64,000 nucleotides of DNA from positions 2,368,001 through 2,432,000 of the forward strand of contig CBDCSU010000006.1 in NCBI GenBank assembly GCA_965221775.1. The letters run 5' to 3'. Positions within the stretch are counted from its first letter, which is position 1; each line of letters starts with the position of its first letter. The translations under genes were made by a program, and so were the position numbers. This document shows, in pieces, positions 1-64,000 of this stretch. Source of the DNA: Candidatus Latescibacterota bacterium. GTDB taxonomy: Bacteria; Latescibacterota; UBA2968; UBA8231. The notes below the pieces were generated by a model, which ran no database searches, was not told where the DNA came from, and was given only the letters and a program-made list of their open reading frames with translations.

Positions 1-1030
1 CTGCCGGCGGGACATCGGACTGGGAGGATGGCCGCTGGTGAGCCTGGTCGAGGCTCGCGACAAGGCCTTCGAGAACCGGCGGCTCGCCCGCTCGGGCGGG
101 GACCCGCTGGCGGCCAAGCGCAAAGCCAAGATGCCGACCTTCCGGCAGGCGGCGGAGCGGACCTACGAGGCGAACCGGCCCCGCTGGCGCAACGCGAAGG
201 TCGCGGCCAACTGGATGCAGCAGTTGGATCGCCATGCGTTCCAGAGGCTGGGCGACCTGCCGGTTGACCAGATCGGCCGCGAGGATGTGCTCGCCGTCCT
301 GACGCCGATCTGGTCGAGCAAGCCCGAGACGGGCCGTCGCGTAAGGCGGCACATCAAGGCCACGCTGCGCTGGTGTCAGGCGCACGGCCTGGTGGACCAG
401 AACGTGGCCGGAGAGGCCATCGACGGGGCCCTGCCTTCGATGGCGGCGGTTCAGAAGCACTTTCGGGCCTTGCCGTACCAGGAAGTCGCCCAAGCCCTGC
501 AGGTGGTCGCGGGGTCGGGGGCCTCCCCGTCGGCCAAGCTCTGCCTTCGGTTCCTCGTGCTCACGGCCGCGAGGTCCGGGGAATCCCGCGGCGCGACATG
601 GACCGAGATCGACACCGGGGCCCGGGAGTGGCGCATCCCCGCCGACCGGATGAAGGCCGGCGTCGAGCACCGCCAGCCGCTCAACGATGCGGCGATGGCC
701 GTGCTCGAACAGGCGCGGATCCTCGACGATGGGAGCGGGCTGATCTTCCCGTCCCCGACGCGGCGAGGGCAGCCGCTGAGCGATATGTCGCTGACCAAGG
801 TGCTCCGGGACAACGGGCTCGCCGAGCGGACCACCGTCCACGGCTTCCGGTCGGCCTTCCGGGACTGGGCCGCCGAGCGCACGGATACCGATCATGCCGT
901 CATGGAGCTGGCGCTCGCGCACCGAGTCGGTAGCGCCGTGGAGAGGGCCTACGCACGGAGCGACCTGCGCGAGCGGCGCCGGGAGCTGATGGCGCGATGG
1001 GCGGCTTTCCTGGAGCCTGGTGATGGATGA
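1..1030 (+). CDS. P4-like tyrosine integrase with arm-DNA-binding domain (5' end outside window)
   Basis: Frame is open from base 2 (CRRDIGLGGWPLVSLVEAR, arm-binding motif). Catalytic motifs TAARSGE, MKAG.EH, HGFRSAFRDW and LAH...AY are present. Confidence 0.95.
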   Translation, partial: CRRDIGLGGWPLVSLVEARDKAFENRRLARSGGDPLAAKRKAKMPTFRQAAERTYEANRPRWRNAKVAANWMQQLDRHAFQRLGDLPVDQIGREDVLAVLTPIWSSKPETGRRVRRHIKATLRWCQAHGLVDQNVAGEAIDGALPSMAAVQKHFRALPYQEVAQALQVVAGSGASPSAKLCLRFLVLTAARSGESRGATWTEIDTGAREWRIPADRMKAGVEHRQPLNDAAMAVLEQARILDDGSGLIFPSPTRRGQPLSDMSLTKVLRDNGLAERTTVHGFRSAFRDWAAERTDTDHAVMELALAHRVGSAVERAYARSDLRERRRELMARWAAFLEPGDG

Positions 1031-1481
1031 AGACCTCCGCGCCTACCTGCACTACGAGGGCTCTCGTTTGGCCAACCTGCCCGCCATGTGGACCCGAGCG
1101 TCGATCTTCTCCCCCGCGGACGATCTCATTCGGGAACTCCTGGTATGGCACTACGACAGGATGGCAGATACCAAGCCCTGGGCATGGGAAGGCTTGGGCC
1201 AACTGTTGACAACCCTCCGGGCCCGCAAGGAGGAGATCCACCCACGCCTGCATTCGTGGGCCCTGGACGTCGCCAGCGGGCGACGCACCCCCCCCAGGCC
1301 AGTTGGCCGGAAAGCAAACGACGAACGCGACGCTCGATTCCTGTACGTCCTTGAAACCCTCCAAGGAAGAGGCGTCACTCGGGCAGATGCGATCAGGCAG
1401 ATAGCCCAAGAGTACCACCTCTCGACCGGGGCCGTCATCACGGCGGTCCGAAGAGCGAAGCAGGAAGGCCTTAGGGTGTGA
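1023..1481 (+). CDS. Hypothetical protein with C-terminal HTH-like segment
   Basis: Overlaps the integrase stop codon. C-terminus reads TRADAIRQIAQEYHLSTGAVITAVRR. Confidence 0.6.
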   Translation: MDEDLRAYLHYEGSRLANLPAMWTRASIFSPADDLIRELLVWHYDRMADTKPWAWEGLGQLLTTLRARKEEIHPRLHSWALDVASGRRTPPRPVGRKANDERDARFLYVLETLQGRGVTRADAIRQIAQEYHLSTGAVITAVRRAKQEGLRV

Positions 1482-1539
1482 AGAACTACCCCCTCGTTCT
1501 TCATTGGAGGGTGTGTAGAACTCCCCCCCCGATGTTCAT
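1473..1539. repeat. Two imperfect 32-bp direct repeats upstream of alpA
   Basis: agggtgtgaagaactaccccctcgttcttcat (1473-1504) and agggtgtgtagaactccccccccgatgttcat (1508-1539). Confidence 0.75.
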
Positions 1540-1601
1540 CTGGACCCACGAGAACCTATGAGGCACCTTCTCGGTACAGACCAACCATGGAGGGTGCTGC
1601 G

Positions 1602-1793
1602 ATGGAAGACAGGTTGCTGACCCGGAAAGAGGTCGAAGGGCGCATCCGGCTGGGCCGATCCGCGTTGTACCGTATGCTGAGGGCCGGCCAGTTTCCCCTG
1701 CCGGTCCGAATCGGGCCTCGTGCGGTCCGCTGGAAGGCCTCCGAGGTCGAGAACTGGCTTCAAGAGAGACCGCGGGCGGGAGGGCACAAGTAA
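1602..1793 (+). CDS. alpA: AlpA family excisionase/regulator
   Basis: RLLTRKEVEGRIRLGRSALYRMLRAGQFPLPVRIGPRAVRWKASEVENW matches the AlpA signature. Confidence 0.93.
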   Translation: MEDRLLTRKEVEGRIRLGRSALYRMLRAGQFPLPVRIGPRAVRWKASEVENWLQERPRAGGHK

Positions 1794-1961
1794 GAGCGCC
1801 GAGGCCGGCGATGAAGCGGAAAGGTCCCCCGCCCCGTGCGGGGAGGGTCAGGGTCAAGCCCCATGCCGTGACTCATCGAGGGTGAAAAGAGAAGCGGCTG
1901 GAGAAGGTTGCAGCTTCTCCAGCCGCACCACAACCCCCAAAGGTAAGGAGGGCACAGCAGG

Positions 1962-2963
1962 ATGACTGCCTCAAAGCTCGACGCTCGATCGGGCCAGGTC
2001 AAGCCGGCCTCAGATCGCAGTTCCCAAGCGACGCCAGTTCCGGCATCCCCCGGAGCCTCTCCCGTGCAGGCGCCGGTCTCCCGGAGACTGACCGATCTCT
2101 TCAGGCACTCCATCTCCGCCAACACCGCCAGGGCCTATGAGTCTGCCCTCGACCGCCTGGACGCTTGGCTGGGGGAGGGCGGCCTGACGGATTACGGTTT
2201 GGCCGAGTACCTCAGCGAGCTGTACGAGCAAGGCCGGGCCCCGGCCACCATTGCCCTCGTGGTGTCGGCGGTCAAGTTCCGCGCCAAGCTCCAGGGGACG
2301 GGCTCGCCGGTGGGGCCCGTCACCGAGCGCGCTCTGGCCGGCATCCGTCGCGCCGGCCGGGAGCGGGGCCTGGGACAGGTGGATGGCGTCGACTTCGCCA
2401 CGGCCGACGATGCGGCCGCCTTCGCCGAGAGCGATCAGAGCCTGCACGGCCTCCGCGACGCGGCCTTGATCGCGGTCGCCTCCGACGGCCTGCTGCGGGT
2501 GTCGGAAGTCGCCGCCCTCGACGTGGCCGACGTGGCCCGCGAGGGCGAGGGCGGCCTCCTCACGATTCGCAGCTCGAAGACCGACCAGGAGGGCGACGGC
2601 CACGTGCTCTACCTCGGCGAAACCACCATCCGCCGGACCACGGCCTGGACCGAGGCGGCCGGCATCGCCTCGGGGCCGCTGTTCGTCCGGGTGCGCAAGA
2701 ACGGCCTGATCGGCACGAAGGCTCTCTCGCACGGCGCCATCCGGCAGATCATTCGCACCCGCTGCCAAGCCGTGGGAGCCGAGGGCCGGATCTCGGGTCA
2801 CTCCCTTCGAGTCGGCGGCGCCGAGTCCCTGGCGGCGGGGGGGGCGTCCTTGGTGGAGATGCAGAATGCGGGCCGGTGGGATTCGCCGAACATGCCGGCC
2901 CACTACGCCAAGGGCCAGATGGCGACCCGAGGCGCCGTGGCCCGGATTCGCTACGGCGGGTAG
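1962..2963 (+). CDS. Cre/XerC-like tyrosine recombinase
   Basis: Motifs RDAALIAV..DGLLRVSE, SKTDQEG, SGHSLRVG and GRW.S..M..HY, with RBS aaggagg. Confidence 0.92.
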   Translation: MTASKLDARSGQVKPASDRSSQATPVPASPGASPVQAPVSRRLTDLFRHSISANTARAYESALDRLDAWLGEGGLTDYGLAEYLSELYEQGRAPATIALVVSAVKFRAKLQGTGSPVGPVTERALAGIRRAGRERGLGQVDGVDFATADDAAAFAESDQSLHGLRDAALIAVASDGLLRVSEVAALDVADVAREGEGGLLTIRSSKTDQEGDGHVLYLGETTIRRTTAWTEAAGIASGPLFVRVRKNGLIGTKALSHGAIRQIIRTRCQAVGAEGRISGHSLRVGGAESLAAGGASLVEMQNAGRWDSPNMPAHYAKGQMATRGAVARIRYGG

Positions 2964-3114
2964 CGGCCGGGAAGCCCCGCTCCACAACGGAGTTCGGGGG
3001 TCTGCCGCCTCATCTTGGTCGCGGTTGGCTTCCGGGGGGGGGTGGGCTCCGCTTCGGGTTCGGGGCCCCCCCAAGAGGGGCGCCACCAATCGCCGCCAAT
3101 CCACGGAACCGCCT

Positions 3115-5418
3115 TCAGGACTCCTCGAACTCGTGGTTCTCGAATCTCAGGGTGCGGCTGTTCTCGGTCACCGTGCGCACCACGTGGTCCGGTGCCCCTT
3201 CCGGGATCTCGGCGTCGATCTCTAGGGTAACCTTCACCTGGGCGCCAACCAGCCCGGCGAGGTGAGCCACTACCTCGGTTGCGACCAGGCTCGCGTCCCT
3301 CCCCACCCGTGCGGCGTCCAGGGTCACGGCGCCGTGATAGCGTCGGGCCTTCTTCTCGGGCGGCGGAGGGATCGGGGGCGTCTCATCGTCTCGGGATGGC
3401 TCCTCCTGACCGCCAGGCGCCGGCGGCGGAGGCGTCTTGGTCGACGCCGTCTCCTCATCCAGTTGCTGGCGAGCCACCGCCGGCTTGACGAGCAGTTCCG
3501 CGCTCTCGGGTAGGATCTCGGCCGAACATCCGCCCCGCAGGCCGCGGTACCTGCCGGCCGACTCGTCGTAGCTCTCGGCGAGGGCGAAGGCATCCGTTGC
3601 CCAGGTGATCTGGGCCACGCCGTCCTGGATGGCGCGCATCAGCACCTGGGGACCGCCGAGGCGAGGCAGGTACAGGTAGCGCCCGAAGTACTCCACGAGT
3701 TGCCGGATCTCCACGTGCTCTCCGCGCCACAGGGGGACATCGTCGAGGTGCTTACGGAGGATGGTGGCCCCGAGGCCCATGACCAGCAGCTCCTCCCTGC
3801 GTAACCGCCTGCTGGCCCGTTCGGCCAAGGGACCGGCCCCGGACAGACGGATTGGTTCCCAGGCGATCTCGGCATCGGGCTCCTTCTGAACTGGCACCAG
3901 CAGCCACTGATAGGTTTCTGGCAGCCGCCCCGTCACCGCGTCATCAGCCCCCTGCAACTGCGTCTGGGCCTGCCGGGCCTGATGCGGATCCAGGTTCAGT
4001 TCCTCCTTCTCTTCCAGGATCGACTTCCACGCCAGATACCGGCGCAGGGCCTCATCCAGGTCCTGGTAGCGCACGCTGTCCACAGCCAGAAAGACCAGGC
4101 TGTTGCGGAACGACCTGGGCGAATTGCCCCGCCATTCCAGGATCTCCCGGGCTGCGGCCTCCGCTGCACTCCCCGCCTCCTTGGAACAGGGACGCTCGGC
4201 GGGGAGCACCACCAGCCGCGCCTCGAGGTCGTCGGGCACGTCCGCTCCCGAGTTGGGCAGGGCGTGGATCCGCTCGAAGTCCCCGTCGGCTCGCAGGTCC
4301 TGCCTGAGCCGGTCCTCCAGCTCCCTGGCCACGTCGTCGGCGTTGCGGAGCAACTGGGCTCGGTCCTCGGCCAGCTTGGTGACCGTGGGCTGCGTCGAGT
4401 ACCACTGACGGGGACCGTCCTGATAGAGGTAGGTGGCCTCCGCCGCCAGCCGGCGCAAGGCATCGCCGAAAACGGCCGGAGATTCCCCCGGCAGGACACA
4501 CCCCAGCTTGACCCGGCCATCGTCGATGCCGCGGTGGGCCGCCGCGGTCGTGGGCGCGGAGCCGAGGTAGACCGTGCGCGCTACACGTCGCGCGGCCGAG
4601 AGCTTGCCCAGATTGGGCGCCCTCCCGTCGATGGCCACCGGCAGCGACCCCGGGCCGTCCACGTCCTTGTCGATGACGGGCGTCCAGTTGTCGGACAGAT
4701 AGCGGGTCAGTTCGTTGCGCACCCGGTCGTCGTCGATGGGGATGCTGCAGGGCAGCAGCAAGGGGTTGCGGTCACCCCTCTCCCACAGGCTGTGGATCAC
4801 GGCCGCCATGAGCCGCAGCACCCCGCGCGTGCGCTGAAAGCTGGCCAGCGCAGACCAGTCGGTGTAGAGCCGGTCGAAGACTTCGGGATGGATGGGGTAG
4901 GCGGCCTGGAGGCGTCGTTCGTAGTCGGCGCTGCGGCACTCGGCCGGGAACTCCTCCTGATGCTGCCGGTAAAGGTCCGCGAAGGCACGGGCCGTCAGGT
5001 CGCGCTGCTTGAAGGCGTCGGTGCCGGCTAGCGGCTCGAACAGCCGGCGGCGCACGATCTCGAAGCTCTCCTCGGCGCTGGCGGGCTTCCAAGGTGAGTC
5101 GACCCGGCCCAGTACGTTGCGCAGTCGGTCCAAGGCACCGCGCCCGCGCAGGCCCCCTACCTCGACATCGTCCGTCTCGGTGTAGGGAGCCCCGGAATCC
5201 CAATCGGAAACTGGCAGCGAGACCACCAGCAGGCAGTTGCCCGTGACCTTCACGGACTCGGTCAGCGCTTGGGCGAAGGTGAACTGGGTCTCGAAGCTGC
5301 CGGCCGGCAGATCGGCGTCGTCGTGCAACTGACGCGCGTAGGACACCCACTCGTCGATCAGTACAAGGCAGGGGCCGTACTCGTTCAGCAACTCCCGTAG
5401 AGCGTCCCCGGGGCTGGT
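3115..5418 (-). pseudogene. DUF499 AAA+ ATPase, 5'-truncated
   Basis: Motifs LVLIDEWVSYARQL, ESFEIVRRRLF, YPIHPE and FQRTRGVLRLMA, ending ENSRTLRF..HEFE. The N-terminal Walker A region is absent and homology starts at TSPGDALRELL (~5418). Confidence 0.85.
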
Positions 5419-6004
5419 GAGGGCTCCATCGCCGCCTCCACCTCCGCTGGCGTCGTGCCCGCGACAGGCCGATCCTCATGGGCGAATCTCCTTCTCGATC
5501 TCCGCGCGCCGGTGAACCCGCTCGTTGCTCCAAGCTGTCCAGCAGCCCCCGGAGTACCGCCTTGGACTGGGCCGACTTCTCCAGAGCCTGGATGATGGCG
5601 TCGGCCACGACCATTCACCTGCAGGACGCCTTCTTCGTGCTCGTGCATCTGGAGATCGCTGGCGAGGGCCTCGGCAAGCTGACGGACCTTGTCCTGTGCC
5701 ACTGGGTCTCCTCCGTTGAGATGTGATTCCCGGGGCGCGGGCAAGTAGCCCGTCATGGGTATCGGACGCCCGGCGATCCTTTCTCCTTTGGGTATTCCGG
5801 TGGGTCGTTACGACTTCTTCGGCGCCGGGGGCGGCGCTTTGCCCGGCCTGGGAGGATTGTTCTGCCGCCCTGGGCCGCTCTTGCGCCACGGGCTAGGTTG
5901 AATCAGTGCTCGGCCGCAGAACGGTCCCTCCCGGGTCCGGAGCAACCGGTGGATCGTCATCATCTCCACAGGCCCACAGTCGAGCAGGAGCAAGGGGAAC
6001 GGCG

Positions 6005-6241
6005 TCATTCGGATGAACATGGTCCTCTCCCTGGCCCGGCCTTGTGGCGTCGCCCGATGGATGCTATGGAGCACCCGCCCTTGAGCCGACGCTGCCGGGC
6101 CCACGGCGTCTCGACATCGTATCGACGACACAGCCGGGCGAAGCTCCGTGGGGTGATGCCGAGCGCCGCGGCGGCCTCGTGGTTCGTGCGGTAAATCCGA
6201 GCCGCCCGGTCGACTCGATCCTGGGAGATCGCTCTCTTCAT
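6005..6241 (-). CDS. Small HTH protein (paralog of 16050-16265)
   Basis: RAARIY...A..ALGIT.RSF.RLCR.Y.VETPWAR, with RBS gagga. Confidence 0.75.
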   Translation of the reverse strand: MKRAISQDRVDRAARIYRTNHEAAAALGITPRSFARLCRRYDVETPWARQRRLKGGCSIASIGRRHKAGPGRGPCSSE

Positions 6242-6681
6242 GCGGGGCTTCCTCGCGGAGCACCTTCATTCAGTCCCCGCCGTCGTAGAGTTAGCTGCTG
6301 TCCGGGAGGCCTGGGTCCACCAAGGGGAGTCCCCGGTGCTCTCGGATGTTGACGATGTTCCCCGTAGGCCTGGCCCGGCGGACAGTCCGGGCCAGGCGCC
6401 GCCGCCGTGGCCGCCGTCCGAGTCGCAGGAAACGTCGAAGATCGTCGTCTGCACCCTCTCTCGGCAAGATGTACTGGACCGACTTCGGCAGGCCTTCATC
6501 GGCACGGGAGCCCGGGCCGGTGGATCACAGGCCTTCAAGTCGTCTCTTCCTTTCCGATGTGACTACCAGACACCCGCCAGGGCCCTGACCATGTAGGAGG
6601 CGATCCACCCCCCAAGGCCTCCAAGACCCCCAGGGCGAGGTAGGTCCGGACGCCGATCAGTAAGCAGCTCCGCCATCATCC

Positions 6682-8897
6682 CTATCTCAGTAGGAGCAAC
6701 CGCCGCGTCTGTACCCCGCCCGGAACCTCCAGCCACGTCACGTACACCCCCGACGAGACCGCCGCCCCCTGCCCGTCGCGGGCGTCCCAGGCCACCCGAT
6801 GCTCCCCGGCCGCCTGGGACCCATCCACCAGCGTACGCACCGGCTGGCCCAGGGTGTTGTAGATGGAGAGCCGCACCGGGCCGGAGGCGGCCAGGCGGTA
6901 GGCGACTCGGGTGCGGCTGTTGAAGGGGTTCGGATAGTTGTCCAGCAGCGCTGTCTGCCCCGGCAGCGAGGGCGAAGCGTCAATGGCCGTCGCCAGCAGG
7001 GAGGTGACATAGGGCGACATGTCCCACAGCAGGACGGTGCCATCCCCACTGCCACTGGCCAAGGTGGTCCCGTCCGGGGAGAACGCCACCGACCAGACCC
7101 AACTCGCATGGCCTTCGAGGAGGGCGATCTGCTGTCGGCTGGCCACGTTCCACAACCGCACCGTGTTGTCCGGATCCCAACTGCCACTGGCCAGGGTGGT
7201 CCCGTCCGGCGAGAACGCCACCGACAGGACGGAACTCGTATGGCCTTCGAGGACGGCGATCTGCTGTCGGCTGGCCACGTCCCACAACCGCACCGTGTTG
7301 TCCGGATCCCACCTGCCACTGCCACTGGCCAGGGTGGCCCCGTCCGGGGAGAACGACACCGACCAGACCCCCCCCTCCGTATGGCCTTCGAGGGTGGCGA
7401 TCTGCTGTCGGCTGGCCACGTCCCACAACCGCACCGTCTTGCCCTCACCGCCACTGGCCAAGGTGGTCCCGTCCGGCGAGAACGCCACCGAAGTGACCAT
7501 ATGCGTATGGCCTTTGAGGAGGGCGGTCTGCCGTCCGCTGGCCACGTCCCACAACCGCACCGTGCGGTAGTTGCTACTGGCCAGGGTGGCCCCGTCCGGG
7601 GAGAACGCCACCGATTCGACAACGCCCGTCTGGCCTTCGACTTCGAGGGTGGCGATCTGCTGTCGGCTGGCCACGTTCCACAACCGCACCGTCTTGTCCT
7701 CACTGCCACTGGCCAAGGTGGTCCGTCCGGGGAGAACGACACCGACCAGACCCCCTCCGTATGGCCTTCGAGGGTGGCGATCTGCTGTCGGCTGGCCACG
7801 TCCCACAACCGCACCGTCTTGTCCTCACCGCCACTGGCCAAGGTAGTCCCGTCCGGGGAGAACGACACCGATAGGACGTAATTCGTATGGCCTTCGAGGG
7901 TGGCGATCTGCTGTCGGCTGGCCACGTCCCACAACCGCACCGTCGTGTCCTCACTGCCACTGGCCAAGGTAGTCCCGTCCGGGGAGAACGACACCGATAG
8001 GACGTAATTCGTATGGCCTTCGAGGGTGGCGATCTGCTGTCGGCTGGCCACGTCCCACAACCGCACCGTCTTGTCCTCACTGCCACTGGCCAGGTGGATC
8101 CCGTCCGGGGAGAACACCACCGAGTAGACCCCCTCCCTATGGCCTTCGAGGACGGCGATCTGCTGTCGGCTGGCCACGTCCCACAACCGCACCGTCGTGT
8201 CCCAACCGCCACTGGCCAGGGTGGTCCCGTCCGGGGAGAACGCCACCGAGTAGACCCCCTCCCTATGGCCTTCGAGGACGGCGATCTGCTGTCCGCTGGC
8301 CACGTCCCACAACTGCACCGTGTCCCAATCGGCACTGGCCAGGGTGGTCCCATCCGGGGAGAACGCCACCGAACGGACCCAAGTCGTACGGCCTTGGAGG
8401 AGGGCGATCTGCTGTCGGCTGGCCACGTCCCACAACTGCACCGTGTTGTCTTCACTGGCACTGGCCAGGGTGGTCCCATCCGGGGAGAACGCCACCGAAT
8501 GGACTCGATGCCAATGGCCTTCGAGGACGGCGATCTGCTGTCCGCTGGCCACGTCCCACAAGCGCACCGTGATGTCTTCACTGGCACTGGCCAAGGTGGT
8601 CCCGTCCGGGGAGAACGCCACCGAATTGACGTCGTCCGTATGTCCCGTGAACAGAGCGGTCTCGGCGCCGGTGTCGGCATCGTAGAGCCAGATGCCGAGG
8701 CTGGTGGCCACCGCCAGCCGTGCGCCGTCAGGCGAGTAGGCCACCGGTCCGTCGCCCCAACCGATGGATCCCTTGCCCAGGCGGGCGAGGGCCCCCTCGG
8801 GCAGATGCCAGCGGGTGTAGTCCTCGGCGCGGCTCTCCTGTACGAAGAGAGCGCCGACCGGTAACCAGGCGAGCATGAGCAACGAAACGGATCGCAT
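6682..8897 (-). CDS. Secreted WD40 protein (about 14 blades) with C-terminal FlgD-Ig domain; 1-bp frameshift near 7724
   Basis: Signal peptide, WHLPEGALARLGKG, 13 clear GH...SPDG...LWD repeats and NYPNPFN tail. Two ORFs join where ccc reads cc. Confidence 0.9.
7020..8650. repeat. About 13 tandem ~126-bp WD40-coding repeats
   Basis: Near-identical units containing gatctgctgtcggctggccacgtcccacaaccgcaccg. Confidence 0.95.
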
Positions 8898-8947
8898 GAC
8901 CTGTCCCTTCTTGGGCATTCGCGGTTGGATCGGAGTCCCGCTTGGTT

Positions 8948-9670
8948 TCATGGGCTTGACCTCGACAGGACGACGCTGACGGTTGCGTCGACGACGGGCT
9001 CGCCCTCTTGGATCCCTGCCGCCTTGGCATCCTCATCGACTCCTGCGTGGATGCCGTATCCCCCTCCGACCGTGACATCGATTTGCTTGTGGGTATAGTG
9101 GTACCCTATCCCTGCTTGGGACTTGTGATACTGCTTGAGCTGGACAAGCGGAAACACCATAGGATCATCAGGATCATCCGAGGCCGGGTAGTACCGGGCC
9201 TCGTTGTTGGTGACGAATCCAAACGCGATGAACAACCCGTGGCCCCGGCTGATCGGGCGCAGGAGCCGTATCGCAACGGCCATGCGCGTCCCAGTGGCCG
9301 GCACGCCCATGCCTAACAAAGCCCCGGGGTACTTCTCAATCCTGGGGAGGAATCCAACACTGAGGGAGAGAGGATCCCGGCCCACCTCCAGCGCCACCAA
9401 CCCGGATAGCGTGCTCAGGCCCGCACGTGCCCGAATCTGAACGTCTCTTCTCTCGCCAGACGGTTCTTCACCGGGGACCGAAACCTGATCGAGGGACAGG
9501 CCAGGTAGCTTCCGCTTCCCGGAGCCAGCGATCGACTGCTCCGCGGCTGCTCCGGGCCAAGCCATGAACAGCAGGCCGGCAAGAAGCAAGGGGGTACACC
9601 ATCCCCTCCGGTCGTGAAGGCTGCTCATGGCCTTGAGTGGAGGGGGGAGTCGGCGGCTATCAATCTTCAT
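8948..9670 (-). CDS. Exported, probable outer-membrane beta-barrel protein
   Basis: Signal-like segment (LLLAGLLFMAWPGAAA) followed by amphipathic beta strands. Confidence 0.55.
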   Translation of the reverse strand: MKIDSRRLPPPLKAMSSLHDRRGWCTPLLLAGLLFMAWPGAAAEQSIAGSGKRKLPGLSLDQVSVPGEEPSGERRDVQIRARAGLSTLSGLVALEVGRDPLSLSVGFLPRIEKYPGALLGMGVPATGTRMAVAIRLLRPISRGHGLFIAFGFVTNNEARYYPASDDPDDPMVFPLVQLKQYHKSQAGIGYHYTHKQIDVTVGGGYGIHAGVDEDAKAAGIQEGEPVVDATVSVVLSRSSP

Positions 9671-9916
9671 AGGTACCTCTCGGTGATGTAGTCGATGTAG
9701 TCCGGATGCTCGCCGCGGCAAACGCCTGGCCAGCCGGGCGATGACCTCCTTCCTTCGGTTCAGGGTGTCTTCGCGGCGTGCAGATCCTGAAGGGAGGGCC
9801 GGGTTGCGGGCCGTGGCGAGCCTCAGCGTCCAACCGGATCCTCCCCCTTGGCCTCCAGGCGAGTTCCACCTCCGCGCCGAGTTGCGCGGGAACTCCTGGT
9901 GGAGCCCGCCCGACCG

Positions 9917-10837
9917 TCACTCAGGCAGGGAGTAGGGATCGGCCTGGGACACATCGACCAGGTATCCGAGGTCGGCCATGGCCTGGACCGTGATGGCGCT
10001 CAGGGGCGCCGGGCGGTCCATGTCCGCGCTGGCACTCATCACCTCGTTGCCGAAGACCTCCCCCCGCCAGTGGCCGTTGCCGGTGGCCGGCACCTTCCTG
10101 CCGTCGTAGGAGCCCCCCCCGGCCGCGTCGAAGGCCTCGATGGCCAGCGGCCCCGCGAAGTGGGCGTCGCCGTCGGGCTCCTTCAGCAACTCCTCCGTCC
10201 ACGAGGTCCCGAAGCCCAGGGCGTGGCACATCTCGTGCATCAGCACCCTCTTCAGCACGTCCGCCGAGTCCGAGAGCAGCTCCTCGGCCAGGATGATGTG
10301 ACTGATCGCCGGCAGGTTGTTGGCCGCCGTCCACTGCACGAGCCCGCCCCAGGCGCCGCCGGTGAGCTCCGGGTCCGAGGTCACGATGATGGCCACGTCG
10401 TCGATCACGCGGTCGATCAGGATGCGGCCGCCCCGGGCCGTGCCCCAGTCGTAGTCTCCCTCCCTGGCGGTGTCGAAAGTGATCTGGGTGTAGTCGGAGT
10501 CCGGGATGTCGCCCACGATCACGGCCTCCCATCGTTTCGCCACCTCGTTGATCAGGGCCAGCTGCGCGTCGCTGAACCGATGCTCGGGAGGTACGAGGAT
10601 CTCGATGGAGAAGGTCCCCGGTTCCGACGCATCCGAACCCGGCCCCGGCTCCTCTACCGCTCCCGGCTCCTCGAGGGCTACCCCCGGTTCCCCGGACTCC
10701 TCCCCTGGATTGGTCTCTGGCTGCTTTGACTCATCCACGGGGGGAGAGTCGTCTCCCCCCGTGGGAGTGCTGGGCCCCTTGTCGCACGCCGTCAGGCCCG
10801 CCAGCAACAAGAGCCACAGGATCTGCGTTCTTGCCAT
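9917..10837 (-). CDS. Lipoprotein with leishmanolysin-like (M8-type) zinc metalloprotease domain
   Basis: Lipobox LTAC, HEMCHALGFG, GHW..EVFGNEVMS and ITVQAMADLGY. Confidence 0.85.
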   Translation of the reverse strand: MARTQILWLLLLAGLTACDKGPSTPTGGDDSPPVDESKQPETNPGEESGEPGVALEEPGAVEEPGPGSDASEPGTFSIEILVPPEHRFSDAQLALINEVAKRWEAVIVGDIPDSDYTQITFDTAREGDYDWGTARGGRILIDRVIDDVAIIVTSDPELTGGAWGGLVQWTAANNLPAISHIILAEELLSDSADVLKRVLMHEMCHALGFGTSWTEELLKEPDGDAHFAGPLAIEAFDAAGGGSYDGRKVPATGNGHWRGEVFGNEVMSASADMDRPAPLSAITVQAMADLGYLVDVSQADPYSLPE

Positions 10838-11014
10838 CTCTCCTCCTCCTGTTGGGCCCTGTTGGGCCGTGGAAAAGCCCGGGAGCCGAGACTCAAGTAG
10901 CCCCCCGGCTCTGGTGTGCATGGGACGAATCCGCTGTCGTTCGATCCACGGTCCTGAAGAGCCTGGGTCAGGAGCAGCCGTGGTTGTGGGAAGTTGTGGG
11001 AAGTCGAGCATCCT

Positions 11015-11596
11015 TCATCGCTCCCCCTCTGCGAGCTTGACCTGTCCCCAGCTCGCCGGCCGCAGGCTCGTGGCCACGTCGGGCGGGACGAGGCCGTTGA
11101 CCTCCAGGCTGACATCGAGGGCGCCCCCGCGACGGAACTCGTCCCGCTCGGACAGGCTCGGGCCGACGGAGACCAGGACCAGGCTCAGGGTGGCGTGGGC
11201 ATCGGCCGTGAAGGTGTCCGAGGTCTTCAGCGTGAAGGCGAAGGTGGCCCGGCCGTCGATCTGACCGGGCGGTATCACAGCGACGCCGAAACGAACTCTC
11301 CGGCCGTCGCGCTCCAACAACTTGGGGGCCTGGAGGATCTCGACGTCCTCGAACCCCTCGCCGAAGGTCATCTTCGCCGAGGACACGTCGAAGTGGACGG
11401 GGTTGGAGACCTCCAGGACGACCTCGAGGTGCTTCACCGCCACCAGGCCGCTCGCCTGGATCCCGAGGCCCACCTCCTGGCCCGGTCCGACGCCGGCGAC
11501 GGACGGTTTGCCAAGGGGGACGAATCTGGCCCCCGTGTTGTCGCCGGCGAGGGCGCCGAGCGGAAGGAGGATGAGGATGACGATGAGCCGAGTCAT
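11015..11596 (-). CDS. Secreted cohesin-like protein with SWGQVK C-terminal motif
   Basis: Signal peptide, beta-rich body and TSLRPASWGQVK tail. Confidence 0.7.
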   Translation of the reverse strand: MTRLIVILILLPLGALAGDNTGARFVPLGKPSVAGVGPGQEVGLGIQASGLVAVKHLEVVLEVSNPVHFDVSSAKMTFGEGFEDVEILQAPKLLERDGRRVRFGVAVIPPGQIDGRATFAFTLKTSDTFTADAHATLSLVLVSVGPSLSERDEFRRGGALDVSLEVNGLVPPDVATSLRPASWGQVKLAEGER

Positions 11597-11672
11597 GAGA
11601 TCTCCTTGATCGAGAGATGCTGGAGGCCGGCCAGGGCGGGCCCCCGCGCCGGGAGCCGAAAGGCCAGCGCCC

Positions 11673-12416
11673 TCATCGCACGGTCCCCTTCAGGCGCCCC
11701 CACGTACTCGGGACCACGGCGGTCTCCGGGCGGGCGCGGGCCAGGAGGAGCGGGTCCTTCTCGCGGTAGAACCCCAGGCGCAGCTCCTCGTCGTCGGCCT
11801 CGAACTGCAGGGTCAGCGTGCCGCCGTCGACGACGTAGCTGTCGGCCAGCACCGTGGGGCCCAGGAGGTCCTCCGTAAACCCCCCCATGTCCTCCTCGGT
11901 GACGGGGGTGGCCTCCATCTGCGCCAGCACCTCCGCCTCGAAGGCGGGGTAGTCGGCCTCGGAAATTTCCAGCTGCTCCGCCACCCAGGGGATCAGGGAG
12001 AGGGTGTACTCACGAATCCCCTCGGCGGCCGGCCGGCCCAGGAGGAACAGATCCACCTCCGTCACGTCGGCATGGATGGCCCCCTCCACGACGTCGTAGG
12101 TGCCCGTCGCCTCGATGTCCATGACCAGGGGAGGCAGTCTCGAGGTGTCCTCGAACGGGTCGCCGGGAGGCGTTTCCTCGAGGAACCCTCCGACGAAGAC
12201 CACCCAGAGGAGCTCCGCCAGGTCAAAGGTCGTGTTCCAGTCCAGGCCGCCGCCGGGGTGGAAGGCGAACTCCACCCCGACCTCCAGTTCGATGTCCGTC
12301 TCCGGGTCCCAGTCGACGAAGGTGGTTTCCCAAGCCCCGTGCAGGGCCGGGTCCTCGGCCGCCGCGGCGGCACCGAGAAGGCTGACGACGAGGATGAGAG
12401 AGAGCAGTACGCGCAT
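11673..12416 (-). CDS. Secreted acidic protein with TWGRLK C-terminal motif
   Basis: Signal peptide and TAVVPSTWGRLK tail. Confidence 0.75.
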   Translation of the reverse strand: MRVLLSLILVVSLLGAAAAAEDPALHGAWETTFVDWDPETDIELEVGVEFAFHPGGGLDWNTTFDLAELLWVVFVGGFLEETPPGDPFEDTSRLPPLVMDIEATGTYDVVEGAIHADVTEVDLFLLGRPAAEGIREYTLSLIPWVAEQLEISEADYPAFEAEVLAQMEATPVTEEDMGGFTEDLLGPTVLADSYVVDGGTLTLQFEADDEELRLGFYREKDPLLLARARPETAVVPSTWGRLKGTVR

Positions 12417-12697
12417 GGGGCGCCTCCTAAGTTCCCTTGGGTGACTTCGACGGCCCGGCCACTTGGCAACGCATGGGTTGATTCGCTCGAAGCCTCAGTG
12501 GCCTTTCATAGAAAGGAACGAGCCCGTGGTGACCAAGCGGTGATCCAAGAGCCTGGTTGTGGTGACTTCTTGGTGGATTTCACCTTTCCCGCCGGTCCAT
12601 TCCGTGTGATATTCACCGACTGACGGGACCATGGCCGGTTCCCGCCCATCTGGGAACTCCCCAGCGGTGACCGGCCGACATTCTCCGAGAGGGGACC

Positions 12698-15064
12698 ATG
12701 CAGGCTGAGAAGCTGGCTCGAGAGAATCAGGCGTTGCGCGAGCGCCTGTCGCGGTTGAGCGAGGCGAGCCTGCGCATCAACGAGAGCCTCGATGTCGAGA
12801 CCGTGCTGCAGGGGGTCCTGGACAGCGCCCGGACGCTGACCGACGCCCGGTACGGCGTGATCACCCTGCTCGACGACGCCGGGGAGCCCCAGGCCTTCCT
12901 GGCCTCGGGCATGACCCCCGAGCAGACCCGCAAGGTCTGGGACATGCCGGGCGGGATGCAGTTCTTCGGCGCCCTGCGCGGGCTCCGGGAATCGGTGCGG
13001 CTGCGGGACTTCCAGGGCCACCTCCGGAGCTTGGGCCTGCCCGAGCTGCGCCCGCCCCTGCCGGTGCACCCGGTGATATCCTTTCTGGGCGCGCCGGTCC
13101 GGCACGGCGGCGAGTCCGTGGGCCACATCTACCTGGCCCAGAAAGAGGGGGCCGCGGAGTTCACCCGGGAAGACGAAGAGACCCTGGTCGTGTTCGCGTC
13201 GCAGGCGGCCCTGGTCATCGCCAACGCCCGGCGTTACCGGGACGAGCAACGGGCCCGCTCCGATCTGGAGACGCTGGTCGACACCTCGCCCACGGGCGTG
13301 GTGGTCTTCGACGCCGAGACGGGCGCGCCGGTGTTCAATCGGGAGGCAGCCCGGATCATGGAGGGCCTGCTCACGCCGGAGCAGACCCCGCAGCAGTTGC
13401 TGGAAACCCTGACCGTCCAACGGACGGACGGACGGGAGATCTTCCTGAAGAGCTCTCCGTGGCCCCAGGCGCTGAGTGCCGGGGAAACGCTACGCGCCGA
13501 GGAGGTCGTACTTCAGGTCCCCGATGGCCGCCGGGTGACCGTGCTGATCAGCGCCACGCCCATCCGCGCCGAGGACGGCGGCGTGAAATCCTATGTCGTC
13601 ACCCTGCAGGACATGACCCCCCTGGAGGAGCTGGATCGGCTCCGGGCCGAGTTCCTGGCCATGGTGAGCCACGAGCTGCGGACCCCGCTGGCGGCCATCA
13701 AGGGAGCCACGGTCAGCCTGCTGGCCGACCCCGACGCGGGCTGGGCCGAGACCGTGCCCTTCTTCCGCATCGTCGACGAGCAGGCCGATCACATGCGGGG
13801 CCTGATCAACGACCTGCTGGACGTGGCGCGCATCGAGACCGGCACCCTGTCGGTCCACCCCGAACCGGCGGCCCTGGCCGGGCTGGTGGATCAGGCTCGC
13901 AACACCTTCCTGGGCACGGGGAGCCGGCACATCCTCCGCATCGAGCTGCCGAGCGATCTGCCCCCGGTGATGGCCGACCGGCGGCGCATCCTTCAGGTCC
14001 TGGACAACCTGCTGGCCAACGCCGCCCGGCATTCGCCCGAGTCGGCCCCCATTCGGGTGACCGCGGCGCCGGAGGAGGGGCACGTGGCCGTCACCGTGGC
14101 CGATCAGGGCCAGGGCGTGCCCGCCGAACGCCTGCCGCACCTGTTCCGCCGGTTCCCCCGGCTCGACGGCGGTGGCGAGGCGGGCCTCGGTCCCGGCCTG
14201 GGACTGCCGATCTGCAAAGGCATCTTGGAGGCCCACGGGGGGCGCATCCGGGCCGAGAGCGACGGAGAGGGGCGGGGCACGCGGTTCATCTTCACCCTGC
14301 CCCTGGCCGAGGAGGCCGGGTATGGCCCGCCGCCCGGATCGACGACTCCCGGTGCGCAGCACGAGGTCACGGGGGAGACGCGGGTGCTGGTGGTGGACGA
14401 CGATCCGCACGCCCTGCGCAACGTGCGGGACGCCCTCCGGAAAGCCGGCTATGCGCCGATCGCGACCGCGGACCCCGAAGAGGTGGCCGGCCTCATGGAG
14501 AAGCACCGCCCCCACCTGGTGTTGCTGGACCTGGTGCTGCCGGGCGCCGACGGGGTCGAGCTGATGCAGGGCCTGCTCGAGATCGCGGACGTGCCCGTCC
14601 TCTTCCTGTCGGCCTACGGCCAGGAGGACGCGATCGCCCGGGCGCTGGACGCGGGGGCGGCCGATTACCTGGTCAAGCCCTTCGCGCCGACCGAACTGGC
14701 GGCCCGGATCCGGGCCGCCCTGCGCAAGGGGGCCGCCGCCGGTCCGCCGCCGCCGGAGGAACCGTATGTGCGGGGCGATCTGACCATTGACTACGCCGGC
14801 CGGCAGGTCACCGTGGGCGGGCGGCCGGTCCGCCTGACCGATCTCGAGTACCGCCTGCTAGCCGAGCTGTCCGTCCACGCCGGCCGGGTCTTGACCTACG
14901 AGCAGTTGCTGCAGCGGGTCTGGGGCCCGGCGCGCGCCGGCGACCCTCGGCCCTTGCGCTCGGCCGTGAAGAAGCTCCGCCGCAAGCTCGGAGACGACCC
15001 CGGCAATCCCACCTGGATCTTCAACGAGCCGCGCGCCGGCTATCGCATGGCCAGGGCCGGGTAG
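12698..15064 (+). CDS. Hybrid GAF-PAS-histidine kinase-receiver-OmpR/PhoB DNA-binding protein
   Basis: SHELRTPL H-box, N/G boxes, VLVVDDD/LLDL receiver, and winged-helix LT..EY.LL...LRRKLGD. Confidence 0.93.
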   Translation: MQAEKLARENQALRERLSRLSEASLRINESLDVETVLQGVLDSARTLTDARYGVITLLDDAGEPQAFLASGMTPEQTRKVWDMPGGMQFFGALRGLRESVRLRDFQGHLRSLGLPELRPPLPVHPVISFLGAPVRHGGESVGHIYLAQKEGAAEFTREDEETLVVFASQAALVIANARRYRDEQRARSDLETLVDTSPTGVVVFDAETGAPVFNREAARIMEGLLTPEQTPQQLLETLTVQRTDGREIFLKSSPWPQALSAGETLRAEEVVLQVPDGRRVTVLISATPIRAEDGGVKSYVVTLQDMTPLEELDRLRAEFLAMVSHELRTPLAAIKGATVSLLADPDAGWAETVPFFRIVDEQADHMRGLINDLLDVARIETGTLSVHPEPAALAGLVDQARNTFLGTGSRHILRIELPSDLPPVMADRRRILQVLDNLLANAARHSPESAPIRVTAAPEEGHVAVTVADQGQGVPAERLPHLFRRFPRLDGGGEAGLGPGLGLPICKGILEAHGGRIRAESDGEGRGTRFIFTLPLAEEAGYGPPPGSTTPGAQHEVTGETRVLVVDDDPHALRNVRDALRKAGYAPIATADPEEVAGLMEKHRPHLVLLDLVLPGADGVELMQGLLEIADVPVLFLSAYGQEDAIARALDAGAADYLVKPFAPTELAARIRAALRKGAAAGPPPPEEPYVRGDLTIDYAGRQVTVGGRPVRLTDLEYRLLAELSVHAGRVLTYEQLLQRVWGPARAGDPRPLRSAVKKLRRKLGDDPGNPTWIFNEPRAGYRMARAG

Positions 15065-15344
15065 CCCCCCACCGCTGCCACCGCAACCCTCTCCACTCTT
15101 TCTCCGAGTCCGGCTCGTCGGGAGCGCCCCGGCTCAAGCTCCACTGTTCCCATACCTCCCCATCACAAGCGAGATGCCGGAAGGGCCCCAAAGGCGCGTC
15201 ACGGGCTAGCTTGAATCAAGAGGGACCTCGCGGGAAGGGACCGGCGACCTCTTGCCCACGATCGTTGGCGAATCCTTGACATGAACCATGGGGAACCCGA
15301 TATTCTCCCCTTGGGACAACAAAACATCCGACGGGACAGACAAA

Positions 15345-15863
15345 ATGACCTCCAAGGACACCAGGAAAATCGTTCAAGACATGGAGTCTTGGGTGACGGA
15401 GGAGGAGGCTAGCATTGAGGCGGGGTGGGCGGACCTCCAGGCTCAGCGGGACAAGGCAGATCGATTCGAAGATAGCCTTCGGGCTCGGCAAGCCCAGCTC
15501 CAGAAAGGCAGAGAGTTCTGCCAGATGTACGAGGGGGCCAGCGTGGGAAATGGGCTGATCGTCCTCAGGGGCGCCAAGGACATCGCCAGGGAGCTCAAGG
15601 AGATCCTGCAGGCACTTCCGGAACCCGCAACCTTCGCCCACCTCTGGAACCTTCTCAACGCCCAGGGATTCACTTGCTCCGGCTCGAATCCTCGAGGCAC
15701 CTTCTCGGCTCAGCTCTCGAACCTCACCAAGGCTGGAGTTCTCAAGGCCCTGGACACGAACCCGAAGACCTACCTTCTGGCGAGTAGCGAGGACGCCCAA
15801 GGTGGAGAGGATGCTCCCCCAGAGCAACCTCTCTCAGAGGATGAGAAGGCGATGATGATGTAG
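15345..15863 (+). CDS. Coiled-coil plus winged-helix hypothetical protein
   Basis: N-terminal coiled coil and C-terminal HLWNLLNAQGF..SGSNPRGTFSAQLS. A TTGACA lies upstream at ~15276. Confidence 0.6.
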   Translation: MTSKDTRKIVQDMESWVTEEEASIEAGWADLQAQRDKADRFEDSLRARQAQLQKGREFCQMYEGASVGNGLIVLRGAKDIARELKEILQALPEPATFAHLWNLLNAQGFTCSGSNPRGTFSAQLSNLTKAGVLKALDTNPKTYLLASSEDAQGGEDAPPEQPLSEDEKAMMM

Positions 15864-15866
15864 GAG

Positions 15867-15902
15867 GGGACAGTTCTCGTAGGGCCCTACGAGAACTGTC
15901 CC
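15867..15902. repeat. Perfect 36-bp palindrome
   Basis: gggacagttctcgtagggccctacgagaactgtccc equals its own reverse complement. Confidence 0.95.
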
Positions 15903-16049
15903 AACACAGAGCGGAGGAGCCAAACGGTTTCTGTGGCTCCAGGAAAGCGACCGGCCCTTCGGGGCCGGGGTGCAGGGGGGTTCACCCCTTGCATTGCTCC
16001 TCCGCTCTGTTCCGTGTACAGTTGCATAACCTACGCCATAGACTGGTAT

Positions 16050-16265
16050 TCAGCAAGAAACCCGACGCCTGTCAGGGCTGGAATCCGCATCGAGGGTTCC
16101 TCGCTCCCGCCTCCTCCTTGCCCACGGTGTCTCCACGCCGTACTTCCGGCACAGCCGCCCGAAGCTGCGCAGGGTGATTCCGAGGGCCGCGCAAGCCTCC
16201 TTGCTGGTCGGGTAGATGCGGGCGGCTCGCTCAATGGTCGCCTTGTCGAATCCCCGATTCATCAA
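16050..16265 (-). CDS. Small HTH protein (paralog of 6005-6241)
   Basis: IERAARIYPTSKEACAALGITLRSFGRLCRKYGVETPWAR. Confidence 0.75.
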   Translation of the reverse strand: MMNRGFDKATIERAARIYPTSKEACAALGITLRSFGRLCRKYGVETPWARRRRERGTLDADSSPDRRRVSC

Positions 16266-16370
16266 GTTGTGGGGGAGTGCGGCCCGGACCCGGACGAGGG
16301 GCCTCCACCGGCTGGTCTCTCCAGCTCCGGGCGTGGATGGGCCGCACTCCCCTCCTCTGTCAACGCGCTG

Positions 16371-16900
16371 CTACCAACTGAACACCGCCAGCACCACGGG
16401 CGGGGTCAGGCGCAGTCTCCACCAGCCTTCGTCCAGCGTGTCCCGGTCGGGCTCGGAGGGATTGCTCTGCATCCACCATCGGGAGGCGGCGATCCCCTGG
16501 CGCACCCACAGGCTGACGCGCTCGTAGGGCTTCCAGGAGACGCCGGCGCCGATCGCGAACTCCCCGTTCCAGTGGCGGACAGTCGGGCCGTCGTCCGGGT
16601 CCTCCGCGGCCAGGGACCCTCCCCACCGGAGGAACCCGAAGGGGGCCACGTCATGGACCATGGTCCCCGAGGCGAACTGGTAGACGAGGTCGAGCCGTCC
16701 CTTCCATCCGTTTGAGTCCTCTTCCAGGTCGCTGTACCTCCACTGGATGTCGAGATCCATCTCGGCCCCCACGACGACTTCGGGGTGAAGACGTAGAAGG
16801 CCAGCGCGTCCTTCGGCAGGCGCAGGCCGAGTGCGTAGGACTGCGCGTCGGCCGCCGCGGCGGCGAGAAGGAGGGCCGCGCCCCGAGCGCGGCCCTCACG
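16371..16900 (-). pseudogene. Frameshifted outer-membrane beta-barrel protein
   Basis: The signal peptide (LLLAAAAADAQSYALG) and barrel-like C-terminus ending VFSW lie in different frames. Confidence 0.5.
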
Positions 16901-16904
16901 ACGA

Positions 16905-17270
16905 TCAGGTCTTTCGTACGAACCAGCATTTGCGGAAGTAGTACTCACGATGGTAGCACCATTCGTCTCCCAGTCCCGGCGCTCGTAGGGCTCCGGGCGA
17001 CCGTACTTGATGTTGCAACGGCTCAGGACGGGCTCCTTCGCGCACCGGGCCGCCACCTTGGGCGAGACGTGCCACCTCTTCTTCTTCTCGCACTTCCTCA
17101 CCCAGACATCGCATCGGGTCTGATACTGGGGATGGGGGTAGGTCTCCAGACCGAAGGCTCTCGCCCGGACCAGGCCCTCCTCCTCGTCCTGGCCCCACAA
17201 GCTGTACGGCCAGGATGGCCCCCAGGGACACGACAACGGCGAAGATGAAAGAGCGTACGAGCGGGCGCAT
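16905..17270 (-). CDS. Small membrane-anchored hypothetical protein (possibly frameshifted)
   Basis: RBS gaggtg and an N-terminal TM segment. A Cys-rich alternative frame overlaps it. Confidence 0.4.
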   Translation of the reverse strand: MRPLVRSFIFAVVVSLGAILAVQLVGPGRGGGPGPGESLRSGDLPPSPVSDPMRCLGEEVREEEEVARLAQGGGPVREGARPEPLQHQVRSPGALRAPGLGDEWCYHREYYFRKCWFVRKT

Positions 17271-17416
17271 GGGTCACCTCGTCGAACGGACAGAGAACGT
17301 CCTTACGAAATCGCAATCCCAGGGGGTTCGGGTGCCGCGGGGGTCGCCCGGGGCTTCACGCCGCCGTTCCCCCGGCAGGCGCAGCGTGCTCACCGCTTCG
17401 GGTTTCCGGAGTGGCT

Positions 17417-20400
17417 TCATCGCAACAGTGTGAGCTTGCGCGTCTGCACGGCTTCGCTCGTCACCAGCCGGTACACGTAGACCCCGCTGGCCAGAGGCCG
17501 GCCCCGCTCGTCCCGGGCGTCCCAGTGCAGGCGGTGCAGGCCGGCTGGTGCCTGCCCCTCGTGCAAGACCGCCACCCGCTGGCCGGTCAGGGCGAACACC
17601 TCCAGGCGGGCCGGGCCCGCCTCCAACTGCAACCAGGAGATCACGGTCTGGCTGTTGAAGGGGTTGGGAGCATTCTGCTGCAGGCCGGGTCTCTCGGGCA
17701 GACCGATTCGCTCCCGGGCCAGAGCCATCAGCTTGGCCCGTGCCGGCTGGCCGAAGTGCTCGGCGAAGAGGAAGAAGTCGGCGAAGTCGACGGTGCCGCT
17801 GCCATCCAGGTCGAAGCGGGGGTCGCTGCCGCCGAAGGCCTCCGCGAGGAGGAAGAAGTCGCCAAAGCCGATCTCGCCGTCACCGTCGAAGTCAGGGGTG
17901 GCCTCGGCGGTGGCGGTGAAAAGCATGGGGTCCAGTCCCCCCACCGAGACCTCGACCGTGTTGGGTCCTGGCCTGCTGCCCAAGGTCAGGGCGGTTGCGG
18001 CCAAGCCCGCAGCATCCGTCGTCGTCGTCCCCGTGGTGAGGATGCCGCCGCCGGCGGTGACGGTGAAGGTGACCTGTGCGCCCCCCAACGGGTTCCCACT
18101 CTCGTCCCTTACTTCGACGACGAGGGAGTCGAGAAGGAGCGCACCGGGCTCGCCTCGCTGGCCGTCACCCGATACAATCCTCAAGGCTTGGGGCCGCGGG
18201 ATGAGGTCCCACAGCAGAACAGTGCCGTCGCCGGATCCGGCGGCGAGGGTGGTCCCATCGGGGGAAAAGGCCACCGAATTGACGGCTCTCGTGTGCCCCT
18301 TGAGGTGGCGAGGCCCCTCCTCCGGGACCTTCGTGTCCCACAACGCCACGTTGCCGTCCTGGAGTCCCGCGGCGAAGGCCCGCCCGCCGGGGGCGAAGGC
18401 CACCGAGTTGGCTCCTCCCGGGGTTGAGAGAGAGGCGATCTCCCGCCGGGTATCCACGTCCCACAGCTTGACCCACCAGCCATCCCAGGATCCGGTGGCG
18501 AGCGTGGAGCCATCGGAGGAGAAGGCCAACGCCGAGACTGGCGTTCCGTGCCGGACCGTGGCGATCTCCTGCCCGGCTGCAACATCCCGGAGTTGGGCGA
18601 GGTCTTCCATGCCGATGGCGAGGATGGCGCCATCGGGGGAGAAGGCCATGCTCCCTCCGTCCAACGAAGAGGTGAGTGTGGCGGTGCTCGGGCCTTGAGT
18701 CATGTCCCACAGCTCGATGGTCCTGTACCCCTCGAATGCAGCGAGGGCGGCGCCATCCGGCGAGAAGGCCAAAGACCGATACCCCCTCCAAGAAGATCCC
18801 AGGAGGGTGGCGATCGCCTGGTGCGCCGCAACATCCCAGAACACAATGTGGCTACCTCCGACGGCAAGGATGGAGCCATCGGGCGAGAAGGCCACCGAAT
18901 GGACATCGCGCCCACCCGGGCTCTCGAGGGTAGCCGGGTATCCGCCCGTTCTGATGTCCCACAGTTTGGTGGCGGTGCCCGAAGCGACAGCGAGAGTGGC
19001 TCCACCGGGCGAAAAGGCCACCGACTCGACGCTTGAGTCGTGCCCCTGAATCCGGGTGCCGCTCTCCGTCGGAATGTCCCAAACCCAGATGCCGTCCGGC
19101 GACATGGAGGCGAGGGTGCCGCCATCGGGGGAGAAGGCCACGGGGTGGGCCGGGGTGGAGTGCTCGAGGGTGGCGAGACTCTTCCCCGTGGCTACGTCCC
19201 ACAGCCCCACGGCCTGGTCTCTCCAGGATCCAGCGGCGAGAATGGCACCATCGGATGAGAAGGCCAGGGCACTGGTTTCTCCCGAGTGCCCCGGGAGCGT
19301 GGCGATGACCCGGCCCTGCGCCACGTCCCACAGCTTGACCGTACTCCAGGATCCGGTGGCCAGGGTCGTGCCGTCGGGCGACAGGGCCACGACGAGTATC
19401 TCTGTCCCATCGTCGAGAGCGGTGACGTCCAGAGTGGTGATCTCGGCCGCTGACTCCACATCCCACAGCCAGATAACGACGCGGTCCTGATACTCACCCA
19501 CCTCAAGGCCGGTCGCGGCGAGGATGGTGCCATCCGATGAAAATGCCACGGACTGGAACTCTCCATCAGCAGGAGGTCGCGCAGCTCGTGCCTCCCACAG
19601 TTCGACACCACTGGCCACGTCCCAAAGCTTGAGCTTGTTCTCGGATGCCGAACCGAGGACCGTGCCGTCCGGTGAGAAAGCCACAGATCGAACGGCTTCA
19701 TAGTGCCTGTAGAGGACAGTTCTCTCTTCTCGGCCACCCCACAAGGCAACCGCGCCGCCGTCCCGGAGACCGGCGGCCAGGGTGCCGTCGGGGGCGAAGG
19801 CCACGGCAGTGACCCATGGCCCGGGGAAGAGGTCGTGTTCGCGGGACCTGGCCACATCGTAGAGCCAGATACCGATGCTGGTGGCCAGGGCCAAGTGTTG
19901 ACCATCGGGCGAGAAGGAGACAGGACTCGAGAAAGCATCTGGGTTCCCCATCGTCCCTTTGCCCAGGCGGACCGTCGCCCGGGCCGGCAGACGCCACTTC
20001 CGAGGATCTCCATCCGCGACGCGGTGAAGGGAAGTGCCAACGGTGACGGCGTGGAATGTCACAGGACTGGCTTCAAGAGATGTCGCCTCGACGGTGACGG
20101 TCCCCGGGTTGCCGAGAGTAAGCCGGACCACCGCCCTGCCATCGGCATCGGTCTCCTTGCTCTCAACGGTGAACCTGCCATCGAGCCGGCCATCCCCTTC
20201 GGTGACGACAAAGGTGACGGGGGCCCCCGCAATCCCGTCTCCATACTGATCCCGTACCTCCACCACTAGGGCATTCTCGAGAGCGGCGCCGGGTGCGCCC
20301 TCTTGGCCGTCGCCCGAGATCTCCACCAGCTCGTGGGGACGGGGCTTCAGCCATTCGGAGCCATCCCACAGCTCGATCCCTCGCCCTATACCCGAGGCGA

Positions 20401-22299
20401 GGGTTTCGCCATCGGGGGAGAAGGCCACGACCCCGACCGAGCCCCGGTGCGCCAGGGAGTCGATCCGGACCCCTGTTCCCACGTCCCAGAGCTTGAGCAA
20501 GTCTCCAGAGGCGCAGGCGAGGGTGGCGCCATCGGGGGAGAAGGCCATCGCCGCTCCGCCTCGGGTGTTCTCGATGGTACGGAAACTGCGCCGGGTCTCG
20601 ACGTCCCAGAGCCTGACAAGGCCGTCCCATCCTGCCTGCGAGGCGAGGGTGGCACCATCGGGCGAAAGGCCACGGCACCGACCCAACCATCATGCGCTTC
20701 CAAGGTGACATTGGTTCCCGTCACCGGATCCCACAGGTTGACCGTGCCGTCTGATCCGGCGACGGCGAGCCTTGATCCATCGGGGGAGAAGGCTATGGAG
20801 GTTACCTTGGTGTCGTGCTCCAGGTCACGGATCGTGCTCTCTGTCGCCAGGTCCCAGAGTCTGACCGAGCGGTCACCGAACACGACGGCCAGAGTCTTTC
20901 CATCAGGTGGCGAGAAGGCGACAGACCGGTACCGGGTGTCCCCCGGTCGTCCTTCGAGGGTGGCGGTTTCGGTACCGGTGGCCAGTTCCCACAGCTTGGC
21001 CTCACCGTTGTGGCTGGTGGCCACGGTTTCTCCATCCGGCGAGATCGCCACCGCCCAGGCGCGAGGGGCGGGCCCCAGGCCGGCAATGACCTCCCGAGTC
21101 TCCCGATCCCACACTCTGATGAGGGAGTCACCCGCCGCCGAGGCCAGCGTGGCCCCGTCGGGCGAGAACGCCAGGGAGGTGACACCGGGTTGCTCAAGGG
21201 TGGCGACATGGAGTTCAGACGTCTGATACAGTCCGAAATACAGGCGCGTTGTCCTGCCGGAAATGTCCACGGCCCGGAACTGCATCCGGTGCACGATGGG
21301 ATTGGCAAGACTGGAGAGGTCCTTGGAAGGAATGACGCCGTCGTAGTCGAACTCAACGACCGCGGCAGGTTCTCCCGAGAAGGAGCGGCACGCCTTCACT
21401 TCAGGGCCGCCTGTGGCGAAGTGAGGCAACTGTGTCGTTGCGAAGAGGACGACTTGGTGAAGCCCTGGCGAGTTCCGAATCTTCAGCCGGATGGGAGTGC
21501 TCGTCGAACCGGCCGGATAGCCAGGAAGGGAAATCAGATCGACTGACGTTGGAGATGCTGGCCGAACTACCTCAATCCCCGGGTTGAAGAAGGGATGGAT
21601 GGTCAGGTACTCGGCGGCACAGGCAGACAGCCGGGCCCGGTCACCCCAACCGTAGGACATGATGTACTCGCTGTCTCTGAAGTCGTGCTCCAGGTCGAAG
21701 GCATGGCCCAGCTCATGGGCAACGGTTCTCCAGGAGAACCTGCTGGGGACGACCACCGTGGCGGCCACGGTGACACCGTCTTCCATACTCCTCCAAGTGA
21801 CAGCCCCGGCTCCTCCACCCCAGTAGGGCACCGTATTCGCACTGAGGTCGAGGACCACAAATAAGACCGGAGGCTGTCCCCCCATGGCTCGCCAGATCTC
21901 CCCCAGTGTCGAATGATCGAGATAGTGAGCGTCCGCCTGTTCGCCATCCACCCGGTGAACCAGGGGTTCGCCCTGGTCATCGGTCTCGAAGCGGAAGGTC
22001 AGATCTCCGTGCCCGTGCCGCTGCATCTCTGCCGCGAACCAAGTCTGGATTCGGAGGATTGCGGCCTTCATCGAATCGACCACCTCGGCGCGGAAGGGAC
22101 GGTCCTGCGGTCGGAAGTAGACCATCTGTACGGTGCGAGAGTCCTCGGCCGTCACCGCCACGGGTTTGCCGGCGGAGAGCAGGGAATCCTCCCACGAATG
22201 GATGACCCGGTAATGGGCTACCTCCTCCCGAATCTGCTGAGGAGTGGAGGCATGGGCGAGTACCGGAGCCAGGAGAAAGACGACAACAGGGAGTATCAT
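17417..22299 (-). CDS. Large secreted zinc metalloprotease-WD40-Ig-EF-hand/dockerin-like-FlgD protein; 1-bp frameshift near 20667
   Basis: Signal peptide, HELGHAFDLEH...IMSY (metzincin), many WD40 repeats, Big_1-like domains, PDFDGDG..F.DF pair and QNAPNPFN tail. Confidence 0.88.
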
Positions 22300-22468
22300 C
22301 GGTGGCTCTCTCTCATCGAAGAAGCGTGATCTTGCTCTTTGACTCGGCGCCTCCGGGGGCTTTCGGCCAGGACTCCCGGAAGAGGGGAAGGGCTCGCGGG
22401 GGGAGGAAGGGCGGCCACGGAAACGGTATCTCCTGGCGCCTCGACGGCAAGGAGGGGGGCTGCTGGTA

Positions 22469-22500
22469 AGGATGGAGGATGGAGGATGGAGGATGGAGGA
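22469..22500. repeat. Heptamer tandem repeat (AGGATGG)x4.6
   Basis: Read directly; ~170 bp upstream of the 22299 start. Confidence 0.9.
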
Positions 22501-23206
22501 CACGGCGCAACGGCCCCATCCGCGCGGAGTAGATGGCTCCCCCGGCGCTCGCCCCGGATGTGGCCCCCCTCGGCAGGGCGGAACCCGGTGACTGAGGCAG
22601 AACTCTACCGAGTCCCTTGGGACTCCACAAGGTCCCCGCCGTTACGGCTCACCGGGCCTGTCGGGGCGCCTGATTCCCCCCGATGGGGCTACGCGAGGCC
22701 CGAGGACGGTTGATCGCCCCCGGGGAAGAGGGCCGCGCGCGGACCTCGAACGCCAGACCGAGTCCCCGGGCGCTCCCGTGATTCACCAGACCGTCCGCCA
22801 GAGCAGCCCTCGATCCCGCAGCGGTCTTACTCGCCGGGTCTCTCCGGGGCCTCAGCCCGCCGTTCCCGGCGCTGCCTGCCGCCCCCAACTCCCTGGCCCC
22901 GGGCCTGTAGGGACAGTCGGGCGTCGACGAAGGAGTCGGCCCTCGGATCTCAGGGTCCCGGAGGTTCCCCCTTGATCTGGTCGTTCCGTTCTGGTACCAT
23001 GCTGTTTGCATCCGCTGTTCGCAGGTCGCCTCAGTGAGTCGGGTCACCTGCTGAATACCACAGCCGCAGTCACGGCAAGGGGGTAGCTCCCCCGCGCCAG
23101 GCAAATAGGTAGGACCTTCCCGCACAGCCTGCGAGGAGCGGATGCAAACGGCCCGGCACCCTGCGGGGGGGCCGGGGTTGCCTCTCCTCCCCTTGCGGAG
23201 GTCCCA

Positions 23207-24481
23207 TTGCCCGCCCTCTCGAAGTACGGGTCGGCCGCTGTCCTTCTCACTCTCGGCTGCGCGACCGACCCCGCCCGCTCGCCCACCCACCCAACCGGAC
23301 CCAATCCCCCTCGTCGCCCCTTCACGGTGCCGGCGGACATGCGGACCTGGTTCGCCGAGCGCGGCGTCCAGCTGCCGGCCAGTCTGCCGCCGGTGCCGGC
23401 CGGCAAGGCCGCGGCGACCGCGCAAGAGCGCCTCCTCGGAGACGGCTCCCAGAACGGAGCGGTGAACTTCTACGATCTGGTCGGCCTCTGGAGCGCCTTG
23501 AGGGCTCCCGTGTGGCATGCGGACTGGTACGTGAGGCACTTCGACATGGACCTGCTCGACATCGACCGCAGCGGCGGCCGTCCCGACTGGTTCGACCTGG
23601 GCCTGCTCGGCGACTTCCTCTACGGCACCGGGGACAACCCCCACGGCATCGGGCTGCCGGTGGAGGAGAAGGAGCCGGAGTTCAAGGTGGAGGTTGTGTT
23701 CGTCGAGGGGGGCCGGTTCACGGCGAGCCAGAAGGCGCTGTTCCGACAGGCGGCCCGACGGTGGGAGGCCATCATCACCGAAGACGTGTCCGACGCGGAC
23801 TTCTCGTACTTCCCGTGGCGCAGCAGCAACATGCGAAGCTGGGGCGAGTTCTGGGGAAACAACCGTGGGGACATTTCCACGATCGACGACCTGATTGACG
23901 ATGTGCGGGTCTACGTCACCACGACCCCGGACGACGACTATGCCGGCCAAGCCGGCGCCTTTCTGCGACGCGGGCTATTCAACACGGGCTTGCCCCTTGC
24001 CGGCGCTGTTGCGATCAGCGAGAGCGCCCTCACCGAGGAGCGCGAGGCGAACGGCGCTCTGCTCGGGGTGTTCACTCATGAGATCGCCCACGTGCTCGGG
24101 TTCGGTTTGACTTGGGCTTGGCAACGCAATCTGGGGAGTTCATCTAACGACAACCCCACGGCCGACACGTACTTCCGTGGCTGGCGGGCTCGGCGAGCAT
24201 TCAACGATGCGGGCGGCCAGAACTACCGCGGGAACAAAGTCCCCGTGCAGCAGTGGGGCGACGACGGGCACTGGCGGGAGTCGGTGTTCGATGCGGAGCT
24301 GATGAGCCCTCACACCGAATGGGGCCGCGGCGAGCCGATCAGCCTCATCACGATCCAGGCGATGGCCGACCTCGGCTACACCGTCGACATGAGCCAGGCC
24401 GACGCCTACACCCTGCCGCCGGCCGGCAAGCCTGTAGGCCACGAACCCGGGTTGACGTGCCGGGTGAGGAGGCTGCCATGA
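23207..24481 (+). CDS. Lipoprotein with leishmanolysin-like metalloprotease
   Basis: Lipobox TLGC, HEIAHVLGFG, GHWRESVFDAELMS and ITIQAMADLGY. Confidence 0.85.
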   Translation: MPALSKYGSAAVLLTLGCATDPARSPTHPTGPNPPRRPFTVPADMRTWFAERGVQLPASLPPVPAGKAAATAQERLLGDGSQNGAVNFYDLVGLWSALRAPVWHADWYVRHFDMDLLDIDRSGGRPDWFDLGLLGDFLYGTGDNPHGIGLPVEEKEPEFKVEVVFVEGGRFTASQKALFRQAARRWEAIITEDVSDADFSYFPWRSSNMRSWGEFWGNNRGDISTIDDLIDDVRVYVTTTPDDDYAGQAGAFLRRGLFNTGLPLAGAVAISESALTEEREANGALLGVFTHEIAHVLGFGLTWAWQRNLGSSSNDNPTADTYFRGWRARRAFNDAGGQNYRGNKVPVQQWGDDGHWRESVFDAELMSPHTEWGRGEPISLITIQAMADLGYTVDMSQADAYTLPPAGKPVGHEPGLTCRVRRLP

Positions 24482-25092
24482 GGGCCTTCCTGACAGCGCC
24501 AGCCCTCATCCTCTGCGCCTCGGCGGCCCTGGCCGGTCCCCACTTCTACGGAGGGCCCGTGTACCATGTGATGCCGGAGAGCGAATGGACGGAGTACTGG
24601 CGCGACCTCGACGTGGACCTAACCGGAGAACCCACCCTCGGAGTCATGGCCGGGATCGTCTTGCCGGGAGCCATCGACACTACCCGAGGCGTGCCCAGGA
24701 CCTACCGGGAGATCGGCGTCGCCCTCTACGGGCCAAGGGGTCGGGCGTTCGACGGTTATACCGGTACCGTCGCCGAAGCTCGGTACAGGGTCACTTCCCT
24801 GGAGGCCCTCTCCCATTGGGCCCTTCCTGGCCTGCGCTCCCCCATCACCCTCTTCATCGGCTTCGGCGTGGCATGGGTTGACGACCGAAGGCAGATAGGA
24901 GACCTGATCGTGGAAGACGGAATCTTTTCAACAACTGTCTCCGCCGGGTTGCGAGCCATGGACCTGCAGAGGCAGAAGCAGGGGAAGTGGAACTGGTTCT
25001 TCGACGTCCGCTACCGATTGCACCATCTGAGCTACGAGGCCCGCGGCTTCGATCTTGGCGGGGTCTTCGTCGGTTCCGGACTCATCTTCTGA
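24478..25092 (+). CDS. Outer-membrane beta-barrel protein
   Basis: ATGA overlap with the upstream gene, signal peptide and terminal Phe (GSGLIF). Confidence 0.7.
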   Translation: MRAFLTAPALILCASAALAGPHFYGGPVYHVMPESEWTEYWRDLDVDLTGEPTLGVMAGIVLPGAIDTTRGVPRTYREIGVALYGPRGRAFDGYTGTVAEARYRVTSLEALSHWALPGLRSPITLFIGFGVAWVDDRRQIGDLIVEDGIFSTTVSAGLRAMDLQRQKQGKWNWFFDVRYRLHHLSYEARGFDLGGVFVGSGLIF

Positions 25093-28000
25093 GTGAGCGC
25101 ACACCCAATAGTGACCCGCCTTGCTCTCGCACTGTTTCTGGCCGGTGGCTTGGCCTTCCCCGAGCCGCTACCGAGCCATGACCATGGAATTGAGGGCCGG
25201 GTGCGGCTGGACTCCGGCGCGTCCGTGCCCCAGGCGCAGGTACGGCTGTTCAATCTGACCGATCTGCGGGCCCCCCCGCTGGCCGCCACCACGGATGCGT
25301 CCGGTCACTTCCGACTGTCCCTGGACGGTCCGGCCAGCCAATCGGCCTTGCCGGACCAGTTCGAGTTGGGGGCCAACTATCCCAATCCCTTCAACCCGTC
25401 CACGATCATCCCCTACCAGCTGCCGGCCTCGATGCACGTGCGCTTGGACGTGTTCAACCTCCTGGGCCAGCGCATCGCCACGCTCGTCGACGGAGAGCAG
25501 CCGGCCGGGTTCCACATCGCCGCCTGGGACGCCACGGACGCGGCGGGGCGGGCCGTGGGCGCCGGCGTCTATCTCTACCGCCTGAGCGGGAGCAGGGGCC
25601 AGGTCACGCGGCGGATGCTGCTGATCGACGGACAGGCGGGGATTGCGGCGGGCGGTCCAGAGTCCGCTGCCAGGGGAGGCGGGGAGACGGCCCCGGCCTA
25701 CGGGTTGACCGTCTCCGGACCGGGGCTGGTCCCCTACGTGGACCCGGCTTTCCGCCTCAAGGCGGGCATGGCCCCGGTGGAGGTGGTGCTCGAAACGCCG
25801 GGGCCGCGGCCCTCTCGGGCGAAGGTGGCCTCGGGCGGGATTCTCGGCGATGTGGACAACAACGGCCGGGTCGACTTCTCCGACGCCCTGCTGGTGGCCC
25901 TGTACAGCCTGGACTCCAGCACCGTCATGCCCAACAACGGCGACATCTCCCTGGGGGATGTCAACGCTGACGGCCAGGTCGATCTGTCCGACGCCTGGGT
26001 CATCGTGGCGTACCTCAACGATCCGTCCGATCCGTCGCTGCCGTCCGGGATCGGGGAGCCGGTGTCGCTGGCGGTCGTCCAACTCACCGACAACTACTCT
26101 GGAGATTACACCCCCGCTTGGTCGCCCGACGGGCGGCGCATCGCGTTCCAGTCCGACCGCGACGGGGACTCCGAAATCTACGTAATGAACGCCGCCGGCT
26201 CCGGCGTCACCCAACTCACCCACAACGGCGCTGGGGATTGGAGTCCTGCTTGGTCGCCCGACGGGCGGCGCATCGCGTTCAACTCCGACCGCGACGGGGA
26301 CTCCGAAATCTACGTGATGAACGCCGCCGGCTCCGGTGTCACCCAACTCACCCACAACGACGCTGGGGATCACGGCCCCGCTTGGTCGCCCGACGGCCAG
26401 CGCATCGCCTTCAACTCCGACCGCGACGGGGACCATGAGATCTACGTGATGAACGCCGCCGGCTCCGGCGTCACCCAACTCACCCACCACGGCGCTTGGG
26501 ATTTCGCCCCCGCGTGGTCGCCTGATGGCCGGCGCATCGCATTCTCCTCCCTCCGCGACGGGGACTTTGAGATCTACTTGATGAACGCCGCCGGCTCCGG
26601 CGTCACCCAACTCACCCACAACGACGCTGTGGATTGGTTTCCTGCTTGGTCGCCCGACGGCCGGCGCATCGCATTCGAGTCCGACCGCGACGGGGACTCC
26701 GAAATCTACGTGATGAACGCCGCCGGCTCCGGTGTCACCCAACTCACCCACAACGACGATGAGGATTGGTTTCCTGCTTGGTCGCCCGACGGCCAGCGCA
26801 TCGCGTTCCAGTCCGACCGCGACGGGGACCATGAGATCTACGTGCGGACCTACACCGTCACCGTGACCAGCGTCTCCCCCGACTTGGTGGTACAGTCGCC
26901 CTGGGTCAGCGACAACAGCCTGACCTCGGGGCAGTCCTTCACCCTGCGCGCCACCGTGCGAAACCGCGGCGACGCCCGGTCGTCCTCCACGACCCTGCAC
27001 TACTACCGCTCCTCCAATGCCACCATCACCACCACGGACACCCGCATCGGCACCGATCCCGTTCGCGCCCTCGCCACAGGCGCTTCCAGCACCGAATCGA
27101 TCCCCCTGAGCGCGCCCTCCAGCGCAGGCACCTACTACTACGGTGCCTGTGTACAGAGCGTCAGCGGCGAGAGCGATACGAACAACAACTGCTCCCCTGG
27201 CGTGCGCGTCACCGTGACCAGCGCCTCCCCCGACTTGGTGGTGCAGTCGCCCGGGGTCAGCGACAACAGCCTGACCTCGGGGCAGTCCTTCATCCTGCGC
27301 GCCACCGTGCGAAACCGCGGCGACGCCCGGTCGTCCTCCACGACCTTGCACTACTACCGCTCCTCCAATGCCACCATCACCACCAGGGACACCCGCATCG
27401 GCACCGACTACGTGGGTCCTTTGGGCGCATCCCGTACCAGTGCCGAGTCGATCCGCCTGAGCGCGCCCTCCAGCGCAGGCACCTACTACTACGGCGCCTG
27501 CGTGCAAGGCGTCAGCGGCGAGAGCGATACGAACAACAACTGCTCCCCTGGCGTGCGCGTCACCGTGGAAGAGGTGACCGGCAGCCCGGACCTGATCGTG
27601 GAGTCGGTTTCGGTCAGCGACAACACCCTGACCCCAGGCCAGTCCTTCATCCTGAGTGCCACGGTGCGCAACCAAGGCACGGGAGCGTCGGTTGCGACCA
27701 CGCTGCGCTACTATCGCTCGTCGAACCAGACGATCTCCACCCGGGATACGGAAGTCGGCACCGACCACGTGAGGGCCCTGGGCGCATCCCGTACCAGTGC
27801 CGAGTCGATCCCCCTGACCGCGCCGTCGAGCGAGGGCACCTACTACTACGGCGCCTGCGTGCAAGGCGTCAGCGGCGAGAGCGATACGAACAACAACTGC
27901 TCCCCTGGCGTGCACGTGGAAGCGAGTGAACCTGACCACGGCGACAGCCGCTCGTCGGCGACGGTGGTCGCTTGGGGGAGTGAGACGCCCGGCGAGCTGG

Positions 28001-29046
28001 AGGCGGGCGATGTCGACTACTTCCGTGTGGAGGTCGCCGAGTCGGGGGACCTGGTCGCCTTTACGACCGGCGCTGTGGACACCCGCGGCCACATTGAGGA
28101 CAGCTCGGGCAACGTCCTCGCAAGCGATGACGACGGGGGGGCAGGTCTCAACTTCCGGGTGAGAACCACGGTGGTTGCCAGCACCTACTACATCCGAGTC
28201 ACGGGTTTTACGAACGGCCCCTACACCCTGCATGTTGGAAGCGAGGGGCTCACGACCCAGGACGGCTTCCAGATCGAGCTCGTCTTCACCGACGACTTTC
28301 TCTCGGGCCACCAAACGATGGTCCGAGAGGCGGCCGACCGCTGGGAACAGATCATCACCAACGACCTGCCGGATTTCTCCCATCTCTACTTCGACAGCAC
28401 CGACCATGCCTGGTGGGCATCCCAGCAGGCGCAACATCCCTGGCTCGGCGATCTGTTGATCGACGGGGAGCCCCTGGACGATCTCCGGATCTACGTGGGC
28501 TACGGCGACAACCCGGACTTCTATGGCTGGGCCGGGCCGTTCTTGATCCGCACGGCGAGCAACACCCCCATTCTTGGCCTCGTGTCGATTGATCGGTCGG
28601 CGTTCGACTTTGCCACTATCCGCGGCACGCTGTTGCACGAGATCGGCCACGTGCTCGGCATCGGCACCTTGTGGGACAACCTGCTCGGAGGCGAGGGCGA
28701 GACTCGGCACTTCACCGGACCCCGAGCCCGGAACGCCTTTGACGTGGCCGGGGGATGGCGATACACAGGCCCCAAAGTGCCGGTCGAAGCGGACGGCTAC
28801 CACTGGAAGGAATCGGTGTTCGGGAACGAACTGATGAGCCCGAGCCGGCGGCTCACCGAGGAGGGCCCGGTCAGCTCGATCACCACCGAGTCCCTGAGCG
28901 ACCTCGGCTACCAGGTCGATTCTCGCTATGCCGACGCCTACGACTTGCCTCCCGCCGGCAAGCCCGCCGCCGTGAGGACCACGGGATGGCGTTGCGGCGT
29001 CACCGGGCCGATGCCCTACGGGGTCGCACAGCCGATGCAGCGATGA
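25093..29046 (+). CDS. Multidomain secreted protein: FlgD-Ig, dockerin, 6x PD40/TolB, 3x CARDB, PPC, leishmanolysin-like protease
   Basis: [27 protein letters not shown] x6, PDL.V...YYYGACV x3 and [10 protein letters not shown]. Confidence 0.9.
26080..26845. repeat. Six tandem 132-bp PD40-coding repeats
   Basis: Near-identical units containing tggtcgcccgacgg...atgaacgccgccggctccgg.gtcacccaactcacc. Confidence 0.95.
26878..27920. repeat. Three ~350-bp CARDB-coding repeats
   Basis: Each unit ends gcgtcagcggcgagagcgatacgaacaacaactgctcccctggcgtgc. Confidence 0.9.
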
Positions 29047-29057
29047 AAGGACGCACC

Positions 29058-29558
29058 ATGAGAACAGCAGTGGGATGGATGCTCCTGGTTGCCCTGCTGG
29101 CGGCTTGCCAAGGGCCGGCAGGGCCGATGGGGCCCCAGGGAGAAAGGGGAGACCGTGGCCCCCAAGGAGAAAGAGGAGACCGTGGCCCCCAAGGCCCGCA
29201 GGGAGAGCCAGGGTGGCGCCCCGGGGACGTAGCTCTGGAGCGTCCCCTCCACATCTCGTCGTACGACTTGAACCTGGGAGGCATCGTGATCGACGACGGG
29301 CGGATCTCGACGGAAAGCTATCGGGGCGTGTTCGTCCGGATCGAAGCCGAGGGCCTCTTCCCGGTCTACATGCCCCTCGCCTACCTGATGATCGCATCGG
29401 CCGCCGGCGGCGGTGAAGACACACTCTTCATCTACGTTCGCCGAGGCTCAATCTTCATCCTCGACTCGGAGTTTTGGCTCCTCGAATTCGCCCAAGGATG
29501 GGCCTTGGTGGATGAGTCGGCGACTCTCACCTTGGTCGTGCTTCTCGATTCAAACTGA
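29058..29558 (+). CDS. Collagen-like (Gly-X-Y) lipoprotein
   Basis: Lipobox LAAC followed by [19 protein letters not shown]... repeats. Confidence 0.85.
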
Positions 29559-30179
29559 AACAACCGCCCGGGCTAGCCCCGGCGGGGGGGGTGAGCGGGT
29601 CAAGGAGAGCCCTCGACAGACCATAAGACGCGGTGGCTCGACAGCGACACCCTGCGGAAGCGCTTCCGCAGACACCTTGCGAGTCCGCCGCGCACCAGCG
29701 GGAGGGGGGTTGGGCAACCACCCCCCCGGCACGGAGTCGCGGCGCCCGGCTTGGAACTCAGCGGGCCCGCCCCCGTCACACCAGGGGATTCGTTGGCAGA
29801 CGGGACCTCCGTGGTCGGCCCCTAGAACCCGCCGCCCCCCTGAAAACTATCGCCGCCGGCAGCCGCCGCGACAGGGCCGCCCGGGGATGGGGCGCTACCC
29901 CGAGCGCCAGTTGCCTTGGAGATCCGCCCCGGTCACTTCGCCCTGCAAGAACCCGCGCAGCAGCGCGGCCCGGGTCGGGTCCGCCGTCGTGCCCTGAAGG
30001 ACCGCCTCGTTCAGCTCCGAGGGGAGCACCAACCACCCTGGCGGCCAGTAGCCCCATGAAATCCCGAGCCGCGGGTGCTCTTTCTGCCAGAGCATGGCGA
30101 CCACGGCCCAACTGCTGCCGGAGGTCCTCGAATACGGCGGCCGTGTTTGACCTGTAAACCCGTGACGAGAGAGGTTCCC

Positions 30180-31331
30180 GTGAAGACCGGACGGTGCATC
30201 AAGGAGCTGGAGGTGGAACTGGAGCGCCAGCGGGAGGCCAAGGTCGACTACTTGGCCGAGCAGATGGAGATGGGAGTGGAACCGCCCGAGGAGAGTGAAC
30301 TCCGATCTGGACGGGCCACCCCCGACCGTGTGCGCCTGTGGCTGGAAGGGCGCGGGTGGTTCAAACTCACCTGGCCTGTCCTCTGGCAGTTGCGTGACCG
30401 GGTGGGTATCCCCCCAAGCTACTACCACCGCATGCAAAACTCCGCGCCGGAGCTGCTTGCGGCGAACGTGAACCACTGGTTGAAGAACCAGCGCAACATA
30501 GTGGTCCGTACCCTGGACGGTTACGTCCGGGCGGTGGTTTCCGACCGCTACCGTCCACTGGACAACTTCGACTTGGTGGAAACGGTGCTGCCGGCCATGG
30601 AGGAGGCCGAAGCCCATGTGGTTTCCTGGGGGCTTACGGAAACGCATCTCTACCTCAAGGCCGTCGTGCCCGGCGAGAGGGAGGTACTGTGGCCGCAGGG
30701 TGTGGAGCAGAAGTGGGGCCAGGGCAACCACGACGTACACGTGCTGCAGCCCGGTGTGGTGGTGAGCAATTCCGAGGTCGGTGAAGGGGCCCTATGGGTA
30801 AGCTCGGCCACCCATACGGTACACTGCAGCAATTTGGCCGTCTGGTGCAATAGAGGCACCGCGTGGAAGAAGCACCACGCTGGCTCCCGGCTGGAAACAG
30901 GAAAAGGGAGGAGTCCAGAGGTGTGGAAGTGGCTGAAGGGCGGAACCCGGCCCCGGTCGGACGACGAGGTCTGGGCGCAGGTGCGCAACTTGGTACACCA
31001 GGCCCTGGAGGTCGAGCGGTTCCGGGAGATCGTCGAAAAGGTGAAGGCGAGCCTCGTCTACAGGATCGAAGGCGATCCGGCAGAGGCGGTGGAAGTGTTG
31101 GCCACGCAGCACGGCCTCAGGGAACAAGAGCGCGCGGGCTGTCTGCGCCATCTGATCCGCGGGGGCGACCTCTCTCAGTACGGCTTGCACCAGGCCGTGA
31201 CCCGCTTGGCCCAGGACGTGGCCAGCTACGACCGGGCCGATGCGCTGGAACGGCTGGGGGCCAGAATCGTGCAGCTGGAAGGCGAGGAGTGGGCAAAGAT
31301 CGCCCTCGCTGGCGTCGGAGAAGGAGCGTAA
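30180..31331 (+). CDS. DUF932/DUF945 family mobile-element protein
   Basis: GTG start with RBS gagagg; motifs ELERQR..K.DY, VRTLDG.VRAVVSDRYR.LDN and SNSEVG.G. Confidence 0.85.
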   Translation: MKTGRCIKELEVELERQREAKVDYLAEQMEMGVEPPEESELRSGRATPDRVRLWLEGRGWFKLTWPVLWQLRDRVGIPPSYYHRMQNSAPELLAANVNHWLKNQRNIVVRTLDGYVRAVVSDRYRPLDNFDLVETVLPAMEEAEAHVVSWGLTETHLYLKAVVPGEREVLWPQGVEQKWGQGNHDVHVLQPGVVVSNSEVGEGALWVSSATHTVHCSNLAVWCNRGTAWKKHHAGSRLETGKGRSPEVWKWLKGGTRPRSDDEVWAQVRNLVHQALEVERFREIVEKVKASLVYRIEGDPAEAVEVLATQHGLREQERAGCLRHLIRGGDLSQYGLHQAVTRLAQDVASYDRADALERLGARIVQLEGEEWAKIALAGVGEGA

Positions 31332-31491
31332 CCGGCCCTCTGGGCAGAAACGCGGTAGAGATACACTGTGCGCCGCAGCAAGCCCAGGGCAGGTTGGGAG
31401 CGGAGGGCGGCCAATCTCGGGAGGAGATGGATCGGCGTTCAGGAGCCTTGGAGCAGGTCGCTGATCCGCGTCCTCTTGCCGCGTTGGACGG

Positions 31492-31787
31492 GGGCAGCTC
31501 GATGCCGAGGGTTCCAAGATCTCGGCCGGCACCACGACGGGCCGGAACCGTCGGCCCTTGCCACCGAAGCTGTGGGGGTTGGGACGGTACTCGGTGCCAA
31601 GGATTCTCAGCAGGATGCGGCGCAGATCCTTCTTCGCCAAGCTTGTTCGATCGAGAGCCACCAGCAGGCCCGGGTGGGTGCAGGCCACCATCAGGCCGCT
31701 GCCGGCCCCGTCGCGGCGGATCCCCAACCGCCTGGCCGCCTCGTCCCCCGTAGCCTTGGGATCGACAGGGCCTGCGCCACGGTCATG
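31492..31787 (-). pseudogene. Duplicated 3' fragment of the primase-helicase gene
   Basis: Closely similar to 32602-32896 (RLGIRRD.AG.GLMVACTH.GLL.ALDRTSL). Confidence 0.85.
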
Positions 31788-31988
31788 CGCTACTTCCGCG
31801 ACTACCGGCTGCCGGAGACACTGAGTCCGCCGAGACGGCCGCGAGGCCCTGAGTTGCCAATCAGCATCCAGGCACTGGCCGATCTCGGCTACCGCGTCGA
31901 CATCACCCGCGCCGACCCCTACGCCCTGCCGATGGACACGCTCTCCAAGCCAGTCGCGGCCCATCGGCCCTTGGTGCCAAGTGGCTGA
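31788..31988 (+). pseudogene. C-terminal remnant of a leishmanolysin-like protease
   Basis: PISIQALADLGYRVDITRADPYALP...SKPVA. Confidence 0.75.
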
Positions 31989-32055
31989 GGCGGCCCTTGA
32001 CCCCGAGAAGGCCCCGGAGGCGTTCTACCGATCGAACAAGGAGCGCCTGTCGCGT

Positions 32056-32084
32056 TGACGGCGATCCTGATTACCCGTAAGCTA
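32056..32084 (+). promoter_or_regulatory. Putative sigma70 promoter
   Basis: TTGACG-17bp-TAAGCT, followed by a hairpin (~32125-32167) and a small ORF at 32190. Confidence 0.45.
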
Positions 32085-32392
32085 CTGAGCAAGTTCTACT
32101 TATGACCCGGTAGCCGGACCACAAAAAGGCCCGGCCGCGAGAAGGGATCTCGCAACCGGGCGCCTTTCCTGTCACAGAAAGGATTGCCAATGGCAACCCC
32201 GAAGATACCCCCTGATCTGCCCGCTGTCAACCGTTACAGGCGATACGTCCGTGGCCCCCACGAGCAGTTCTGCCTCGTCTTCGCCCAGGTCGCCGGCTTC
32301 GATCCCACGCCCGATGAGATCTTCGCGCCGCGAATGCGGGACCGCACGGTGACCCACGGGGATTTTCTGGAGCTGCTGCACGCGCCTCTTCG

Positions 32393-32531
32393 CTAGCTGG
32401 CGTGGGCGGCCCGGCCGCCGTGGTCCGTGAGGTCGGCGAAGCGTAGCCTCCGGCCCACGAAACCCGGCGCGATGGCCCGCATCTGCTCCACGGTGTCGGC
32501 GTCGCGGTGGTCGTGGAGCCCGGCGAACTCC
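32393..32531 (-). mobile_element. IS1595-family transposase C-terminal remnant
   Basis: Translates to EFAGLHDHRDADTVEQMRAIAPGFVGRRLRFADL, similar to the 51321-51470 C-terminus. Confidence 0.75.
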
Positions 32532-32589
32532 TACACGTTAGCAGCTGCAGGTGCTCTCCTTGCCATTCGTCAAGGAAGCTAGCTGGCAG

Positions 32590-34764
32590 CTAGCGGGCGG
32601 AGGGCAACTCGATTCCGAGGGCCTCCAGGATCTCGACCGGCACCACCACGGGCCGGAAGCGCTGCTTCCTGCCGCCGAAACTCTGGGGGTTGGGACGGGA
32701 CTCGCTGCCAGGGATTCTCAGCAGCACTTTGCGCAGATCCTTCTTCGTCAGGCTCGTTCGATCGAGGGCCGCCAGCAGGCCGCTGTGGGTGCAGGCTACC
32801 ATCAGGCCGGTGCCGGCCTCGTCGCGGCGGATCCCCAACCGCTTGGCCACCTCGTCGCCGTAGCCCTGGATGGACAGGGCCTGCACCACGGTCATGTCCT
32901 GCCCCTGAAAGCGGATCGGCAGCGCCAGCAGCTGCTGCACCACGTCGGCGCCCGGGGCCTCGGAGGCGGCCCAGGTTGGCTGCACCAGCGCCTCGCCGCC
33001 CCACCAGGTCCAGCCGGCCGTCAGCGCCGCGGCGTTGAGGATCGCCCGGTCGCGCACGCCATACTCCGGGTGAGCCTCCATATCGGCCTGCAGTTCCGCC
33101 ACCTGGGCGGCGATCTCCCACGATTCCCGGATCAGGGCGGAGCGAAACCGCTTCGCGTCGCCGAGGGCCTCCTTGATCGCGGCCCTCACCGCGGGCGTCG
33201 ACTTGCCCTCCAGTTGCGAGAGGGCGAAGCGGTTGGCGTCGGCCGGCTCCAGTTGCGGCATGGCGCGAACGGACAGCAACAGGGAGAACCGGAGGTACTG
33301 GCCCTGCAGCGTCGCGGCCCGACCGTTGGGCCGCACGACGCGCTCGTCATCCTCCAGGACGCGCTCACCGCCAGAGGCGAGACGAGCGATGGGGAGTAGC
33401 TTCTGGACCCACTTCCCCTCGGCCTCATCCACGACGATCGGCAGGGTGCGCCGGCGCACGATGCGATACATGTCCGCCACCGTGGCGTCGGCCATGTGGA
33501 CGCCCAGGGGCCGGCCCACGATCGGCTCGATGACGTTCTCCAGGAACCAGCTCTTGCCGGAGTCGGTGGGGCCGATCAGCAGCACGTGCGGCCGCCACGA
33601 GAGCATCCCGCCGACCAGCGACGTCACGATCCAGCTCATGACCCGCTGCCCGTCGGCCGGCGATTGCCAGTTGTAGGCTTCCACGGCCTCGCGCAGACGC
33701 CCCCGCTCCTGGATCGTCGCTGGCTCCCCAAGCTCCACGCGCAGGCCCGAAGTCCAGATGCCCGGGGCCCCGTCCAGGCCCGTCTCGGTGCCGTCCTCGA
33801 AGCGCAGCCGGTCCCCAAGGTTCCAGATCCTCTCCCCCGTCTTCGTGCGCACCGGGCCCGGCTGGTAGATCAACGACTCATCCACCGGCCCGAGGCCGTC
33901 GGCGATGCGGATCAAGGCGTCCCCGAGCTGGCGGGCCAGGGCGCGGGAGATGTCCTCCCCCTCGACTTGGCTCCTCCACCAGGCTAGCGGGGCGAAGGCG
34001 ATCTGTGTGGGGACCTCGCAGCACTGCGTACGGGGGCGGCGCAGGATGCGGCCGAGCTTGCGGGGCCACACGGCGACCAGCTCCCCGGAGGTCCCCAAGA
34101 CCCGGTAGTGGTCGTTCTCCGCCAGCAGGCCCAGGTCCAGCTTGCTCTCGGCCTCCTCCGCCTCCGCCTCGGCGGGGTCGTAGGGCTTGAGGAAGCGGGC
34201 CATGACGGCCGGGCAGATGCCGGCGGGGATCCAGTCAGCCACGTCGCTGCCGGCCTCGATGGCCACCTGCCCGCTCTCCGGATCGGCCTCCTGCGCCTCC
34301 GGCAGGGCCACGCGCAGGTCCTCCACGCCGAGGCCGTGCAGGTGGGCCGCGATCTCGGCCGCGGCGGCCCTCCCGGGCTCGTCGGCGTCGGCCACGATCG
34401 AAACGCGCCGATCCTTCTGGGGAGTCCAGTCCGTCAGGTGCCACGCGACCGGGCCGCCCATCCAAGTGGTGACGAACACCTCTGGACGCCAGCGCTGCAG
34501 GGCCTCCACGCACTTCTCGTCCCCCACCACGACGATCCGGTCCCGGTCCGTAACCAGCAGCTCCGGCAGCCTGTACAGGGGCCGCTTCCTGCGGCCGGGG
34601 CCCTTCGGAATCCAGCTGTCGCCGTTCGGGGTCCACTGACTCACCCGCTCTCCGGCGGCCGTCTCGCGCCGCACGACGGCGCAGAAGGGCTCTCCGGCGG
34701 CCGTTTGGTAGTGGTAGACGTCGCCAAGCGGCAGTTCAGGCTCTGATGTGCGTCTTCTTTCCAC
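32590..34764 (-). CDS. TOPRIM primase fused to P-loop helicase (replication protein)
   Basis: RPLYRLPEL, VVGDEKCVEAL, IVADADEPG (TOPRIM), Walker A GPTDSGKS and Walker B IVVDEAE. Confidence 0.85.
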   Translation of the reverse strand: MERRRTSEPELPLGDVYHYQTAAGEPFCAVVRRETAAGERVSQWTPNGDSWIPKGPGRRKRPLYRLPELLVTDRDRIVVVGDEKCVEALQRWRPEVFVTTWMGGPVAWHLTDWTPQKDRRVSIVADADEPGRAAAAEIAAHLHGLGVEDLRVALPEAQEADPESGQVAIEAGSDVADWIPAGICPAVMARFLKPYDPAEAEAEEAESKLDLGLLAENDHYRVLGTSGELVAVWPRKLGRILRRPRTQCCEVPTQIAFAPLAWWRSQVEGEDISRALARQLGDALIRIADGLGPVDESLIYQPGPVRTKTGERIWNLGDRLRFEDGTETGLDGAPGIWTSGLRVELGEPATIQERGRLREAVEAYNWQSPADGQRVMSWIVTSLVGGMLSWRPHVLLIGPTDSGKSWFLENVIEPIVGRPLGVHMADATVADMYRIVRRRTLPIVVDEAEGKWVQKLLPIARLASGGERVLEDDERVVRPNGRAATLQGQYLRFSLLLSVRAMPQLEPADANRFALSQLEGKSTPAVRAAIKEALGDAKRFRSALIRESWEIAAQVAELQADMEAHPEYGVRDRAILNAAALTAGWTWWGGEALVQPTWAASEAPGADVVQQLLALPIRFQGQDMTVVQALSIQGYGDEVAKRLGIRRDEAGTGLMVACTHSGLLAALDRTSLTKKDLRKVLLRIPGSESRPNPQSFGGRKQRFRPVVVPVEILEALGIELPSAR

Positions 34765-34845
34765 CGTGGACGCTGGGCTCGTCGCACCACTGGTCGCGGA
34801 GGATTGGAGGGGTGGGGAGGGTCCCGCTGTCAGCCAATCCCGGCG

Positions 34846-37440
34846 TCAGAACGAAACCGTCGTGGTCATCGACACCGTCCGGGGCGCGCCGAGCCAGGCG
34901 GCGTTCTCGGTGATGGCCGAGAGATACGCCTCGTCGAGCAGGTTGTTCGCCACGATCGAGAACTCCACCGACCGGAGCAGGTCGCTCAGTGCTTCGCCCG
35001 AGAAGGCGACGTAGGCGTCGGCCAGCCAGTAGGCGTCGGCGTACCAGTCAGCCGTCAGGCTGACACGGCGCTTCGAGGTGTACTTGGCGCTCAGCCCCGC
35101 CCGGAGGGGGCCGTTGCGGTCGAGGGAGACGACCCACAGCCGTCCCGGCACCCCGGCCACGTCGGTCCCCGGGACGATGCCCTGGCTCTCGTCGACCAGC
35201 GGGTCGCCGCTGCCGAAGTACTCCGAGCCGTTGAGGGTGAAGGAGGTGTAGAGGGCCATCCGCCGCGGCATCTGTACCGTGGCGGCCAGCTCCAGGCCGC
35301 TGGTCTCGATCCCGCCGGCGTTGAAGTAGGCGCCGCCGCCCGGGATGAGGTAGTTGGGACCGGCCGTCGTCTGCGGGCCGAGGTAGAAGATCCGGTTCTG
35401 GAAGTCGATGGAGTACCAGGTCGCGCTCATGGCGACCCGGTCCCCCGCATACTGCAGCCCCACGTCGATGTTGGAGGCCGTCTCCGGATCAAGCTCGTCC
35501 AGGCTCCGGCCCGGCACCTCCAGCAGGGTGCTGCTGATGGCCTTGAAGTTTTCGGCGTACCCGGCGAAGAGGTCGAGCCCGTCCACTGGCGTCTGGTAGG
35601 TCACACCGCCCGAGAACAGCAGCTCCGAGTCGGAATCGACCTCCAGGTCCTCGTCGACACCGAACAGGTCCTCCCGCGACACCCCGACGAGGAACTGCCT
35701 GACGCCGCCGCTGAGCGCCAGGGGGCCGGCGTAGAGCGTCTCCTCCACGTACCACTTGAGGACGTGCTGCGGGAAGTCCCACTCGTACTGGTGCCAGTAG
35801 GCCTGCTCGTCCCACTTGAAGCTGAGCGTCGGGTCCAGCATCCGGTGCCAGTCGCGGCCCAAGTCGCGGCGCGAGTCCTCGTACCAGAGGCCGGCGCGCA
35901 GGGAGCTGGCGGCGGCGCCGATGGTGGTGAGCCACTCCTCGTCGAGGGTGACCCCGAGGCGGTCCTTCCCGTAGTGGCTGTGGCGGTACGACTGCACCGC
36001 CGTGGCCTCCGGGTGGCACGCCGGGTCGACGGCGGGGCCGCCCGAGCCGTAGTAGTTGAAGAGGTAGGACGAGGTGCAGCCGTCGACCGGTCCCACCGCG
36101 GCCCAGTCGCGGTCCACGAAGTAGATCAGCCCGAGTTGGTGGCCGCCCTGCACGGGTGCCAGGCCCGCCAGCTCCGACTCCGGTCCGCCGCCGTCGTCGA
36201 TGACGTCGACGATGTAGGGCGGCAGCCAGTCGCCGCGGCCCCGGTTGCGGTGGAAGTAGGCGCCCAGGTTCAGCGAGACGGCCTCGCCGAAGGGCCACTC
36301 CGCCTTGAGGTAGGCCAAAGTGTTGTTGCGCCGGGTCTGCCAGCCAGGCCGGTAGAACTGGTTCAGGTAGGGCACGGCGGGCCAGTCGCCGACCAGGCGG
36401 TCCCAGCGCGGGTTGGCCCGGAAGTCGGCCTCGCCGTAGAGCCGCTGGTAGGTGTCCTCGTGGATGCTGTCGTACGAGATGTAGCCGGTCAGGTCGAGGC
36501 CGCCGCGGGACGACACGAGCTTGGCGGCCAGATGCTCGCGCTCGTTGCGGGCCGAACCCTGGACCCAATCGGTCGCCTCCTGGCGGACGGCGGCGAACCA
36601 AGTGCGGGTCCCGCCCCCGAACAGCGGCCCCGTGTCGAACCGCAGGGCGAACCGCTGGCCCTCGTTCTCGCCTTGCGTGACGGAGGCGGTATACGTCCGC
36701 CTCGCCGCCGGATCGTCCGTCAGGTAGTTGAAGGTGCCCCCCAGGGCCTCCACCGACCGGGAGGCGATGTCGGCGGTCCCCTGCGAGACCTCCACGCCCC
36801 CGAGGTTCATCGGGTCGAGAAACCGGTTCGCCTTGGCGCCGCTGAAGTAGTCGGAGGTGCCGTTGGGGAAGCCGTCGATGGTGGTGCCGATCTGGGCCTC
36901 GCTGATCGTCACTTGGAAGCCGCGCACGGCGACATTGCTCGACCAGTCGTCGAAGCCGTACGCGTCCCCCTCCTGGACGGAGACGCCGGGGAGGTTGTCC
37001 ACCACCAACGTGACGCTGGTGATCTTCGACTGCTGCAGGACCATCGGCTCGGCCACGACGTTGCTGGCGAAGGTGCGGGGCTCCTCGGCGACGACGCTGA
37101 CCGACTCCAGCTGCCACGCCCGTTGCATGACGATGTCGACCGTGGCCGAGGCCCCCGCCGCCAGCGAGACCCGGATCCCCTCCATCCGGAACCGTGGCAG
37201 GGTCCCGCGGACGAGGTAGTCCCCGGGCCCCAGACCGGGGGCCGCGTAGGCGCCGTCGTCGCCGGTCACCACCTCGGTCGGCTCTCCGGGACCGCTCACC
37301 GTCACCCGGACCCCGGGCAGCGGGATGCCGCTCTCGTCGACGGTCACGCCTTCGATCGAGGCGGTGCGGGCCTCCGACGGCGAGGCGAGGAGGGACGTCA
37401 GCAGCAGGCAGACGACGGCGAGGCGTTCAGGCGAGGAATG
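34846..37440 (-). CDS. TonB-dependent receptor with N-terminal carboxypeptidase-regulatory-like domain (start uncertain)
   Basis: G.VVDESG.PLPGV.V, plug domain, LDPETASNIDVG, NLLDEAY and terminal VSF. Confidence 0.9.
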   Translation of the reverse strand, partial: HSSPERLAVVCLLLTSLLASPSEARTASIEGVTVDESGIPLPGVRVTVSGPGEPTEVVTGDDGAYAAPGLGPGDYLVRGTLPRFRMEGIRVSLAAGASATVDIVMQRAWQLESVSVVAEEPRTFASNVVAEPMVLQQSKITSVTLVVDNLPGVSVQEGDAYGFDDWSSNVAVRGFQVTISEAQIGTTIDGFPNGTSDYFSGAKANRFLDPMNLGGVEVSQGTADIASRSVEALGGTFNYLTDDPAARRTYTASVTQGENEGQRFALRFDTGPLFGGGTRTWFAAVRQEATDWVQGSARNEREHLAAKLVSSRGGLDLTGYISYDSIHEDTYQRLYGEADFRANPRWDRLVGDWPAVPYLNQFYRPGWQTRRNNTLAYLKAEWPFGEAVSLNLGAYFHRNRGRGDWLPPYIVDVIDDGGGPESELAGLAPVQGGHQLGLIYFVDRDWAAVGPVDGCTSSYLFNYYGSGGPAVDPACHPEATAVQSYRHSHYGKDRLGVTLDEEWLTTIGAAASSLRAGLWYEDSRRDLGRDWHRMLDPTLSFKWDEQAYWHQYEWDFPQHVLKWYVEETLYAGPLALSGGVRQFLVGVSREDLFGVDEDLEVDSDSELLFSGGVTYQTPVDGLDLFAGYAENFKAISSTLLEVPGRSLDELDPETASNIDVGLQYAGDRVAMSATWYSIDFQNRIFYLGPQTTAGPNYLIPGGGAYFNAGGIETSGLELAATVQMPRRMALYTSFTLNGSEYFGSGDPLVDESQGIVPGTDVAGVPGRLWVVSLDRNGPLRAGLSAKYTSKRRVSLTADWYADAYWLADAYVAFSGEALSDLLRSVEFSIVANNLLDEAYLSAITENAAWLGAPRTVSMTTTVSF

Positions 37441-37766
37441 GCCCCGCCAGCCGGGGTGCTTGAACTCCAGCACCCCCGACAGACGGGCGTTGAAGGCGGT
37501 CTCCCTGGTTCGTGGCAACGGGTAGGATCCTGGAGCCAGGGGAGCGGGATTGCGAGGGCCGCATCCACCAACATCCACCAAGACGGACGGCCCCAAGCGG
37601 TCTCCCCTGCAAGCCGCAACTGGTCAATCGACGGAAAATAACGGGAACGACTGGGAACGCGCAAGCCGTCCCTTTGGAAGGGGATGTTCACACCCCGGAC
37701 CAGCCCGAGATCGGGAACGGGCGCCCCTACGAGCGGCGCAGCTGCACAGGACATCCCGGCGGGTGG

Positions 37767-38072
37767 CTATGGGGACTCCAGCTTCTCCTTGATCCGGAGA
37801 ACCTCGAGGGACTCCACGGCGTGGAGGACGCCTAGGTGGAGCTCTGGGGGGAGGATGAACCACACGGGGTGTCCGTGGGAGAGAGGAAAATTGGCGGCAT
37901 CGGTTGGCCGCACGTCCCCGGGCCCGTGCTCTGCTTTGTCGAACCAGCGGATGCCGAGGCGGAGGTGACCCCCGTGCATCACAGTCACGACGGCCCACCC
38001 CTCCTCCAGATTCATGTACACGAGATCCTGCACGTCCTTCATGCCGCGGATTGCGGCTTCGCTCATGGCCAT
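37767..38072 (-). CDS. Hypothetical protein
   Basis: RBS aaggag and plausible 100-aa composition. Confidence 0.55.
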   Translation of the reverse strand: MAMSEAAIRGMKDVQDLVYMNLEEGWAVVTVMHGGHLRLGIRWFDKAEHGPGDVRPTDAANFPLSHGHPVWFILPPELHLGVLHAVESLEVLRIKEKLESP

Positions 38073-38332
38073 CACTGCTGACTCCTTCCGGTTGAGGGGG
38101 ACAAACCAAGTAGGCCCGGTGGTCGGCGGCCAAGAGCTGTATCTGCCCAGTCAGGGTGTCCTTGACGAAGGACGTTGTGCCGCAGCGAATCGCCGACGCC
38201 CCCCCGGCCCGCCCGCTACCCTGTGTGCCGGAGATCCTACCGGCTTGCCCGATCCGTAAGCAAACGACAGGAAGACCATGAGGAGGGACGAGCATCCCCC
38301 CCGGGGGGAAGCTGATAGCACGTCATCCCATC

Positions 38333-38560
38333 TCATCCAACTTGATGCCGTTCAAACAGCAGATCGAGGGCCTCCAGCCCGAGAGCATGGACGGTCGTCT
38401 CGTTCTGGGCGGCGAGCACCTTCAATCGCTTCGCCTGCTCGGGTTCGAGGTACAGGACCGTGGCCTTCTTGCCACGCCGAGACGGGGCGATCTTGGCCTC
38501 GGCCTTCGGCTCGCCAGCGGTCCGCCCGGCGTCTGCGAGGGTTGGCTTAGCTTTGGACAT
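38333..38560 (-). CDS. Ribbon-helix-helix (ParG-like) centromere-binding protein
   Basis: KKATVLYLEPEQAKRLKVLAAQNETTVHALGLEALDLLF; overlaps the parA 3' end. Confidence 0.85.
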   Translation of the reverse strand: MSKAKPTLADAGRTAGEPKAEAKIAPSRRGKKATVLYLEPEQAKRLKVLAAQNETTVHALGLEALDLLFERHQVG

Positions 38561-39183
38561 GAGCCCCTCCTTCCGTCTGAGTCCATCGGTACAAGGCTTC
38601 GGTCTCGGTTGCCGCCAAGGATCGGGGCTCGGCTTCCTGAGCGGTCCTCCCGGCCGTGAACGCCCGGACGTGCGCGACCCGGGCCCCCAGGGTCACCGGA
38701 ACCCGAACTGCCTGGAAGCTCTGAATGGCCGTCGTCGCTTGGGCCGTCCAGTCGCCGCGAGGAGGGACAGCGTTCAGCACCACCGCCGCCGCCGTCTCCG
38801 CGATCCGGCCCACGTCCAGAGTCGCCGGGATGGCCGCCAGATCCACCGCGGACGGTCGACACGGCACGAGCATCAGATCCGCACAACGAGCCGCCTCCAC
38901 CGCCCCGCCGGCCTCTCGAGGAGCCGTGTCGATCACCGCCAAGGAGGCCCCTGCACCCCGGGCCGCATCGAGCACCCGCGCCAGCCGGGGTGGATGAGCC
39001 GTCACCACCGGCGGCGGATCTTCGCCTCGAAGGTCGCCCCAAACCGCCGTCGATCCCTGTTGGGTCCAGGTCGATCACAACAGCGTCGCCACCCGCGAGT
39101 TCGTGCGCCACCGCGAGGCCGACGGCCAAGGTCGTCTTGCCGCTCCCGCCCTTCTGTGATACCAGAGCAATCGTGCGCATCAT
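38547..39183 (-). CDS. parA: Short ParA/ParF partition ATPase; 1-bp insertion near 39059
   Basis: SQKGGSGKTT, IDLDP(Q)GS, IDTAP and LVPCRPS..DL. The two frames join at gacccaacagg. Confidence 0.88.
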
Positions 39184-39219
39184 GCTAACTATGCTACGAT
39201 GAAGACACCGCTCGCGCAA
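39178..39219 (-). promoter_or_regulatory. parA promoter (likely leaderless) with overlapping operator repeats
   Basis: Minus strand reads TTGCGC-17bp-TAGCAT-7bp-ATG; plus strand reads catcatgctaactatgct. Confidence 0.6.
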
Positions 39220-39381
39220 GGGAAGATCGTCGCCCCCGGAGGCTTCCGGGGCCCGATAGCCCGGAAGGGGGTTGGTTGGAGGTGGCCGGAAGGATTATCC
39301 GCCCGCCCCGTGCCCCGGCAAACACAGGCCCAAGGCCTAGCCTGCGCGTTCCGCGGGCGCGAACCCCCAGGAGAGGGGGGG

Positions 39382-39780
39382 CTACTGGATGAACTTCACT
39401 TGGTATGCCCTGTTGCGGAAACTTTTGCTGGAATCACGAATCAGCGCATGCCAGCCACTGGTGCCAGAGACGGAGGTCCCGCTCTCCGGCGTGCCCCAAA
39501 TCACCGCGGTATGCTCAACTTGGATGTAGACTCCATTCTGATTCTCATACCCAAAGAAGAGGACGGTGGGTTCGGCGCCAGAAGAACTCAAGGGGATGGA
39601 TGCATAACTGGGATTCCTCTCCGTGTAGTTCCGATTCAAGATCGTCCCTGTGTTGACCTGCACCTGCAGGCTGGCGCCGGACGGTCCTTGCGGTCCTTCG
39701 GGTCCCTCTGGCCCCATGGGGCCTTCGCAGGCGGCCAGGATCATCAACAACCCCAGCCAAAGTGCTCCACATCGCCTCAT
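39382..39780 (-). CDS. Collagen-like lipoprotein
   Basis: Lipobox LAAC followed by EGPMGPEGPEGPQGPSG. Confidence 0.8.
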   Translation of the reverse strand: MRRCGALWLGLLMILAACEGPMGPEGPEGPQGPSGASLQVQVNTGTILNRNYTERNPSYASIPLSSSGAEPTVLFFGYENQNGVYIQVEHTAVIWGTPESGTSVSGTSGWHALIRDSSKSFRNRAYQVKFIQ

Positions 39781-39836
39781 CAGTGGCTTTCCTTTGCTTT
39801 GTAGTTGGGGAAAGTGAGGCGGCGTCCTGCCAGCCT

Positions 39837-40084
39837 GTGTAGAGAAGGACCTAAACGTTTGGCTGCCAGGGAGTTATCCCGGCACAGGTCCGACACGGCG
39901 CACCCGCAGGAAGCAGGTAGCCCCTGCCGGCTCATCCGCCGGCGCGAGGACCTTCCTGCAATCCCAGCGGCGTCGGATACCTGTCACCATCTCCGAAGGC
40001 CCCTTGCTACCTTGGTAGTCTACTTCTGAGAGCGTGTAGAGAAGCACCTAAGCGTATGACCGCCAGGGAGTTACCCCGGCACAG
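39837..40084. repeat. 51-bp direct repeat pair (39837-39887, 40034-40084)
   Basis: 45/51 identical by manual comparison (gtgtagagaag.acctaa.cgt.tg.c.gccagggagtta.cccggcacag). Confidence 0.85.
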
Positions 40085-40859
40085 CCCGCAAGGTCACCAA
40101 GCCGCTCGCCGCCAGCAGGTAGCTACGATGGCAGCCGCTTCCAAAGCCGGAAGAAGTACGGCCAGCAGGGACCGCCCTCCCAGTCGCCCGGCGGAGCCTT
40201 CGCCCGCCACACCCGCGACAGCAGCTCGCACATCACCCGATCGCAGGCCTCCTCCTCGAGCTCTTGGTCGAGGCGGGGGTTGGGCTCGTGTTGCGGGGCC
40301 ACGGCCTACGACCCCTCCACCCGCTGGTCGGCCGCCAAAGGCTTCCCCGCCTCGCTCGACATGGCTCTGCGCCCTCCTTGGCTTGGGGGCGACATGATGT
40401 CTGGCAACAACTTACGGCTTCTCGGACCGGAAGGCCGCACGCACCGTTCTCGCCGGCCTTCGGCCCCCGGGGGCTGGTAGGAGGAGCCCCGTGGCAGGCC
40501 CCCGGCGACAGCACGCCAGGGAAGATGGGGCGGAGAAGGCCCCGATTCAAGCCCCCCAAGACGCCATCTGGCCCTTCGCGTAGTGGGCCGGCCTGTCCGG
40601 CGAGGCCCACTTTCCGGGAAGCCTATCTCTCCGGTCCGCGTAGAGGGGGGCGCAAGCGACTGGGCAGCAGCACGTTGGGCCCGGCACAGGCTAACTTGCG
40701 GTATGCGGAATTGCCGACAGTGACCCGCCTCGGAGGGGGGGAGTTGAACGGCCCGAGGGTGCGCCGTTCTATGTCCAGCTCCCGTGGGGAAGGACCCCGA
40801 GGGATTTTCGCGCCGAACGGGGGGAAACCCCGTGGGAGACGAGCATGGAACGGCAACCC

Positions 40860-41246
40860 TCACCTGTCCGACAGGTGGTCGATCATCGCGTCGAGAATTG
40901 CGATCAGTGCCTTGGTTTCCAGAACAAGACCAGAGCGCATGAGGTCGCGGACTTCATCCGAGTCGTCTGGAAAGAGTACATCTCCAACCACGCCGAAGAC
41001 TGGCTGGTCAAACACGAAGACATCAGCTTCCCGGTCATCGCCGACATCGAGGGCCGCCTCCAGGTCCCTCCTTAGCTCCTCCAAGCCTTCCAATCCGCTC
41101 TGCGACTTGATCGCCAGTAGTAGGGCGACGTTGAGGGCCAGAATCTTCCCCTGGCTCATGTTGTTCAGCCGGACGAGACGGTTGTAATTCTCTCCGAGCT
41201 GCTGGAATGTGTCGAGCAGTTTCTGTAGTGGATTCTCTTCGGCCAG
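40860..41246 (-). CDS. Hypothetical helical protein (probable CTG start)
   Basis: Frame is open upstream of the listed ORF to a CTG preceded by ggagggagg. Confidence 0.5.
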   Translation of the reverse strand: MAEENPLQKLLDTFQQLGENYNRLVRLNNMSQGKILALNVALLLAIKSQSGLEGLEELRRDLEAALDVGDDREADVFVFDQPVFGVVGDVLFPDDSDEVRDLMRSGLVLETKALIAILDAMIDHLSDR

Positions 41247-42352
41247 AAGTTCCCTCCCTCCTGCGGGGTGTGAGGAATGGTGGCCCCGGGTTCTTAGGAC
41301 CCCCTACCCCGAACGTCAAGGAACCCCACGGGACCCCCGCGGCCCCGACGCCGCCCGAAACCCCCCGAAATCGCCCGATCCGGCCGGCCCCGAGAATCGC
41401 CCAGGGCGAGCGGAGACGGGCCGCCAGCGCCGGATCGGCCCCGGCCGCGGGTCAGAAAGACGCCCCTCCCCCCCTCCAAGGCCGCCAGGAGCCGCCTCCG
41501 GCGCTCTGACGCCCTCCACCCCCCCAGACCCCCCGCATCAGGCCGGATCTCGCCCCCACGGGGGCCCCGAGGGCCGCCCAGGCCCGGGAACAGGGCCCCC
41601 GCGAGCGGATTCCGCACCGCCCGCGCCACGGCGCCAGCTCCCCCGACTCCCAACACCCGCGGCCCCGCCAGGCGCGCAGACGCCGCCTGAGCGGCTCCTG
41701 GAGGGCGCTGCCGAGGGCCCCGGCGCCCAGGGAGCTACACCACAACCCAAAACTTTGGTGTGAATCGAGGGCGCGGGGCACTTTGCCCCACCCGACCGAC
41801 CGCCGCGGGACCCGCGTTCGATCGGAACCCCCCCCCAGGGCCGGCACCCCGCCCTCGCGTGCCCCCTCGCGCCCGATCCACACGCTCTCGCGCCCTCGCC
41901 CCCGCCGCCGGCCCCGATCCGCGCCCGATCGCACCCTCGCCGTGGGTCCAGGCTGCGCCGATCGGGCCGTTCGAGGCCGCTTGTTACTGCCGACAATCGG
42001 CTGTAGCGCCTGTAACCACCCATCCCCCCCTCGATCCGCCCAACCCTCCTCGCCGGGCGCCGACGTCGTGGCCCGGATGGGATCGCCGCCGCCGGCGAGG
42101 CCATGGCCGCACGTGCCGGGAGGGCGAGTCACCGGCGGCCCTGTCCTCGCCGCTGCCCACTGTCTTGGGGGAGCTGATCGAGGCCGATTGAACCCCCGAT
42201 AAGGGACATTATCGCTGGTTCAAACCCCGGACAGCGATCCCGCCGGCCGGGATGGGGACCCGGTTTCTCCTGTCGGTAGCGGTCATTCCCCGAAGTAACC
42301 ACCCCGCCCCCTCGATCCGCGCACCCTCTCCGAGCCCCGGCGCCACCTGATG

Positions 42353-42427
42353 GCATGATTACCCTGCTAATCATGCTTGACAAAGGCATCCTCGGCGTAT
42401 TATCATGCTCATCATGCTTACTATGAT
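42353..42427 (+). promoter_or_regulatory. Sigma70 promoter of the small-gene array with iterated ATCATGCT operators
   Basis: TTGACA at 42377 and TATTAT/TATCAT -10 candidates. ATCATGCT occurs at 42370, 42402 and 42411, with an inverted copy at 42353. Confidence 0.75.
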
Positions 42428-42474
42428 CGCACACACACCCGATCATCTTACTGCTGAGGCAAGGAGGAATCCCA

Positions 42475-42686
42475 TGAGTGAGTTGACCACCGACCGGGCG
42501 GCGAGGGCCGATGCCGCTGCGGCAGGCTGCCACGTGGTCGAGACGTTGGCCGAGTGCCTGCCCGATGGCTCCGGCTTTCGGACCGTGAGGCGGGTAACCC
42601 GCTTCCGGATAGACAGCAGTCACGGACCCGCTTCGGAGATTCGCGAGGCTGCCGGCGAGGCGCTACGCGATCTGTTAGGAGGCTGA
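42475..42686 (+). CDS. Small hypothetical protein, first gene of the array
   Basis: RBS aaggagg. Confidence 0.6.
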
Positions 42687-42690
42687 GGCC

Positions 42691-43233
42691 ATGTCCAAGA
42701 CCATCCGCACCATCACACCCGAGATGCACGCGGCTCTCGACGCGGACCGTGAGGGCCGGCTGTCTCCGCAGGCTCGGAGCGCCATCGACACCGCCGAGAA
42801 GGACTGGCAGATGGCGAGCCACGCCGCCCACCCCTCGCACTTCACCTTCGACACGGCAGGCGATCGGGAGTTCCTCGTCGCCCGGCGCCGTCGCGACGGT
42901 GCGTTTCGTCGCTACATCACCGTCTGCCACCGGATCGGGCGCAACTACTACCGCCCGTCCTCTCTCCGCAAGCGCGGCCTGAGCCCGATGATGCGTACCG
43001 CCGTGGCGGCGCATGTGCGCGAGGTCCACGAGGAGATCCTGACGGTGGAGGGCACGCCGCCGTCGAGCGCGGAGCTGATGTGCCTCGCCGCCCTGTTCGC
43101 CGCCGGCAACGACGACGGGCAGATCACGCCGGGGTTGGAGGCCATCGCCGCCGAGGCGGCCCGGATCGGCTTCCACACCGCCGACACGTTGGAGACGCGG
43201 CCGGACCCCCGGCTGCCCGAGGAGGCGGCGTGA
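42691..43233 (+). CDS. Hypothetical phage-like protein
   Basis: RBS aggagg; TGATG-coupled to the next gene. Confidence 0.65.
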   Translation: MSKTIRTITPEMHAALDADREGRLSPQARSAIDTAEKDWQMASHAAHPSHFTFDTAGDREFLVARRRRDGAFRRYITVCHRIGRNYYRPSSLRKRGLSPMMRTAVAAHVREVHEEILTVEGTPPSSAELMCLAALFAAGNDDGQITPGLEAIAAEAARIGFHTADTLETRPDPRLPEEAA

Positions 43234-44305
43234 TGGAGTGGACCCTCCGAGAGGTCGCCGGGGTGCTGATGTTCCTCGGCGGCCCCCTCGTCATCGGCCT
43301 GCTCCCCTCGCTCGACCGGTGGTTGGCGCGCCGGCGCGAGAGGAGGGGCTGATGCCCAAGCCCATGATCGACCACGAGGCGCAGATCGTGCGCCCCATCA
43401 TCGACGAGCTCCCCGGTGGGCGCTTCCGGGGCCGGGTCGGGGGCTACCGCTCGACGCTGTTCACCCATGAGGAGGACGCGCAGGACTGGTGCGCCGACAT
43501 GGCTCACGAGGGTCTGCTGTCCGAGGGCGAGGACCCGGAGGACTGGGTTGTGCTGCCGGCCACCGTTCACATGGGAGGGAGCTGATGGCCTACCGTGCCG
43601 GCTTCCGCGCCATCCGCCGGGTGAGCGCCAACCCCACCTACCGGGAGTGCTGCCGCCAGGCTCACCGGACCGTGTGGCAGGCTCTGCGGTGCGATCCGGG
43701 CGCCGATTGGATCGAGTGCCCCCACGGGCGCAAGCACGACACCTGCCACGACTGCTACGCCGAGAGGAGGCGCTGATGGATTGGGCGCAGGTCACCCTGA
43801 TGACCGTGGTGCTTGTCGGCCCGGTCCTCGCCGTCGTGTTCGCCGTGCTGGAGTGGTGGACGTGGTGGCGCGACGAACGGCGGGGGGAGCATCCCCCGCG
43901 CCGGTGCGGGAGGCCGTCATGACCCTTCGCGCCAGGATCGTCGACGTGCGCCGCCGGATCGCCGAGGGGTGCGGGCTGGTAGCCTCGATCGAGGCCGCAT
44001 CCACCACGGACGCCGAGTACAACACCCTCATGGATCTGTGCAACGCCGCCTGTGAGGACGACTACGACGGGCCGGACATGACGGGGGATCAGGCTCTCGC
44101 GATCCTCGCCAAGATGGAGCCCGTCTGGCTCTACACCGTGGTCGAGGCTGAGATGTTCGGCTCCTCGGCCTGGCTGGTGGTGCGCGAGGACGGGGCCGTG
44201 TGCGGCTACCGGCACGGGCTGTATCCGGCCCTCGAGTACGCCGTCGAGCGCATGGAAGCCGACGAGCGCACACGCCACCTGTGGGAGGAAGCCCCTTGCC
44301 GCTGA
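43233..44305 (+). CDS. Five coupled small ORFs (43233-43352, 43352-43585, 43585-43776, 43776-43922, 43919-44305)
   Basis: Each has a TGATG/ATGA overlap and a ggagg RBS. Two are TM peptides and one is Cys-rich. Confidence 0.6.
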
Positions 44306-44359
44306 CGAGTGGGCCGGCCGGCGGGCCGGCTCCGAAATGCCCCTTCGGGGGCATACGGC
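44298..44359 (+). ncRNA. Type I hammerhead ribozyme
   Basis: Stem I gccg/cggc, CUGACGA, stem II closed by G-C (gggccggcc/ggccggctc), GAAA, stem III tgcccc-UUCG-ggggca and AUA cleavage triplet (cut after 44355). Confidence 0.85.
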
Positions 44360-44400
44360 TATCCCGCCGAGAGCACCCCGTATCCCTTCAGGAGGGAACC

Positions 44401-45069
44401 ATGACCACCTTGCAGGACATCCCGACGGCGGCGCGCCTGCGCGAGCTCGCCGCCCACGTGGAGAAGCTGCCCAGGCAGCCGCTGCGCAACGGCTGCTACA
44501 AGCCGTCGCACATGGGCACCGGCAGCCTCTACGCGCCGCCCCGCGGCTTCAACATGAGCACCTACGCCGCCGCTCACGCGGCGCCGGACGGGGGCCGGTG
44601 CAACACGGCGGCCTGCCTCGCCGGCCACGCCTGCTCCCTGTGGACCGATCTGCCGGCCCACAACTGGGACGCCCACCACGGACAGATCGCCCTGGGGCTG
44701 CGAGCCGCCGAGCGCAACTGCCTGTTCATCCCGCAGATCGCCACCCTCCACATGCGGCCCGAGGTGAACGGCACGCTGTCGGAGATCGAGCCGGCCACCG
44801 CCGCCGAGGCGTGCCGCCGGCTCGCCGACATCCGGGGCGCCGAGTACGTGCACGGCGAGCGGTGGGAGCACTGGCCGCAGTTCGCCGGCGCCCACGACAA
44901 CGCCGTGGAGCGCATGCTGACGCGGCGCCTGTGGGGCACCCTGGAGAGCCTGCGCGAGGACGCGGAGCTGTATGACGGCATCCTGTGCCCGACGTGCGGC
45001 GAGGACTTCACGCTCGACCTGGTCTGCCCGGTGTGCGACCTGCGCCGGGTGAGGGGGGCCGGCGGATGA
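44401..45069 (+). CDS. Hypothetical phage protein (paralog of 46222-46764)
   Basis: TAARLRELAAHVE...FNMS.Y...CNTAACLAG, with a C-terminal CxxC pair. Confidence 0.7.
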   Translation: MTTLQDIPTAARLRELAAHVEKLPRQPLRNGCYKPSHMGTGSLYAPPRGFNMSTYAAAHAAPDGGRCNTAACLAGHACSLWTDLPAHNWDAHHGQIALGLRAAERNCLFIPQIATLHMRPEVNGTLSEIEPATAAEACRRLADIRGAEYVHGERWEHWPQFAGAHDNAVERMLTRRLWGTLESLREDAELYDGILCPTCGEDFTLDLVCPVCDLRRVRGAGG

Positions 45070-45272
45070 TCCGGAATCGGAAGCGCCGTCAGCACCTGGA
45101 GCAGTTCGGCATCGACGGCACCGGCACGGAGACCGACCTGTCGGCTCGCGCCGCACGCCGCTACCAGCTGGCGAAGGCCGGCCATCAGTTCGCGTGGCCG
45201 TCCTACCTGTGCGGCGAGGAGCTGCCGTGTGGGATGTGCGACGCCTGCGTTCGAGGGGGGGTGTTGGACTGA
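45066..45272 (+). CDS. Small Cys-rich protein
   Basis: ATGA-coupled; PCGMCDAC. Confidence 0.55.
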   Translation: MIRNRKRRQHLEQFGIDGTGTETDLSARAARRYQLAKAGHQFAWPSYLCGEELPCGMCDACVRGGVLD

Positions 45273-45640
45273 TGGCCATGACCATGACCCCCCTTCGGGC
45301 TCTGCGTGCCGCGCGCCGGCTGCTGACCGACAACCGGAAGTGGTGCCAGGGGGCTTCGGCCCGTGACTACGACGGGCGCGCAACCGACGTGCATGACCCC
45401 CACGCCGTGGCCTGGTGCGCCGGCGGCGCCCTGTGGAAGGTGGTCCCCGGAACCCTGCACGGCATCGACAACGACGTGTGCGATCGCGCCCTCCAGCGGC
45501 TGTGCGAGGCCGCCACGGGGGAGACGGAGGCGAAGGCCGGCGCCGCCAACCTCAACGACGACAGCGACCACGTGGCCGTGCTGGCGATGTACGACAAGGC
45601 CATCCGCTTCGAGGAGTGGGAGGAGGAAATCTACGCATGA
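45272..45640 (+). CDS. DUF6197-like phage protein
   Basis: LRAARRLL...WCQG...WCAGGAL...NDD..H..VLA.YDKAI. Confidence 0.7.
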   Translation: MAMTMTPLRALRAARRLLTDNRKWCQGASARDYDGRATDVHDPHAVAWCAGGALWKVVPGTLHGIDNDVCDRALQRLCEAATGETEAKAGAANLNDDSDHVAVLAMYDKAIRFEEWEEEIYA

Positions 45641-45983
45641 CCACCCTGGAAGCTCTCCGCGCCGCGCGCCGGCTCATCACGGACCCCCGGCACTGGTGCC
45701 GGAGGTCCTCGGCGAGAGAGGCCGACGGCACCAACTGCTCTGTCCACCACCCTGGGGCTCGCAAGTTCTGCGCCGCCGGCGCCCTCTGGAAGGTCACCAA
45801 CAGCTACCTCGGCGCCGAGCGCGAGGACGGCATCTCCGAGGCCGCTTCCCTGCGGCTTGCGAGGCGGCCGGCATGAAGATCGTCGACTTCAACGACGCGG
45901 ACACCACGGACCATGTGGCGGTCCTCGCCGCCTACGACAAGGCCATCCGCTTCGAGGAATGGGAGGAGGAGATCTACGCATGA
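45637..45983 (+). CDS. DUF6197-like tandem paralog, frameshift near 45850
   Basis: Same motifs split over two frames; C-terminus YDKAIRFEEWEEEIYA is identical. Confidence 0.65.
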
Positions 45984-46225
45984 GCACGATTCGCGTCAGC
46001 GTCAGCAGCACCACCGTGGTGCAGATCGAGAACAAGGACGCCGAGCCTCTGCTCTCGATCATGGCGCAGCCCGACAACGCCCGGCCCTTCGTGTTCGTGC
46101 ACGAGGGCGCCGAGACGACGGTCCAGCCGTCCGACAACGGGAAGCAGCTCCACAGCCGCAACGCCACCGGCCACACCGTCGACGGCGGGATCGTCGTCAC
46201 CGTGGAGGAAGGAGACGGCTCGTGA
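45980..46225 (+). CDS. Small beta-rich hypothetical protein
   Basis: ATGA-coupled with RBS ggagga. Confidence 0.6.
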   Translation: MSTIRVSVSSTTVVQIENKDAEPLLSIMAQPDNARPFVFVHEGAETTVQPSDNGKQLHSRNATGHTVDGGIVVTVEEGDGS

Positions 46226-46764
46226 ACTTCCCCACCCACCCCGTCACCGTGGCCCGGCTCCGGGAGTTGGCCGGCCACGTCGAGGAGATGCAGCACCTGC
46301 GCTTGGTCCTGGTCGACGCGCCGCCGGTCGAGGGGGCCGTCGTGTCCACGATCGCGGGGGGTCCCGAGCACTTCGACGCCTTCAACATGTCTCGGTACGC
46401 CGTCGACACCGAGTGCGGCACGGTGGGCTGTCTCGCCGGGCTCGCGTGTGGCAAGTGGGCCGAGGACGCCGACTCGTCGTGGTGGGGGTTCGCCAGCGGC
46501 ATGCGGGCGCTGCGCTTGGACACGCAGAACAAGGAGCAGTGCGAGTGGGCGCAGGCTCTGTTCGCGCCGCCGATGGGCGACATCGAGCTCGAGAGGCTGA
46601 AACCGACGACGGCGGCTCGCGCCTGCCGACGCTTGGCGGGCCTGCTGCACGCGATCGGGCAGTCGGGCCGGCCGTGGCAGTGCCACACGGACGCGGAGAC
46701 GCTCGCCGACGCGCTGTGGGGTCCCGAGGAGATCCTCTATCACGACGAAAGGAGCCCTGTCTGA
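46222..46764 (+). CDS. Hypothetical phage protein (paralog of 44401-45069)
   Basis: TVARLRELAGHVE...FNMSRY...CGTVGCLAG. Confidence 0.7.
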   Translation: MNFPTHPVTVARLRELAGHVEEMQHLRLVLVDAPPVEGAVVSTIAGGPEHFDAFNMSRYAVDTECGTVGCLAGLACGKWAEDADSSWWGFASGMRALRLDTQNKEQCEWAQALFAPPMGDIELERLKPTTAARACRRLAGLLHAIGQSGRPWQCHTDAETLADALWGPEEILYHDERSPV

Positions 46765-47528
46765 TGCAGATTCGCAGCCTCAAGCCAGTGCGCGGCGTGC
46801 TGGTGCGGATCCATACGCACCTGCGCAACGAGCCGAGTGCCGAGGACATCCGCACGTCGATCTCCGCCGACGAGTGCCGGCTCACGGTCTCGCATTCGGT
46901 CAACGATCCGGTGCCGCACGTCGACGACCTGCTGAGGATGTGGGCCGAGCACTACGTGCGGTGCCACAAGGTGGGCGTCACCGGCCTCGAGTACCGCATG
47001 CTGCCCGAGGAGGGCAGCGACCTTCTCATGGCCGTCCGCTTCGACGGCGATCCTTCTGACTGAAAGGAGCCCCATGACCACCTTCGATCCCCCCACCAAG
47101 TCCGACGCCGTGGTGCTGCGCGAGTTCTTCCGGCGCGACGGGCAGACCCTCGACCAGTTCCACGAGGAGCTGAAGGCTGGAGCCGGCCGACAAGCAGGAG
47201 TTGGCCGCGCTGGCGCGGGAGGAGCTGGCCGCGTGATCGCCAAGGACGTACAGGCCGTGCTGAACTCCGCCCGGCGCTGGCTGGAGGCCGCCGAGGCGGA
47301 CGACGCCGACGCGATGGCGGAGGCCGACGAGGACCTGCACCAGTGCATGGAGGAGGCGCAGCGATGACCTGTCACTGCTGCCACGCCGAGACCCCCGATC
47401 CCCTGCACCGGGTCCTCGACGGCGAGGTGAGGCACGTCTGCGAGCCGTGCGCGGAGAGCATCGACGAGGCGTTGGTCCTCGACGGGCTCAGTGCCAACCC
47501 CGCTGATCCCGTCCTGAAGGGCGGGTAG
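46764..47528 (+). CDS. Three small ORFs (46764-47063, 47074-47367, 47364-47528)
   Basis: Coupled starts with RBS; the last is a CxxC...CxxC zinc-finger peptide. Confidence 0.55.
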
Positions 47529-47591
47529 GTGCCGAAACGCGGGGGCCGACCGGCCCCCGCTTCGACGGGCCGCTCCCGTCCTGACGATGGC
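47508..47591 (+). ncRNA. Variant/degenerate hammerhead ribozyme
   Basis: gcc-GAAA-c-10bp stem III-UUC-gacggg. Stem I can pair with upstream cccgtc-CUGAAG (A9 missing) or downstream cccgtc-CUGACGA-u-ggc. There is a 15.2/16.2 mismatch. Confidence 0.55.
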
Positions 47592-47636
47592 TTCGCCGGG
47601 GTCGCTCCCCGGCCCACATCCCACTACGGAGGGAAC

Positions 47637-48272
47637 ATGCACGACATCGAGATCGCCCCGATCCGGCCGGAGAAGTGGCCGGACGACGCGAGGGCCTGGA
47701 CGCGGTCCACGGCCGATTTCCGGCTCAACGAGCGCCTGGGGTCCGCCCTGGCGCTGACCGTGGCCGGCGAGGACTGGTGGGTGGACGGCGCCGCCTGCTT
47801 CAAGGGGACGTGCCCGAAGGGCTACCAGAAGCGGCTGATGGCCGGCCGGCGCTGGCTCGATAACCCGGACCCGGCCGGCAAGGAGGCCGCGGAGAAGATG
47901 GTCCTGAGGCTGATGAACGAGGAGCTGTCGGACCCGCGCCGGTTCGTGCCCGCGTTCACCCGGATCAAGCCGCACCACTCGGGCCGCGGCGAGCAGCACA
48001 TCGACGTGTTCGTGCCGAAGGGGGCCACGAACCTGATCAAGTGGCGCCCCTTCGAGGCCCGCTACGTCGGGTTCGCGCTGCGCCGCTTCCGGGGCTGCCG
48101 GTTCACCCTCGGCAACAAGGGCGACACCCTGATCGTGCGCGACGACACCGGGGCGATGGTGGGCGCCATCATGCGGATGTCGATCCCGGCCGACGAGCGC
48201 CGGGGCGGGAAGCGCAAGCGCAGCGTCAACGGGGTCGTGCCGGAGCCGACGGAGGCCGCGCAGGCCGCGTAG
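47637..48272 (+). CDS. Hypothetical phage-like protein
   Basis: RBS ggaggg and high-GC3 codon usage. Confidence 0.65.
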   Translation: MHDIEIAPIRPEKWPDDARAWTRSTADFRLNERLGSALALTVAGEDWWVDGAACFKGTCPKGYQKRLMAGRRWLDNPDPAGKEAAEKMVLRLMNEELSDPRRFVPAFTRIKPHHSGRGEQHIDVFVPKGATNLIKWRPFEARYVGFALRRFRGCRFTLGNKGDTLIVRDDTGAMVGAIMRMSIPADERRGGKRKRSVNGVVPEPTEAAQAA

Positions 48273-48354
48273 AGCCCTTCAGGAGACCGAAATCGGGGGC
48301 GGGCCTGGGTGCCCGCCCTCATTCCCTTCTCTCACGAACCAAGGAGACGGAACA

Positions 48355-48594
48355 GTGAACAAGGAGCGACGGGACCGGATCAGGGGGCTGCGCGACGAGC
48401 TCAACGCGATCCGGACGCAGATCGACGACATCGAGGCGGAGGAGCGGGAGGCGTTCGACAACCTCCCCGAGAGTCTGCAGTACGGCGAGCGCGGCGAGAC
48501 CCTGAGCGCCGCCGCCGACAGCCTCTCCGAGGCGTCCGAACAGATGGACGCGGCCGCCACCCAGCTGGAGGAAGTCATCGGGGAGGGGAGCTGA
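48355..48594 (+). CDS. Conserved small phage helical protein
   Basis: MNKERRDRI...EEREAFDNLPESLQYGERGE resembles a widespread phage family (from recall). Confidence 0.75.
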   Translation: MNKERRDRIRGLRDELNAIRTQIDDIEAEEREAFDNLPESLQYGERGETLSAAADSLSEASEQMDAAATQLEEVIGEGS

Positions 48595-48595
48595 C

Positions 48596-49378
48596 ATGCC
48601 GCAATACTACTTCCCCGCGCCCCTGGCCGAGGAGTTCACCGGCACCCCGGACACCACCGACATCATCTCGATCTACAAGGTGACCGGCGCGGCGCACGCG
48701 CCCTACTGGCAGGCGCAGGACTCGCGCGGATTCGTGAAGGCGGAGTGGACCCCGCCGGCGCCGCTGCGCGAGGACCTGCCGGAGACCGAGCGACGGAATC
48801 TGCTGGTGGCGTGGGCGCAAGCCTACGAGCGCAGCGACCTGGTGGAGACGCCGCCGACCGGGCAGCCCGCTTGGGTGTTCGTGCATCTGCACAGCGTCAC
48901 CGCGCCGGGCAACCCCTTCTACATGTACGCGGCAGTGAGGCCGAAGGCGGGACAGGCGTTCGAGCACATCCTGCGCTACGCCTCCTACGGCCGTCCGCAG
49001 GACTGGGACTGGCTGTTCCGCGACCTGGAGGACGGCGAGGAGCATAAGCGCGGCGAGCGGCCCCTGCAGCCCGAGTTGGCCCGGCTGCCGGAGCGCGATC
49101 TCGACGCCGAGAGCAAGACCGCGCTGCCCGACGGGTCCTCCATGACCGTCCTGGCTTCGTGGCCCAACGGCTACCGGTGCTACGAGAAGCAGACCGGCAA
49201 CGAGCGCTACGAGTGGCCGGACGGGAGCGCCATCACCGTCCAGGGGCAGGTCGCTTGGGACTTCGGGTTCTACCGCGACCGGCTCGCCGATCAGGCCGTG
49301 ATCGAGGCATGCGGCGACGACGTGGCCCCGATGTTCGCGTGGCCGGGAGAGGTGGCCGTGGCTGGCGAGCTGACCTGA
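48596..49378 (+). CDS. Hypothetical protein (paralog of the IS-interrupted gene 49484/52357-52979)
   Basis: Shared LA.EFTG.P, AWVFV.L, YAAVRP.AG.AF.H.L, DWDWL, DGSAI and AVIEAC. Confidence 0.75.
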   Translation: MPQYYFPAPLAEEFTGTPDTTDIISIYKVTGAAHAPYWQAQDSRGFVKAEWTPPAPLREDLPETERRNLLVAWAQAYERSDLVETPPTGQPAWVFVHLHSVTAPGNPFYMYAAVRPKAGQAFEHILRYASYGRPQDWDWLFRDLEDGEEHKRGERPLQPELARLPERDLDAESKTALPDGSSMTVLASWPNGYRCYEKQTGNERYEWPDGSAITVQGQVAWDFGFYRDRLADQAVIEACGDDVAPMFAWPGEVAVAGELT

Positions 49379-49475
49379 CGAACAACGGCGGCTCCAAGCC
49401 GTCCTGAGCGCCGGAAACGGGCGGGCACCCCGGGTGCCCGCCCTCACCAACCTCTCTCACAACCCGCAAAGGACC
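49375..49475 (+). repeat. Conserved structured intergenic motif (copies at ~48285-48345 partial, 49375-49475, 52981-53085)
   Basis: CTGACGA..acggcggct.caagccgtc.tgagcgccGGAAA-gggcggg.acc/ggtgcccgccc-TC..ctctcac..aagga. Confidence 0.85.
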
Positions 49476-49713
49476 TGGAAATCATGGCGATCCATTTGGG
49501 AATTATATACGAGTTTAGCCTTGGGCCTCATGGGAACCCGTCGTACATACGGGCGCGGACTGCTTCCGCCTGTGCGGTATGTCGGGTCGCCCCTCGAATA
49601 GAACAGCCTTCGGGCGAATAGGGGGGAACTTCCCGCGAAAGCGAGGCAGTCCGCAAACGGCCCGGCGCCACGCGGGAGCGCCGGCCCCACCCCCTCACCC
49701 AAGGAGGCGGACT

Positions 49714-50252
49714 TTGCGGACTGCCCTGATCTTCTCAACCCTGCTTCTCATGGCGTGCCAGGGCCGCCCGGCCCCGTAGGACCCTCAGGCCCTCCGTCCA
49801 GAGCCAAGGCGACGACCGATCAACAGGAGACGGCCGAGTGTATCGTGAATGAGATCACGATCACCGGCGACAACGTGCAGGTGCATGGGCTGTCCGTGGC
49901 GGACTCGGTGTACTACGCACGAGACACCCTGGAAGTCACGTCGGCGTTCTCCCTGATCACCTTCGACCTCAACTACTCCACGGACATCGACCAAGGGTCC
50001 CGGAAGGGCTGGGCCTACTACGATGACGCCATCGTCGCGGATGAAGTCCAGGGGGTTTTTCTGGCGGCCACGGGAGGCTACCAGGACCCGAGCGAATGGC
50101 AGCCGTTCAACCTGCTGGCAGCAGAGGAGGCCGGGTCCGACGAGACGCCGGAGTATGAGCTTGAAGACGGGGAGATCTACATCTCAGACCCGGACGATGT
50201 ACTGGCGTCCGAGTACGACGGGACACCGGGGCGTACAGGCGCTTCGTGGTAA
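49714..50252 (+). CDS. Collagen-like lipoprotein passenger (frameshift near 49762)
   Basis: RBS aaggagg, LLLMAC lipobox, then GPVGPSGP in another frame. Confidence 0.55.
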
Positions 50253-50261
50253 CGATCCTGT

Positions 50262-50453
50262 CTATCCCGGCCCAGTGAGTTCTTCACGCGGGTCAGGCGC
50301 CTTGTCAGCGTAGGCGTCTGACCCGCGCTTCAGGTACCGCCAGTTCTTCTTGGGCGGCCCCGCCATGCAGGCCCGGGCGATCTCCTCCGGTGGAGCCGGG
50401 ATCTTCTCCGGCATCACGTGCTTGGGTGGGCGGCCGCGCTTGCGCTTCGACAT
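50262..50453 (-). CDS. Small IS1595-associated protein
   Basis: MPEKIPAPPEEIARACMAGPPKKNW resembles short ORFs recalled next to IS1595. Confidence 0.55.
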   Translation of the reverse strand: MSKRKRGRPPKHVMPEKIPAPPEEIARACMAGPPKKNWRYLKRGSDAYADKAPDPREELTGPG

Positions 50454-50474
50454 GATCCAGAATCCCCCCCCTTC

Positions 50475-50747
50475 TTATCGGCGGCGGTAGATGTCGTGCG
50501 GGCCAACGGCTAGGGCTTTGGCTACTTCGGCATCACCGACCTCGAAAATGAATCTGAACTTGTCATTGAGCCTAACGCCGTGGCAACCCTTCCATGGACT
50601 TTCTAGGGTTTCCAGGTTTCGCCCTGGCGGAACCACCCCACAGATCAACTCGGACATGGCTGAAGCCAACTCAGTTTTCATTCTGGGGGGAAGAGATCGG
50701 ACGGCTTTTTCGAACTTTTTTGGTATATCGAAGGAGGATACCTGCAT
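50475..50747 (-). CDS. RelE/ParE-superfamily toxin
   Basis: 90 aa; FEKAVRSLP...HGVRLNDKFRFIF...AVGPHDIY. Confidence 0.7.
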   Translation of the reverse strand: MQVSSFDIPKKFEKAVRSLPPRMKTELASAMSELICGVVPPGRNLETLESPWKGCHGVRLNDKFRFIFEVGDAEVAKALAVGPHDIYRRR

Positions 50748-50748
50748 A

Positions 50749-51216
50749 TCACTCCTTCGTTTCGAGCAGTCGGAGAAGCTCCTCCCCGCTGTGCACTCGG
50801 TGTGCAACAGGGGAGGCCCGGCCGTCATGGATCATGATGGCCCAACGCAGCTCTTGTAGAGTTTCGGCGAAGTGACCAAGCACGAGAACCATGGATCTCT
50901 TTTCGTGCGGTGACATCTCTCGCGGGACTCGACCCAGTTGCTTCACGGAAGGCCCTCCGACCAGACGATCACGCTCTTCGCAGAAGTAATCCTCAGCCTT
51001 CTTCAGCAGGTCCTTTGCGGCATCGTCAGGGTCCAATTCTTGCTCAGAAGGACATGCCTCTACGAGTCTCATAAACCCATTTGCGAAGTTGTCCATCATC
51101 TGCAGAAGGAGTGCGTATTCGTTCTGATTCTGATAGAACCAGCGAACCGCATGGACAACGTGGTGCACGCTGTCCTTATCCATCATGGGTGAGTCATGAG
51201 CTACGGCCATGCTCAT
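50749..51216 (-). CDS. Putative cognate antitoxin
   Basis: Lies directly upstream of the toxin and is lower in GC; C-terminus HSGEELLRLL. Confidence 0.55.
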   Translation of the reverse strand: MSMAVAHDSPMMDKDSVHHVVHAVRWFYQNQNEYALLLQMMDNFANGFMRLVEACPSEQELDPDDAAKDLLKKAEDYFCEERDRLVGGPSVKQLGRVPREMSPHEKRSMVLVLGHFAETLQELRWAIMIHDGRASPVAHRVHSGEELLRLLETKE

Positions 51217-51320
51217 GGAGAGGGCTCCTCATCGAGGGGTTTTCAGGGTCCCATGGTACGGACGGAAACAGCCGAGCACCAAGCTGCACAAAGTAGATCT
51301 GCCCGGATGGTCACCCCCGG

Positions 51321-52300
51321 TCAGATCGCCTCACGCCGCCAAGTGGCGGACGGCTTGATCAGGTCCTTGTACCGCAGCCTCTTGAAGGCCCCTGCCCGGA
51401 CCATGCCGCGCATCTGGTCGATGGTGTCCTGGGGCCGCTGGTTGTGCCGGCCCTCGAACTCCGCGACGTAGCGCGGCAGGTGCTTGGGGCTCATCCCATG
51501 GTAGGTGCCGTGGTACCCGCGCTTCAGCATGGACCAGAAGCTCTCCAGGCCGTTGGTGTGCGCTTGGCCGTCCACCCAAGCGCCGACGGAGTGCTTGCAT
51601 GCTTGCAGGTCTGGCGTTTCCGGAGGCCCTCGTAGGACGCGTTCTCGTCAGTGTACTTGTCGGCGTCCGGCTCCACGTGGGCCGCGACGAAGCCGTGCAA
51701 GCTGGCCTTGGTGCCGTCCGGCAGCACCCTGGCGCGAACCTCATTGGTCTGGCGGTCCTTGGCGCCTACCACGATGGCCTTGCCCACGGCCCCACGTCCG
51801 GCATGGAGCTTCTTCGCGGCGTGCTTGTTGCCCTCCAAGCCGCCCACGTACGTCTCATCCAACTCGACCGGCCCGTCCATCGGCTCAGGGTCTCGGGTGG
51901 AGTCGGCCCACGTCTCCCGGATGCGGTGCGCCAAGTGCCACGCGGTCTTCTGAGTGACGCCCAGGTCGCGGTGCAGTTTCATGCTGGACGTGCCCTTCAA
52001 GCCGGTAGCCATCAGGTAGAACGCCCAGGCCCAAACCTTGAAGCCCAGCTTGGAGCCCTGCATGACGGTCCCGGTCTTCACCGAGAAGTGCCGCCGGCAG
52101 CCCCGGCAACGGTAGGGCTGCGGCTTCCGGCTCGCCACGGTCTGGATATTCAACGAACCACAGTGGGGGCAGGCAACTCCGTCCGGCCACCTGGTCTGCG
52201 CGAACCACGCCTCCGCGGCCTCGTCCGTAGGGAACTTCTCTCCCAACTCGATCAGGGTCAACCCCTCGCGGTAGTGCTTGCCGGGTGCGCTCTGTGCCAT
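51321..52300 (-). CDS. IS1595 (ISXO2-like) DDE transposase, frameshifted near 51600
   Basis: RWPDGVACPHCGS zinc ribbon, VELDETYVGG, YTDE, HTNGLESFW and KHLPRYVAEF. Confidence 0.92.
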
Positions 52301-52356
52301 GCTCCATGCTCTCCGATTTATGGAAGCAATTTAGCCAGGGCGCAGGCGTCAAGGGG

Positions 52357-52979
52357 GCCCCCCACCTCGCCGGCGAGTTCACCGGCTACCCGGAGGAAAC
52401 GGAGTTGGTGCTGGTGCGCAGCCTCAGCACCCTGCCCAACACCTGGGAGGCCATCGAAACGATCCCCCGGCCCTACGGGATGCTCGCGTGCGCCACGCTG
52501 ACGGCCGAGGGGGGGTGGAGCCCTTCACCGAGGACGACCGCAAGGACCTGCTGACCAAGTGGGCGGCAGAGTTCGACCGGCTGCGCGGCGAGGATGTGGC
52601 CCCGGTGGCCGCCTGGGTGTTCGTGGAACTGGCGCGACGGGGCACGACGCGCTACTACGCAGCGGTTCGACCGAGCGCCGGCGATGCCTTCGCCCACGTA
52701 CTCCACCACCGCTGCCACTACCGGCACGAGGACTGGGACTGGCTCCACGTCGAGAACGGCAACCGCCTGCCCGGCGTGCCGAAGCCGACCCGCTCCCCGG
52801 ACAGTGCCTACGATCGCTTCGAGTGGGGAGACGGCTCCGCCATCGTGGCCGACAGCTTCACGTGGTGGTTCGGCTTCCACTGGGGTCGCCTCACCGAGGA
52901 GGCCGTGATCGAAGCCTGCAGGGAGGTGGCCCCGGAGTGGGCCAACCCGGCGGAGGTCCACCTGCCGAGGGCAAGCTGA
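52357..52979 (+). pseudogene. 3' part of IS-interrupted paralog of 48596-49378
   Basis: Homologous motifs; additional frameshift near 52510. Confidence 0.7.
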
Positions 52980-53094
52980 CCTGACGAAGGGAGACGGCGG
53001 CTTCAAGCCGTCTGAGCGCCGGAAAGGGGCGGGTACCTCTGGGTGCCCGCCCTCGCTTTACCCTCTCACCACTCTGGAAAGGACCCAACCCCCT

Positions 53095-53977
53095 ATGAAC
53101 CCGCTTCGCACTACACCCCCGGCCGGCGGCGGTTCCGCACGCCCTGCCCGCCCCCGTGATCGTGGGCGGGCTGTTGGGGAACTGCGGTTTCCCGACATGT
53201 CGATCCGCCGACAGGAGGAACCCGAGTTGATGGTCCGCGACCACGCCCGGTTCTTTTCCGGGCCGTTCGCCATGACGGCCGGCTGCCACTACTGCCGCCA
53301 CACCGAGGTCGTGCGCCGCCATCCCCGCCCGGGTCGAGGCTGGGGATGGCGGGCGCGCAACGAGCTGACCCGCCGGATGCGACGGCACCTGGAGACCGAT
53401 CATCCGGAGCGCATCCGCCAGCAGAAGGAGACCCCATGAGCAAGCGCAAGGCCGCCCAGCGGCAGCGGTGCTACCACCTGACCGTCTGCGGGCTCAATGA
53501 CCGGCCCCACCGGGAGCGGTTCCGCTCCGACCCAGAAACCTACCAAGGGAAGGCCGTGGACCTGACCCGCGACTTGCTGCGCAACCGCTGGGGCCGGCTC
53601 TCCGTCACCAAGCCCGATGGCTCCACCTGGGACACGGACGTGCCCGGGAGCGGCCAGTGAGCACGCTACACCTGATCGACCACTACTCGCGCCGCTACCG
53701 CGCCAAGGAAGGCATCGGCGGCTCGTGGACCCGGCTGGACTGCCACGCCTGCGGCGAGCTGATCGAGACGGGCTCGAAGGTGATCCTCGAGAGCCGCCCC
53801 ATGGGCAAGGCTGGCAAGCCGAACGCCTGGCACCCGGCCTGCTTCGCCGGCCAGCAGCGGGAGGCGGCCCTGGAGCGGCACCGGGCCGAGCACAACGAAT
53901 ACCCGGAGTGGATTCGCCACCAGTTCGACGAGAAGCCGCAAAGAGGGAAGCCCGACCGGGTAGCGAGTGAGCGATAG
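53095..53977 (+). CDS. Three small ORFs ending the array (53095/53197-53439, 53436-53660, 53657-53977)
   Basis: Coupled starts; CxxC...H motifs (CHYC, CHAC...WHPAC). Confidence 0.6.
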
Positions 53978-54174
53978 GTCAGCCAGCCCCGAGCTGGAGC
54001 CACGGAATCGCCCCCTGGCGACAGACGAACCGGCACCCCTAAGCGCCCCCTCACAGTAGGGCCGCCCGAAAGCCGGGAGCCGGGCCACGAGATCGCCGCG
54101 ACCTGGGCAGCTTGCGCGGTTCCCGGCACGTCCCATAGATTCTCTCACGCCTCCCTGAAAGGAGCACTCCCACA

Positions 54175-54543
54175 GTGAGCGCCGCGAACGCCAAGGACCA
54201 GGTGAAGGCCTTGGAACACGAACAGATGGACCGCCTCACAGAGGCCCATGGGTTGATCGCTCAGCGCGAGGCTCTCCACAAGGGCTTGGTGTATTTCCCG
54301 AACCACCGTGGCACCATCACTCAACACATTGATGACATCGAGGCGCGCTTCAACCAGCTACGCAAAGGGAGCCGCCATGGGATGGCGTTGATGAAAACAG
54401 TCATAGAAGACTTACCTTTCTCCCCAGACCAAGCCGAGCTCATGGCGAACTACGTGCTGTTCATCGAAGGGCGGCAGTTGCCTGCGCTGCCCCCGCTGCC
54501 CAAGGGGGAGCTCCCCAAGAGCCACCGCCAGGGACGCGGCTGA
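54175..54543 (+). CDS. Hypothetical protein
   Basis: RBS aaggag and GTG start. Confidence 0.6.
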   Translation: MSAANAKDQVKALEHEQMDRLTEAHGLIAQREALHKGLVYFPNHRGTITQHIDDIEARFNQLRKGSRHGMALMKTVIEDLPFSPDQAELMANYVLFIEGRQLPALPPLPKGELPKSHRQGRG

Positions 54544-54562
54544 CAGAGAGGAACACGCACCC

Positions 54563-55093
54563 ATGATTGAACCTGTCCTGAAAGCAAAGTTGACTCGTAG
54601 CGTCTCGCGCTTCCTTCTGAGGCTGGAGGACCTGTTCGGGCCCCGTGACCGTCGATTTCCCTCCGTGGAGGTTGACCGATGGGAGTCTGTCTCCAAGGGG
54701 CCTTCCCAGATCTATAGCGCGGTGGATGGTCGCGTCACCATCATGATCACCGCGCACGTGAGCAACCTCGGAGCCCTGTGGGAGTTGGCGCATGAATGCG
54801 TCCATCTTCTGAACCCGTGGATCCCGGACATAGAAGGGATGCCGACCAACGTCCTCGAGGAGGGGCTGGCCTCTTGGTTTCAGAATTGCGTTGCCCATGA
54901 AAGCAGGGGGGAACTTCTGCCGGCCTACGCACGGGCCGAAGCTCTGGTGCGTCCGCACATGGTTGTTCTCCCCCCTGCCATTCGGCGCCTGCGCGAACAG
55001 GGCGTCCGCATCGGGGAGATCAACCCATCCCACCTCCACAGGGTCGTCGACTCCGCAACGGCGGAGCAACTGTGCCAGCGGTGGGCAGGGTAG
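54563..55093 (+). CDS. ImmA/IrrE-like HExxH metallopeptidase
   Basis: LWELAHECVHLL...NVLEEGLA. Confidence 0.65.
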   Translation: MIEPVLKAKLTRSVSRFLLRLEDLFGPRDRRFPSVEVDRWESVSKGPSQIYSAVDGRVTIMITAHVSNLGALWELAHECVHLLNPWIPDIEGMPTNVLEEGLASWFQNCVAHESRGELLPAYARAEALVRPHMVVLPPAIRRLREQGVRIGEINPSHLHRVVDSATAEQLCQRWAG

Positions 55094-55355
55094 AGCTACA
55101 GGATTGATGCCGGTTGGCAGGTTGCGCCGGCTGCGCGCCTGCCATCGACGTCGGAACCCTTGATCGTCTGCGGAGGTCGTTCTAGCCGTCAACTCGTCGT
55201 AGGCAAAGCAGGAGAGGCCCGCCCCCTCTGCGGATCGGGAGCGTCGCTCCGTTCTTCCCCCCCTCGAGAGCCAGAGGGAGAGAACCTTTCTGTCACCTCC
55301 CCCCTCCAACCGCTGGACCGCTGTCGTCGCCGCGTTCATTCTCGCCACGGGGGCT

Positions 55356-55676
55356 GTGGTTTCCGTGAAGCTGTGGGCCGATGCCTATACCTACGTCGCG
55401 TCCATGTACGGCTCCCAACGCTACGCGATCGCGCCGACCGGGCGATGGGGGGTGGCCTACGTAGTGGACAAGCAGACCGGGAAGACATGGTACATCCGAG
55501 GTGCCAACAGGTTTCTATCTCGCGCCCCTCGCGAAGCGAAAGAGAAGGCCGTGACTACACCTGTACCAGAAACTCCGGTCAGCCAGTTCCCCGGTTTTGC
55601 TGAATGGGCCAAACACGAGTTGGCCAAAGAGGAATCGGCCGAATCTGTTCCTGCGAGGTCCCATGTCAGCCCGTAG
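55356..55676 (+). CDS. Membrane-anchored hypothetical protein (start probably further upstream)
   Basis: RYAIAP...AYVVDKQTGKTW, with a hydrophobic segment upstream in frame. Confidence 0.5.
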   Translation: MVSVKLWADAYTYVASMYGSQRYAIAPTGRWGVAYVVDKQTGKTWYIRGANRFLSRAPREAKEKAVTTPVPETPVSQFPGFAEWAKHELAKEESAESVPARSHVSP

Positions 55677-55767
55677 TGGCCCGTGGCAAATGTGGGCAGT
55701 ATCGTGGGGGAAGAACACAGTCAACTTCGTAAGCGCAATCAAATCAATCACTTTAGATGGCAAGTTG

Positions 55768-55787
55768 GATTCCCACCTTCGGCACCA
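55768..55787 (+). other. att-like site: duplicated tRNA 3' end (tRNA-Leu-like)
   Basis: gattcccaccttcggcacca gives T-arm 3' half, acceptor strand and CCA with no 5' tRNA half. It is preceded by AT-rich aatcaaatcaatcacttta. Confidence 0.7.
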
Positions 55788-55848
55788 ACCTGTGTTCCCG
55801 CCTGTTCCCCCCTTGCCCCATAGGTCGGTCCTCCAAAGGGGCTCGCCC

Positions 55849-58800
55849 ATGCGCAGTCTGTCGATCCCCCTGCTGATTGCCTTGTTGCAGGTTCCCTTGC
55901 TCCCCGCGCTTTCCGCAGCGGCGTCTGGGGAACAGGCTTCCCCTGTCCATTATAGCCGAATCCCGCCTGTGCATCGGGCGATTCAGCCTCTGGACGGACC
56001 GTGGCCGGATCGTCGCAGTGCTGCCAAGAGCCTGGAGGTCTGTCCCTCGATGGACATCCCATCCCTTCAGGCAGACGCCCTGGTCGACTACTTGCGCTCC
56101 ACTTCGCATCACTGCGTCGAACAGTCCCTTCTTTCCCGCGATCCCGACTATCGGAGAGCATGGCCGGTCGTTTTCAGCGATGCCAATATGCAGTCGGTGT
56201 TTGCTGAGATCGAAAGGCTGGCTCCCTCGTATGACGGCACCAACGATTCGGGGATGCTCAATCTGTGGTTCTTTGTAAGGTCGGGCTACGGGCTGTACAG
56301 ATGGTTTCCAGGGACTGGCGTAGGGCCGTTCAACGATGCGACGGTCCAGGCGTTTCTCGATGCCTCGGACGCTTTCGGAGCCAGCGACCATCTTCTGGAC
56401 TCCAGTGGAATCTTCTACGAATACTTCGAGACCGGGTATGCGGCTGGCCTGCAAGAGATCCATCTGGCTCCGATCAATCGGGCGCTATCCGAATTCAACC
56501 CTGACGATCTCGACGAGAGTCTAACCATATCCAATTGGTACGCTTCAGAGAGTCTATCCATATTCGATAGAGTCGTCTCCCGCACATACGCAGCGTTCCG
56601 TTACTCCAGCGACAGGATGCCTGAATTCATCTCGGCTGCCTCTCAAGATCCGGCATTCCTCGAAGCCCTTCTCCAGGCGAGTCTCCATGACTCCTTCTAC
56701 TTCTTCGAGGAAGAGATCGATCCCTTTCGATGGAGACTGCGGCTTCTGGAAGTCGTGGTAAACACCATCGTCGAGCTATCGAAGCTTGATGCCTCGGCGG
56801 AGGCCGCCACTGCGGCGTTGATCGAGGTGGTCCAGTGGCAGGAGCGCCTGAATGGGGCTTTCCTGCTGGCCGCCGACCGGTTGGAACATCTTGTAGAATG
56901 CTCTCCTTACAACATCTGCCGAGACATCCTGGAAGCAGAGCTCTACGAACGAGCTCTTCCACGTACCTACCAACTCAACGATGATCTGGTGATCCAAACG
57001 CCTCTGGATATCGCCGCCGTGAGGCGCTTCGCCCAAGGGGCCAGGGAGATCAAGTCTCGCTTTCACCGGCTGACGGAAACCGATGAGGGGAAGACCCATC
57101 TCGATACCTTCCGGGTCAGGGCCTATGGTTCGTACCAGGACTACTACGAGGTTGAGCGATACCTGGCCCCTGGGGTCGAGACTCGTGGCATTCACGCGGG
57201 AGGCTACTACAGCCAAGGTGTGATGGCTTCCTATGACAAGAAGGACCAGAATACGACGCTTGAAGACACCTTTCTCCATGAGTATGGCCACTACCTGGCC
57301 GACCGGTATGGGTTACTGACGATTGGAGATCCCTGGTTCGATGAAGGACTGGCGGAGTTCCTCCATTCCGATCCGGCCGCGTTGATCTGGCAGATCGATG
57401 GGTCCCCCCGCTTGAGCCCATCCGAGGTCTTCGACTTTGTCTCCTACGAAGGCCATTCCTTTACCATAGCAAACCTCTATCTCTACTCCAATCTGTGGTT
57501 CCACTTCATGCACCAGGAGCGCCGGACTCAACTGATGGAGCTTCTGGACTTGGTTGGCGACGAGGACTCCCCTGGATATCAAACGGTGATTTCGGCCTGG
57601 CGTAGTGACTCTCAGATGGAAGAAGACTCCGACCGATTCCTGGTGGAGCATCTCGATGCCAGAGGCTCTTCGACGTTTGAGGCTCCGTACTCCTTCATCC
57701 TTCCCCCCTCACTCATGAGTGATCGTGCAGATGAGATCGAGAGGGCTCTGCAGGCAGCAGGCCCCGACTTGAGCTTGAATTGTGAGCCTCACGTCACCCC
57801 GCATGAGAGCAGGTTCCGATGCAGTGGTTCCCTGCCGGCCGACCCTGCGTTTTCGGGAGATCGAGGTGAGCTGAATGAGCACTTGAACGCTCGCCTGGAT
57901 GACTTCATCGCCGAGGCTCTGAATCTCAGCGAGATCAACAATCTCACCATGATGACCTGCTATTTCACGGATGTGTCCGGAGATCCACTGACATCGGATC
58001 TGCGATGCGAGGGCCCACTACGCCCAACCGACGTAGACCTGCAGTACGCCCACCTGCAATCCTCCGTGGAAGTGTTCTCCGACGAGGGGGGGATCCGCTC
58101 CGTGCAGCAGACTGGCTCCGGGGAAGTGTCCTATGTCGGGGAGCGCCTTCAATTGACCGCATACTTGGAATTCGATGTGCCGGAAGTCTCCAATGTCGTC
58201 TTTACCTGGACTTCCAATCCGGCTGTGGTTGAGAGTGGGGGGTACAGCTCTTGCGAGAAGGCCGGTGGTACTTTCGGTGTATTGGAAGTCGATGAAGGAG
58301 TCCAGCATTGCGGCACCGTGGGGGGCCAGTACTTCTCCGTCGCGGTCCTCGTCAAGACCTTGGAGCCTGGACTGCATGAGTTCAGCGTCTCCTTTGAGTC
58401 GTCGGAGTCGGAGGATGACCTCTCCGACAACACCGCGTCGGTGGAGGTGATGATTCATCGTATGCCTCAGCATCTGGAATCCGTATCCGGGTTTGGCAAC
58501 ATCGTGACAGCCATGGCGCCTTCTCACGACAACTCCATGCTGGCCGTCGGGTTGATTGATGGCCAGGTGGAAACCGTGGATGTGGAGACGCAAGCCGTCA
58601 CCACTACCTCGATGGGCAGTGCTCAAGGAGGGTCATTGGGGTACCCTGGCATACGATCCCTGGCGTTTTCCCCGAATGACTCTCTCCTGGCAGTCGGGTT
58701 GCATGGAGGAGCGGTCAATCTCCGGGGTCTGAGTACAGGCACATTGGAGGTCTTGTTGAGCGATCTTCCGGAGGGTCCGGATCTTGTCGTTACGTCCGTG

Positions 58801-60180
58801 GCCTTCTCTCCGGATGGCTCCATGCTGGCGGCTGGTTTCGGAGATTCCGACAGGGGTGTCCTAAAGACATGGGATTTGAGCACCGGTACGAGCGCATCCT
58901 ATTCGTGGGCCACCGGATACGTCCTCGCTGTCGCCTTCTCTCCGGATGGCAGCACCGTTGCTGCGGCGCTGAGCAGTGGTGGCGGTCCCGATGCGAATAC
59001 CGTCAAGCTGATGAATCTTGATACGAAGGAGATTCGGACTCTCTCCGGGCACAGAGAGCATATCAGTGACATCGCCTTCTCCCGAGATGGGAGCGTCCTG
59101 GTTTCAGGCGCGGCTGATGGAACCGTTCGAGTCTGGAATCTGGAGACCGAGTCTTCCGAGGTCATCCATCCTCCCAATGGGGTTTCGACAGTGGCCATCT
59201 CCCCTAGCGGAGATTTCCTGGCGGTGGCCCAGGGAGACGATACGATTGGACTTGTCGATTGGAGGACAGGCGAGGAAGTCCTCACGCTGTTCCATGCCTA
59301 CAGTGTCCACTCCCTGGCTTTCCTGAACGATGGAGGCACGCTCATCTCGTCGGATGCCCGCACGGTGGAATTCTGGGACGTATCGCATTGGACGGTCCTC
59401 AGCCCGGAGTTGGTGTCGATCCAGTCTGGCGACGAGCAGGAGGCCGACATGGGCATGGCGTTGGCGGAGCCCTTCGTCGTCTCCGTGCTGGATCAGCATG
59501 GAGATCCCTACGCGGGTGCAGAGGTTGCCTTCACGATTACCGCCGGCGATGGCACTCTGTCCACCGCCACGGCCACCACCGATACGAATGGACGGGCTTC
59601 GGCCACCCTGACGTTGGGCCAGGACCCGGGACCCAATACGGTCGAAGCCACAGTGACAGGCTTGGAGCCTGTCGTATTCACGGCGACCACGAAGGCGTCT
59701 CCTGACTTCGATCAGGACGGCCACGTCGGACTCAGCGACTTTTTCCTTTTCGCGGAGCACTTCGGCAGCAACGACCCCCGCTTCGATCTGGACAGCGACG
59801 GCTCGGTGGACTTTGCGGACTTCTTCCTCTTCGCGGAGCACTTCGGCGAGGAAGAGCGGACCAAGCTGATCGCTTGGGCCCATGACTCGCTCGGCCTGCC
59901 CGATAGCCCCCAACTGCATCAGAACACGCCCAACCCCTTCAACGGCCAGACCGTGATCTCCTGGTTCGTGATGAAGTCCGGACCAGCCCATCTGGAGGTC
60001 TATGCCCTCACGGGACAGAGGGTAGCTGTCCTGAGTCAGGGATTCCATGGGGCCGGTATCCACCGACTCCAGTGGGACGGCCGCGATCAGCAGGGCCGTC
60101 CCCTGGCCAGCGGTGTCTATGTCTATCGGCTCGTGACGCCAAGGGAGACATACACACGGAAGATGACGCTGCTACGCTGA
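55849..60180 (+). CDS. Secreted M9-type collagenase-like protease with WD40, Ig, EF-hand/dockerin-like and FlgD-Ig domains
   Basis: Signal peptide, M9_N-like YDGTN...LWFFVRSGY, HEYGHYL...WFDEGLAE, WD40 repeats and QNTPNPFN tail. Confidence 0.82.
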   Translation: MRSLSIPLLIALLQVPLLPALSAAASGEQASPVHYSRIPPVHRAIQPLDGPWPDRRSAAKSLEVCPSMDIPSLQADALVDYLRSTSHHCVEQSLLSRDPDYRRAWPVVFSDANMQSVFAEIERLAPSYDGTNDSGMLNLWFFVRSGYGLYRWFPGTGVGPFNDATVQAFLDASDAFGASDHLLDSSGIFYEYFETGYAAGLQEIHLAPINRALSEFNPDDLDESLTISNWYASESLSIFDRVVSRTYAAFRYSSDRMPEFISAASQDPAFLEALLQASLHDSFYFFEEEIDPFRWRLRLLEVVVNTIVELSKLDASAEAATAALIEVVQWQERLNGAFLLAADRLEHLVECSPYNICRDILEAELYERALPRTYQLNDDLVIQTPLDIAAVRRFAQGAREIKSRFHRLTETDEGKTHLDTFRVRAYGSYQDYYEVERYLAPGVETRGIHAGGYYSQGVMASYDKKDQNTTLEDTFLHEYGHYLADRYGLLTIGDPWFDEGLAEFLHSDPAALIWQIDGSPRLSPSEVFDFVSYEGHSFTIANLYLYSNLWFHFMHQERRTQLMELLDLVGDEDSPGYQTVISAWRSDSQMEEDSDRFLVEHLDARGSSTFEAPYSFILPPSLMSDRADEIERALQAAGPDLSLNCEPHVTPHESRFRCSGSLPADPAFSGDRGELNEHLNARLDDFIAEALNLSEINNLTMMTCYFTDVSGDPLTSDLRCEGPLRPTDVDLQYAHLQSSVEVFSDEGGIRSVQQTGSGEVSYVGERLQLTAYLEFDVPEVSNVVFTWTSNPAVVESGGYSSCEKAGGTFGVLEVDEGVQHCGTVGGQYFSVAVLVKTLEPGLHEFSVSFESSESEDDLSDNTASVEVMIHRMPQHLESVSGFGNIVTAMAPSHDNSMLAVGLIDGQVETVDVETQAVTTTSMGSAQGGSLGYPGIRSLAFSPNDSLLAVGLHGGAVNLRGLSTGTLEVLLSDLPEGPDLVVTSVAFSPDGSMLAAGFGDSDRGVLKTWDLSTGTSASYSWATGYVLAVAFSPDGSTVAAALSSGGGPDANTVKLMNLDTKEIRTLSGHREHISDIAFSRDGSVLVSGAADGTVRVWNLETESSEVIHPPNGVSTVAISPSGDFLAVAQGDDTIGLVDWRTGEEVLTLFHAYSVHSLAFLNDGGTLISSDARTVEFWDVSHWTVLSPELVSIQSGDEQEADMGMALAEPFVVSVLDQHGDPYAGAEVAFTITAGDGTLSTATATTDTNGRASATLTLGQDPGPNTVEATVTGLEPVVFTATTKASPDFDQDGHVGLSDFFLFAEHFGSNDPRFDLDSDGSVDFADFFLFAEHFGEEERTKLIAWAHDSLGLPDSPQLHQNTPNPFNGQTVISWFVMKSGPAHLEVYALTGQRVAVLSQGFHGAGIHRLQWDGRDQQGRPLASGVYVYRLVTPRETYTRKMTLLR

Positions 60181-60235
60181 CCAGAAGGAGCAAGGCCTGA
60201 GGCCGCGCTCCGGACTCCTGCCGGACAGCCGGCCT

Positions 60236-60622
60236 TCAGCCGGCGTCCCCTAGAGGCGCAACACTGGCATAGAAGTTGACGATGTTGCCGTCGGGATCGC
60301 GGAACCAGACGGACCGCCGGCCCCAAGGCTGGGTGGTGGGTGGCTTCACGATCGGCACCCGCATCGCCTGAAGCCGGCCGAACTGCCGGTCCACGTCGGC
60401 AACCTCGAACTCGATCGTGTAGCCGCCGCGCCCCGCGCCCTGCATGCTCCCGGCTGCCATGTGCTCCATCTCCTCCTCCGAGAAGATCGAGAGGGAGGCG
60501 CCCTTGGTGGAGAGACCGACGAAGGTGCTGTTGACACTCCCCTCGACGCCGACGACCTCGATGTAGAACTCGGCAAGTCGGCGGACGTCCTTCGAGACGA
60601 TGCAGATTCCAGTGAAGCGCAT
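60236..60622 (-). CDS. VOC/glyoxalase family protein
   Basis: PPTTQPWGRRSVWFRDPDGNIV. Confidence 0.9.
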   Translation of the reverse strand: MRFTGICIVSKDVRRLAEFYIEVVGVEGSVNSTFVGLSTKGASLSIFSEEEMEHMAAGSMQGAGRGGYTIEFEVADVDRQFGRLQAMRVPIVKPPTTQPWGRRSVWFRDPDGNIVNFYASVAPLGDAG

Positions 60623-60648
60623 TGGGCCCTCCGGGTGATCGTCCACTC

Positions 60649-61401
60649 TCACACGTCCAGCACATAACGCGCCAGCGGCGTCAGCCGCCGGTCCGTCTCC
60701 GGCCTCAGGTACTCCCGCTGGTCGGTCTGCTGCCGGTGCTCGCGGGCGATGAAGGCGCAGTGCAGGAGCCGCCTCTGCGCCCCGGAGCGGTTGCGGGTGC
60801 AGCCGTGCCAGGCGCTGCCGTTGAAGACGCCCACCGACCCGGCCGGGGCCTCCAGGCAGACCTCGCCGGGATGGGGCGCCAGACGGTCGGCGACCTCCTC
60901 CCCCACACGGCCGGGGAACCGGTGGCTGCCCGGCACGATGCGGGTGGCGCCATTGTCGGCGCTCATGTCGTCGAGGATCCACATGGAGTTGACCACGTGA
61001 TACCGGCCGGGGGCGCGCTCGCCGCCCCAGTCGGAGTGCAGCTCCTGCTGGCCGTGGCCGGGCAGGGGATCGTGGCCGTTGAGGGAGTGCAGCTTGAAGG
61101 GCCGCCGAAGCACGTGCCACACGGCGGCCAGAAGGGCCGGATGCAGGTAGACGCCGTCGAAGACCTCGCCCTTGTTGACGAGGTCGGCCAGCCGGCGCAC
61201 TCCTTCGACCTGGGCCACCTCCTTGCCGGCTTCGTCGCCCTCGCCTTCGAAGACAGCTTCGAAAGCCTGCCGCAGTTCCTCGAGCCAGGCGGCGCCGATG
61301 ATGCCCTCGAGGATCAGGAAGCCGTCCTCGTCGAGCCGGGTCTTCTGCTCCGGGCTCAGCTCGGCCGGCTCGAGGCCGAGATCGGTCAGTCGTTCGTCCA
61401 T
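60649..61401 (-). CDS. Phytanoyl-CoA dioxygenase family protein
   Basis: QELHSD, NGATRIVPGSH, WHG..N.S..RR. Confidence 0.9.
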   Translation of the reverse strand: MDERLTDLGLEPAELSPEQKTRLDEDGFLILEGIIGAAWLEELRQAFEAVFEGEGDEAGKEVAQVEGVRRLADLVNKGEVFDGVYLHPALLAAVWHVLRRPFKLHSLNGHDPLPGHGQQELHSDWGGERAPGRYHVVNSMWILDDMSADNGATRIVPGSHRFPGRVGEEVADRLAPHPGEVCLEAPAGSVGVFNGSAWHGCTRNRSGAQRRLLHCAFIAREHRQQTDQREYLRPETDRRLTPLARYVLDV

Positions 61402-61985
61402 CACGACAGCTCGTCCAGGGTGAGGGAGAAGGCGGGCACGAAGCGCTCCATGAACCAGGCCACCTCGGGCAGGTCGAGGGCCTCGATCTCGGCTTCGAGG
61501 GTGGCCCTGGCGCGGGCGAACTCCTGGTTGCCGCTGTTCTCCTCCTCCAGGCACTTGAGGTAGGCGCAGAGCTTGTCGGCGGCCTTCACCAGCCTCGCCG
61601 GCCCGTCCTCCCCATCGGCCATGATCAGCGGGCGGTAGGCGCCGCGCAGCTCTTCGGGCAGCATCTCGAAGAGGCGGTGTCTCGCCGCGTCCTCGATGCG
61701 TCCGTAGGCCGAGCGCAGGGCCGGGTCGTGGTGCTTGATCGGGCTCGGCAGGTCGCCGGTGATCACCTCGCTCACCTCGTGGAAGACGGCCAGGGCCATC
61801 ACCCTCTCCGGGTCGACGGGCCGGCCGAAGACCTCCCGTGAGATCAGCGCCAGGCCGTGGGCGATCATCGCCGCCTGCAGGCTGTGCTCCTGTATGTTCT
61901 CGGTCCGCGTGTTGCGCATGACCCCCCAGCGGGCGATGTACTTCATGCGCGCCAGGTAGGCGAAGAAGTGGCTGGTCTCCGGCAA
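61401..61985 (-). CDS. yfbR: 5'-deoxynucleotidase (HD domain)
   Basis: SHFFAYLARMKYIARW..MRN..ENIQEHS, TGDLPSPIK and VKAADKLCAYLKC. Confidence 0.92.
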   Translation of the reverse strand: MPETSHFFAYLARMKYIARWGVMRNTRTENIQEHSLQAAMIAHGLALISREVFGRPVDPERVMALAVFHEVSEVITGDLPSPIKHHDPALRSAYGRIEDAARHRLFEMLPEELRGAYRPLIMADGEDGPARLVKAADKLCAYLKCLEEENSGNQEFARARATLEAEIEALDLPEVAWFMERFVPAFSLTLDELS

Positions 61986-62139
61986 GCGGCTCGTCTCCTT
62001 TCCCGCGCGTTGACAGTCTCGGCGGCGCCCGGTTATTTTACGCCTTTCCTGCCGCCGCCGCGGCAAGCAGCTCTCCAAGCCGCTGCAACGTCTTCATTTC
62101 CAGTTACATACAGGCTTTTCCAAGGGCCTTGCCGTCGAC

Positions 62140-64000
62140 ATGGCCGTTGCGCCCGCCCTCGATCCCGTCGCCCGAACGACCGCCCAGTCCGCCCCCGTGC
62201 GGCAGGTCCTCGACCGGCTCGCCGGCGGGCGGGAAGTGCGGGTCCACGGACTGCCGGCGAGCCTCGGCGCCTTCCTGCTGACCGCCGCCCAGCGCGAGCT
62301 GGGGCGGTCGATCCTGGTGGTGGCCGCCGACGAGAGCCGGGCCGAGGCCTGGCGCGACGACCTGACGGCGGTGGCCGGCGCGGAGGTGGTCCGCTACTTC
62401 CCCATGTGGGACATCGATCTCTACGACGGGCGCTCCCCCGACATGGAGGTCTCGGCCCTGCGCATCGAGGCGGCGGCGCGGCTGGCGGACGGCTCCCCGA
62501 CGATCGTCGTCGCCCCCGCGGCGGCCCTGCTGTCGCCGCTGATCCCGGCCGCCGTCCTGGAGCGCGCCACCCTGCGCCTGGCCTGCGGCCAGGTCCAGCC
62601 CCTCGACGACCTGGTCTCCCATCTCGTCGACGCCGGCTTCGAGCGCGTGCCGATCATCGACGGCCTCGGGCAGTTCAGCTCCCGCGGGGGTATCCTCGAC
62701 ATCTATCCCCCCGGCGTCGAGCACCCGCTGCGCCTGGAGTTCTTCGACGACGAGATCGAGTCGATCCGCACCTTCGACGTGGGCACGCAGCGCTCCCTCG
62801 ACGCCTGCCCCGAGGCGGTGGTGCTGCCGGTGTGCGAGGTCGTCCTGCACCGGCCCTTCTTCGACGATTTCGTGCCCAACCTCGAGAAGGCCGAGGAGGA
62901 GACCGGCGTCGATCTCATCGAGGTCAAGGACCCGCTCGAGCTCGGCACCGCCACCCTGGAGGGCATCGAGGCGGTGATGGGCGTGCTCTACGGCCCGGGC
63001 GACGGCCTCTTCGAGTACCTTCCCGCCGATGCCGTGGTCTGGGCCGACGAGACCGACGACATCGACGCCGACGTGGAGAAGCAGCAGGCCCCCTCGCGGC
63101 GCGACTACGAGCGCCACGCCGGCCGCGGCACCCACCTGCCGCCGGAGCGCCTGGTGCGCGAGACCTCCTGGCTCCACGGGCGGGTGGCGCGCCACCCGCG
63201 GGTCCGAACCGCTCCCGTCGGCGAGGGCGGGGAGGCCGTCCGCTTCGGCGCCTCGGAGCCGCGTATCGTCCAGGGCGACCTGAACGTCCTCCGCCAGGAG
63301 ATCGCCCGCCTCGGCCGCCAGAACTACGCCGTCCACATCCTCAGCGAGACCCGGGGCCAGTCGAGCCGCCTGCAGGAGATCTTCGCCGAGTGGGGCGACG
63401 ACATCGTCTTCGGCCTCGGCAGCCTGAGCCGCGGCTTCGTCTTCCCCGAGGCGGGGGTGGCGGTCCTCAACGACCACGAGATCTTCTCGCGCAACAAGAG
63501 CCGCCACCGCTACCGGCGCTTCAAGGCGGCCAAGCCGATCTCCTCCTTCGACGCCCTGGGCGTTGGCGACTTCGTGGTCCACGTCGACCACGGCATCGGC
63601 CGCTACCTGGGCCTGCGGCGGCTGACGATCACCAACCGCGACCACGACTGCCTGGAGGTCACGTACCAGGGCCGGGACAAGCTCTTCGTGCCCGTGGAGC
63701 AGCTCGACCGGCTGCGGCGCTACGCCAGCGCCGACGGCAGCCCGCCGCTGCTCAGCAAGCTCGGCTCGGGGGCCTGGGAGAAGCTCAAGGAGCGCACCCG
63801 GGAGGAGATCTTCAAGGCCGCCGCCGAGCTGATCCAGCTCTACGCCGAGCGCAAGTCCCTGCCGGGGGTCGGGTTCTCCGGGGACTCGCCGATGGTGCGC
63901 GAGCTGGAGGCCTCCTTCCCCTTCACCGAGACGCCGGACCAGCTGCGCACCGTGGAGGAGGTGAAGCACGACATGGAGGCGCCCCACCCCATGGACCGCC
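62140..64000 (+). CDS. mfd: Transcription-repair coupling factor (3' end outside window)
   Basis: GQFSSRGGILDIY, GDFVVHVDHGIGRYLG, FPFTETPDQ and MEAPHPMDR. Confidence 0.96.
   Translation, partial: MAVAPALDPVARTTAQSAPVRQVLDRLAGGREVRVHGLPASLGAFLLTAAQRELGRSILVVAADESRAEAWRDDLTAVAGAEVVRYFPMWDIDLYDGRSPDMEVSALRIEAAARLADGSPTIVVAPAAALLSPLIPAAVLERATLRLACGQVQPLDDLVSHLVDAGFERVPIIDGLGQFSSRGGILDIYPPGVEHPLRLEFFDDEIESIRTFDVGTQRSLDACPEAVVLPVCEVVLHRPFFDDFVPNLEKAEEETGVDLIEVKDPLELGTATLEGIEAVMGVLYGPGDGLFEYLPADAVVWADETDDIDADVEKQQAPSRRDYERHAGRGTHLPPERLVRETSWLHGRVARHPRVRTAPVGEGGEAVRFGASEPRIVQGDLNVLRQEIARLGRQNYAVHILSETRGQSSRLQEIFAEWGDDIVFGLGSLSRGFVFPEAGVAVLNDHEIFSRNKSRHRYRRFKAAKPISSFDALGVGDFVVHVDHGIGRYLGLRRLTITNRDHDCLEVTYQGRDKLFVPVEQLDRLRRYASADGSPPLLSKLGSGAWEKLKERTREEIFKAAAELIQLYAERKSLPGVGFSGDSPMVRELEASFPFTETPDQLRTVEEVKHDMEAPHPMDR

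Follow-up and report, generated by a model that had tools for sequence, protein, structure and literature searches.

Stem-loops placed between cistrons, such as REP-type elements and stabiliser hairpins, stabilise upstream mRNA or attenuate read-through in bacterial operons. In cluster K mycobacteriophages, the start-associated sequences are a short conserved box that precedes several start codons by a fixed, short distance. [quoted passage not shown] 2011, PMC3088659); according to that paper, segmentation of a long transcript into shorter mRNAs has already been proposed for these clusters, and disruption of the loop-tail pseudoknot lowers the cleavage rate more than 100-fold at 0.5 mM Mg.

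We describe here a locus that recalls each of these systems in part. The window, i.e. the whole stretch of DNA that was analysed, is 64,000 nucleotides long and belongs to a genome of 5.36 Mb. Our preferred reading, to which we assign a probability of roughly 60%, is that it contains a small-gene operon of a phage-like element, with hammerhead motifs in the first two of its large intergenic gaps and a separate module in the other three.

A small-gene array with five large gaps

The main features of the array are as follows.

42353-42427, plus strand: promoter region, with TTGACA-18-TATCAT at 42377-42406
42474-53977, plus strand: array of about 24 small ORFs, all in the same orientation and most of them ORFans
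44306-44400: gap 1, 95 nt
47529-47627: gap 2, 99 nt
48273-48354: gap 3, 82 nt
49379-49483: gap 4, 105 nt
52980-53094: gap 5, 115 nt
about 49478-52340: inserted block breaking the array, with an IS1595-type transposase and a HigB-like gene
49581-49674: sub-threshold sRNA-Xcc1-like match in the inserted block
49845-50252, plus strand: gene in the inserted block
50475-50828, minus strand: HigB-like gene in the inserted block
51321-52300, minus strand: frameshifted IS1595-family transposase in the inserted block

The ORF reading gives 24 plus-strand ORFs between 42474 and 53977, and 15 of the 23 gene junctions overlap by 1 nt (TGATG) or 4 nt (ATGA or GTGA); the initial annotation, which had described a co-oriented array of small genes chained by overlaps behind one promoter, is confirmed on this point, as are the coordinates of the five gaps over 15 nt that it had listed apart from the IS insertion. 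Two DUF6197 genes, one phrog_4068 gene and two paralog pairs (44401/46222 and 48596/52488) are found among the array genes. The promoter is preceded by a palindrome with 9-bp arms (42353-42376), its region carries ATCATGCT-type repeats, and the three promoter-like sites detected within 42000-54500 (0.7 expected) are all confined to 42355-42427. The array probably represents an accessory-gene operon with a single sigma-70-type promoter and operator-like repeats, on an island that looks decayed, to judge by a truncated paralog, the split of one DUF6197 gene and the IS insertion. Just beyond the end of the array stretch at 53977 there is a sixth gap (53978-54174).

As had been noted at the outset, all five gaps contain GAAA followed by a hairpin and then U-H, and four of the five contain CTGANGA; the hairpin is strong and GC-rich and comes 0-2 nt after GAAA, and CTGANGA each time reads CTGACGA (44302, 47581, 49375 and 52981). 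A TGA stop codon overlaps or adjoins three of these four copies; across the whole window CTGANGA shows no enrichment (34 found against 36.3 expected). Since gaps 4 and 5 are paralogous and gap 3 has the same hairpin, the five cases amount to about three independent ones.

Such elements could also be understood without catalysis: the GC stem-loops would serve as leaky terminators, as sites of RNase processing or as 3'-end stabilisers, and the hammerhead likeness of gaps 1 and 2 an inactive relic or partly chance. We regard this explanation, in which no gap holds an active ribozyme, as possible yet rather unlikely, and the evidence below bears on it in both directions. The hairpins themselves speak against it, as an intrinsic terminator scan was negative for all five gaps and none of the hairpins is followed by a canonical U-tract (the tails are UAC, UUC, UCAUUCC, UCACC and UCGCUUU); rho-independent termination was rejected for the gap hairpins on these grounds. 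An AAA or TTT flank, moreover, accompanies just 22 of the 462 perfect hairpins of at least 9 bp in the genome. The decay of the island, in turn, fits the absence of activity.

Hammerhead motifs in gaps 1 and 2

Hammerheads were sought with a descriptor specifying three helices, exact CUGANGA, GAA, A15.1-U16.1 and H17, with at most one defect per helix and two in total; these tolerances were chosen after both candidates had been seen. On both strands of the 64-kb window it matches exactly two places, gaps 1 and 2, and among its 10 matches in the 5.36-Mb genome only these two have at least 19 stem pairs. Of 539 decoy cores matched in composition and scanned in the same way, only three gave one or more matches in the array region and one gave two or more, which argues against chance in the array, whereas across the genome the true core has the same number of matches (10) as the decoys on average (9.7). 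The check with Infernal and Rfam suggested initially turned out negative: neither the window nor the whole genome contains a site that attains the gathering score of any Rfam hammerhead family. This favours the absence of active ribozymes, as does the caution in PMC6155905 that relaxed searches with minimal hammerhead motifs return mostly false positives. The two matches break down as follows.

44296-44361, plus strand: gap 1 type I hammerhead candidate with a complete core, found by the descriptor
44298-44301 paired with 44356-44359, plus 44296/44361: stem I
44302-44308: core CUGACGA, holding the TGA stop of the upstream gene
44309-44333: stem II, 10 bp, U44310 bulged, loop GGCG
44334-44337: GAAA
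44337-44354: stem III, 7 bp, UUCG loop
after A44355: predicted cut
47531-47591, plus strand: gap 2 type II hammerhead motif, from the descriptor, the Rfam alignment and the IMG/VR subclass
47531-47533 (GCC) paired with 47589-47591 (GGC): stem II, 3 bp, U47588 extra
47534-47536: GAA
47537-47562: stem III, 10 bp, internal mismatch C47538/U47561
after C47563: predicted cut
47564-47580: stem I, 6 bp, 5-nt loop
47581-47587: core CUGACGA
47596-47612, plus strand: additional GC hairpin (CCGGGG/CCCCGG) downstream of the gap 2 motif and upstream of the RBS of the gene at 47628

Gap 1 agrees with a type I hammerhead that has a full core and a putative cleavage site: all core bases are present and follow the type I order, the junctions are flush, and G10.1-C11.1, A15.1-U16.1 and A as H17 are in place. 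Its stem I, located in the last codons of the upstream gene, consists of just 4 bp, a U/U mismatch and 1 bp. The bulged U after G10.1 also occurs in a natural, otherwise perfect type I motif (n=1, locus L182), and the GGCG of loop II is complementary to CGCC in the 3' tail (44365-68), with which it could pair. Even with the cutoff relaxed to E<=10, an Rfam search of 151 nt around gap 1 gave no hammerhead match. Contigs from runs X6 and X7 lose homology to this region at 44289, and the X7 contig regains it at 44321 after 199 other letters; the 5' third of the motif is therefore without demonstrable conservation.

In gap 2 the conserved core is likewise complete (C3 U4 G5 A6 N7 G8 A9, G12 A13 A14, and an H17 that is not G) and in type II order. 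Three helices meet there, of which stems I and III end in loops and stem II is open. The element orders of both gaps are exactly the permutations that a hammerhead permits, with flush junctions, which again counts against a mere stem-loop. The Rfam model Hammerhead_II (RF02276) aligns to gap 2 over its full length (model positions 1-66) and keeps the core in register, at 16.5 bits against a gathering score of 37; genome-wide such a score is noise, two unrelated sites reaching 20.2 and 17.1 bits.

Gap 2 matches, as a diverged member, an abundant phage type II subclass with the hallmark GCC-GAAAC ... CUGACGA-U-GGC. At least 120 stretches of natural phage sequence came up in an IMG/VR scan for GCCGAAAC..TC..CTGACGATGGC, and the hallmark shared with them counts against a mere stem-loop in gap 2; 81 of the 85 unique sequences among the matches listed have a clean type II parse. 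In an independent sample of 68 clean type II motifs, collected with CUGAUGA and with stem II unconstrained, GCC plus UGGC is found in 16 and U after A9 in 19. Because the natural subclass shares the 3-bp GCC/GGC stem II and the extra U after A9, these oddities of gap 2 belong to the subclass hallmark. Three clustered motifs at one natural locus (L033) fall below the gathering score of 37 (33.6 and 26.4 bits, the third not listed), so that the Hammerhead_II model under-scores GC-rich phage hammerheads. A custom model, R1, gives gap 2 a score of 31.7 bits (E 9e-7), a value of little weight and partly circular, the training sequences having been chosen by strings derived from gap 2.

Other properties of gap 2 point to impairment. 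A15.1-U16.1 is present, but C15.2 faces U16.2 and is unpaired, whereas 15.2-16.2 is paired in all 81 parsed members among the matches listed (GUC 78, GUA 2, GUU 1), none of which has the mismatch. No loop-tail pseudoknot was found in gap 2: the longest complementarity between loop I and the 3' tail is 3 nt, against at least 4 in 68 of 80 natural members, in what is a weak test since 43% of shuffled controls also reach 4 nt. Mismatch and missing pseudoknot argue against full activity of gap 2 and agree with the absence of active ribozymes. The folding energies point the same way, the hammerhead-compatible fold being less favourable than the minimum-free-energy fold by 4.7 kcal/mol in gap 1 (-41.4 against -46.1) and by 12.2 kcal/mol in gap 2 (-53.7 against -65.9).

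We nevertheless prefer the reading with hammerhead motifs in gaps 1 and 2, whose geometry and likeness to natural phage hammerheads are a matter of observation. If active, they would cleave the polycistronic transcript at two positions, A44355 and C47563, in each case after the nucleotide named; every upstream mRNA segment would then have stable GC hairpins and a 2',3'-cyclic phosphate at its 3' end, and the downstream segments would start with a 5'-OH located 45 nt (gap 1) and 64 nt (gap 2) ahead of the start codon. Cleavage, and any effect on stability or stoichiometry, are what we infer from this arrangement.

A repeated module in gaps 3-5

Gaps 3-5 contain a different element, consisting of a long GC hairpin, a CTCTCAC (CUCUCAC) leader and an AAGGA RBS.

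48286-48334, plus strand: gap 3 copy, with CCGAAA, a hairpin at 48294-48319 and a TCTCTCAC leader; no CUGANGA
49375-49477, plus strand: gap 4 copy, with CUGACGA at 49375-81, which contains the stop codon
49387-49403: gap 4 hairpin a
49414-49417: gap 4 GAAA
49419-49443: gap 4 hairpin b, perfect, 11 bp
49452-49460: gap 4 CTCTCTCAC, then an AAAGGA RBS-like box
52981-53094, plus strand: gap 5 copy, paralog of gap 4, with CUGACGA at 52981-87, hairpin a and GAAA
about 53026-53052: gap 5 hairpin b
53061-53069: gap 5 CCCTCTCAC, then the RBS

The module has three copies in the 5.36 Mb, all confined to this array; YTCTCAC followed 5-12 nt on by AAGGA occurs in each of gaps 3-5 and once more at 54148-54170. 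It most likely serves as a non-catalytic RNA punctuation, i.e. a 3'-end stabiliser or leaky terminator combined with a shared translation leader. As hammerheads, gaps 3-5 were rejected, having neither a descriptor match nor a stem I. Between A9 and the nearest helix on the stem II side there are 4 or 7 unpaired nucleotides, and an alternative helix leaves about 10 extra nucleotides ahead of GAAA; none of the three gaps has A15.1-U16.1 closure with a paired 15.2-16.2, and none gives a hammerhead match in Rfam at E<=10. Since CUGACGA and GAAA occur in gaps 4 and 5 without hammerhead geometry, these words may have another cause here, and their presence outside that geometry in gaps 3-5 is a further point for the absence of active ribozymes throughout the array.

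Improbable, in our estimation, is that the module of gaps 3-5 is a catalytically dead hammerhead descendant, or that gap 2 is active despite its mismatch. In the first case, the module would have kept the order CUGACGA, hairpin, GAAA, hairpin, U-H while losing the junction, to be reused as punctuation and leader, and three stages would stand side by side in a single operon, with an intact ribozyme in gap 1, an impaired one in gap 2 and exapted ones in gaps 3-5.

A role of the gap elements chiefly as DNA, be it as sites of recombination and cassette exchange or as protein operators, seems very unlikely. Hairpin b of gaps 4 and 5 is indeed a near-perfect 11-12-bp palindrome, duplicated genes flank these two gaps, and the gene content of related contigs changes exactly at module edges. 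Three different sequence contexts precede the gap 2 module in contigs from runs X5-X7, with homology beginning each time at the G of GCC-GAAAC, stem III kept and its loop varying. This would weakly favour gap modules as homology points for cassette exchange; a constant left edge behind changing contexts is also expected from ordinary mosaic recombination at gene boundaries. Against a DNA-level role, stem pairing between module copies is retained through a C-to-U change giving G-U, which is relevant only in RNA, the elements without exception share the orientation of the genes and are fused to RBS leaders, neither an integron-type integrase nor attC boxes were seen, and the closest tyrosine recombinase gene lies at 38-1030.

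The initial annotation had placed a hammerhead-core RNA in every gap, which the descriptor upholds for gaps 1 and 2 and which fails for gaps 3-5, where no junction forms; that every gap carries a hammerhead is not supported, and functional ribozymes cutting the transcript into five or six modules can practically be dismissed, even though GAAA-hairpin-UH recurs in 5/5 gaps and CUGACGA in 4/5 (it is absent from gap 3) and the order in gaps 4 and 5 resembles type I.

Relation to prophage hammerheads, stabiliser hairpins and start-associated sequences

The preferred reading, with hammerhead motifs in gaps 1 and 2 and a separate module in gaps 3-5, brings the array close to the prophage clusters as presented in PMC3088659. 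In both cases types I and II occupy intercistronic spacers between co-oriented small genes of unassigned function in an integrated mobile element, and the proposed role is transcript processing. Unlike those clusters, the array has only two motifs, neither of which reaches Rfam thresholds; one of them (gap 2) combines the 15.2/16.2 mismatch with the lack of a pseudoknot, the other (gap 1) has its stem I and core overlapping the end of a coding sequence, and the remaining gaps are filled by an unrelated repeat module. With the phage subclass of RF02276 that is delineated here from IMG/VR, gap 2 shares the junction strings, their order, the 6-bp stem I and the long stem III, but it differs by U16.2 in place of G, by a loop I without a complement in the 3' tail and by its 16.5 bits against 37.

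Both the gaps 3-5 module and the hairpins of gaps 1 and 2 resemble REP-type and stabiliser hairpins in being stable GC stem-loops right after stop codons, with no U-tract; the module differs from them in its restriction to this array (3 copies in 5.36 Mb) and in its fusion to a CUCUCAC-AAGGA leader. The YTCTCAC box followed by AAGGA before the starts, in gaps 3-5 and at 54148-54170, is also reminiscent of the start-associated sequences of cluster K, from which it differs in sequence, host and the attached long hairpin. As hammerhead clusters in prophages have been known since 2011, the pair in gaps 1 and 2 would be a further example of a known pattern, accompanied here by an uncharacterised repeat module.

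The small-gene array and its surroundings

With ORF starts set from sequence reading and a translation check, the array comprises 24 plus-strand ORFs in 42474-53977, and 15 of its 23 junctions are TGATG (1-nt) or ATGA/GTGA (4-nt) overlaps, in keeping with the initial annotation, which had described a chain of co-oriented small genes behind one promoter. The GC3 frame plot indicates a single coding strand across 42474-53977, an inserted block (~49478-52340) excepted. Promoter-like sites are confined to 42355-42427 (three found versus 0.7 expected), the best being TTGACA-18-TATCAT at 42377-42406. Internal promoters in the gaps were rejected, since the promoter scan returned no site there. A palindrome with 9-bp arms, GCATGATTA..TAATCATGC, lies at 42353-42376 immediately before the -35 box, and ATCATGCT-type repeats extend over the -10 region (42340-42430); together they resemble a set of repressor operators. 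An ORF in divergent orientation (41538-42104, minus strand) has no family match.

The encoded proteins are nearly all ORFans: among the 29 scanned, the only Pfam assignments are DUF6197 (two genes), a HigB-like toxin domain and parts of an IS1595 transposase, and PHROGs contributes phrog_4068. The DUF6197 genes are tandem paralogs (45272-45983), the second of which is divided into ORFs 45637-45876 and 45873-45983 joined by an ATGA overlap, and is thus either frameshifted or deliberately split. On the opposite strand, the inserted block encodes a HigB-like protein and a frameshifted IS1595-type transposase. It parts two paralogs, 48596-49378 and the 5'-truncated 52488-52979, each of which is followed by a copy of the same gap element. 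Within a non-coding stretch of ~450 nt in this block, upstream of the gene at 49845-50252, the full Rfam sRNA-Xcc1 model gives a sub-threshold match (49581-49674, plus strand; 34.3 bits versus a gathering score of 53; E 0.0068 in a 12.5-kb search). Mobile-element genes found upstream of the array are listed below; they are interspersed with host-type genes (a TonB-dependent receptor and WD40/PD40 proteins), and the setting of the array looks like a mosaic of mobile-element remnants and not like a complete prophage.

Mobile-element genes upstream of the array
38-1030, plus strand, tyrosine integrase
32590-34764, minus strand, primase-like gene
38547-39008, minus strand, ParA-like fragment

Hammerhead candidates in the large gaps

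The only large intercistronic gaps are the five already pointed out:

Large gaps of the array
44306-44400, gap 1, 95 nt
47529-47627, gap 2, 99 nt
48273-48354, gap 3, 82 nt
49379-49483, gap 4, 105 nt
52980-53094, gap 5, 115 nt

The motif words attributed to them are present. GAAA, followed after 0-2 nt by a strong GC hairpin and U-H, occurs in 5/5 gaps, which amount to about three independent cases because a single module recurs in gaps 3, 4 and 5. GAAA ahead of a hairpin is rare in this genome: AAA lies within 6 nt 5' of only nine of the 462 perfect hairpins (stem of at least 9 bp), gaps 2 and 4 being among these nine. CUGANGA is found in four of the five gaps, every copy reading CTGACGA; across the window, CTGANGA is not enriched (34 observed versus 36.3 expected). 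For three of the four CTGACGA copies, a TGA stop codon lies within or next to the motif, and its presence at the stop of two of ~24 genes is unusual, not extreme, given 12 such cases among 2605 confident ORF ends genome-wide.

The further claim that every large gap carries a hammerhead-core RNA is not supported: hammerhead motifs are present in two of the five gaps. Our descriptor called for CUGANGA and GAA without mismatch, pairing of A15.1 with U16.1, H17 other than G, and three helices that join the core flush; it tolerated no more than one defect in any helix and no more than two overall. Exactly two matches were found on both strands of the window, in gaps 1 and 2, and gaps 3-5 fail its geometry.

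Descriptor matches in the window
44297-44360, gap 1, type I, stems of 5, 10 and 7 bp
47531-47590, gap 2, type II, stems of 6, 3 and 10 bp

The whole 5.36-Mb genome contains 10 matches, and 539 decoy cores of the same composition give a mean genome count of 9.7, so that genome-wide enrichment is absent. The array region is matched by three of the 539 decoys and matched twice by one, odds that are optimistic by some factor because the descriptor tolerances were picked after the candidates had been seen. The two array matches are the only ones with the true core to reach at least 19 stem pairs. The proposed check against Rfam came out negative, with no hammerhead match in the window at gathering thresholds and none listed at E<=10 in a permissive scan of 42000-54500.

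Gap 1 has a full set of core bases with all junctions flush, as follows:

Elements of the gap 1 type I motif
Stem I: GCCG/CGGC, then a U/U mismatch, then one pair
Core: CUGACGA
Stem II: G10.1-C11.1 closing a 10-bp helix, with U10.2 bulged and a GGCG loop
GAAA, then stem III: 7 bp, UUCG loop, A15.1-U16.1
Cleavage-site base: H17 = A

CGCC in the 3' tail (44365-68) is complementary to the GGCG of loop II. Against the motif stand the position of stem I, which falls within the last codons of the upstream gene, with the stop codon of that gene inside the core; the fold energy, which is 4.7 kcal/mol less favourable for the hammerhead than for the minimum-free-energy fold; and a 151-nt Rfam search of gap 1 that listed no hammerhead at E<=10. 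An IMG/VR scan with CTGACGAGTGG..CCGAAA returned 62 stretches, mostly chance matches in coding sequence, none of these with comparable stems. The scan also yielded one clean natural type I hammerhead, in IMG/VR contig 3300009418_003088 (stems of 6, 5 and 9 bp; GUC site), that has a bulged U directly after G10.1, as in gap 1; the Rfam type I search for natural comparators matched none of five hammerhead-rich viral records. We are moderately confident that gap 1 holds a real type I motif, for which cleavage is predicted.

Gap 2 is a different case. When it is searched alone, its alignment to Rfam Hammerhead_II spans the entire model and keeps the core in register, at only 16.5 bits versus a gathering score of 37; unrelated genome sites score 20.2 and 17.1 bits, and by the curated model gap 2 is therefore noise. 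A 16-mer from gap 2 retrieved 12 IMG/VR stretches, including a viral contig of 60 kb in which three type II hammerheads lie within ~1.1 kb, and a pattern fixing only GCCGAAAC, TC and CTGACGATGGC retrieved at least 120, with a clean type II parse in 81 of the 85 unique sequences among the matches listed. A stem II of 3 bp (GCC/GGC) and an additional U behind A9, which had looked like defects, are on this comparison of sequences the hallmark of an abundant natural subclass. A second IMG/VR sample, taken with CUGAUGA and stem II unconstrained, tests this hallmark without circularity: GCC and UGGC occur together in 16 of 68 clean motifs, and the U after A9 in 19 of 68. According to the 2011 account of prophage hammerheads, stem II is frequently just two pairs (PMC3088659).

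A custom covariance model built from 55 natural members of this subclass gives gap 2 31.7 bits (with an optimistic E of 9e-7; next window match 12.8 bits), which is a consistency check only, because the training set was selected by gap 2 strings and the test is circular for gap 2. Run over all 76 genomes of the order, this model picks up one true hammerhead (genome G073, 51.4 bits) besides the match in the window. Five other matches (23.7-28.5 bits, in four genomes) were judged false because of broken cores, hence the optimism of its E-values. We are fairly confident that gap 2 descends from the phage type II family.

The catalytic activity of the gap 2 candidate is doubtful. C15.2 stands opposite U16.2, a position that is paired in 81/81 natural members among the matches listed. 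The 5-nt loop I has just 3 complementary nt in the 3' tail; complementarity of at least 4 nt is found in 68 of 80 natural members among the matches listed, a weak test since 43% of shuffled controls also reach 4. Disruption of this pseudoknot between loop and tail is described in the 2011 study as lowering the rate more than 100-fold at 0.5 mM Mg (PMC3088659). For gap 2, the minimum-free-energy fold has the end of the upstream gene paired with stem I, and the fold compatible with a hammerhead lies 12.2 kcal/mol higher.

The repeat module of gaps 3-5

Gaps 3-5 have no stem I partner, leave 4 or 7 unpaired nt from A9 to the nearest helix closing on G12, and have no proper 15.1/16.1-15.2/16.2 closure; in gap 3, CUGANGA is absent. 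What they share is a module of constant order: CCG(G)AAA, a long hairpin GGGCGGGYACC..GGUGCCCGCCC, U-C, ~8-10 nt, YTCTCAC, 5-12 nt and an AAGGA-type RBS. The 5.36-Mb genome holds three copies, all within the array, and a C-to-U stem change between copies retains pairing as G-U. Gaps 4 and 5 carry in addition an upstream CUGACGA and a second hairpin. GCTGACCTGACGAA is common to both paralog ends (49370-49383 and 52974-52990), with the stop supplied by a different TGA in a different frame; thus, the conserved non-coding module starts inside the gene ends. The leader TCTCTCAC...AAAGGA is found again before the gene at 54175, and YTCTCAC followed after 5-12 nt by (A)AAGGA precedes four start codons (48327-48350, 49453-49477, 53062-53085 and 54148-54174). 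This leader presumably resembles the start-associated sequences of some phages.

We read the module as a non-catalytic RNA punctuation with a shared leader, and it may be a hammerhead descendant. That the hairpins are terminators of minus-strand transcription, as the hairpin followed by UUUC on that strand could suggest, is possible but unsupported, and the array is without minus-strand genes for them to serve. The module has no U-tract, and the terminator scan found no site in any gap. Identity with integron attC sites was rejected because R'/R'' boxes are absent and an integron integrase is not nearby.

Relatives and known systems

The array is nearly an orphan. Among 5.8 billion proteins, a single homolog was found for each of two array genes, at 95% identity for the 47628 gene and at 68% for the 44401 gene. 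A phage DNA collection queried with 42400-49500 gave no match, and JGI metagenome contigs searched with one protein and the gap 2 pattern gave nothing. In IMG/VR, the first of two protein queries found one distant locus and the second none. Searches by DNA and protein of 41 relatives and of all 76 genomes of the order detected the array nowhere except as one distant version (contig C156 of genome G004; 30-40% amino-acid identity), which is without a descriptor match.

The public runs listed for the locus include no RNA run. Related contigs, taken as assembled contigs only, came from public sequencing runs X5-X8; among them, a 13-kb contig in X7 matches 47550-48643 at about 93% identity. They lack the 47364 gene, and three different upstream contexts all join the gap 2 module at one base, the G of GCC-GAAAC, so that the left edge of the module coincides with the 5' strand of stem II. 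The stem III loop varies (GACC, UUCG or UCCG) and the stem is retained; one C inserted after 47592 is among the differences listed. At gap 1 the alignment ends at 44289 and in one contig restarts at 44321 with 199 other letters between, so that conservation of the 5' third of this motif could not be shown, which also counts against gap 1.

For the three type II hammerheads of the viral contig mentioned above (IMG/VR locus L033, contig 3300011115_000619, minus strand of the locus), Rfam Hammerhead_II gives 33.6 bits, 26.4 bits and no listed match, all below the gathering score of 37. GC-rich phage type II motifs that have long stems and the extra U behind A9 are thus overlooked or scored too low by curated Rfam models, and scans at gathering scores consequently undercount them.

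To our knowledge, the purpose of hammerheads that cut polycistronic accessory-gene transcripts is still unsettled. If both motifs cleave, the array would be another chromosomal case in which phage-type hammerheads cut such a transcript. One operon here has hammerhead motifs and a separate, array-specific hairpin-leader module at equivalent positions, which would let ribozyme and non-ribozyme punctuation be compared directly. These additions are modest and do not open a new kind of system. Mixed-type hammerhead clusters flanking prophage genes were described in 2011 (PMC3088659), and a 2017 review notes the persistent link with phages and cautions against relaxed motif searches (PMC6155905). 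Relative to these prophage clusters, the minor twist here is that one operon combines a probably impaired motif with a separate repeat module.

Follow-up and report, generated by a model that had tools for sequence, protein, structure and literature searches.

The question raised by this locus is whether the junction between two small bacterial genes encodes a self-cleaving hammerhead ribozyme, and whether the stop codon that lies within the ribozyme core has any part in its control. The locus was analysed in a window of 64,000 nucleotides (C6:2368001–2432000) from a Candidatus Latescibacterota genome of 5.36 Mb, 70% GC and six contigs, and all positions below are those of the window unless another contig is named. 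The 62-base stretch 44298–44359 on the + strand contains a hammerhead core and three helices in the type I order, as seen in the sequence and by a descriptor of our own, and the core and stems drawn there by a first-pass annotation are borne out by both. Our preferred reading, to which we give a probability of about 0.55, is that the candidate is a genuine, weak and atypical type I hammerhead that processes an operon RNA. It is favoured by the fit to the consensus, by the rarity of such a match and by its placement between genes, and from these we infer the folding, the cleavage and its products.

Read from its 5′ end, the motif opens with GCCG (44298–44301, +), the 5′ strand of stem I, which falls within the last two sense codons of the upstream gene. 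The core strand CUGACGA (C3 to A9, 44302–44308, +) leads into the stem II hairpin (44309–44333, +), in which the pair G10.1–C11.1 is followed by a bulged U (44310), nine further pairs and the loop GGCG (44320–44323). The second core strand, GAA (G12, A13 and A14; 44334–44336, +), connects to the stem III hairpin (44337–44354, +), formed by A15.1–U16.1 and six more pairs under a UUCG loop. A17 (44355, +) and the 3′ strand of stem I, CGGC (44356–44359, +), complete the motif, and hammerhead numbering places the predicted scissile bond between 44355 and 44356. By the descriptor, stems I, II and III have 4, 10 and 7 pairs, respectively. All 13 consensus core positions are present (C3, U4, G5, A6, N7, G8, A9, G12, A13, A14, A15.1, U16.1 and H17), as are the three pairs adjacent to the core (G44309–C44333, C44356–G44301 and A44337–U44354), and the helix layout is that of stem I open and stems II and III closed. 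Core and core-adjacent pairs together pass the consensus filter described by Perreault et al. 2011 (PMC3088659), from which the criterion of core-adjacent pairs is taken. The label canonical, given in the first-pass annotation, suits the consensus core but not the four-pair stem I, the long and bulged stem II or the silence of the Rfam models. If the candidate is real, these stem proportions and the miss by curated models are its only unusual points.

The motif straddles the end of one gene and the spacer before the next. The upstream ORF (43919–44305, +, 128 aa), for which no Pfam or PHROG family was found, does end, as had been pointed out earlier, with the TGA at 44303–44305, which is U4-G5-A6 of the core. 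Stem I had been called coding sequence, which is true of its 5′ strand, whereas the 3′ strand is noncoding. The downstream ORF (44401–45069, +, 222 aa) begins with the ATG at 44401 and has an AGGAGG ribosome-binding site at 44390–44395 (+); the two flanking genes are co-directional and separated by a spacer of 95 nt, in which the predicted cut falls 50 nt past the stop that overlaps the core and 45 nt before the next AUG. The candidate is contained in a row of small + strand ORFs at about 42400–49400, whose proteins, apart from a DUF6197 protein (45194–45640), are almost without matches to known families. A promoter-like site at 42377–42406 (+; TTGACA-18-TATCAT, 11 of 12 positions of a sigma-70-type site), identified by consensus match, could be the start of this row.

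The wider setting, 38400–60200, is a strain-specific island with many ORFans. It holds a ParA-like ATPase gene (38422–39219, −), an IS1595 transposase (51524–52300, −) and, at 55597–60180, a protein of 1527 aa that combines M9 collagenase-like, WD40 and Ig-like domains. The GC content drops to 0.57–0.62 in 2-kb windows from 54001 to 60000. No tRNA genes were found in the window, and the 1.2 kb at 43900–45100, comprising the spacer and both flanking genes, has a DNA match in none of 60 relatives.

Such a setting is familiar from bacterial hammerheads, which, according to PMC3088659, occur in horizontally acquired DNA and often flank single genes of polycistronic RNAs. Within the phylum, two loci match the Rfam type II hammerhead model RF02276. 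L093, from another genome of the phylum, has its match at 1501–1573 (−) with 49.8 bits, and L094, from the same family as the genome analysed here, at 1501–1563 (−) with 36.9 bits against a cut-off of 37. In L093, stem III is a GC-rich helix of 10 bp, the ribozyme begins on the final base of the stop of a 72-aa ORF, and another ORF starts within a few bases. Placement from a stop to a ribosome-binding site is, judging by L093, the norm for real examples.

The principal rival reading is that the candidate is a chance look-alike, namely two ordinary GC-rich hairpins whose flanking bases happen to spell the core, with no meaningful self-cleavage in the cell. The hairpins would then serve in the protection of mRNA 3′ ends, as a pause or termination signal, or as a processing site for a protein nuclease. 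We regard this as a serious possibility, although a less probable one than a genuine ribozyme. It gains from other gene ends of the island (48287, 49410 and 53018), which likewise have strong hairpins with CCG(G)AAA before them. It loses from the position of the motif, on the sense strand between a stop and a ribosome-binding site, which is where PMC3088659 and the example of L093 place real hammerheads. A role in termination fits poorly as well, since a scan of 38000–52000 for intrinsic terminators gives nothing at 44300–44400 and there is no U-tract, the sequence after stem III being ACGGCUAUCCC.

How often a motif of this kind would arise by chance was estimated in two ways. A loose type I descriptor (stem I of at least 4 pairs, stems II and III of at least 3), run over both strands of the 5.36 Mb, has the candidate as its sole match. 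Scans of the genome with type II and type III descriptors gave one type II and two type III matches, all weak and none in the window, and the reversed genome gave one weak descriptor match. Across 539 decoys with permuted cores, the mean was 1.7 loose matches per genome, so a loose match alone is uninformative, a point on the side of a chance look-alike. The quality of the stems points the other way: stems II of at least 10 and III of at least 7 pairs, as in the candidate, were reached by none of the 539 decoys, whereas 2 of them reached at least 8 and at least 6 pairs, respectively, and 5 reached at least 21 pairs in total. Under a crude ORF mask, about 30% of the decoy matches lie outside masked ORFs; the mask stretches the downstream ORF over the candidate's own spacer, and this comparison of context was therefore set aside for the candidate.

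The second null counts compact three-way scaffolds in which the unpaired bases number exactly 7, 3 and 1, irrespective of their identity. Genome-wide, 7308 scaffolds have stems II and III of at least 6 pairs each, and 107 have a stem II of at least 10 and a stem III of at least 7 pairs; this supply of strong scaffolds, present regardless of core, favours a chance origin. The candidate nevertheless carries 12 of the 12 core features scored per scaffold, with runners-up at 10 (one scaffold), 9 (one) and 8 (27), and full 12/12 matches are expected only about 4 × 10−4 times per genome, which argues against chance. The two nulls differ more than tenfold because what counts as comparable is defined differently in each, and we adopt 10−3 to 10−2 per genome of this kind as a working figure for the chance rate of a comparable match. 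Such rarity is convincing for one genome; by extrapolation, it is not decisive for a candidate drawn from a very large scan, in which a few chance matches of good quality would be expected. Perreault et al. (PMC3088659) also expect chance matches to the consensus in large databases, and this too belongs on the side of a look-alike.

The lack of an Rfam hammerhead match is a further point for a chance look-alike. Searches with the Rfam 15 hammerhead families do not report the candidate at the gathering score over the whole window, nor at E ≤ 10 on 261 nt or on 74 nt, although for the shorter of these the output extended to unrelated matches of only 7.6 bits. Over the whole genome, with 150 of the 579 first-look candidates scored, the type I model RF00163 picks out six other places at 14–18 bits and not the candidate. 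The same model finds nothing over its cut-off in 121 relatives or in 151 genomes of the phylum, and in the latter search the control genomes likewise gave none. Sub-threshold RF00163 matches in relatives, L017 and L018, are not hammerheads by eye and were set aside. We suspect that the low score of the candidate reflects its long stems II and III, which a model of 45 positions perhaps charges as insertions.

Predicted folding separates the two hairpins from the rest of the motif. For the 62 nt, the hammerhead fold has −37.3 kcal/mol against a minimum of −39.5 kcal/mol, and in the nearest-neighbour model its share of the ensemble is 2% for the isolated 62 nt and about 5 × 10−5 in context. The apical seven pairs of stem II are present in every predicted fold, and the pairs of stem III have probabilities of 0.86–1.0; in context, the predictions keep the apical hairpins but lack stem I and the base of stem II. 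Two hairpins that are stable alone, beside a stem I and a stem II base that fail to appear, are what the chance reading would predict. The thermodynamic share nonetheless carries little weight, because L094, whose hammerhead looks real, likewise has another structure as its predicted minimum-energy fold. Over 81 nt, the minimum-energy fold does not exceed those of shuffled sequences in stability (z = −1.5). A pairing of the ribosome-binding site with 44275–44288 was considered and rejected; it appears in one minimum-energy fold but not in the centroid, and the corresponding 131-nt fold has z = −0.73.

A tertiary contact linking stem I to stem II is also hard to locate. Extension of stem I is blocked by a U–U mismatch after the fourth pair, and the sole candidate for such a contact is the loop II sequence GGCG with CGCC at 44365–44368. 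The latter lies within CCGCCG (44364–44369, +), which is complementary to CGGCGG at 44319–44324, that is, to loop II with its closing pair, and which is paired with 44319–44324 in one minimum-energy fold. From its sequence, CCGCCG could possibly engage in a pseudoknot or contribute to a competing fold, and we estimate that a four-base GC complement would be expected nearby by chance. According to the part of PMC3088659 used here, natural hammerheads usually have short stems II, and a loop–loop contact or pseudoknot between stems I and II gives them their speed at about 0.5 mM Mg2+. As no such contact is evident in the candidate, its cutting would probably be slow at cellular Mg2+.

Relatives of the locus are few. 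Protein searches gave one relative for each flanking protein, P0001 for the upstream and P0003 for the downstream one, both encoded on one public contig of 12.4 kb. P0001 is 92% identical to the upstream protein and ends four residues earlier, with ...HLWED in place of the ...HLWEEAPCR of the window; P0003 is 68% identical to the downstream protein. Among contigs of metagenome run X5, one carries an identical copy of 44113–44435, and a variant contig matches 44113–44289 with 11 differences and is unlike the window thereafter. No RNA sequencing run was listed as containing the stretch. As judged by comparison of these sequences, 44289/44290 is a mosaic boundary, at the very point where the relative's protein ends. 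Beyond it lie the final four codons, the stop and all of the motif. With its stop four codons earlier, the relative's ORF does not share the overlap of stop and core, which is therefore not conserved.

Wider searches extended this picture to other collections. A search of 131 other genomes of the class gave no copy of the spacer itself, and phage records and 60 relatives searched by DNA gave no usable homologous locus. Both flanking proteins were searched against genome, metagenome and viral collections with no homologous locus found, and the sole match from those collections, L019, was dismissed as a chance match of 25 residues. Among viral contigs, 72 matched the pattern CTGACGAG..CCGAAAT..ATAC; these yielded 13 descriptor matches in 11 of the 72 loci, with stems mostly of 3–5 pairs and none resembling the candidate. 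With no second copy among the 131 class genomes and no like hammerhead among the 72 viral contigs, covariation lends the candidate no support, and its status as a singleton without a homologue counts in favour of a chance look-alike.

The coincidence of stop and core had been taken in the first-pass annotation to suggest translation-coupled control of cleavage. A ribosome terminating on the core UGA would, in that proposal, hold the core and stem I open, so that cleavage would depend on translation of the upstream gene. The overlap is real, and from the established size of the ribosome footprint, a ribosome on the stop would cover about 44298 to about 44317, a stretch that takes in stem I's 5′ strand, the core and the beginning of stem II. 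A cut 50 nt past the stop would, moreover, leave the upstream ORF intact. Yet the overlap is a feature of this one sequence, as P0001 stops four codons earlier and the DNA diverges at 44289/44290, and the UGA of any CUGA is in frame one time in three. Stops inside CTGA.GA are also common enough to end 112 of 6865 crude ORFs, and L093 suggests that a flush stop is a common packing habit. The proposal presupposes a real ribozyme, and the second case cited for it, at 49375, is not a hammerhead. We find the proposed control unsupported on account of the missing conservation, the one-in-three frame and the failure of the case at 49375, and judge it highly improbable. Equally improbable, in our view, is a more elaborate version in which a natural minimal hammerhead with no contact joining stem I to stem II uses the upstream stop as its U4-G5-A6, such that the operon RNA would be cut mainly when the upstream ORF is poorly translated. 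The best interpretation of the overlap is that tight packing produced it incidentally, and not that it acts as a control device.

The motif at 49375 had been described as showing the same overlap of stop and core. The CUGACGA there does overlap the stop of ORF 48596–49378, but neither stem I nor stem II is there: stem I lacks even a single pair, A9 and the nearest helix are four unpaired bases apart, and what follows is GAAA, a 12-pair hairpin closed by A...U, and then C. A second copy at 52981–53054, behind ORF 52488–52979, has a stem I of one pair and seven unpaired bases after A9. The full copies of this module span 49362–49446 and 52968–53054, and a partial copy of the hairpin lies at 48287–48325, after the stop at 48271–48273, the TAG of ORF 47529–48272. 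Each full module is laid out as the last codons, UGA in CUGACGA, a small hairpin, CCGGAAA, a GC hairpin of 11–12 pairs and a CUCUCAC tail. The two are approximately 90% identical, as opposed to 36% protein identity between the paralogous genes that precede them, and their consensus fold has the UGA in a hairpin loop and one compensatory pair; the module matches no Rfam family. We conclude that 49375 and 52981 are copies of a repeated post-stop hairpin module and not hammerheads; within the island, the module could serve in termination or as a signal for processing.

The shared layout raises a further reading, in which the candidate would belong to an island-specific family of post-stop elements, each composed of the heptamer on the stop, GAAA, a hairpin closed by A...U, and H, and either noncatalytic or derived from hammerheads that have decayed everywhere except at the candidate. 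The recurrence of this layout at 49375–49445 and 52981–53054 speaks for such a family, as does the contrast between the near identity of the two modules and the divergence of their genes. However, the modules have no alignable similarity to the candidate beyond two short strings, and a fold with the UGA in a hairpin loop is a different structure. In a crude set of 6865 ORFs, which includes neither the candidate nor the 52981 copy, 92 are followed by GAAA, a hairpin and UH, and this feature coincides with a stop inside CTGA.GA three times against 1.5 expected. We consider membership of such a family the least probable of the readings. Elsewhere in the genome, at G000 C4:466820 (−) and C4:252399 (−), a stop in CTGA.GA is followed within 70 nt by GAAA, an A–U-closed hairpin of 10–15 pairs and H, and neither site passes the hammerhead descriptor.

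Under the preferred reading of a genuine type I hammerhead, the polycistronic RNA would fold and self-cleave behind A44355. Of the two products, the upstream message would retain its stop codon and finish with a pair of stable hairpins and a 2′,3′-cyclic phosphate, and the downstream message would start with a 5′-OH at C44356, with a leader of 45 nt before the AUG and an intact ribosome-binding site. If it cleaves, the candidate adds a type I hammerhead to a lineage in which the curated type I model found none above its cut-off, and would show that hammerheads combining long GC-rich stems with a very short open stem escape curated models. The locus would then be another case of the punctuation of mobile-element operons by ribozymes, a phenomenon known since 2011. 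Should cleavage not occur, the candidate serves as a warning that a perfect consensus on strong hairpins can be a false positive in genomes of 70% GC. Were translation gating true, the locus would act as a switch for mRNA processing, borne on the mobile island of a bacterium that is associated with sponges.

Among known systems, the candidate is close in architecture to the type I hammerheads of prophages and mobile elements (RF00163, clan CL00010), with which it shares, according to PMC3088659, the core, the type I helix order, the core-adjacent pairs and a position between co-directional genes in horizontally acquired DNA. It differs from them in going unreported by Rfam, in its four-pair stem I and bulged ten-pair stem II, in having no evident contact that joins stem I to stem II, and in being a single copy without homologues instead of a cluster. 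The type II hammerheads of L093 and L094 resemble it in their long GC-rich closed stems, short open stem and placement from stop to ribosome-binding site; they are another circular permutation and match a curated model, whereas the candidate matches none.

Minimal hammerheads are laboratory constructs without tertiary contacts. Similar to these, the candidate has the core and three plain helices only, with activity expected mainly at high Mg2+, but the laboratory forms are engineered, and a natural, selected minimal hammerhead would be unusual. As with ordinary operon stem-loops, such as mRNA stabilisers and terminators that lack a U-tract, two stable GC-rich hairpins stand directly after a gene; unlike the candidate, in which 13 specific unpaired bases are all in place, such stem-loops have no need for them.
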